DNA of 38,147 nt from an uncultured archaeon (GCA_964486045.1 CAZALK010000027.1:1-38147), one strand, 5' to 3'; positions 1 through 38,147 are shown, counted from the first letter of the stretch. Notes: generated by a model not told the origin, from the sequence alone. A program made the numbers and translations.

Positions 1-104
1 CAGAAATATTTCCTGGATTAAGTGAATGATTATTATTTGAAATAAAAAAACAATTTAGGACAAATATTGAAGTTAACGTTCGTAATATAATTTAATAAGA
101 AAAA

Positions 105-1292
105 TTAAATAATAGCTAATTTCTTTCCCACTTTCTCTATAGCACTTAAAGCCATGTTTAAATCGTCTTTTGTGAGCAAGGCATTCATCTGGACTCGAAT
201 TCTAGAAAGTTCTTTTGCAACCATGGGAAATACAATTGGAGTACCATATATATTTTCTTCTTCAAATAAGACTCTAGCAAGGTCTTGAGCTTTCCCTGGA
301 TCTCCCACGATTAGAGGGATTATTGGTGTTTGGGAATTTCCAGTATTATAACCCATATCTTGAACCTCTTTCTTGAAATAGTTAGTGTTTTCCCAAACTC
401 TCTCGACATGTTCGGGTTCGTTTTCAACGACTTCTATTGAGGCAATACACGCAGCAACAACTCCTGGGGGATGAGCAGTACTCAGTAAATAAGTTCTGCT
501 TTTGTTAGCACAAAATTCAATTAAATCCTGTGAACCAGCTACAGTTCCCCCAAAAACTCCGAATCCTTTACTCATTGAACCCCCCTCAACATGTACTTTT
601 CCTTGTAGATTGAAATGAGCAACTATTCCTCTCCCCTTCCCCAATACACCCTCACCATGACAATCATCGACAAAAATCATAGCACCGTAATCCTCAGCTA
701 CTTTTGTTATACCATCTAAAGGTGCTATATCCCCATCCATCGAGAAAACTCCATCAGTTATTATACAAATTCTTCTAGGATTTTCCTTTTCAGCTTCTTT
801 TAACTGTCTTTCTAAATCTCCAACATCACTATGTTTGTAGATAACGCGGTTTGCACCTGACAGTCGTACTCCATCGATAATTGAACCATGGTTTAATTCA
901 TCAGAAACAACTATGTCTTGTTTTCCAACTAACATAGGTATTAGTCCTGAATTGACCGCAAAACCTGTTTGACATAAAATTGAGGCTTCCACTTCTTTGA
1001 ACTTAGCAAATTTTTCTTGGAATTCTTTTGTTAGGTCAAAAGATCCTGCTATAACCGGTACCGCTCCCGCTCCAGCGCCATATTTTTTTGTTGCATCAAT
1101 TGTAGCTTGAATTATTTTTGGATGAGTTGCTAATCCAAGATAATTATTGGTGTTAAGCATTAGCACCTCTTTTCCATCAACAACAGAATGGGGTTGTGAT
1201 CCTTGTTCAAGATATCTAATAATCCATTCAAGATTGCTGGTTCGTAAATCATTCATTTCTTCTTTGAGAAAAGCTTCTGGGTTTCTTTTCAT
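105..1292 (-). CDS. kbl: Glycine C-acetyltransferase (2-amino-3-ketobutyrate CoA ligase), AONS/KBL family PLP enzyme
   Basis: NNYLGL, SDELNHGSIIDG, DGVFSMDGD, DDCHG and SMSKGFG (PLP lysine) motifs; divergent from an SDR-type threonine dehydrogenase, which favours Kbl over BioF. Confidence 0.85.
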   Translation of the reverse strand: MKRNPEAFLKEEMNDLRTSNLEWIIRYLEQGSQPHSVVDGKEVLMLNTNNYLGLATHPKIIQATIDATKKYGAGAGAVPVIAGSFDLTKEFQEKFAKFKEVEASILCQTGFAVNSGLIPMLVGKQDIVVSDELNHGSIIDGVRLSGANRVIYKHSDVGDLERQLKEAEKENPRRICIITDGVFSMDGDIAPLDGITKVAEDYGAMIFVDDCHGEGVLGKGRGIVAHFNLQGKVHVEGGSMSKGFGVFGGTVAGSQDLIEFCANKSRTYLLSTAHPPGVVAACIASIEVVENEPEHVERVWENTNYFKKEVQDMGYNTGNSQTPIIPLIVGDPGKAQDLARVLFEEENIYGTPIVFPMVAKELSRIRVQMNALLTKDDLNMALSAIEKVGKKLAII

Positions 1293-1363
1293 TATATCAC
1301 CAATTTATTTTTAATAAATAAAGAGAAAATTGATATTTTAAAGGTATCTACATAAATATATTA

Positions 1364-1405
1364 GTTTTTCCCCTAATAGTTGGAGGGGGTAAAAAATGGG
1401 AAAAC
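1364..1405. promoter_or_regulatory. Imperfect inverted repeat in the divergent kbl/tdh promoter region (candidate operator)
   Basis: GTTTTTCCC (1364-1372) pairs imperfectly with GGGAAAAC (1398-1405), with an inner CCCCT/AGGGG pairing; lies between TATA-like tracts of the two genes. Confidence 0.35.
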
Positions 1406-1477
1406 GTTAGATAAACCTTTTTTACTTAAGTAAATTAAAAATTATACTGGATATTCATCAAGTAAAGAAATATAACA

Positions 1478-2422
1478 ATGAGAAAAATTCTAGTTATTGG
1501 CTCAGCGGGGCAACTCGGTTCAGAAATTGTACCAGAGCTTAGAAAAAAATACGGTAAAGAGAATGTAATAGCATCTGATATAAAAATACCCTCGAATGAG
1601 AATAAAAATAACTCTACACCGTTTATACATTTAGACATTTTAAATAAGGAATCTTTATCTAAATACATTAAAGATTTTAATATAAACACAATCTTTAACA
1701 TGGCTTCTATACTCTCTGCGAGTGGGGAAAAAACACCGTTAAAAGCATGGGATGTGAATCTAAACGGCTTATTAAATGTATTAGAAATCAGTAAGGAGCA
1801 TAATATTGATGAAATTATCTGGCCAAGTTCTATTGCTGCCTTCGGTCCAACTACTCCTCATAAAAATACACCAAATGAAACAATTTTATCCCCTACCACT
1901 ATGTATGGTGTAACAAAAGTAACAGGTGAGCTCTTGGCAAAGTATTATTATAAAAATTATTCTCTTGACACTCGATCGATGAGACTTCCTGGAATAATTA
2001 GCAGTAAAACATATCCAGAAGGTGGGACCACGGATTACGCGGTAGAAATATTCTACGGTGCCATCAGAGAAAAAAAATATACATCCTTTCTAAAAGAAGA
2101 TACGGTTTTACCGATGATGTATATCAATGATTGTATTAAGTGTATGATTGATCTATTGGAGGCAGACCCCATTAAATTAAAGCGACGTGTATATAATGTG
2201 ACAAGCATAAGTTTCTCTGTAGGAAAATTAGCTGCTGAGATAAAAAAACACATACCCGAATTTAAAATTGAATATAAACCAGATTTTAGGCAAGAAATAG
2301 CAGATTCTTGGCCAAAAACAATTGATGATTCTCTCGCAAGACAGGAGTGGGGTTGGAATCCTCAGTATGATCTCGAAATGATGACAAAAGACATGATTGA
2401 AAAACTAAGTAAGAGATTATAA
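1478..2422 (+). CDS. tdh: L-threonine 3-dehydrogenase (extended SDR / NAD-dependent epimerase family)
   Basis: GSAGQLG Rossmann motif, ILSASGE, PSSIAAFG, YGVTK catalytic YxxxK, GGTTDYAV, RQEIADSWP, all typical of SDR-type TDH; adjacent to kbl. Confidence 0.85.
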   Translation: MRKILVIGSAGQLGSEIVPELRKKYGKENVIASDIKIPSNENKNNSTPFIHLDILNKESLSKYIKDFNINTIFNMASILSASGEKTPLKAWDVNLNGLLNVLEISKEHNIDEIIWPSSIAAFGPTTPHKNTPNETILSPTTMYGVTKVTGELLAKYYYKNYSLDTRSMRLPGIISSKTYPEGGTTDYAVEIFYGAIREKKYTSFLKEDTVLPMMYINDCIKCMIDLLEADPIKLKRRVYNVTSISFSVGKLAAEIKKHIPEFKIEYKPDFRQEIADSWPKTIDDSLARQEWGWNPQYDLEMMTKDMIEKLSKRL

Positions 2423-2424
2423 AG

Positions 2425-3195
2425 ATGAAAATTGTATTCCATGAAAGATATTATAATTCAAGTTATTCAAGGGATCCTGCTGCTGAACCAGGACGTTTAG
2501 AAGGCATCGTTGATTTATTATCCAAAAGAAAAGGATATGAATTTATAAAGCCAGAACCAGCAAAGAAAGAAGATATATTACGAGCTCATTCGGAAAGACA
2601 TTATCGCGCTATTAAGAGAGAGCCATTATTATTTGAATTAGCCTCACTAGCCGCAGGAGGCTCAATTTTAGCTGCCGAAGAAGGATACAATGGAAGTCCT
2701 ACTTTTGCCGTAATTCGTCCTCCAGGGCACCATGCTTCAGCAGACTCCTGTTGGGGATTTTGTTATTTTAACAATATAAGTATAAGCTTGTTGAAATTAT
2801 TTTCAGAAGGAAAAATTGCCTCTGCTTTTGTGCTAGATTTTGATCTTCATACTGGTGACGGTAATTCAAATATTCTAAGAAATAGAAGTGATGGATTTAA
2901 AGTAAGGATATTAAATCCAAATTCAAGCGGTAATATCAATTATGTTAAAGAAGTCGAAAATTTTATGCAAAATTTAAAGGATATTGATATTTTTGTTGCT
3001 AGTGCAGGATTTGATGAAGGAATCGAGGATTGGGGTAATAAATTATATCCTGAAGATTATTATGAATTAGGGAATTTAATGAAAAAATATTCCGAAAAAT
3101 TATGCGATGGGAGACGTTTTGCATTGTTAGAGGGAGGGTACAATCATGATGTATTACCTAATAATGTAGATTCCTTCTCTCAAGGATTTAAATAG
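2425..3195 (+). CDS. Histone deacetylase family (Zn-dependent amidohydrolase) protein, short form
   Basis: RPPGHHA, GFCYFNN, DFDLHTGDG, SAGFD and LEGGY motifs. Confidence 0.9.
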   Translation: MKIVFHERYYNSSYSRDPAAEPGRLEGIVDLLSKRKGYEFIKPEPAKKEDILRAHSERHYRAIKREPLLFELASLAAGGSILAAEEGYNGSPTFAVIRPPGHHASADSCWGFCYFNNISISLLKLFSEGKIASAFVLDFDLHTGDGNSNILRNRSDGFKVRILNPNSSGNINYVKEVENFMQNLKDIDIFVASAGFDEGIEDWGNKLYPEDYYELGNLMKKYSEKLCDGRRFALLEGGYNHDVLPNNVDSFSQGFK

Positions 3196-3226
3196 ATATT
3201 CTGATAAAAGATAAAAACTCAAATAA

Positions 3227-6200
3227 TTATTTTTTCAATCCACTTAATAAGGGATGTGCATCATCACCTTCTTGAGAAGCTGAGATAATTATATTTCTTT
3301 GAATAAGCGTATGTAACCCACCATAAATTTTATCAATTTCTTTTTCATCAATTTCTTCAATTATCCTGTTTATAGTAAATTCTTTACTTATTTTAGTTAA
3401 AGATATTATAACATTAAGAATTCGGGACTCTATTGCTTGCAATTCCCCACCCTTTTTGAGAAATTTCATATAACTCGCATCATCTATTAATTTATATGGT
3501 TCATTGTAATGTAGAAATAAGAATTCATCCAAAATAGTACTAATTTTAGATTCAAATACACTCACATCACCTGTAAAATTGACTATTTTATTTCCTAATT
3601 TAGCATCAATTTCAATCGATAACCAATAGAACTGCTTCTTTAGCCTTTCAGATGAGTGTTCCCTTAGTATTAATAGAGATCTTACAGATTGATAATCACA
3701 TATAAGCAAATGGAAATATTTGAAATTCAATTCGATAATATTTTTGGAATATATTTCTTTACCTTTTTTCTTTTGATCATCTGAAATTGAGCCATTAATC
3801 ATCTGTTCGCCAAATATTGTAATTGCTTGAATAAAGCCAGAAAGGAGGGAATTATTTTTCTGATCAAAATTAGTGTAATTTTTAGTGAAGAATGGTAACC
3901 CGCTAAGTCTTTGAATAAACATTACCGCTTGGATATTTTTCACATCTTTAAAAACCTGGATAGTATTCATAAATAATCGATCTTTCTTTCTCTTGCGTGG
4001 TATAATCACATAACTTCTCAGACTCAAAACACCTAAAACACTAATTACAGGTATTGAAACACCTAAAACTATCAGGAAAAGATAATTTGGAGCAGCTGGT
4101 TTTGAAACGTATATACTTATGGGAAATTTCCGGTTCTTAAATTGAGATCCTTCAACTTTAATTATTAATTCTATAGTATAAGGTCCATGAGCTGATTCTG
4201 GAATTTTTATTTGTGTTTCATATATACCATCCCCCATATTTGTAATTTCCTCATTCAGATACGATAGCCATGAATAAGAAGCATTGGCATTTTCAATCAG
4301 TTTACCAGAACCTTCTTCAGTTAAGATAATACTAATGGAAAGAGTTTCACCAATATATAATTCACGAGTGCCATTAACCCCAGGAGTTTCAACAAGAATT
4401 TCTATTTGATCTATAGTTATCTTAATACTACTTGGGACAATGTTATAATTTTCTTTTTGAGCTGTAATTGAAAAAAAGTAAATATCAACAGGTAAATCGC
4501 CTGGGTTAAAGATTATTGAGTATTGTTGTCCATTTTCGGTTAAAGTTTCAGAAATTCCAGATCCTAATTCAAATAGCTCTACTGTGGCTCCAGAAATAAA
4601 ACTATCGGTTATATTATCCTTATACAATATGGTTATATTTATGGGCTCATTCCCAGGAATAGCGAGAGATTTATCAGATGTTTTGTCTTCTTGGTTTAGA
4701 AATATTTCCAAGTATGTAGTCTTTGGTAAAACATTCACATAAACATTTTGAAAACCAGTTTCATACCCGGGGTGATTAAGTTGTAAGAGAATGGTATGTG
4801 TCGCCAAAGAGAGATCAATCGTGGAAAAGTTTACAATAAATCCGTTCGCAACAGGCATAATGCTATAAAATGAGACCCATGACACATTCAATGTAGCCCC
4901 AGTAATTACATCTTCTGATCCTTCCTCTGTATAATTTACGCTTAAATAGAAACTTCTATTTATATAAACATCAACAATGGTTTCATTCACATTAACAATA
5001 GTAGGTATAGGATGTACAGTTATCGATATGAACCCAAAAGTAGTACCATAATCTGTTTTATTTGCGAAAACTGTAATCGTAAAAGTTTCAGGAATACCTT
5101 GAGTTGGTACGTATCTAGTAGATAGATTGAGTTTGACAGTACCGTTCAAATAATCTGTTACTGTGAAAACTTCATGCCAATCGGTAGTGACATTTACAGA
5201 ACCAGGCAGTAAAGTCCCGGAGAGTGCCCCAGTAACATTTATTCTACTAATAGCATAACTATTAGCGTCAACATTTATAACAGTTGGAGGGATCTCTAAA
5301 GCTAATGGCTGAGTAATTATTTCTAAATGAATTAGATTCGTGATAGATTGATTTATATAATAAATCTTTGAAGCATTAAATGAAAAAAAGTAATCCCCTG
5401 CTGACAAACCACTGAGATCAACATCAGCAACATAAATACCAGACCCAAGATAAGCCATTGTCCCAGAAGCACCATAAGTAGAATTGTAAGTTATTGTGGC
5501 AAAATCGATTGACTGGTTTAAATTATAATCTTTAAATTCAACTTTCATCAAATAGGGTTCTCCAGAAACTTTCACTTCCTCTGGACTTACAGCTGTTAGA
5601 TTTGTTTGATGAGAAACATCAAATTCAACTTGTAAGAAACCAACTTTATCCCTATCAGATTGAGATTGATTATTTGTCCATTCTATTATTGTTTGGTAGT
5701 TACCGACCGACATATTGGGTCCGACGGTAAAATTACCAAAATTAATGTTGTAAGATCCAAGTATTTTACTTTTCTGCCAAAAAATAGTACCATTAGGATA
5801 TTCAATTGTACAATTTGCTTGCGTATTTGCGAATGGGATAGTATCGTTTAATGTTGCATTAATTTGAAATGTATCACCAAGTGTAATACTCGATTCTTCA
5901 TTAAAAGCTGAGCCATTCCAAACAACTAGACTCGCATTTAAGATATAATTCGAACTAATAGCCTCAATCTTCCATAAAGCTTGGTCAAAAACTCCATTAG
6001 GTATAATAAACTCAATAGATCCTGGATCAGTTCCTGTACAACTTTGTATGCGGTTCACATCATACCCATCAAGAATTTGAGTAATATTCCAATCAGCAGG
6101 TTTTGTTATTTCATCTATAGTATTTTTATAATCGCTAGGTATGGTAATGACAAGTTCTGTTTGCCAAATCATAGGTATACCAGTTGTATATAAACTTCCA

Positions 6201-7339
6201 TCAAGTCCACTTATTGATGAATTGATTCTTTTTAGTAGATTGACATTAATATTTATATTTTCTATATAAAAATCATTTATACCAGTGACATTTTGCGAGA
6301 TAGTGAAAATAATTTCCTTATTTGTAGGGTAAGATCTTTCAGTAGCATTATAATAATACCCTTTACCATATGTAGTGTTTATATATGTCTTGTTGGAATT
6401 AAATTCAAGATCTTTGACTCCGACAATATTCATCTGATTTGGCATTGTCCATAAATCAAACTTTACGTTATCAATTTGAAAAAATGTTTCTGTGCCACCG
6501 ACAATTCTTTTCTCACCATGTGAATAAACTCCAACTCTAACAGTAACATTTTCCCCCGGTAAAAATGGTTCATGAAATTCTTCAGTGTCGTATGTCATAG
6601 TAAGGGATTGCCAAGAACCCACTTGAAGTTGTGTGGAAAAATCCCTTGTCCTATTTTTTTCGCTATTTCCTATTATAATGGCTAAATAAGCAGAAAAATT
6701 CTCTGGGTTGTCATCTAAATAATAATCAAAAGAGAGTACTGATAATTTACCGAAACTTAATTCTTCTTGGATTGTAATATTCTGTTCATAATAGCCATAA
6801 TCTCCTTCCAAATAACTATTTTTATCATCTATATATATCTCAACAGATCCTCCAGGATTTCCGGGAGCTTGCCCTTCCTGACCAATATAATCTCCAGGAA
6901 GATTGGTATAATATATCCATCCATGATATATTGAGTCAAAAGTACCATTTATAACTCTATCTTTCTTTTGAGATACACCTTCAAAAGATATATTAATGCT
7001 TTGTGCAACCCAATCTTTCTGTAAAGTGAAACTTACATTAGAAGGAAGGCTTGGGTCAGTATAACTTTCTGTGAAATTTGCATATTGCGAAACTACCAAA
7101 GCTTTTCCATTTGGTTCATTTACGGCCATTTTTAGTTCATTAATTATTAAATCTGAAATTGGATCTAAACTTTGTTCCCCAAATAATTCAATAGTAGAAT
7201 TTGGTGGGTATGATCCATTTATGAAGAATAAAAGGGTAGCTAAAGTAACTAGTATAATTATACCTTTTTTTTCCCCCCCAATCAAATTGAAGTGAGTATG
7301 ATTCATTTGCTTCATACTAGATTTATTGTAACTATACAT
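3227..7339 (-). CDS. Large single-pass surface protein: beta-rich glycosylated ectodomain, TM helix, cytoplasmic longin-like plus winged-helix-like region
   Basis: N-terminal hydrophobic segment; many NxS/T sequons; recurring 'Y..LG.G.Y' and 'A.K..Y' Ig-like strands; TM YLFLIVLGVSIPVISVLGVLSL followed by KRKK; then IQRLSGLPFF...LLSGFIQAITIF. True start may be a later Met. Confidence 0.75.
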   Translation of the reverse strand: MYSYNKSSMKQMNHTHFNLIGGEKKGIIILVTLATLLFFINGSYPPNSTIELFGEQSLDPISDLIINELKMAVNEPNGKALVVSQYANFTESYTDPSLPSNVSFTLQKDWVAQSINISFEGVSQKKDRVINGTFDSIYHGWIYYTNLPGDYIGQEGQAPGNPGGSVEIYIDDKNSYLEGDYGYYEQNITIQEELSFGKLSVLSFDYYLDDNPENFSAYLAIIIGNSEKNRTRDFSTQLQVGSWQSLTMTYDTEEFHEPFLPGENVTVRVGVYSHGEKRIVGGTETFFQIDNVKFDLWTMPNQMNIVGVKDLEFNSNKTYINTTYGKGYYYNATERSYPTNKEIIFTISQNVTGINDFYIENININVNLLKRINSSISGLDGSLYTTGIPMIWQTELVITIPSDYKNTIDEITKPADWNITQILDGYDVNRIQSCTGTDPGSIEFIIPNGVFDQALWKIEAISSNYILNASLVVWNGSAFNEESSITLGDTFQINATLNDTIPFANTQANCTIEYPNGTIFWQKSKILGSYNINFGNFTVGPNMSVGNYQTIIEWTNNQSQSDRDKVGFLQVEFDVSHQTNLTAVSPEEVKVSGEPYLMKVEFKDYNLNQSIDFATITYNSTYGASGTMAYLGSGIYVADVDLSGLSAGDYFFSFNASKIYYINQSITNLIHLEIITQPLALEIPPTVINVDANSYAISRINVTGALSGTLLPGSVNVTTDWHEVFTVTDYLNGTVKLNLSTRYVPTQGIPETFTITVFANKTDYGTTFGFISITVHPIPTIVNVNETIVDVYINRSFYLSVNYTEEGSEDVITGATLNVSWVSFYSIMPVANGFIVNFSTIDLSLATHTILLQLNHPGYETGFQNVYVNVLPKTTYLEIFLNQEDKTSDKSLAIPGNEPINITILYKDNITDSFISGATVELFELGSGISETLTENGQQYSIIFNPGDLPVDIYFFSITAQKENYNIVPSSIKITIDQIEILVETPGVNGTRELYIGETLSISIILTEEGSGKLIENANASYSWLSYLNEEITNMGDGIYETQIKIPESAHGPYTIELIIKVEGSQFKNRKFPISIYVSKPAAPNYLFLIVLGVSIPVISVLGVLSLRSYVIIPRKRKKDRLFMNTIQVFKDVKNIQAVMFIQRLSGLPFFTKNYTNFDQKNNSLLSGFIQAITIFGEQMINGSISDDQKKKGKEIYSKNIIELNFKYFHLLICDYQSVRSLLILREHSSERLKKQFYWLSIEIDAKLGNKIVNFTGDVSVFESKISTILDEFLFLHYNEPYKLIDDASYMKFLKKGGELQAIESRILNVIISLTKISKEFTINRIIEEIDEKEIDKIYGGLHTLIQRNIIISASQEGDDAHPLLSGLKK

Positions 7340-7451
7340 AATTAGATGAACTATTAAAAGTTTTGAAATATCTAGAAAATATACCCCAATATTTTTGACC
7401 GGGATTTTTTGAAGTTAAATGTCTTACTTTAGGAATAATTTCGGAATAAAT

Positions 7452-7672
7452 AAAAACTTTGCAGTCTACAACTGATTTTTGATTAGTCTAGCTGAACTTA
7501 TTTAGATAAGCGAAATCCTTAATTTTTATGAGCATTCAAGGATTAAAATACTATTAAAGCAATGATCTAAATCTTTAGAATTGATTCTAAGGAGTCAGTA
7601 TCAAGGTGCTATCGCAAAATAAGGAAAATAGCTTAATTCTGTAAAAAATTTCCCTGAGCTTGCAGAGTTTTT
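7452..7672. mobile_element. Candidate MITE-like or structured non-coding element
   Basis: 12-bp terminal inverted repeat with one mismatch (AAAAACTTTGCA / TGCAGAGTTTTT) enclosing several internal hairpins; no ORF. Confidence 0.3.
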
Positions 7673-7705
7673 TAAGAATTTTTATTGGATTTGAAATTGA
7701 AAAAT

Positions 7706-9007
7706 TCAATCTATTGTAGGAATAAGAATGGTGAATACAGATCCCTGACTATAATCTCCTTCGATTTTGTCTTCAACTTTAATTTTACCATTTAGATTTT
7801 TGATAATTTTGTTTACTAAAGTTAAACCTAGTCCAATCCCACCAATATCATCATCTTTCTCTAAACCTCTTAAAAATATTTTCTCCTTTATTGAATCAGG
7901 AATCCCAATCCCATTGTCAATGAATTTAAATTTAGTATATTTCGTTTTGTCAATAATTTCTTTAGAGATTTCTATTAAAATTTTAACAGTTGGATTCTCA
8001 TTATGAATAACCGAATTTCCTAAAATATTCTCGAAAAGGTAGATTAATCGGTTATCGCTTTTTGTGTCTACTATTTTTCCCATAGATTCAATTTCAATAT
8101 TTATAACTTTTTCCTCAAAATCAGCTTTTATTTTGTTAATCGCTTGATTTAAAATGAGAATGGCATCCTCATTTATTAATGGTTGTTTTGATTTCTCTAT
8201 TTCGGTGAGAATTCTAACGTTTGCAACTAAATTCCCCCCTCTATATATTTGCTGATTTGCAATCTTTATTAAATCTTCAAAATTCTCAATCTTAATGGGT
8301 TCTTTTAGATATAGCATGCATAAATCAATAAACGCTTGTAAATTCTGAAATATATTACTTACATCGTGAGAAAATAGATCTTTATATAATTCAACTCTGT
8401 TATATGCAGCTTTGGTGGTTTTTTCGGTCCTTTGAGAATAGTTCAAAGAATTCTCCAATATTCGAGAAGAAAATAAGCTAATACTTGAAAATATAATAAA
8501 ACCTATCAATTCGAGAGATTTTGGAAAAATTCCAAATATAAAATGATTAAAGAGTATAAGTATAAAAATTACGATAGTTGAAAAGATACTCCAAATTGAA
8601 CGAAATAGTAAGCTAGATAAGAGGACAGGAAGAAAAAACCACAATGTAGATACCCCCGAAGCTAATAATTCTGGAGTATTCCCCGCTAAAAAAAGTATGG
8701 TTATTAGAATTAAGAATAAAATACTTGCAAATTGTTTTGACACAAATTTTTTGACTGTAAATATAGTAATAATGCTAACTAACAATATTAGGCTTCCTGA
8801 GGAGATGTAGATAATTTCTTCTTCATAACCAAAAGGAAGTCCAAAAAGAGTAAAAACTGGGGGAATTAAAAATACAATAAGTGAAAGAAATCCACATATA
8901 AATAAAATGATATTTAGAAATTTAGATTTTCTAATATAATTTGAGTCACCAGCATTCAGAACAAATTTTTGCTTGATAAAAGATATAATTTTTTCTCTGA
9001 CATTCAT
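7706..9007 (-). CDS. Membrane-bound sensor histidine kinase
   Basis: About 6 N-terminal TM helices; H-box FSHDVSN; N-box FENILGNSVIH; G1 DNGIGIP; F-box KIF; G2 GIGLGL. Confidence 0.92.
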   Translation of the reverse strand: MNVREKIISFIKQKFVLNAGDSNYIRKSKFLNIILFICGFLSLIVFLIPPVFTLFGLPFGYEEEIIYISSGSLILLVSIITIFTVKKFVSKQFASILFLILITILFLAGNTPELLASGVSTLWFFLPVLLSSLLFRSIWSIFSTIVIFILILFNHFIFGIFPKSLELIGFIIFSSISLFSSRILENSLNYSQRTEKTTKAAYNRVELYKDLFSHDVSNIFQNLQAFIDLCMLYLKEPIKIENFEDLIKIANQQIYRGGNLVANVRILTEIEKSKQPLINEDAILILNQAINKIKADFEEKVINIEIESMGKIVDTKSDNRLIYLFENILGNSVIHNENPTVKILIEISKEIIDKTKYTKFKFIDNGIGIPDSIKEKIFLRGLEKDDDIGGIGLGLTLVNKIIKNLNGKIKVEDKIEGDYSQGSVFTILIPTID

Positions 9008-9397
9008 CTTTTATGGATTTAATAAGATTTAAAGAAACTAATCTATCTAATAAAAATAATTGTTTTAATATCTTTGGAGAAAATTAGGATTGAGATACTT
9101 TAAGTTGATAACGTTGTTAGATTGGAAAAAAAAATTCGTCGAAATAAATAGTAATTATTTTTAAGATTTAAGAAAAAAGGAATAAAATCTATAGATTATG
9201 GTACATTAGTTTCTCGAATTCTTAATCATAATCTATATGGGTTCACATATGGTGGTATATTCTCAAAATCTAAATTTACTTTCCTAAATGAATAATCTTT
9301 AATTGATATAATCTCAAAAAAGTTGATTTTAAATTAGAATGTCAATACTAATAAATATTTTGTAAAAAGTAAAAATTACACAAAAAAAATAGTTAAA

Positions 9398-10729
9398 TTA
9401 TTTAATTTGAAAAAAAGATTCGTCGAATTCTGGTCTCCCTTTATATTTCGCCATTAAGAACCCAGCTCCTTTGTTTACATTTTGAAACATTGTAGATGGA
9501 AGTTCTATGCCAATTGAACTAAAAGCTTTTATTACATCATCAGTTGAAGGAGGACATCCCCTAATTGGAATCATTTCCTTTATATTGGGGTGATCTTTGT
9601 TTTTATTGTATTGACACTGACCAAGAAGAATAGTTTTATTCATTCCAGGGCTTGGTTCTTGAAGTTTACCATTTAAAAATTCGACATTATCAAATGGTTT
9701 ACCCTTCCTCGCTTGCCATGCACCTTTGATAATCATTAATAAAGTTCCATTAATTCCTGAGCAATAAGTGCACAAAGTACTATCATATTTATGATATTTT
9801 AATCCCTCTACCCCAATTCTCTGAAAAGGTAGTGGAAGATCTCCTGCATCATTATATATGAAATCCCATTCATGATGTGAAGCTAAACTGTCAATTGTCT
9901 CTCCTACAATTTCTACATCTGATAAATCCATAGGCCTATTTCTATCTTTTGCTGCTTGTACTAAGTGGGGTACATCTGTAGGGTTTATACCCAACAATTT
10001 AGAACCAACCAAGTCTGCCGATAAAATATCAGTGGAAGCAACTAAAATATTGTTTCTGTGGGCTTTTCCATCAATAGCAGGCCCTCTCTCAAGAGTGTAG
10101 ATTCCATCAATGATAGTCAATACCTTTTTTAGTTTGTTAGGTAATTTAGCTACATTATGATGTAAATCTTTAACTGGATCTTCACTATGAAACTTTTTCC
10201 GAGAAGCATAGTTAATTAATCCCTTCAAACATTTAAATCCTAATGTCACGACGGCTTGTGAATGAGTTTTTAATACGGGTATATCAATAACAACATCAGC
10301 AGCTAAAGCATCAGAACTAAAGTTAACCTTAAACCCGGTACCCAAATCTATCTTTTCAAAGGGACGGGTAAATGTATTTATTGGTTTCACACCATACCGT
10401 TCTTTAAGGAGATTATACCCTAATTTTTCAAATGCATCTTCTGCTGTTTCAGTATCTTTAACATCCGCAGTAACAATCCCTTCTCCAATTGATATATCAT
10501 CGATTCCACGTTCTTTAAGTAGAACAATAACATCTTCTATGACACGTGAACTAGTTATAACTCCCCACTTCGGAAAATTAGTAACGGCATTCCAGTATAC
10601 AATGTTAGGTTTAATAAACACCTTTGCATCCTTGGGGATTTCATCGAATAAATTTGTTAATTCAACTAATTTCCTCACTGATTCAAGAGGTTTTTCATAT
10701 TTTACAATTGAAACCTTTGATTTACTCAT
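9398..10729 (-). CDS. DUF362 domain-containing protein (probable Fe-S)
   Basis: VFIKPN, PVLKTH, IIDGIY..ERGP motifs; C-terminal CTYC, LGQC and GCPP. Confidence 0.8.
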   Translation of the reverse strand: MSKSKVSIVKYEKPLESVRKLVELTNLFDEIPKDAKVFIKPNIVYWNAVTNFPKWGVITSSRVIEDVIVLLKERGIDDISIGEGIVTADVKDTETAEDAFEKLGYNLLKERYGVKPINTFTRPFEKIDLGTGFKVNFSSDALAADVVIDIPVLKTHSQAVVTLGFKCLKGLINYASRKKFHSEDPVKDLHHNVAKLPNKLKKVLTIIDGIYTLERGPAIDGKAHRNNILVASTDILSADLVGSKLLGINPTDVPHLVQAAKDRNRPMDLSDVEIVGETIDSLASHHEWDFIYNDAGDLPLPFQRIGVEGLKYHKYDSTLCTYCSGINGTLLMIIKGAWQARKGKPFDNVEFLNGKLQEPSPGMNKTILLGQCQYNKNKDHPNIKEMIPIRGCPPSTDDVIKAFSSIGIELPSTMFQNVNKGAGFLMAKYKGRPEFDESFFQIK

Positions 10730-10869
10730 TTATTTACACCTAATAATTTGAGTGTTTAGTATTAGATGTGAATGTTAAATATTTTAAAAATTAATTTATT
10801 GCAAAAAATAAAAAAACAATTATTCAACGAAAATCATGTAAATAAGAAAAAACAGAAAATCAGCTAAAT

Positions 10870-11985
10870 TTAGTTAGAGTTTTTAAACATTGGGATGATT
10901 TCTTCACTTAAAATTTTCGTAACGTCAAAATATGTATAGGGTGCATTTCTGCTTGAGACTCCATTCTGTAGTTCCAAAACAAAATGTTCCGCTCCAGCGT
11001 CAACAAATTTCTGTATCTTTTTAATAATATCTTCCTTTGTACCAACCATCCCACTTTCCCGGATTAGTTTATCAGGAATGTCTTCTACTATAGGTGCCAG
11101 TTTATTAACTTTAAACTTTCTCGCATCTTCTCTGTCATACACTAAGATGCTCATTTCTTCACTACCAAATCCAGTAGCATCTTTAAACAACTGTTCATAA
11201 TCTTCTTTCCAGTATCCTAATTTCTTTAAAGTCTTTGGTTGTAGGGCTAATCCAGATTTCATACCGTTATAAAAAGATTCTAATCGACTTTCATCGTTAT
11301 GCATAAAGATTCGAGTAAAATACCCAAAAGTAAATTTATTTATATCTCTCCCTTTTTCTTTCATAATTCTAACAATTTTTTCTTTATTAGTTTTATAAAA
11401 GTCAGCAAATGCACCAAGAGGCATCCAACCATCAGCTATTTCCGCAGTAAGTTTTATAGTTTTAGGTCCATTCCCAGCTATCCAAACTGGGATCTCTGAT
11501 ACAGGTTTAGGAAGCAAAACAGCGTCATTAGTTTGAAAATATTTTCCTTCGAAAGTAACATTCCTCCCTTTATTCCAGAATTCCTTCATCAACCTAATTG
11601 ATTCATCCATTTTTGTTACCGCGTGACTATATGGTATGTTGTATGCCTTTAAATTCATTCCTTCTCCAGCTCCGATACCTAAAATGAAATTTCCCCCAGT
11701 TAGATGATTAAGTGTCGTAGACATTTGGGCTAAAGCTGCAGGATGCAGTCTGTAAGGATCGGTTACTGCTGATCCCAATGTCTTCCCTTTAGCCAATTCA
11801 GAAAATACACCTAGAAGAGGCCATAAGCATAAAAAGTCATCTATCGCCCCACCGGGAATTCCACTTAGGTGATCCGGGAGCCAAATTGTATCCCATGCTT
11901 CTTGACCCGCAGTAACTACCTTCTTCTTGAGAAGATCCCATGAACGAGAATAATAGAGATTATTCCCAAATTTTATGTCTGTCAT
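10870..11985 (-). CDS. LLM-class (luciferase-like) flavin/F420-dependent oxidoreductase
   Basis: IWLPDH, SAVTDPYRLHPA, FILGIGAGE, PVWIAGNGPK, ADGW motifs. Confidence 0.88.
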   Translation of the reverse strand: MTDIKFGNNLYYSRSWDLLKKKVVTAGQEAWDTIWLPDHLSGIPGGAIDDFLCLWPLLGVFSELAKGKTLGSAVTDPYRLHPAALAQMSTTLNHLTGGNFILGIGAGEGMNLKAYNIPYSHAVTKMDESIRLMKEFWNKGRNVTFEGKYFQTNDAVLLPKPVSEIPVWIAGNGPKTIKLTAEIADGWMPLGAFADFYKTNKEKIVRIMKEKGRDINKFTFGYFTRIFMHNDESRLESFYNGMKSGLALQPKTLKKLGYWKEDYEQLFKDATGFGSEEMSILVYDREDARKFKVNKLAPIVEDIPDKLIRESGMVGTKEDIIKKIQKFVDAGAEHFVLELQNGVSSRNAPYTYFDVTKILSEEIIPMFKNSN

Positions 11986-12134
11986 GAAAATATTTAAATT
12001 TAAAATAGGTTAAGATATTTTAAAGTAAGCAAATTACAATTTAAGGTTTATTTTATCTCAATTGAAATACTAATATCTAATTTTTGGTATAAATAATACA
12101 ATATCTTAAATAGTCATAGAAATTATCTTTTCGT

Positions 12135-12659
12135 CTACCACTCGTTTTTCAAAATAGCAAGTATGATTGAATCATGATATTCACCATTTATGTAGACAGC
12201 TTGTCGTCTAGTTCCTTCTTTTCTAAAACCAACCTTCTCATATGATTTTAATGCTCGAGAATTGAAACTATGAGCTATAAGTTCAATTCGGTTGAGATTT
12301 AATGTATTAAACCCATAATTTACAAGTAATTTCATTGCCTCAGTTCCATAACCTTTACTATGGTAATTTTTCTCACCAATAACAATTCCACATGAACCTA
12401 CTCGGTTTTTCCAATCAACACTAATATCACAATTTCCTATAAGTAATTCTTCATTATTTTCACCATATATAATAATTGAGAAAAAAACATCATTTTCACG
12501 TTTATTTATTGCATTATACCAGTCTTCTTCCATATCTCTAGTGATTGGTCTGAAAATACTAAGATATTGAGTAATCTCAGGGTCAGTCATCCACTTTTGA
12601 AATTGCTCAATATATTCTTTCTTTGGGGGAACAAGTGTTACTCTATCTCCCTTTAACAT
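12135..12659 (-). CDS. GNAT N-acetyltransferase, RimJ/RimL/SpeG-like (paralog 2)
   Basis: KGYGTEAM acetyl-CoA motif, LNRIEL, N.RA..SYEKVGF..EG; start moved to ATG 12659 (MLKGDRV) because it aligns with the paralog's MLKGNNI and removes the overlap. Confidence 0.88.
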   Translation of the reverse strand: MLKGDRVTLVPPKKEYIEQFQKWMTDPEITQYLSIFRPITRDMEEDWYNAINKRENDVFFSIIIYGENNEELLIGNCDISVDWKNRVGSCGIVIGEKNYHSKGYGTEAMKLLVNYGFNTLNLNRIELIAHSFNSRALKSYEKVGFRKEGTRRQAVYINGEYHDSIILAILKNEW

Positions 12660-12751
12660 AAAAAGAAAAAGTCTGTGTTTGAATAAATAATTAATCAAAT
12701 ATCTTAGGAAATAGAAAAAATTAGGATTAAAATGGATCTTTAAAATGTAAT

Positions 12752-13300
12752 TTAACTTAATTGGTTTTTTTTCATCCATTCCTCTTGTAGAATACTCATA
12801 AAAATGGTATCGTGATATTCTCCATTGATAAACACAGCTTGTCTCATTCGTCCTTCTTCTACAAATCCTATTCTATTATAAGATTTTATAGCTCTATTAT
12901 TGAATTCATAGACGCGTAATTGAATGCGGTTTAGATTCACAGTTTTGAATCCATAATTTAATAATAATTCCATTGCTTCTGTTCCATATCCTTTACCTTG
13001 ATATTCTTTTTCTCCTATAGTGATTCCTACTTCCCCAACTCGATTTTTTAAATCTATAGCATGCAACCCACAATTTCCAATAAGCTTTTCTCCACCATTT
13101 TCTTCAGGAATAATAATCGCAAAATGAAAATTATCGTTTCGATTCTTTAGGTTGTCAAACCAATCTTCCTCCATCATGCGAGTAAGTGGTCGAAAATGGT
13201 TTAAATATTGAGTTATTTCTGGATCATTGAACCACTTGAGATAAGAATCAATATATTCTCTTTTAACTGGACCAAGTACTATATTGTTTCCTTTTAACAT
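12752..13300 (-). CDS. GNAT N-acetyltransferase, RimJ/RimL/SpeG-like (paralog 1)
   Basis: QGKGYGTEAM, LNRIQL, N.RAIKSY..IGF.EEG; start moved to ATG 13300 (MLKGNN), with a TATA-like TATTTAAA about 20-27 bp upstream. Confidence 0.88.
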   Translation of the reverse strand: MLKGNNIVLGPVKREYIDSYLKWFNDPEITQYLNHFRPLTRMMEEDWFDNLKNRNDNFHFAIIIPEENGGEKLIGNCGLHAIDLKNRVGEVGITIGEKEYQGKGYGTEAMELLLNYGFKTVNLNRIQLRVYEFNNRAIKSYNRIGFVEEGRMRQAVFINGEYHDTIFMSILQEEWMKKNQLS

Positions 13301-13379
13301 TAATGAGAAGAATTTGTATTTAAATAAGAAACTTACTGAAACGTCGAATAACAAAAAAGTAGGGGAAAAAGTAGGATAT

Positions 13380-16292
13380 TTAAAAAGTGATATTATACCT
13401 ACGAGCCGCGAATTTCACGCTTTCAAATGAAACAATACAAATTAATGAGATCAAAAAGCATACTAACCAATCTAGACCTGTTAAATACATGAACATAAAA
13501 TTTAATCCACGTTCAGCAAGCCATACTTGGACTCCCGGGATATACATCAACAGCAAAAAGATAAAAAATAAGAAACCAATTATAAGATACATCCTTTTTG
13601 TGCTATCTTCTATTAAACTTCTAATTAATGACTTATTTGGACGTCTAATCTGAAATATGAGAAAGGATTCACAGAAAAATAATGTGACCATAAGCATAGT
13701 TAATGTTTTTGCTTCTCTTAACCCAATTCCAAATGTGTTTAAATCGTCATTTACGGTTGTGAAAAGATATTCACCATTAAGAGCACCGAAATTAAAATTT
13801 TCAGTAAAAACGGGATAAGTTCCGCTAAAAGTTATATAGTAAACAACAATCATGCTTATAGCTAGTAGTATTCCAAATATTATCATTAAAATAAAAATAT
13901 TTTTAGATAGGATTTCCTCTGAGTCTCGTGGCTTTTCTTTCATCACATCGTCAGATATTGAATCAAATGTAAGAATTAAACCTGGAAACATATGTAGGGT
14001 TATTGATAGAAAAATCCATTGATAATAAAATGCTTCATTTAAAAAATAAGGCAAATTTAAAACAATTGCTAAGAAAAATTGAACTATACCTTCAAAAACG
14101 TTTATGCAAATATAGAAAATTACCACAGCGCGAATTTTTGCAAATATTCCTCTTCCTTGATTAATTCCTGTAACGATAGAACTAAAAGAATCGTCAGAGA
14201 TAACCATATCTGCTGCTTCTTTAGCAACGTCCGTTCCTGTAATGCCCATAGCTACTCCAGCGTCAGCCATATTCAATGCTAAAGCATCATTAACACCATC
14301 CCCCGTCATAGCAACAACTTTTTCTTGATCTTGGTATTTTTGAACAATATCTTGCTTATGTTCGGGGCTAACTCTGGCAAAAACTTTAATCTTATTAAAC
14401 TCTTCAAAATTTTTGACATTTTTGACTTCCTTGCCTTGAAGATGCGTATCACTTTCTGATGTTACAATTGAGATTTGTGAAGCAATAGCTTTTGCAGTAG
14501 CGGGAGAATCTCCGGTGATCATAACAACATCTACGCCAGCGGCATGACATTGTTCTACTGATTCCTTCACTCCTTCTCTCGGGGGATCTAAAATTGTAAC
14601 AAATCCTATGAAAGTTAAATTAGATTCACTTTCTTTCCTCCCCTCATCACCCTCAGGAGGAATCTCATTCATTTCTTTATAACATAAGCTTAGAATTCTA
14701 TAACCTTGATTAGCATAAATGTTGACGATTTCCATTACCTTTTCTTTAATTTCTTGATTGAATTCTATTTCCTTATCAGTATAGATTATTTTAGTGCATA
14801 ATGATGTTAAAACTTCACTCGCTCCTTTAGTAAAGGCAACGTATACATGATCTTTTTTGTATAGTTTTGTCATTCTTTTTAATGTTGAATCAAAAGGATA
14901 TTCTGTGATTGATTCATATTCATCGAGTAGATAATCTCCCATTCCTTTTTGGAATAATACCATTAAAGCTCCTTCTGTAGGGGATCCAATTACACCCCAT
15001 TGGTATAATGTTTTTCCAGACAACTCAATTTCATTTTTAACAAGCGCAGAATTGTTATTTAAAAAGCCCGCTGTTAAAAGTAACTTAAGATGAGGATAAT
15101 CTTCAATGTGTTTAATAGAAACATGATCCTTTGGATCATCCATTAAGATGATTTCTCCGTCAGGAGAATAACCACTCCCAGTAACTCTAAAAATAGAACC
15201 ATTTGCCCAAACATGTTGAACTGACATTTGATTTTTAGTTAAAGTACCTGTTTTATCAGAACATACTACACTAATACGCCCTAAACTATCAACAGAGGCA
15301 AGATTTCTTATAATAACGCCGTGATGAGCCATAGCAAGGACACCTGTTATTAAAACAATAGTTACAAGTAAGGGAATATTTATAGGCATTATATCAAGCG
15401 CGGAATTTAAACTTTCTACAATTTCCAATCGAGTAAATCCACTAGCAATCCACATAACCATTAAAGTAACAAGCCAAAATACGAAAACTGCCAACCCTAA
15501 CCATTTGCCAAAATTGTTCATTTTTTGTCGGATTGGAATTTCACTTGTACCGGCTTCTTCTAAACCATGAGAAATTTTCCCAATTTCAGTATTAGGGCCT
15601 ATTTTTACTACAATAGACTTTCCTGATCCTGTGGTAATGTAAGTTCCAAAAAATACCATGTTATACCGATCACCAATAGAAATTTCTTTTTCCTTTATTG
15701 GTTCTCCATTTCTTTCTTTTTCTACGGGTTCACTTTCACCTGTTAGTGATGCTTCATTAATTTCGAGGTTAAATCCTTCAATTATTCTTGCATCTGCAGG
15801 AATCTTATCTCCTTGATTTAAAGTTAATAAATCTCCTACAACGATCTCTTTAGTAGGAATCTCTAGTTTTACTCCATCTCTAATAATAGTAGATGTAGGT
15901 GCTGTTAACTCCCTCAAAGCATTTAATTTTTTGGTGGCTCGAAACTGTTGGATAATAGCAACTAAACAATTTAAGAAAACAATTCCCAAAGTTACTAATA
16001 ATAATGTCAGTTCCCCCTCATCAGCTAAAAGCCATGCTATAAATAAGATTAGAGAGCCTACAAGGTATATTACGATTAACCAGTTAAAAAGAGGGGCTAA
16101 ATATATCTTAATGAAGCCTTTTGAGGCCTTTGGGATTTCATTGGGTCCTTTTTCCAACAACCTTTTTTGAGCTTCTTTCTCAGTTAAGCCTTTTTCTGGA
16201 TCAGTCTGAAGGTCTTTGTAAATTTTCTCTAATTCCTGATCATAAAATTGTTCTTCTAATTCTTGATTATAAAATTGTTCTTCTGTAGCCAT
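13380..16292 (-). CDS. P-type ATPase, P2A-like scaffold with atypical TM4 (PINIP) and TM6 (LH)
   Basis: PAD, LTGES, CSDKTGTLT, KGA, DPPR, MITGD, FARVSP, TGDGVNDA motifs; multi-pass membrane domain. Confidence 0.95.
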   Translation of the reverse strand: MATEEQFYNQELEEQFYDQELEKIYKDLQTDPEKGLTEKEAQKRLLEKGPNEIPKASKGFIKIYLAPLFNWLIVIYLVGSLILFIAWLLADEGELTLLLVTLGIVFLNCLVAIIQQFRATKKLNALRELTAPTSTIIRDGVKLEIPTKEIVVGDLLTLNQGDKIPADARIIEGFNLEINEASLTGESEPVEKERNGEPIKEKEISIGDRYNMVFFGTYITTGSGKSIVVKIGPNTEIGKISHGLEEAGTSEIPIRQKMNNFGKWLGLAVFVFWLVTLMVMWIASGFTRLEIVESLNSALDIMPINIPLLVTIVLITGVLAMAHHGVIIRNLASVDSLGRISVVCSDKTGTLTKNQMSVQHVWANGSIFRVTGSGYSPDGEIILMDDPKDHVSIKHIEDYPHLKLLLTAGFLNNNSALVKNEIELSGKTLYQWGVIGSPTEGALMVLFQKGMGDYLLDEYESITEYPFDSTLKRMTKLYKKDHVYVAFTKGASEVLTSLCTKIIYTDKEIEFNQEIKEKVMEIVNIYANQGYRILSLCYKEMNEIPPEGDEGRKESESNLTFIGFVTILDPPREGVKESVEQCHAAGVDVVMITGDSPATAKAIASQISIVTSESDTHLQGKEVKNVKNFEEFNKIKVFARVSPEHKQDIVQKYQDQEKVVAMTGDGVNDALALNMADAGVAMGITGTDVAKEAADMVISDDSFSSIVTGINQGRGIFAKIRAVVIFYICINVFEGIVQFFLAIVLNLPYFLNEAFYYQWIFLSITLHMFPGLILTFDSISDDVMKEKPRDSEEILSKNIFILMIIFGILLAISMIVVYYITFSGTYPVFTENFNFGALNGEYLFTTVNDDLNTFGIGLREAKTLTMLMVTLFFCESFLIFQIRRPNKSLIRSLIEDSTKRMYLIIGFLFFIFLLLMYIPGVQVWLAERGLNFMFMYLTGLDWLVCFLISLICIVSFESVKFAARRYNITF
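16230..16283 (-). repeat. In-frame 27-bp tandem duplication at the ATPase N-terminus (EEQFYNQEL / EEQFYDQEL)
   Basis: Two adjacent 27-nt units (16230-16256 and 16257-16283) differing at 2 positions. Confidence 0.9.
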
Positions 16293-16559
16293 ATGAAACC
16301 ATTTAATTTTTTTTTATTTTAAATCAAGTATCAAATCAATCTGATAACATAACAATAATAATAATAACTTTTAACTTATTACATTTTGAAACCAGATTCT
16401 GCAATTTTTTATATTTGTAATAGAAAATTCCACTTATAATGGTCCAAAGTGTTAATTCTGATGGTTCTCTGGGGTGATTATTTGAAATTTTGAGGGTTAT
16501 TAGCTATTTTATGGTATCTATTTCTTGTTAAATAATAAAATCCGATAAGTTTGTCTTAT

Positions 16560-17099
16560 TTAACTCCATAATTGTCTAAGTTCTTTTCGATTAATCCTAG
16601 AAACCTGATCAACTGAAAAAAGGATAAAATTACAACATTTATTTTCCCAAGCTCTAGTTTTCACGTATTGTTTAAGATCAGTATTTAAATCAAAACCACA
16701 CAATTCTTCACACATTACTGATCCAAATTCTTCTTCGAACCTTCTACTAAATTTCACTGCTTTACCATATACTTTTGGGACATTTAAATCTTTTATTTTG
16801 TCTTGTCCTCCCGAGATAATCCCAATAGCCGCAATAGCACCAGAAATCGCGCCACTAGGACCTTTCCACCCATTCTTTCCCTTAAAATGAACCAAATCAC
16901 TGAATGGAATGGCTAGGTTGTTAAAGTAAACATTTTTTAAATCTTTTAAATTTAAAACTTCTATGATACTGTTAAGAGTATCAGCAGCACAACTATTTCC
17001 AATATTTTTTCCTAAAGGTGGGAGTACATTTTCTAATTCCATCAACTTTTCTTCAAACCGTTTAGTGATATCTGCTTGTGGAGCAGTAGAATTTGTCAA
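16560..17099 (-). CDS. C-GCAxxG-C-C family putative redox-active protein, possibly degenerate
   Basis: SCA, GP(S)GAISGA, FEEEFGSVMCEELCG and KCC pattern; TTG start. Confidence 0.75.
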   Translation of the reverse strand: MTNSTAPQADITKRFEEKLMELENVLPPLGKNIGNSCAADTLNSIIEVLNLKDLKNVYFNNLAIPFSDLVHFKGKNGWKGPSGAISGAIAAIGIISGGQDKIKDLNVPKVYGKAVKFSRRFEEEFGSVMCEELCGFDLNTDLKQYVKTRAWENKCCNFILFSVDQVSRINRKELRQLWS

Positions 17100-17278
17100 G
17101 ATAAGCTTAAAAGAAAGCTCATTCTATTTAAATTTAACGATGATCTGAGAAAAAATTTGAAATTTCTTCGGTACAACACAGATGTCGTAATGAGTTAAAA
17201 TATGTGGAGTTGAGAGGGAAGTAGAGACAAAAGAAAAAAGAATTTATTAGCAGGAAAATTAGTGAGTTGATTAAATAT

Positions 17279-20134
17279 TCAAAAATAGATATTTCTTTTA
17301 CGAGCGGAGTATTTATACATTTCTATACCAATTATCCCTGGTAAAGCTAGTAAAATGCATATTATCCAATCTGAGGCACTTAAGAACATGAAATTTAACT
17401 GTAAATCTAACCCTAAAACAGTGTTTATATTATAATTAACTATATTTGAAAAACAGATAACAAGGACATGTAACCCTAATGTAAAAAAACAAATAATAAA
17501 CAGTGAGCTGTTAAATTCTTCTTTTATACCCTTGTACATAGATTTATTAGGTCGTCTAAAAGACCAAATAAAATTGGTTTCAACAATGAAAAGCGTTGTG
17601 ATAAACATAGTTCTTGATTTTTGAGCCAATTCTTGTCCTGAAACGATATAGCTGATATTTGGATTTAAATTCCATTCATTTAATGGTATAATCCCTCCCA
17701 AAGTTAATTGTAAGGCTAACACTAATCCTAAACCCATCAAAAAAGCTTGAATTAATAACATTACCCACATGTTCTTATTTAAGATCTCTTCTTCATCTCT
17801 TGGTGGTTCTTGCATAATATCCTTTGGATGAGAATCAATTACTAGTGCCAAAGAGGGAAGAGAGTGTACTATACCAAAAATATAAATGTGTTGCCATTCA
17901 GAACTAAATAGTTCAAATGTAGGAATAAATTCATATGTAAAGAATATAATAGCTTCCATGATATTCAAACATATAAAGAAATAGATTATTACCCTAATTT
18001 TTGAAAAGAGACCGCGCCCAACTTTAACTCCTTTTTCAATAGATGTGAAATTATCATCAGAAATGACCATATCCGCTGTTTCCTTAGCAACATCTGTTCC
18101 AGTTACCCCCATTGCGATACCTGCATTTGCTAATTTTAGAGCGAGTGAATCATTTATGCCGTCTCCAGTCATTGCTACGACTTGATTTTTGCTCTGGTAA
18201 TTACTTACAATGATTTCCTTGTCAGAAGGCTCTACTCGGGCAAATACTGTAATTTTTTTAAATTCATTTTCATCAAAATCTTTAATTTGTTTTCCTTCTG
18301 CTACGAGATCTCCTTCCTTGTAAATCCCCATCTGAGAGGCGATAGTTTTCGCTGTTGCGGGATGATCACCCGTAATCATAATAACCTGTATTCCTCCAGA
18401 TTGACATTCAGCTACAGATTGCTTAACCCCACTCCGGGGAGGATCCATAATTGAGACAAATCCTAAAAATACCAGGTTACTTTCAATATTCTCACGTTTT
18501 GGTTGATTAGCATCAGTTAACTTTTTATATGATATTGCCAATGTTCTAAATCCCTGATTTGCTCGATTCCTTATGTCTCCTAAAATTTTTTCTTTGTTAC
18601 TATCATCAAATTTTTTAATTATACCATTTATTTCAATCTCAGATGTTATCGTAATAATATTTTCAGGTGCTCCTTTAGAGAAAACAAATAATTCCTTATT
18701 ATTTTCCTCTAAACTATAGATCGAGCTCATACGCTTTAATTCAGAACTAAAAGAAAACTCTTTAATAAGAGAATATTTATTTTTTACATCATATGGGATA
18801 TAACCTGCCTTTTCAGATAAAACTATTAGAGCTGCTTCTGTAGGGGAACCCAAAGCGCGTCTTACTGCCATTTCTCTTTTACCTCCCACTCTAACTTTAA
18901 CATCTTCGAAAACCAGTTGAGCATTATTATTCATAACTATTGAATCTATAAATTTCTGGAAAGTAGAATTATCATTTAAATTAATCAATTCTCTATTAAA
19001 AGATATTTCCCCTTCACCATCATAACCAGAGCCACTTACATCATACTCTTTTTCATTTATCCAAAATTTTTCGACTGTCATTTCATTTTTTGTAATTGTT
19101 CCCGTTTTGTCCGAACAAAGAACAGACACACGTCCTAATGATTCAATCGCAGATAAATTTTTTATAATCACCCCATGTTGAGTCATGCTTAAAACACCTG
19201 TTATAAGAACCAGAGTGCTTAACAAAGGTAAATTTATGGGGAGTACATTCGTAGATCTTAATATAGAGCTTACTAAAGCATTGCTAATTTCCGATTGAAT
19301 AAAATTCAGTTCATTAGCTAAAATAATGAATTTATAAGAAACTAATATGATTAAATTAATTATAACTATTATTCCTAGGATGAATCCTAATCTATTCAGT
19401 TTTTTGGTTAGTGGAATCTCTTCAATACTTCCCATTTCATTTAAAGTAACAGAAATTTTTCCTATTTCTGTATTTACACCAGTACCAGTTATTAACGCTT
19501 TAGCCCTCCCAGTAAGTGCATACGTTCCCATGAAGATCATGTTTGATTGTTTTTGGATGGGAACATCATTTTCATGAAGAGGTTTATTATTTTTTTCAAC
19601 TGGTTCACTCTCACCGGTTAATGGTGCTTCGTCTATTGTCAAATTAACTTGATTTACTACTCTACCGTCAGCGGGAACCTTGTCTCCTTGACTTAATATT
19701 ATAATATCTCCAGGAACTAATTCTCTATTTGGAATTTCGGATTGATCTCCATCTCTTAAAACTGTTGCTTTTAAAGCTGAAATCTGTCGTAAAGATTCTA
19801 GTGCTTTTTGTGCTCTAAACTGCTGGACAATTACAGTTGCAGAATTTATAACTACAACGGTAAATGTTATTGCAGTCTCACCAGGGGAACCCAAAATAAC
19901 TACAATAATTCCTGTTACAAGTAAAATTAAGATTAAGAAGTTAAAAATTGGCGCAAAATATATTTTCCAGATTGATTTTTTAATTTTTGGTAACTCATTA
20001 TACCCATATTTTTGATAATCTTTCTCTAACTCAGAAGATTTTAATCCTTGTTCGAGATTAGTGTTAAAGTCTCTTAACAATTCGTCGAGTGATTGATGAT
20101 AATAAGTTCTATTAGAGTATTTTACTTCTAACAT
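17279..20134 (-). CDS. P-type ATPase, P2A-like scaffold with atypical TM4 (PINLP) and TM6 (VH)
   Basis: PADGR, LTGES, CSDKTGTIT, KGAPE, DPPR, MITGD, TGDGINDS motifs. Confidence 0.95.
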   Translation of the reverse strand: MLEVKYSNRTYYHQSLDELLRDFNTNLEQGLKSSELEKDYQKYGYNELPKIKKSIWKIYFAPIFNFLILILLVTGIIVVILGSPGETAITFTVVVINSATVIVQQFRAQKALESLRQISALKATVLRDGDQSEIPNRELVPGDIIILSQGDKVPADGRVVNQVNLTIDEAPLTGESEPVEKNNKPLHENDVPIQKQSNMIFMGTYALTGRAKALITGTGVNTEIGKISVTLNEMGSIEEIPLTKKLNRLGFILGIIVIINLIILVSYKFIILANELNFIQSEISNALVSSILRSTNVLPINLPLLSTLVLITGVLSMTQHGVIIKNLSAIESLGRVSVLCSDKTGTITKNEMTVEKFWINEKEYDVSGSGYDGEGEISFNRELINLNDNSTFQKFIDSIVMNNNAQLVFEDVKVRVGGKREMAVRRALGSPTEAALIVLSEKAGYIPYDVKNKYSLIKEFSFSSELKRMSSIYSLEENNKELFVFSKGAPENIITITSEIEINGIIKKFDDSNKEKILGDIRNRANQGFRTLAISYKKLTDANQPKRENIESNLVFLGFVSIMDPPRSGVKQSVAECQSGGIQVIMITGDHPATAKTIASQMGIYKEGDLVAEGKQIKDFDENEFKKITVFARVEPSDKEIIVSNYQSKNQVVAMTGDGINDSLALKLANAGIAMGVTGTDVAKETADMVISDDNFTSIEKGVKVGRGLFSKIRVIIYFFICLNIMEAIIFFTYEFIPTFELFSSEWQHIYIFGIVHSLPSLALVIDSHPKDIMQEPPRDEEEILNKNMWVMLLIQAFLMGLGLVLALQLTLGGIIPLNEWNLNPNISYIVSGQELAQKSRTMFITTLFIVETNFIWSFRRPNKSMYKGIKEEFNSSLFIICFFTLGLHVLVICFSNIVNYNINTVLGLDLQLNFMFLSASDWIICILLALPGIIGIEMYKYSARKRNIYF

Positions 20135-20241
20135 ATTTTGTATGATGTTCTGGAAAATCCAGTTAGAATAATAATTATTATAGATTTATAAGTTTTTAAT
20201 GGTATGTAATTCCTTAAAAATTATTAATAGGGAGTGAAAAA

Positions 20242-21249
20242 TTAGAGTTGAAATTCTTGAGGTTCCCCAATTATATCTCTTAAGGTGTGGTACTTTTTTC
20301 TAATTGTTGTACTTGAGAATTTGGTGTACTTTTCGATGAGACTTTGAGTAAAAATCTTGCGATTTTCAAACATTTGACCGATATAGTAGATAAGTCCGGC
20401 AACAAACGCTTTATAATTCAAACTCTGTATTTGCTTATAAGAAATCTGATTTAAAATTTTATCAGCGATTAATTGCATAGAAATCTTTTTTTTTTCAAAG
20501 TCAGAAACTTTTTCAAAGAATAGTTTAACTTCTTCATAGGGGATACTATTTACATCTTTTTGAAAAACAACTTTTATTTTTTCTTTAATATCTTTTTCTA
20601 ATTCAGAAATGCTTTTTTTCTCTAGTAACATACGTTCAGTAACTTTTACTTTTAACATCGCGTTTGTAATCATTTTCTTATTAATTTTATGACCGAGTTC
20701 TTTTGCCACTTTAATGAATTCATCAATCCTTATATTTGTTGTGTCCTTTATTTTTACCCATATGATTGCGAGAAAAATTATAACCATATTTTGATAGTTA
20801 TGGCGATGATTTTTATTAAATCGTAAATAGATGTCCCGAATTTCTCGATATTTTACGTTATCAATAGTCAAACCTATTCCATGGCTCTTTAGAAGTTCAA
20901 TTGTCTTTTTTTGTTCTGTGAAATCAGATTCATAATCTCTAAACCATTTTTCTAATGTTTTTAACCGCTCATATTTCTCCTTGATTACTGGGTTCTGTAA
21001 TGCTTTTGAATCACTAACTCTTATCTTTCTTTCATAATCGATCTGTGAATCTGGATAGAAATCACTAACTGGTTTTTCAAAGTTAAGGCTCTGTTCTAAG
21101 GGAATGTCGTTAGATTTTTTTAATTTATAATATTCCTTAATAGAAAATCTCTTACCACAATCTTGACAATAATAAAATCCTTTCCCTCTCTTTACATTCT
21201 TATGATGACACATTGGTTGTACTGTTATAATTTTACTCTTTTCTTTCAA
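20242..21249 (-). CDS. Divergent TFB/TFIIB-like protein (Zn ribbon plus cyclin-fold repeats)
   Basis: CHH...CQDCG Zn ribbon; YERLKTLEKW resembles the B-linker; C-terminal AFVAGLIY...TQ..I.......TIRKKY resembles the second cyclin repeat and HTH of TFB. Confidence 0.65.
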   Translation of the reverse strand: MKEKSKIITVQPMCHHKNVKRGKGFYYCQDCGKRFSIKEYYKLKKSNDIPLEQSLNFEKPVSDFYPDSQIDYERKIRVSDSKALQNPVIKEKYERLKTLEKWFRDYESDFTEQKKTIELLKSHGIGLTIDNVKYREIRDIYLRFNKNHRHNYQNMVIIFLAIIWVKIKDTTNIRIDEFIKVAKELGHKINKKMITNAMLKVKVTERMLLEKKSISELEKDIKEKIKVVFQKDVNSIPYEEVKLFFEKVSDFEKKKISMQLIADKILNQISYKQIQSLNYKAFVAGLIYYIGQMFENRKIFTQSLIEKYTKFSSTTIRKKYHTLRDIIGEPQEFQL

Positions 21250-21390
21250 AAAATTAATTATTTTCGTTAATTGAATAAAATAGATTTGCAGAAAAAATAA
21301 TAATGTTAAAAATTGTTAAAAATTTCAAAAACAATAATAAGTAAAAATATAATAGAATAAAAAATTTACCTTGCTACTTTAGAATAACTT

Positions 21391-21972
21391 GTGCTGATAT
21401 TTATGAACCATATAAAAATGATAAAGTTTCTAAAAATTATTGGTATTATTTTTATGAGCCTTTCTGTTATTGAAATTATTTTTGTCATTTCTTTAAATTT
21501 TACTGAATTTGATCTGAATGGCACTCCTATTCTATTATTAGAATTTATTTATGGCTCAAGTTATATTTCTTTAACAGGAACAGTACTATGGTTATTCTTA
21601 ATTATTTCTATAGTTATATTCTTGATTTTAGGTTTGTATATTTTCAAAACAGCTAGAGAGAACACGATTGAAAGTAAATCACTAGCTAAATTGATGATTG
21701 TGTCAGGAATGGTGATTTTAATAGGAGCTTTTGTAAAGATGAATTACCTTGTTTTATTGGGAAAGATACCTCTGTTTTTTCCCCCACCAGTTGGAACCGT
21801 GCTATTTCGAGCTGCCTTATATCGCCCGGATATAACACCTCTTATGCCTGCGTTATTCTGGACATTTTTCATTTCCGTTAATTGTTTTTTACTAATTACA
21901 TCACTTATCATTACTGCTTTTGGTATTAAATGGACTCTCGTGATAGAACAATCTGAAACGAAAGAAGAATAG
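21391..21972 (+). CDS. Hypothetical membrane protein (about 4 TM)
   Basis: Four hydrophobic segments; start may be ATG 21418. Confidence 0.7.
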   Translation: MLIFMNHIKMIKFLKIIGIIFMSLSVIEIIFVISLNFTEFDLNGTPILLLEFIYGSSYISLTGTVLWLFLIISIVIFLILGLYIFKTARENTIESKSLAKLMIVSGMVILIGAFVKMNYLVLLGKIPLFFPPPVGTVLFRAALYRPDITPLMPALFWTFFISVNCFLLITSLIITAFGIKWTLVIEQSETKEE

Positions 21973-22101
21973 TGTATCTTTAATTAACAAGAATAAAATT
22001 AGATTTAATTTAGCTCTTCCTTCATGTATTTACTTTACTCTTCAGGAAACAATAAAAAAATAATAAGAATTAATAATTTCTCTCGAAATTATAAATTTTT
22101 T

Positions 22102-23040
22102 TTATGTAAGCTTATTTTTAATCTGTTTAGCGCGACTTCGGAGAGTTACCTCAGTGATTTTAGCAATATCGGCAACTCTTGATTGTGTTTTTCGAATAGA
22201 GCCATTTTTTGCTGCAATATAGATACACGCAGCTGCTAATCCTTTAGGATCTTTACCTGTTCTCTGTAATCCATTTCTTGAGGCATCTTTCAGCATATTA
22301 ATGGCATTCTTCTGAACTTGAATAGGTAAATCTAATTCATTTCCAAATCTAAAAACTAAGCATTCCGCAGTGATAGGCTGATATCGAAGCTTTAATTCAG
22401 GTAAAACTTCTCTTATAATCATAGCAAGACTTCTATGAACTGTTCTCCTTGGTGTCAGAGACGCTTCACATACTTCATCTAGTAGCCGAGGAAAATCATG
22501 CACACGAATCGCGGCGTATAGAGATCCTGCTATAAATCCATTGATCGAGCGTCCCATTGTTAATTTCTTCTTAGCTACGATACTATAAATTTTCCACGCG
22601 GTTTCTGATATGTATTCAGGCACATTTAACTTACTCGTAAGCATCTTTAATTTGGGTTTTGCCTCCCAGAAATTACGTTCAATGCTTGATATCAATGAAT
22701 TCTGAATTTTTGATAATCGTGAGAATAATGCCTGTTCTTTAGCTCCTATACTCTTCCCTTTGCTGTCTGTCTTGGTATTTGGGAGCATAGTACGTGGTCC
22801 AAAGTCTCTCCAACGAGGTTCAGTTCGACGGCGGGTCTGTATCTCTTCAACAGTATATGCCCGTCTCTCATTCCCCACAAAAGTCCTTTCAAAAATTAAG
22901 CCACAGTTTATACAAATTTCATTTCCATCTCTAGATTCGACAAAAGGATTGTTACAACAATGAGTTTGAGAATTATCAGCTTCATTTTTGTTATCATTTC
23001 TCAAAAAGGTACGATATTGTTCGTTCATATTATTTACCAA
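22102..23040 (-). CDS. tfb: Transcription initiation factor IIB (TFB)
   Basis: CC...CINCG Zn ribbon; ERRAY B-reader-like segment; ERN; MGRSI, AGSLYAAIR, GKDPKGLAAACIY, TQ..VA..A.ITEVTLRSR. Confidence 0.95.
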   Translation of the reverse strand: MVNNMNEQYRTFLRNDNKNEADNSQTHCCNNPFVESRDGNEICINCGLIFERTFVGNERRAYTVEEIQTRRRTEPRWRDFGPRTMLPNTKTDSKGKSIGAKEQALFSRLSKIQNSLISSIERNFWEAKPKLKMLTSKLNVPEYISETAWKIYSIVAKKKLTMGRSINGFIAGSLYAAIRVHDFPRLLDEVCEASLTPRRTVHRSLAMIIREVLPELKLRYQPITAECLVFRFGNELDLPIQVQKNAINMLKDASRNGLQRTGKDPKGLAAACIYIAAKNGSIRKTQSRVADIAKITEVTLRSRAKQIKNKLT

Positions 23041-23302
23041 AATATTAAATTACAAAAGGATAGGTCAATTTCGACAAATTACACATCATTATTATTATAA
23101 TAATATGTTGTGATATGCATATATGGTCTAGTTGTATATTTAAATCTATGTCTTGATTATACTTTTTTTCAGAGAATAATTATTATTTCATTAATTTGTT
23201 CTAATAGTACTACATAAAATAATGTGGAAATAAAAGAATTTCACTAATGATTTTAAAGTTTCTAAATATTTTTAAATTTATTCATTCACAATTGGGTTTC
23301 TA

Positions 23303-25021
23303 ATGAAAATAATAAGAATTAATGTTAATACCGAGGAAACAAAAGAAGAAGAAGTTTCTGAAAACTCTAAATATTATTTGCTAGGTGGTCGAGGATTAAT
23401 CTCACAATTAATTCTTGATGAGGTTCCTCCTAAGTGTTCACCATTAAGCGCCCAAAATAAATTAGTCATTGCTACTGGGTTACTCTCAGGAAGTCCCTTT
23501 CCATGTTCTGCTCGTACATCAATTGGAGGTAAGAGTCCACTAACAAATGGAATAAAAGAAGCGAACGTGGGAGGTAGACCTTCTATAATGCTGGCTTCAT
23601 ATGGTATAAAAGCCTTAGTTTTGGAGGGAAAATCATTGAATCAAAAACTCATATCAATAAACGATAAAGGAATTAATATCGAATCTACCAGAAAATTTGA
23701 GAATTATGGCAATTATCAGCTTCACTTTGAGCTAGCTAAAAAATTTGGTAAGAATATTGGGATTTATTCAGTTGGTCCCGCTGGGGAACATTTGATGAAA
23801 TCTGCTAGTATAGCAGCGAATGATTTAGAAGGATATCCAAGCCGTCATGCTGCCCGAGGAGGTTTGGGGGCAGTAATGGGATTTAAAGGGGTTAAAGCAA
23901 TCGTTATAAAACCCTCAAAAAGTTCCGAGGTTAAGGTCGATGATATAAAATCATTTAGAAAGTTATCAAAACCTTTTGCCCAAAATTTAGCGATGTCAAA
24001 AAAGAATTTTTCAATCTACGGAACCTCAAATATGGTTAGACCAATGAGTACATTAGGAGGATTACCGACAAAAAATTTCAGATTGGGCTCTTTCAATAAA
24101 GCTATAAATATTTCTGGTGAAAAACTTCATGAACTTGTAACAGTTCGAAATGGATCAAAGCGTGTCCCTTGTAGCCCTACATGTGTTATTAAATGCTCAA
24201 ATATCATAGTTGATGAGGATGGAAACCATTTAACTTCAAGTTTAGAGTATGAAACTATATTTGCCAATGGCTCTAATTTACTCATTGATGATTTAGATGA
24301 TATAGCTAAGATCGATCATATTTGCGATGATGTTGGTATTGATACTATTGAATTTGGAGTTACAATGGGAGTTGCGATGGATGCAGGAAAAGTTCCATGG
24401 GGTGATTCTCAAAGAGTATTTGAAATCCTTAATGAAATTAAGAAAAATTCATTCATAGGAGAGCTCTATGGTAATGGAGTCTGCCACCTTGGAAAGGAGA
24501 TTAATTTTGCGAGAATTCCTCATATTAAGGGTCAGGGAATTTCTGGATATGAACCACGAGTCTTTAAAGCAATGAGTGTAACATACGCAACTTCACCTAT
24601 GGGAGCAGATCATACTGCTGGTGCTGCAATAGCAGGAAGGGTAGCAAGCCAAACAAAAGATTATGGGGAACTAACAGAAAATAGGGGAAAGATTGATTTG
24701 TCCTATGAATTACAACTTTATACAGCAGTGTTAGATTCAATGGGATGTTGTTATTTTATTGGTCCTAGTTGGGAGAATATGGAAATAATTACAGGAGCAT
24801 TAAATGCTATGTATGGTATAAATTTAAGTCGCAAAGATGTTTTAAACTTAGGAAAGCAAACCCTTAGAAATGAACTTGAATTTAACAAAAAAGTAGGGAT
24901 TTCTCAGGATGATAATGATCTACCTTCATTTTTTAGGGAGGAACCCTCTGAACCAACTAATCTTAAAGTTACTTTTTCAAAGGAAGAATTTCGGAATTTC
25001 TGGGAAAAACTAGATGAATAG
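23303..25021 (+). CDS. Aldehyde:ferredoxin oxidoreductase family (W/Mo-pterin) protein
   Basis: GGRGL, KSPLT.GIKEANVGG, GPAGE, AARGGLGAVMG.KGVKAI, C..TC...C, EYET, DDVGIDTI, GADH. Confidence 0.92.
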   Translation: MKIIRINVNTEETKEEEVSENSKYYLLGGRGLISQLILDEVPPKCSPLSAQNKLVIATGLLSGSPFPCSARTSIGGKSPLTNGIKEANVGGRPSIMLASYGIKALVLEGKSLNQKLISINDKGINIESTRKFENYGNYQLHFELAKKFGKNIGIYSVGPAGEHLMKSASIAANDLEGYPSRHAARGGLGAVMGFKGVKAIVIKPSKSSEVKVDDIKSFRKLSKPFAQNLAMSKKNFSIYGTSNMVRPMSTLGGLPTKNFRLGSFNKAINISGEKLHELVTVRNGSKRVPCSPTCVIKCSNIIVDEDGNHLTSSLEYETIFANGSNLLIDDLDDIAKIDHICDDVGIDTIEFGVTMGVAMDAGKVPWGDSQRVFEILNEIKKNSFIGELYGNGVCHLGKEINFARIPHIKGQGISGYEPRVFKAMSVTYATSPMGADHTAGAAIAGRVASQTKDYGELTENRGKIDLSYELQLYTAVLDSMGCCYFIGPSWENMEIITGALNAMYGINLSRKDVLNLGKQTLRNELEFNKKVGISQDDNDLPSFFREEPSEPTNLKVTFSKEEFRNFWEKLDE

Positions 25022-25030
25022 TGCAAATTC

Positions 25031-25588
25031 TTATACAAATTTTAGTAATCCTCTTCTCATCATTCTTATCTCTATCACCAATATAACAGTTACTCCACTG
25101 ATAATGAGGATAAGAGGTAACAACCCTATAATCAGGCCAATTTGATATATTAACTTCCCCAATCTTAGAAAAAAAGTGACAAGAACATAAATAATAAACC
25201 CAAATAAGAAAATTAGTTTCTTTTTCTTATAATAAGATATAGAATAATGCCAACTAACAATGATTAGGATATTTGAGCATAAAATGAATATATATTCAAC
25301 ATAAAATATCTTTCTAATAACATAATCAAAGCTTACTATGAATAAAGTGATTACAATTAAACAAATTAATATAAAACTCGCTAAAAAATTCTCTCTAATA
25401 AGATTCAACTCAAGTTTCAAACATAAAATAAATGAAAGTATTACGAGGTTTATAATTAGGAGAAAATTAAATATTAGCTTATCCTGAAACAAAAAAAAAT
25501 CAGAAACAACTGAAAATATCAATCCTAAAAAAAAAAGTAACAATCCAAGAAAACGAATATATATTTCCCGTTTAGCAAGCACTCCCAT
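25031..25588 (-). CDS. Hypothetical membrane protein (about 6 TM)
   Basis: Highly hydrophobic 185-aa ORF convergent with AOR. Confidence 0.7.
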   Translation of the reverse strand: MGVLAKREIYIRFLGLLLFFLGLIFSVVSDFFLFQDKLIFNFLLIINLVILSFILCLKLELNLIRENFLASFILICLIVITLFIVSFDYVIRKIFYVEYIFILCSNILIIVSWHYSISYYKKKKLIFLFGFIIYVLVTFFLRLGKLIYQIGLIIGLLPLILIISGVTVILVIEIRMMRRGLLKFV

Positions 25589-25787
25589 ATTATTTTTAAT
25601 CTAAATAATTTTAAAAACATATGCAGATTTTCTTGATGTGACAATATGGGATTTTTTTTCTTGTTTTTAATAATTACAAATGTTAATCTCTTTGATTATC
25701 ATTAAATACCCAGAGTATTGTTAGTATTAATAATGAAAAATTATTTTGAAAAACTTCATTTTTACTAATTGTAAGGTGGAATAAATT

Positions 25788-26729
25788 ATGAGTGTAAATG
25801 ACATAGTAAATTTTGCTTTAGCTGGTGCAGGAGCTACTGCTGGGATCTACGGTGCGATTCGCGCTTGGTTATCAAACAAAAAAATGAAACAAATTGAGGA
25901 AGAAAAATTATCATCGAAGCTAAATATAAATTTCAATTATGACCTAATCAAGTCGGGTGACACTAAAATGTGTAGAGGGGTTGTTAAATGGTCTAACTTA
26001 GGATTAACGAATATAAAAATAGTTAGATTAAACATTGATATTCGTGATCGTGAAGATGAGTTGCGTGAGAGCTATTTACCATCAGGAAATAGTGTAAATT
26101 CCTCATTTAATCCTTATTCGAAAAAGGTTGAAAAAATAGAACTTATGGCTGTAAATAATCATAAATTAGTAAACTTTTCGAACGATCTCAAGAAGGGAGA
26201 AGTAAGAATTTTTCAAGATGACCCAATTTATGGATTAAAATTATCGGATCGGCAAAAAAGAGAATTAAAAGAAAGCGGAGAAGAAGTTGATATGGACGTG
26301 CTAGAGATAAAAAGAAGTATTACCCAATATATAGATAGTAAGATAATTAGATTGCAAGAAGTATTTTCAAGTGAAGAAAAAAAAGGCTCTAGAAAAAATC
26401 TAAATCTCTTTTTGTTTAAAGAGACGTTGGTACGAGAATTACGTGGTATCCAATTATTTCCTCAAGAATTTAAAGATCAAGAATTTTTTCTAAAATACGA
26501 CGGTGAAGGCATTGTTTATTTAAATGTAGAAAACGCTACAATTCGAATTCAATTAAAAAATATTAACGCCATCGAGGAATATAAATCTATAGGAGTTGAA
26601 ATTATAGATGCTGAAGAACTCTCTGATCTATTAATTGAAAAATATAGAAAGCTTTTAAAACTAATTATTTCTCCAAGCGCATTTGAACTTCATAAACATA
26701 AATCGAACTATTTGATTTATTTGAAATAA
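25788..26729 (+). CDS. Hypothetical protein with N-terminal membrane anchor
   Basis: N-terminal Gly/Ala-rich hydrophobic helix followed by a charged soluble domain; AAGGTGG SD-like motif upstream. Confidence 0.75.
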   Translation: MSVNDIVNFALAGAGATAGIYGAIRAWLSNKKMKQIEEEKLSSKLNINFNYDLIKSGDTKMCRGVVKWSNLGLTNIKIVRLNIDIRDREDELRESYLPSGNSVNSSFNPYSKKVEKIELMAVNNHKLVNFSNDLKKGEVRIFQDDPIYGLKLSDRQKRELKESGEEVDMDVLEIKRSITQYIDSKIIRLQEVFSSEEKKGSRKNLNLFLFKETLVRELRGIQLFPQEFKDQEFFLKYDGEGIVYLNVENATIRIQLKNINAIEEYKSIGVEIIDAEELSDLLIEKYRKLLKLIISPSAFELHKHKSNYLIYLK

Positions 26730-26784
26730 TTTTAATTCCATTTATTTTAAATTTTCATTAAATTTAAAATACAATTTCAATTTT

Positions 26785-27309
26785 CTACAAATTGTCCAAA
26801 ATTTCATGAATTAAAGAATCCAATTTATTTGCTAATTGTTTATTAGCATCCCCACATGATTTTAGTATAATTTTTGCTTGATTTGTATATGACCGTTGCT
26901 TTTCTGCGTCCCAAACATCTCTCATGTCCATGAGGTTGTCAATTCTATCAGCTAATTTTATTATTTTTGCTTCCTTTGAGTTTTTTACTAATTCTTCTAA
27001 CCAGTTATCTTTTTTACGTCCTTTAGCACCTTCGGGTTTGGTGAGTTCAACAGTAATTTCCCCAACTTCTTTACCAAATTTATCCTCAAGTTCTTTTAAA
27101 TTAGTGTCAGTATCCTCGAGAAGATCATGAAACAAAGCTGCGATCATTAGATCTTCATTATCAAATTCATTGAAACCAGCTGCGCGTAAAATCGTAGTGA
27201 TTCGAATTGGATGGACAACATAAGGAATATCTTTAGCTTTTCGTTTAAGGTTGCCGTACTTAACAAATGCATATGAAATAGCATTCCAGTAATTTGAAAA
27301 ATCTTTCAT
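26785..27309 (-). CDS. HD-domain phosphohydrolase, Mesh1/SpoT-hydrolase-like (small alarmone hydrolase type)
   Basis: RK...PYVVHP, AALFHDLLEDT, VELTK, IKLADRIDNL. Confidence 0.88.
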   Translation of the reverse strand: MKDFSNYWNAISYAFVKYGNLKRKAKDIPYVVHPIRITTILRAAGFNEFDNEDLMIAALFHDLLEDTDTNLKELEDKFGKEVGEITVELTKPEGAKGRKKDNWLEELVKNSKEAKIIKLADRIDNLMDMRDVWDAEKQRSYTNQAKIILKSCGDANKQLANKLDSLIHEILDNL

Positions 27310-27452
27310 AAATCATATATAATTCTTTTCTCATTTATATGTTCTAGAATCGATGGAGATTTTTATTATCACGCAGGTTACTTGATTTTAAAATATTTTA
27401 AATAAGTATATAATATTATAAGTAAAATACTAAAATTGTTTAGGAGATATTA

Positions 27453-28319
27453 ATGAGAATTGGTGCACACATGAGTATTAAGGGGGGAAAATACAAGGCT
27501 CTTGAGAGAGGGAGAGAGTTAGGTTGTGAATCAATTCAAGTGTTTGTTAGAAATGTACGAGGATGGTCCTCCGGACCTATAAAACAAAAAGAAGTTGATG
27601 CATTTTTAAGCAAAAAGGAAGAATTTAGAGACGAAATTTGGCCTGTAGTAGCACATGATAGCTATCTAATTAATTTAGCTAGTTTGGATAAGGAAAAGCT
27701 AGAGAAGTCATACATTGCTTTGCTAGACGAACTTACAAAGGTAGATCAATTAAATATTGAATATGAGAACATACATCCTGGAGTTATTCCCCTCATTGAT
27801 AAGGGAAAAATTTCAAAAGAAGAAGCATTATCTCAAATTGCTGATCAATTAAATCAACTAATGGATGCAACAAAATCCTCAAAAGCCATTATATTACTTG
27901 AAACAATGGCAGGACAAGGAGAAGGTCTATGTAATAAATTTTATCACCTCAAAAAGATAATAGATCAAATACAAAACAAGAATAGAATTGGAATTTGTTT
28001 TGATACTGCCCATTCCTTTGCAGCAGGATATGATTTTACAACAAAAAAAAAATATGAAGAAATGTGGGATGAGTTTGATGCGGAAATCGGTTTAAAATAT
28101 CTGTTTGCTTTTCATTTAAATGATACTGATAAGGATTGTGGCTCTAGAGTGGATAGACATACCCATATAGGTCAAGGAAAATTAGGAAAAAAACCATTTA
28201 GCTTCTTGTTGAATGACGAGAGATTTAAAAATCATCCTGGAATTTTGGAAACTCCCAAAGGAAAAGATTTTCAAGATGATATAATGAATTTAGCTCTGTT
28301 AAGATCTTTAATAAATTAA
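27453..28319 (+). CDS. nfo: Endonuclease IV (AP endonuclease 2)
   Basis: IGAHMS, HDSYLINLAS, HPG, LETMAGQG, CFDTAH, HLND, DRH, LETP. Confidence 0.95.
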   Translation: MRIGAHMSIKGGKYKALERGRELGCESIQVFVRNVRGWSSGPIKQKEVDAFLSKKEEFRDEIWPVVAHDSYLINLASLDKEKLEKSYIALLDELTKVDQLNIEYENIHPGVIPLIDKGKISKEEALSQIADQLNQLMDATKSSKAIILLETMAGQGEGLCNKFYHLKKIIDQIQNKNRIGICFDTAHSFAAGYDFTTKKKYEEMWDEFDAEIGLKYLFAFHLNDTDKDCGSRVDRHTHIGQGKLGKKPFSFLLNDERFKNHPGILETPKGKDFQDDIMNLALLRSLIN

Positions 28320-28465
28320 TTCTTCCATGTCAAACCAAAAGAGACTTCTATCATCTACAACTACTATTCAGATTTTTTTCTTTGTTCCCACACTTAATTC
28401 TATAGAATATTTCATTAATACTATTTCTAATTCCAAAGAAAAATATTAAAAAAAAATTTATTTGA

Positions 28466-28969
28466 TTAAACGGTAGCTCCACCTATTATTCCTAATATTC
28501 CTCCTCCAATTGCTAAATAGAAACCAATTCCAAGACCCCAATCCGCCATTCCCGGAAAGCTACCAAACAAGAGATTCTCTCCAGGCAGCCATACAGTAGC
28601 CATAGTTTCAAATACACCTATTTTAGTAATTATCTCAAACAAAAGTAGGGTCGGGCCAGCTAAAAAAATGACACCTCCCAGAATTCCGAATACCTTCCTT
28701 TCTGTTAAACCAGCAATAAAAGTTAGTACACTACCACCTAAAATTAGCATAATTACAATCATCAAGATGATATCTTCAGCGAATGTAATTGGGGATGGAT
28801 TGATGCCCACTTCTCCTGATGTTACTCCAAAACCTCCAAGGTATACTCTCACCATCCCCGGTGCATCAAGTCTCCATAGACAAATTATTCCGGGCGCAAT
28901 ATAATATAGAACCACACTAAGCACTCCTAATACACCACCAATTATAGCAAAAACTTTACCTGCTCCCAT
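28466..28969 (-). CDS. Gly-rich 4-TM membrane protein (paralog A)
   Basis: Four hydrophobic GxxxG-rich helices; clear paralog of 29362-29868. Confidence 0.85.
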   Translation of the reverse strand: MGAGKVFAIIGGVLGVLSVVLYYIAPGIICLWRLDAPGMVRVYLGGFGVTSGEVGINPSPITFAEDIILMIVIMLILGGSVLTFIAGLTERKVFGILGGVIFLAGPTLLLFEIITKIGVFETMATVWLPGENLLFGSFPGMADWGLGIGFYLAIGGGILGIIGGATV

Positions 28970-29057
28970 TAAAATAACCTTTTACATATGTTATTAAGTT
29001 TTTAATTATGTTTTGTATTTTTGACAAATTTTACAATTTTAGGTAAAATGTTATCTA

Positions 29058-29108
29058 ATTATTAAAAAAGGTTTCTATAATATAATAGAAGATTTTGTTA
29101 TTCTTCTA
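29058..29108 (-). promoter_or_regulatory. BRE-TATA plus upstream palindromic operator (copy 1)
   Basis: Minus strand GAAACC-TTTTTTAATAA; TTCTAT-N6-ATAGAA overlapping TAGAAGA-N9-TCTTCTA (29086-29108). Confidence 0.6.
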
Positions 29109-29150
29109 CTTAGATTTGAATTAACTATTCAATAAGAGAGAAGTTTTTTT

Positions 29151-29216
29151 CCTAAAGGAAAAGATTTTCAAGATGAGATAATGAATTTATCTATGCCGAG
29201 ATCTTTTATAAATTGG
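29151..29216 (+). pseudogene. nfo: Duplicated 3' fragment of nfo
   Basis: Reads PKGKDFQDEIMNLSMPRSFIN versus nfo PKGKDFQDDIMNLALLRSLIN. Confidence 0.85.
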
Positions 29217-29361
29217 TTATTTTTCCATGTCAAACCAAAAGGGACTTTTATCATCTACAAGTGCTATTCAGATTTTCTTTATTGTTCCCACACTTAATTC
29301 TATAGAATTTTTCATCTTATTTCTAATTCCTAAGAAAAATAAAAAAAAGAGTTTTATTTGA

Positions 29362-29868
29362 TTAAACGGTAGCTGCACCTATTATTCCTAATATTCCTCC
29401 CCCAATTGCTAAATATGAACCAATTCCAAGACCCCAATCTGCCACTCCTGGTATGTTACCCGCCAAGAGGTTCACATCACCCATAAGTGGAATTAATATG
29501 TCTCCGAAAACACCCAATTTAGCGATTAACTCGACTAAAAGTAGGGTTGGGCCAGCTAATAAGATGATCCCTCCCAGAATCCCGACAGTTTTACTTTCTG
29601 CTACACCAGCTATAAAGGTTATTACTCCGCCACCAATAATTAGCACACTTACAATCATCAAAATGATATCTCCGGAGTATTGAGGTGAGAACGGAACCCC
29701 GAAATCCTCTCCTGACCATGCTCCAAAACCTCCAAAGTATACTCTCACCAACAACATCGGATCATCAAGTCTCCAAAGACTAAGTATTTCAGGGGCAATA
29801 TAATATAGAACCACACTAAGCACCCCTAATACACCACCAATTAAAGCAAAAACCTTACCTACTCCCAT
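29362..29868 (-). CDS. Gly-rich 4-TM membrane protein (paralog B)
   Basis: Paralog of 28466-28969; shares LWRLD, VRVY.GGFG, ADWGLGIG.YLAIGGGILGIIG. Confidence 0.85.
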   Translation of the reverse strand: MGVGKVFALIGGVLGVLSVVLYYIAPEILSLWRLDDPMLLVRVYFGGFGAWSGEDFGVPFSPQYSGDIILMIVSVLIIGGGVITFIAGVAESKTVGILGGIILLAGPTLLLVELIAKLGVFGDILIPLMGDVNLLAGNIPGVADWGLGIGSYLAIGGGILGIIGAATV

Positions 29869-29946
29869 TAATATAACCTTATACGTATTTTTATTGTGTT
29901 TTTTATTTTTTATAAATATTACAATTTTAGATAAAATGCTATCTAA

Positions 29947-29996
29947 TTCTTAAAAAAGGTTTCTATAATATAATAGAAGATTTAGATATTCTTCTA
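29947..29996 (-). promoter_or_regulatory. BRE-TATA plus palindromic operator (copy 2)
   Basis: GAAACC-TTTTTTAAGAA on the minus strand; TAGAAGA-N9-TCTTCTA at 29974-29996. Confidence 0.6.
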
Positions 29997-30116
29997 CTTA
30001 GATTTGAATTAACTATTTATGGATATTTGTATGCATAAATATTTATATAATTCTGAGTGAGGTGGACACTAAAAATAACATTAAGCCCTATCAGACTATT
30101 ATTACAAAGATGTGAT

Positions 30117-30512
30117 TCATTCCAGCTTAAACCAGACCGAAGATTTATCGTTTACAAGTCCATTATAATTTGTGACTAATTCTTCAAATTCTGAGATATC
30201 TCTTAGCGTTTCAAATTCAATACAGTTATTGTCATAATCATAAATGTATCTAACATTGGGATCATAAGAGTGATTTATGAATTGGCTAATGCTTAATGAA
30301 ATAGCGTTTCTAAATTCAGAATCATGCTTTGGATCCTCCCAAACATAGCAATAGTTATAAATCACAGTTTTCTTAATTTTCTTATAATCCTTATTTGGTA
30401 AAGGGATAACATGTGCTACATCAATAATTGTCCCTTTCTTAATTTCTTTCTTTGCGAAGACCCCCTTTCCTTTTTTTGGAGAAATAAACTTAACTTCAAT
30501 TAAATCATTCAT
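30117..30512 (-). CDS. SET domain protein-lysine N-methyltransferase (stand-alone, prokaryotic/vSET-like)
   Basis: KGKGVFA, FINHS..PN, EELVTNY motifs; ATG 30512 is preceded by a GGTGG SD-like motif (ORF track start 30533 also possible). Confidence 0.9.
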   Translation of the reverse strand: MNDLIEVKFISPKKGKGVFAKKEIKKGTIIDVAHVIPLPNKDYKKIKKTVIYNYCYVWEDPKHDSEFRNAISLSISQFINHSYDPNVRYIYDYDNNCIEFETLRDISEFEELVTNYNGLVNDKSSVWFKLE

Positions 30513-30610
30513 AGATTCCACCAACATTTTCATTCAATGAGGATATTTCTCCCATCAATATCTGCTTCAGCCAATATTTATGGTTCATCCTAATTATCAT
30601 GAGTAATTAT

Positions 30611-30733
30611 TCATTGTTTATTTTCATATTTTTCTGGATTCACACATTTTCTCCATTGCATTACAGTTTCTTCGGGACCTAAACCTATCAGTAAATCACC
30701 TATTTCAAAAATAACGCTTTTAAAATGTTGATT
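30611..30733 (-). pseudogene. Start-less 3' gene fragment, possibly the C-terminus of a TrkA-C/RCK-C domain protein
   Basis: Frame reads NQHFKSVIFEIGDLLIGLGPEETVMQWRKCVNPEKYENKQ*; F..GDLL..LG resembles the end of RCK-C domains. Confidence 0.35.
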
Positions 30734-30807
30734 TCACTCACAATTAATAATTTCTTTAATGATATAATATATTAAAAACGATAGTTATTTCATATATAGA
30801 CATAACT

Positions 30808-32175
30808 ATGAGTAATAAAGTGGATAAAAAATTACTTTATTTTGTTTTCCTTTTAATTTTAATATTTAACATACATAGTTTTTCAATTTTCTCATATTTT
30901 CATGAAAATCACTTAAAATTAGAAACAAAAAGTGAAGTAGAATATCTTAAAATCAGATCTTCTACGAATGGATTTATATCTTCAACTGATATTGAACTTT
31001 TTTGGTTTATTCAAATATCTGATACTCAATTTTTATGGTACGACGTTAGGAAGGTTGCTGAGTTTTACAAATTTTTAAACGAAACATATAACGAAATTCG
31101 ACCTCTTTTTATTTACCATACCGGTGATATTAATAATGCTAATTATGGTCTAGAACAAGACAAAGAAGGCTGGGAGTATTATAAAAAAGCATTAGATGAC
31201 AATAATATGAATGCATCAATATATATGGATATTATTGGTAATCACGATGCAGCCAATGATCCTAATTTTACCTATTTTCTTAACTATTCTATAATGGGTA
31301 GAACGTTTAATACAACTCAATATTCTTTTAATAAATCTATTACTTTCGGAAATTATGCTTTTATTGGGCTCAATACGGCCAAAAAGTCCTACAATTTGTT
31401 TGAATTTGGCTATCAAGGATTCTTGAGTTCAGCAGAGTTAGATTGGTATGAAAGTGAACTAGAAAAGTATAAAGAGTTTGATAAGATTTTTGTATTTGGA
31501 CATCATCCACCAAGTTACCCACCTTATTATGAAATAAAATCAGAAGAAAGTCTTAGTGGGAAAGACTTTAATGAATTAAATGAAGAACACAATGTCTCTT
31601 TTTATCTCGCAGGCCATACTCATGAAAATTATTTTCAATACTTTAATAATCTCTTAACTATTACAACATCTAATTTTGACCAAGGGGGTGGTACATACAG
31701 AATTATTTCATTAGATAATAATAAACTCTCAACATCAGTAGAATATGTAGGAGATTGGCCCCAAGCAATTATAACTAATCCCCCGGGAGAAAAATATTTA
31801 TTTGGAGATTTAAATGTTAAAGGTAAAAAGTTAAGAGTTCTTGCTTGGGATCCAGAGGGAATTATATCTATAAAATGGAGTCTTTTCGATATTAAGAATG
31901 AATTTCAATTAATAAATTGGAAATCACTAGAAAAAATCTCTAATGAAGAACCGTTATGGGAAGGTAATTTGAATTTTCCAAATCGTGGGAATCTTTTAAT
32001 AAAAGTCAAAATTGAAGGAGGTTCAGGAGAGATAGTAAAAGAATTCAGATATTTTTTAAGTGATGATATTAATAGTACTATTTCTTTATTGGTTATTATA
32101 ATATTGGTTTCTGGATTAGTATCTATAGCAATTACATCTAACCATTACAATCCAAACAAATTTAATGGAAGATAA
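30808..32175 (+). CDS. Membrane-anchored calcineurin-like metallophosphoesterase (TMEM62-like)
   Basis: QISDTQ, TGD, GNHD, GHHP, GHTH motifs; N-terminal signal or TM and C-terminal TM. Confidence 0.85.
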   Translation: MSNKVDKKLLYFVFLLILIFNIHSFSIFSYFHENHLKLETKSEVEYLKIRSSTNGFISSTDIELFWFIQISDTQFLWYDVRKVAEFYKFLNETYNEIRPLFIYHTGDINNANYGLEQDKEGWEYYKKALDDNNMNASIYMDIIGNHDAANDPNFTYFLNYSIMGRTFNTTQYSFNKSITFGNYAFIGLNTAKKSYNLFEFGYQGFLSSAELDWYESELEKYKEFDKIFVFGHHPPSYPPYYEIKSEESLSGKDFNELNEEHNVSFYLAGHTHENYFQYFNNLLTITTSNFDQGGGTYRIISLDNNKLSTSVEYVGDWPQAIITNPPGEKYLFGDLNVKGKKLRVLAWDPEGIISIKWSLFDIKNEFQLINWKSLEKISNEEPLWEGNLNFPNRGNLLIKVKIEGGSGEIVKEFRYFLSDDINSTISLLVIIILVSGLVSIAITSNHYNPNKFNGR

Positions 32176-32262
32176 AAAAAAAGGGAGAAAAAAATCTTGA
32201 TAAAGCATTTCTACTTTAAATAATTACAAAATTCAATCTTATGGATAAAAAAACCCTAATTT

Positions 32263-33894
32263 ATGAGCCTTTGGAAAATAATTGTTAAACATGAAATTCG
32301 TCTCAAGACATATAGGTATAGAAAAAATCGAAAATTATTTTTAATAATTATTTATACGATTTTTTTGTATTGGGGATTTTACCTAGGTCCGAATTTGTTT
32401 GATATTATCATATCTCAAATTGCTCAAGAAATTCCAAGTGAATATATTTCTTTTTCTGTTACGTTTATAGAATATTTCTTAACGTCATTTTTTTTAATCA
32501 TTCTGATTTATCCACTTTATAGCCTATATAGGAAGACAGAAATTGGACATAGTGAGGTATTACTAACCTCTCCTATTAGACCTAGAGATATTTTTCTTGG
32601 TGAATTTCTGGGTAAGTTAATTTTTTATTTTTTGCTGATCTTAGGAATGGGACCTGTTATCATCAGCTTATTGAATCAAATTAAAATCTTGAATATTTTG
32701 CAATATTTTGTGATTTATTCAAGTTTATTTATGCTATTGTCTTTTAGTTTCTTAATTGGTACGATTATAGCGAACTTCTTTGAACATAAAATGACTAAAA
32801 GTAAAATGGCAAAAGATCTCGGCAAATCCTTCCTACTCATATTGTCAATTATAGTTATTGCGATGTTTTACATATTGCGCTTCGTTTTTGATCTTATCTC
32901 ATCTAATCCAGCATATAAAGTTTGGTTAATGTATTATCCTTCTTTTTGGTATTCAAATATAATTTTGTATGCTATTGATCCGTCATTAAATCTTTTTAAT
33001 ACCTTATCTAATTATTTGTTTGTTATAGCGAACCTTTCCTTAGGATTTATTACCCCTTCTGTACTTCTTTATTTTTCATATAAAAATGCGGATAGTTTTT
33101 ATACATTAGAGGACCATGCTGAAAACGAAGTTTTTATAAGTAAAAAGGAACGAGGACTTTACAAATTAATTAGGAAAACTACTCCTCCTAAGTGGAGAGG
33201 GCTAATAATCACTCAGTTTAAGATATTCTTTAGGAAAAGGGAAAATTTGTTTAAAATAATTTATATCTGGGCATTAATTTCGGTAATTGGTGTAATAATA
33301 ATTTATTCTATTGAGGATCAAGCTTTAGCACGTTATGATATTCTAAACTTAAAATTATTAATAATCGTCATAGTTGCATGGGTTGGAGGATTGTTATTTG
33401 GCGTATTAATAGGTTTACATATTTTTATTGATTCAAAGCAATTATTATTTCAATATAAGAGTAGTACAAGAGGAATAAAAGCTCTCGTATTTTCTTATAT
33501 TTATGAAATTTTTTACTTAATATTGATTTTAGATATCATTCTTACATTCTTTTTTACTTTACTATTTCAATTAGAATTAATATATACATTGATCTTTTTT
33601 ATTACATTTATGTTGTATAGCTTTGCAATTCAAATACAAGCAATTGGGGTTCAGTGTTTTAATCCATTATTCGAGGAAAGAGGTAAAAATGCATATTTAA
33701 TCAGCTATTTTCTTATTTTTTCACAAATAGTATCTTTTTTTATTGTACTTTTTATATTTGTTCCATTTGCACCAGATACATTAAATAATTCTTTAGGCTT
33801 AACATATATACTACTAATTAATTTAGCCTTAACATCGGGATTTTCATTCTTAATATTCCATATTGGTTTAAGGAAGCTACAAAAATTAGAATAG
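32263..33894 (+). CDS. ABC-2 type exporter permease-like polytopic membrane protein
   Basis: About 12 TM in two halves; SLWKII.KHE.R start, LLTSPIRPRDIFLGEFLG loop, second half starting Q.KIFFRK. Confidence 0.65.
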   Translation: MSLWKIIVKHEIRLKTYRYRKNRKLFLIIIYTIFLYWGFYLGPNLFDIIISQIAQEIPSEYISFSVTFIEYFLTSFFLIILIYPLYSLYRKTEIGHSEVLLTSPIRPRDIFLGEFLGKLIFYFLLILGMGPVIISLLNQIKILNILQYFVIYSSLFMLLSFSFLIGTIIANFFEHKMTKSKMAKDLGKSFLLILSIIVIAMFYILRFVFDLISSNPAYKVWLMYYPSFWYSNIILYAIDPSLNLFNTLSNYLFVIANLSLGFITPSVLLYFSYKNADSFYTLEDHAENEVFISKKERGLYKLIRKTTPPKWRGLIITQFKIFFRKRENLFKIIYIWALISVIGVIIIYSIEDQALARYDILNLKLLIIVIVAWVGGLLFGVLIGLHIFIDSKQLLFQYKSSTRGIKALVFSYIYEIFYLILILDIILTFFFTLLFQLELIYTLIFFITFMLYSFAIQIQAIGVQCFNPLFEERGKNAYLISYFLIFSQIVSFFIVLFIFVPFAPDTLNNSLGLTYILLINLALTSGFSFLIFHIGLRKLQKLE

Positions 33895-33944
33895 TATTAT
33901 AGCAAATGATAAGATAAAAAGGAATATTTACTATCATCAACATT

Positions 33945-34196
33945 TTATTTTTTTTTACAATATTTGTACACACCAAATATTCCTAAGGGAATTAACAACA
34001 GTAACAACCCTAAAGGATTAAATATTAAAAAATTTACCATTGAAACAAGACTTGCTAAAGGATCAGAAGTACTTATATAAAATAAAAGAAATATATATGC
34101 AGCAAAACCAAATATCAGCAAAACAAAATCAGCTTTGATTTCCCATAGAATGAGTATGAGAGAGATAATAAATAAAACTGCAATATTTAATTCCAT
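33945..34196 (-). CDS. Small hypothetical membrane protein (about 3 TM)
   Basis: 83-aa hydrophobic ORF with a basic tail and TATA-like TTTAAA upstream. Confidence 0.55.
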   Translation of the reverse strand: MELNIAVLFIISLILILWEIKADFVLLIFGFAAYIFLLFYISTSDPLASLVSMVNFLIFNPLGLLLLLIPLGIFGVYKYCKKK

Positions 34197-34255
34197 AGTG
34201 TAATAAAATAATTATGGTAATTTAAATTTTTAAATTATCATTGATTTCGTGGAAT

Positions 34256-34275
34256 TAAAACAAAAAAAAAAAAAA
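34256..34275 (-). terminator. Oligo-T terminator after the Loki-CTERM gene
   Basis: Long A run on the + strand (T tract on the transcript) about 10 nt after the stop codon. Confidence 0.5.
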
Positions 34276-34285
34276 GATAATTAAT

Positions 34286-35956
34286 TTATATAGATTTATT
34301 TTTTTTCTTTCCATACAGAATTATTGCTATTACAGTAAAACCTGCAAATCCTAGAATAAGAGGAATCTCATATCCCGGAATTTCCCCTTCAGCTCCAATC
34401 AAAGTAATTTCTGCTACTACTAATCCCCCTGCTTTTATATCAGCTCTTTCTAAGATACCATTTGCATTCCATTCAACTGATAATACAATAGCAGTTGGAT
34501 TTTGTGTAGTTGCAAATGTCAAATCAGTTTGAACGGCGTTCCAATCATAATTATTTGCCACGATTAAAGTACCTGATAATATAAATTGATCTAGTAAAGC
34601 GAGTGGAGCAATTGAATAAGTGGATGGGTCGACAATATATGTAGGCAATGTCAATACAGGAAAAAATGAATTCATAAAAAATCCATCAGATGGTAGTGTC
34701 GTTATTGTACTAAGACTTAAACCTGTTATACTTGACATACTTTCCCATGTTTCAAAATCAAGGGAAAAAGAAAGATTCATGCCAATGGGTACGCCCATCG
34801 GACCACCTGGAAATGCAGCAACCTCAGTTCCTATTGAAATAACCTTTACTCTTAAGCCAGCTTCATAACTCAACATCCCCATTGCTTGAAAGGTTAAATA
34901 CATTGTATCCCATTCTGGTATTATCATAGTGTCAAGTAGCGTTAATGCTTCAGTAAAACCATAATCAAGCCATCCTGTGAGTGTTAAAATCTGAAGTGAT
35001 TGGGGCATCCCTGTCATATTCACGAGAGCTTCGCTACCGTATTTCAGTAATTCAGATGCATTAAGTGCACCATATCCTGAAGGCATTGTACTATTTGCCA
35101 TTTCACCAAAAAAGTCGAGTACATCCGCCATAAGCTCAGATTCCATTCCACCGGGCATAGTTTGGTTGAGGCCTAAAAATAATTCATTAAACAGAGTTGT
35201 GGCATTCATTATAGGCATACCAAACAAAGCAGTTACGTTATCAAACAGTTCACCCATCGTTATTGATTGTATCTCAATTGGAAGGAATGAAGGTACCATG
35301 GATTCTAGCATCATATGTACCGCAAAACTTTCTCCTATAAGGGGAACACTTGCCACCATTGCTTTATAAAAGTCTATCATCGAAAGTTCCTCCCAGTTAG
35401 CAGGGATTAATCCATAATTGATCGTAGAATTAATTTCATTCATCAACATCGCATATAAATCTTGAAATGGATTGTCTTCCCAACCTGGAGCTAATGTCCC
35501 ATTAATTCCATCAAAAACAAGATCATAAAAATCTGTAAAGTTTAAAGTCTGCCAATTTGAAGGAATCATTCCTGAAAGAATTGTTGAATTAAATTGCTCA
35601 ATATGATCCACGATTGTGGCCTCAATCAAATCCGTCACATTCAAACTTTCCCATCCAACGGGAAGAAAATTTGAAAGTAACCCTGTAGCTATTTGCTCAA
35701 TTATTTCGGCAGGAGTTAATGATTCAAATCCAAATAAATCAATAGATGGAAGATTGGCCTTCCAATCTGCTAAAAGATCTCTTACATTATCTAATAAATC
35801 ATCAACATTCCCAAAATTTACTTTAGCTTTCCAAGTGAATTGGTCTCCTACATTAACCCCGACATAGTCAGGAACTTGAGCCTTTGCATTAATTCCAAAT
35901 GGAATTAAAAATAATACTGATAATATCAATAAACCTGATATTCTATCTTTTCTCAT
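34286..35956 (-). CDS. Secreted surface protein with internal helical repeats and Loki-CTERM-like sorting signal
   Basis: Signal peptide, YVGVNVGDQFTW N-terminus, C-terminal GEIPGY plus TM plus KKKNK. Confidence 0.85.
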   Translation of the reverse strand: MRKDRISGLLILSVLFLIPFGINAKAQVPDYVGVNVGDQFTWKAKVNFGNVDDLLDNVRDLLADWKANLPSIDLFGFESLTPAEIIEQIATGLLSNFLPVGWESLNVTDLIEATIVDHIEQFNSTILSGMIPSNWQTLNFTDFYDLVFDGINGTLAPGWEDNPFQDLYAMLMNEINSTINYGLIPANWEELSMIDFYKAMVASVPLIGESFAVHMMLESMVPSFLPIEIQSITMGELFDNVTALFGMPIMNATTLFNELFLGLNQTMPGGMESELMADVLDFFGEMANSTMPSGYGALNASELLKYGSEALVNMTGMPQSLQILTLTGWLDYGFTEALTLLDTMIIPEWDTMYLTFQAMGMLSYEAGLRVKVISIGTEVAAFPGGPMGVPIGMNLSFSLDFETWESMSSITGLSLSTITTLPSDGFFMNSFFPVLTLPTYIVDPSTYSIAPLALLDQFILSGTLIVANNYDWNAVQTDLTFATTQNPTAIVLSVEWNANGILERADIKAGGLVVAEITLIGAEGEIPGYEIPLILGFAGFTVIAIILYGKKKNKSI

Positions 35957-36384
35957 AATTAATTCAATTGTATTTTTGGATTTTTTAATTAAATTAAATT
36001 ACTAATATTATTCAACTACGATTATTTAAAGTTAAGTAGATATTTTTGAACTTGTAAACCAGAGATAAAAATAAACCTCTTGAGCATTTCTGTTCCAAAA
36101 TTGAAATTTTTATATAGATTTAAACAAAATTATTTTGAAAATAATAACGATAGTCTTTACTCAAGAAGCTAATACTAAAAATTCCTTTAATTTTTCTAGC
36201 TTCGGAAAGATTGAACGTCTTTTTCTCGTGATAATTTTGACTCATAATATTAACTTAAATCTAACCATTATTGAAACCTGATTTTAAGAAATTAAAGAAA
36301 AGCAAAAAAGAAAATTTAAGCACTTTCCTTTAGGTATTTTAGACTATAAGTTTTTATTGGTGTCAGTTATAATTTTAAATAATT

Positions 36385-37095
36385 ATGCGGATTCTTAAAT
36401 ATGAATCAAGGTTTAATGCGGGGGAAATTTTAGCAGAATTTATAAAAAGCGAAAATAAGTCTATTAGAGAAAGGATTAAGGGAGATAGCAAACAATTCTT
36501 TTGCTTTGCAATACCAAATGGGGGGGTTCCTGTAACTGAAGGCTTTTGCTCCCAATTCAACCTGAATTATGATATATTAATTGTTCGAAAAATTAAAATA
36601 CCCAATAATACTGAAGCGGGTTTTGGTTCAATTACCACAGATGGAACTATTTTATTTAATAAGCAACTTTTATCACGTTTAAATTTATCTGAACAAGCAG
36701 TCAATGATTCTATAGATTTAACTAAAAAGGAGATTAAAGAAAGATTAAGGTTTTATAAAAAGGAGCATGATTTAGAAGATTTTTATAACCAGACCATTAA
36801 AAATAAATATTTATTTATTCTCGACGACGGTTTAGCTTCAGGATTTACCATGCTAGCAGCAATTAATATGATTAAAAAATATTGTCCTACAAAGATATTT
36901 ATTGCTGTTCCGACAGCACCTTTAAGAACTATTAATAATGTTAAATCTGAAGTTGATGAAGTTTTTTGTCCGAACGTTAGAGATGTAATGTGGTTTGCAG
37001 TTGCTGACGCCTATAAGAATTGGTATGATGTTCCAGAATCAGAAGTATTGGAAATTATTACCAAATCAAATTATTACAATTCTGTAATAAAATGA
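36385..37095 (+). CDS. Phosphoribosyltransferase family protein
   Basis: AIPNGGVP, VRKI..P.N.EAGFG, ILDDGLASGFT PRPP-binding loop, AVP. Confidence 0.9.
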   Translation: MRILKYESRFNAGEILAEFIKSENKSIRERIKGDSKQFFCFAIPNGGVPVTEGFCSQFNLNYDILIVRKIKIPNNTEAGFGSITTDGTILFNKQLLSRLNLSEQAVNDSIDLTKKEIKERLRFYKKEHDLEDFYNQTIKNKYLFILDDGLASGFTMLAAINMIKKYCPTKIFIAVPTAPLRTINNVKSEVDEVFCPNVRDVMWFAVADAYKNWYDVPESEVLEIITKSNYYNSVIK

Positions 37096-37141
37096 TATAT
37101 AGAGCTATAATACTAAAAGAAAAGTAAAAAAAAATAGGAAA

Positions 37142-37417
37142 TTATGCGCTCAGCAAACGGAATAAGATGGAAGCATGAGGAATGTAAAATTCGTCCTTTT
37201 TCTTGATCACAACGGTATGGAAATATTCCGCAAGACCAAGAAACCCTCGGATTACTGACTCATCTTCCTCGAATCTGAAAATTACTGTAGCGATTGAAGC
37301 TCCCGGATTGAAATTGACTTTATCATAAACCCGCTCATCTATCAATGGGATTTTAAGCTCGTTGACGATTTCATACACCCGCTTAATAAAAAGTTCTCGT
37401 TTTGGTATTTTGAACAC
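37142..37417 (-). CDS. Hypothetical protein (91 aa)
   Basis: GTG start overlapping a TAGGTG motif; globular composition; visibly higher GC than the flanks. Confidence 0.7.
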   Translation of the reverse strand: MFKIPKRELFIKRVYEIVNELKIPLIDERVYDKVNFNPGASIATVIFRFEEDESVIRGFLGLAEYFHTVVIKKKDEFYIPHASILFRLLSA

Positions 37418-37841
37418 CTATTTTATATTTATTTCAATTCTGAAGAATTTTTTGAAGGATTGAATTTTTTATAATTTTTAAACTTACTAATAAAATATAT
37501 TATATAATATTATAGTTTAAGTTTTTTAATAATTAACGTTTTTATAACAATTGCGAAATTGTTTAGTACTCAAATACACTAAAGGTTGGAATGAAAATAA
37601 AAAAACTAATATTTGACTTTCTCTCTTTTTATCTCTGAATATCACACGTTCAATACTAAACCTACATAATTTTTTATAATTGAACAATTATAATGCAATC
37701 ATAAGAAAAAAATTTTACACAATTACCAAGAGTGAATTAAGAAAAAAGTCTATTATATATATAGATATTAATATAATTAAAATACTAATTAATAATAATT
37801 TTAAACATAGTTACAATATAATCAGAGGAATTGAGTAGGAC

Positions 37842-38147
37842 GTGGTCTCAAAAGAACAAAAAAAGATCGAGCGCGTAATAAATTTTATGAAAAAAGGTTT
37901 GACTAGCCTTGCTGATGATCTAGGAGAAACAGTTAAAGGAATTAATGACTTTATTAAATCTTTATCTAAAGCTCAAAAGGATTTGAAAGAAATAGATGTT
38001 GCAGAAGAAGTAAAAACCGTGAGTACCTCCTCGAAAAAGATTGTCGCAGCAGCTACAGGTACAGTAAAAACCGCAGCAGCTAGCACTTTGTTCTCACTAT
38101 TAAGCGGGAGTGGTGATAGTCAAGCAGCAGCCGCTCCAGCAGCCGCA
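37842..38147 (+). CDS. Partial hypothetical protein (N-terminal helical/coiled-coil region followed by an Ala-rich linker), truncated by the window end
   Basis: Open frame from GTG 37842: MVSKEQKKIERVINFMKKGLTSLADDLG...SQAAAAPAAA; GAGG and AGGA upstream; absent from the ORF track because no stop lies in the window. Confidence 0.8.
   Translation, partial: MVSKEQKKIERVINFMKKGLTSLADDLGETVKGINDFIKSLSKAQKDLKEIDVAEEVKTVSTSSKKIVAAATGTVKTAAASTLFSLLSGSGDSQAAAAPAAA

Follow-up and report, generated by a model that had tools for sequence, protein, structure and literature searches.

The window analysed here is a 38,147-nt stretch of DNA from an uncultured archaeon (GCA_964486045.1 CAZALK010000027.1:1-38147), in which two P-type ATPase genes are arranged in tandem on the minus strand, where all features given below are located. 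Paralog B (951 aa; 17279..20134) is encoded upstream of paralog A (970 aa; 13380..16292), and a gene of the C_GCAxxG_C_C family (179 aa; 16560..17099) separates the two. As recorded in a preliminary description of this DNA, A and B are diverged paralogs (40% identical) in which DKTGT, TGES, KGA and GDGxND are intact; TGD is intact in both as well. Together with the A, N and P domains and a 10-TM layout, DKTGT, TGD and GDGxND place them in the P-type ATPase superfamily, while full ORFs and the invariance of the catalytic residues in 110 aligned sequences rule out a pseudogene or an inactive pump. Named homologues were overwhelmingly from Promethearchaeota/Lokiarchaeota, indicating that the host is an Asgard archaeon. 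Six P-type ATPases with DKTGT were found in its genome, namely A, B, two canonical PEGL pumps (P2A) and two P1B, with no P3A-type pump among the six.

The phosphorylation sites are D346 in A (15243..15278) and D342 in B (19097..19132), each preceded at a distance of seven residues by an Arg (R339 within LGRIS, and R335, respectively) that proved diagnostic of the family described below (299/301 members vs. 3/156 canonical sequences). The actuator motif is TGES in both A (15732..15743) and B (19607..19618), i.e., of the P2/P3 type and not DGET. In TM4, PINIP of A (15372-15386) and PINLP of B (19226-19240) were found exactly where the preliminary description had placed them, within the segments carrying D300 and P303-I304-N305-I306-P307 (15372..15395) and N296 and P299-I300-N301-L302-P303 (19226..19249), respectively. 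When mapped on SERCA, D300 falls on the A305 position and the motif on PEGLP, and the Ile reported at the E309 position corresponds to I304 in A and I300 in B.

The preliminary description had reported a rebuilt TM4 only, while TM1, TM2 and TM6 were found to be rebuilt as well. In A, the cytoplasmic entry path through TM1/TM2 (15945..16085) is neutralised, with N70 where canonical P2 pumps usually have Asp and Q115-Q116 where they have QE. TM6 carries S763 at the N796 position and H767 at the D800 position in A (13992..14006), and F753 and H757 at the same positions in B (17864..17878). SERCA N768 and E771 of TM5 are kept as N731 and E734 in A (14091..14102), without a P4-type Lys, and as N724 and E727 in B (17954..17965), and E908 of TM8 is kept as E875 in A (13668..13670) and E852 in B (17579..17581).

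Residues were counted in 301 family sequences, a sample rich in close relatives of A, and in 156 canonical ones, all mapped on SERCA; 290 of the 301 constitute the core group, which includes A and B. The E309 position was I/L/V/F/W in 301/301 members and never the gating Glu, with Ile, Leu or Val in the core and F/W/L/V in basal members. Asn occupied the G310 position in 292/301, the N796 position was S/F/T/Y/A with Asn absent from its common residues, the T799 position was mostly Leu or Val, and D800 was replaced by His in 300/301. Further, E109 was changed to Gln and the TM1 acid to Asn, leaving the cytoplasmic entry path without negative charge; consistently, the acidic residues per segment at the TM1/TM2 entry fell from 0.83 and 1.89 in canonical sequences to 0.03 and 0.02 in the family. 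N768 was kept, as were E771 (300/301) and E908 (295/301), and these three positions were stricter than in canonical archaeal P2A pumps (E908 in 284/290 core members vs. 56/156 canonical sequences). Thr was found at the TGES position in 286/290 core members, the position of the TM5 Lys (K873) or Arg was I/L/V/T, the N-domain Lys was kept, and the S766 position was Cys in 216/290 core members, which is not family-wide.

P-[IL]-N-[IL]-P was present in 120/120 close homologues of A, so that a frameshift or a chance motif is ruled out; one lineage carries PISIP/PITIP in TM4. In the basal group, TM4 reads AVAAIP[FLWV]NFP with the canonical upstream residues kept, which shows a stepwise path away from PEGL. 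The Asn or Asp three residues before the Pro, emphasised earlier as a likeness to the N-h-h-P of P4 flippases, holds for A (D300) and B (N296) but not for the family as a whole, as seven residue types occurred among the 290 core members (D179, N55, S18, T11, K9, G8, A7); Asp marks the A lineage including all A orthologues, Asn much of the B lineage, and S, T, K, G and A occur elsewhere, so that the match is lineage-specific.

The roles of E309, N796 and D800 in SERCA are established. With all three replaced, canonical Ca2+ binding would be impossible, as the preliminary description had concluded from TM4, and the residue pattern indicates that Ca2+ site II is gone, that selection acts on an N/E/H/E cluster where site I used to be, and that the family no longer pumps Ca2+ in the canonical manner. 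The TM6 Asp has been called omnipresent in Ca2+ efflux pumps (PMC10654040). Judged from their sequences, A and B are thus members of an ATP-driven archaeal pump family with a rebuilt calcium-binding site.

The scaffold of the two proteins is that of a SERCA/SPCA-like P2 pump. The best HMMs for A and B were of the PMR1 and SERCA types, with scores below the cut-off of every P2 subfamily (TIGR01522: 490 vs. 798 bits), and the best PDB sequence matches were LMCA1, SPCA1 and SERCA. The AlphaFold (AF2) model of A (pLDDT 88) was closest to SERCA/SPCA/LMCA1 folds (9evc: Z 33.9, rmsd 5.6, 831 residues aligned), and a separate model of TM5-10 (pLDDT 87) was most like SERCA/SPCA (SPCA1 8iwp: Z 21.6, rmsd 2.1, 210 aligned). 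P4 entries were absent from the top 50 of every fold search, which leaves room for similarity to P4. The family has the P2-type cytosolic engine with TGES and a spacing of 43 from the TM4 Pro to the phospho-Asp, as in P2 pumps, vs. 53 in Drs2 and 47 in Neo1.

Family-level matches were obtained in ~180/251 Asgard genomes using TM5-10 of A as the query (E<=1e-15), a range in which canonical pumps score only 1e-4 to 1e-10, and representatives were confirmed by motif. These matches spread over 12 Asgard family codes, plus two more by a separate search, while several smaller Asgard families had canonical pumps only. A search of 1.8 billion proteins returned ~40 family clusters or fragments among the top 150, followed by canonical P2A. 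A basal branch with PWSFP in TM4 and the TM6 His was found in ~14/201 Thermoplasmatota genomes, so that the proposed Asgard pump subfamily, though supported as an actively maintained one, is not Asgard-only. Two apparent bacterial members were discarded: the contigs behind the 'Nanopelagicaceae' record are those of genomes already assigned to Asgard in the collection, and the Aerophobetes one, whose synteny is Loki-like and which occurs in 1/31 genomes of its phylum, is probably misbinned. No close member was found on viral contigs, where the best match was 35%.

In phylogenies, core, basal and Thermoplasmatota members formed one clade (support 100/100; 739 columns) distinct from P3A, P3B, P2B, P2C-like and canonical P2A. 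P4 (fungal Drs2 and Neo1), P5A and P1B references were added, the P4 and P5 ones being almost all fungal and P5B and KdpB being left out; the Drs2, Neo1 and Spf1 references were retrieved with short yeast seeds, each 100% identical to database entries. In mixture-model trees, the family lay among P2A-like pumps and P4+P5 branched outside, on a weakly supported backbone. P4 or P5 was attracted to the family in some LG trees, at points that shifted with alignment and sampling, and an early LG result in which P4 joined the stem of the family and P5 fell within it vanished or moved once consensus-aligned columns and P2B were used. The signal for this attraction rests on few sites, e.g., R339 and Y465, and the family was never placed inside P4 in any tree. 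In fixed-topology AU tests, which are limited by the long branches, P4+P5 outside gave p 0.58–0.78, P4+P5 joined to all family members as their sister 0.40–0.67, P4+P5 joined to the core in this way 0.44–0.75, and P4 alone with the core p-AU 0.053–0.117. As to the relation to the P4 ancestor proposed earlier, the tests thus weigh against P4 alone as the sister group of the family and speak neither for nor against P4+P5 in that place.

On defining residues, the family belongs to none of P4, P3A, P5 and P6. In agreement with the preliminary description, true P4 membership is ruled out by TGES in place of DGET, the retained second Pro, the spacing and the lack of a TM5 Lys/Arg. The P4 HMM TIGR01652 scored A and B at 103 and 108 bits vs. 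a cut-off of 431 and was exceeded in 0/61 Asgard genomes, and of the P4 pattern P[IV]SL with an upstream Asn, only the Ile is matched by PIN[IL]P. A CDC50 beta-subunit was matched in 0/151 Asgard genomes, in a search that gave no positive-control match; CDC50 is needed by P4A and P4C only, P4B working without it. The TM4 Ile regarded earlier as flippase-like is present, but P3A H+ pumps, too, combine Ile or Val in place of E309 with the second Pro and TGES (PMC4937031), and the family conforms to this P[IV]xhP arrangement, as do Asgard P3A with PVALP. P3A pumps use a TM6 Asp and a TM5 Arg (PMC10654040), both of which Asgard P3A keep. Having TM6 His and TM5 Glu at these positions and forming a separate clade, the family is not P3A (TIGR01647: 365 and 337 bits for A and B vs. 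615.5). True P5 membership is ruled out on defining residues, with no PPxLP in TM4, and so is membership in P6 (CtpE), as defined in PMC10654040.

The gene neighbourhoods were then compared. The window holds two GNATs, a luciferase-like oxidoreductase and DUF362 downstream of the pair and TFIIB-like genes upstream, neighbours whose conservation does not extend beyond the family of the host and which give no functional hint; no DedA-superfamily gene occurs in the window. The B-A tandem is present in most genomes of the same genus and typical of the family of the host. Of 68 measurable B-A gaps, 51 had no insert, nine were 450–900 nt long and mostly held the C_GCAxxG_C_C gene, and eight were longer, seven of them with VTT. 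This VTT (PF09335) gene, co-oriented with B and A and located between them, was found in ~11 genomes of two genera of that family, and its orthologue was absent from the genome under study when searched with the VTT query. In another genus, 3/3 genomes carry a different VTT paralog (31–39% identical) that is convergent with a basal member and either adjoins it or is a few kb away at most, while four other genera with the basal branch had no VTT neighbour. In Thermoplasmatota, 12 genomes have the branch gene behind one for a GT4 glycosyltransferase; a PF06695 gene comes immediately downstream in seven of them and a UDP-glucose 4-epimerase in six, and the genomes with this operon probably represent a single lineage. 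Both PF06695 and VTT are part of the DedA superfamily (10.1101/2020.12.18.423352), of which bacterial members are reported to be lipid or undecaprenyl-phosphate transporters (PMC10127716, PMC10193950). Thus, three unrelated DedA-superfamily genes adjoin family members in three lineages, one of them within the glycosyltransferase–epimerase operon, compared with one weak DedA match among the 162 loci of canonical P-type ATPases, of which only 86 had long flanks. Most Asgard neighbourhoods of the family were unrelated. The DedA linkage, noticed after the fact and among kin that are not independent, is a lead of moderate weight.

What the family transports can be proposed with differing degrees of doubt. 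The best explanation, held tentatively and at somewhat less than even confidence, is that it is a P2-derived archaeal subfamily that moves a lipid or lipid-linked amphiphile (a glycolipid, polyprenyl-phosphate carrier or phospholipid) between leaflets. The enzyme would run the usual E1/E2 phosphoenzyme cycle, the headgroup would move along the unwound TM4 with a hydrophobic gate before it, as in P4, and the His and both Glu would form a built-in ion pair at the core of the emptied site, like the P4 TM5-6 hydrogen-bond network; such a protein would act as a flippase while standing outside P4. The loss of E309 and of D800 to His and the destruction of site II in all members point this way, as do the near loss of the TM1/TM2 entry acids, the gate Ile followed by a polar residue that mirrors P4 PISL, with PISIP/PITIP in one lineage, and the recurrent DedA and glycosyltransferase–epimerase neighbours. 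The lipid cargo suggested earlier is still the leading hypothesis, but it rests mostly on gene neighbourhood and not on TM4, and the invariant buried Glu-His-Glu triad of TM5, TM6 and TM8 resembles an ion or proton site and keeps such a mechanism alive. Also against lipid are the -3 Asp of all A orthologues, which would probably be repulsive to the phosphate of a lipid at a position that is Asn in P4s, the missing TM5 Lys, the lack of a DedA neighbour at most loci including this window, the lack of a known function for PF06695 itself, and the SERCA/SPCA likeness of the TM5-10 model. The same triad would serve a proton or proton-coupled pump converged on P3A, in which the His relays H+ via E771/E908 behind a hydrophobic TM4 gate. 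The near-invariance of these residues, the P3A-like TM4 with TGES and the lack of a P3A type in the host genome agree with such a pump, which is nevertheless rather unlikely, as P3A needs Asp and Arg (PMC10654040) where the family has His and Glu, the trees do not group the family with P3, true P3A occur separately in 26/151 Asgard genomes, and the DedA and glycosyltransferase neighbours are left unexplained.

A pump for a single cation (Zn, Ni, Co, Mn, Fe or K+, Na+, NH4+) on SERCA site I only, using N768, E771, the His and E908, is similarly doubtful. Its ligands are the ones kept more strictly than in canonical archaeal P2A, transition metals are typically bound by such a set of one His and a pair of Glu, the S766 position is mostly Cys, and the Asp at the A305 position of paralog A could add a carboxylate, although neither the Cys nor the Asp is family-wide. 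Ions reach site I of P2 pumps past E309 and an acidic TM1/TM2 funnel, both of which are lost here; moreover, no recurrent metal-homeostasis genes lie beside the family, and the host genome already has P1B and two canonical P2A. That the protein is a P5-like pump whose cargo is an organic cation (polyamine) or else a transmembrane helix is quite improbable: P4+P5 as sister to the family was not rejected by AU, G-R-[IV] before DKTGT is common to the family, Spf1 and Neo1, and two buried Glu could bind an amine, but PPxLP and P5-type extensions are missing from these proteins of 950–1000 aa with a P2 layout, TIGR01657 gave 232–245 vs. a cut-off of 618, and the P5 placement changed with the alignment. 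Regarding the lipid translocase, the stronger form in which the family flips lipids in archaea and is also the sister group of the eukaryote-only P4+P5 that survived in prokaryotes, marking the loss of the ion gate from a calcium-pump scaffold before the rise of eukaryotes, is distinctly unlikely.

No paper describing the PIN[IL]P/TM6-His clade was found in the searchable literature, which lacks most subscription papers, and the family is apparently undescribed. A 2023 review lists P1–P6 without mention of Asgard archaea and expects more prokaryotic families, and in an Asgard transporter survey the reported pumps are limited to putative ones for Ca2+, Mg2+ and Cu (PMC7997004). Lipid flippase evolution is a stated enigma (PMC10654040), and one earlier Asgard search for Spf1-like proteins was uninformative (PMC10456885). 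Databases label the proteins as Ca2+- or cation-transporting ATPases, and under this annotation a clade with its own conserved transport site is carried by most large Asgard lineages, often in several copies. If lipid flipping is true, archaea have a P-type flippase, and if the family is also sister to P4+P5, it marks the origin of the eukaryotic membrane asymmetry pumps; if the cargo is H+ or a metal, it represents a new use of SERCA site I without the E309 gate.

Compared with known systems, the family is closest in sequence and structure to the P2A Ca2+-ATPases (SERCA, SPCA1/PMR1 and Listeria LMCA1), sharing TGES, KGA, DKTGT, GDGxND, the spacing of 43 and N768/E771/E908, and differs from them in PIN[IL] for PEGL, the loss of N796, a mostly hydrophobic T799 position, His for D800 and the lost TM1/TM2 acids. 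With P3A (AHA2, Pma1 and archaeal P3A) it has P-[IV]-x-h-P in TM4 and TGES in common, whereas its TM6 His and TM5 Glu, its separate clade, its ~130 aa greater length and its P2-type N domain set it apart. Like the P6 ATPase CtpE of Mycobacterium, it is a prokaryotic P-type family without the TM6 Asp (PMC10654040); CtpE, however, keeps PEGL and has a TM6 Ile and no N-domain Lys, while the family lacks PEGL, has the TM6 His and keeps the Lys. The P4 flippases (Drs2, Neo1 and ATP8A) likewise lack the TM6 Asp and have, in place of E309, a hydrophobic residue with a small polar one after it, the PISL Ile gating the lipid headgroup (PMC4937031; PMC11460456), and Neo1 further shares the TM8 Glu and LGRI before DKTGT. 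In contrast to P4, the family has TGES instead of DGET, the second Pro, a spacing of 43 vs. 53/47, no TM5 Lys/Arg and no conserved -3 Asn.

Directly downstream of ATPase paralog A, two tandem RimJ-type GNAT acetyltransferase genes were observed (12135-13354, minus strand), and a GNAT was present at the position downstream of A in 69 related loci. The slot between paralogs B and A, where other genomes have a VTT gene, was filled by the gene of a C_GCAxxG_C_C protein (16560-17099, minus strand); the motif of this protein reads PSGAISG, so that its namesake Cys appears to be replaced.

Upstream of the pair, a 335-aa protein (20242-21249, minus strand) has a Zn-ribbon-like CxxC pattern at its N-terminus, and its C-terminal stretch resembles TFIIB, while a Pfam search with it returned nothing above noise. 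A true TFIIB gene (22102-23040) lies about 850 nt from this ORF, and the 335-aa protein is possibly a divergent TFB paralog. A histone deacetylase-family gene (2425-3195, plus strand) and a stand-alone SET-domain gene (30117-30533, minus strand) were both found in this Asgard genome. Pfam matches were lacking for a 1370-aa ORF (3227-7339, minus strand) and for several ORFs of 167-556 aa in 25031-26729, 28466-29868, and 32263-35956.

The Loki-type tandem, that is, the B-A gene pair, was also present in one record labelled 'Nanopelagicaceae bacterium' and in another labelled 'Aerophobetes bacterium'. Neither was accepted as a bacterial member, as the genome collection places the former among the Asgard archaea and the contig of the latter looks misbinned.

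The two canonical P2A copies of the own genome (contig C1, 990451-993294; contig C6, 134600-137434) look near-identical across all TM segments compared, which may reflect a recent duplication or strain mixture; the contamination estimate of this genome was 7.8%. True P3A H+-ATPases scoring over the TIGR01647 cut-off were found in 26 of the 151 Asgard genomes, in some cases as tandem genes; prokaryotic P3A were reported chiefly from methanogens (2023 review, PMC10654040).

Elsewhere in the ATPase family, the TM4 variants PITIP, PIMIP, PIAIP, and PISIP were found in one Asgard family (f8), and among them PISIP nearly matches the PISL motif of the eukaryotic P4 lipid flippases.
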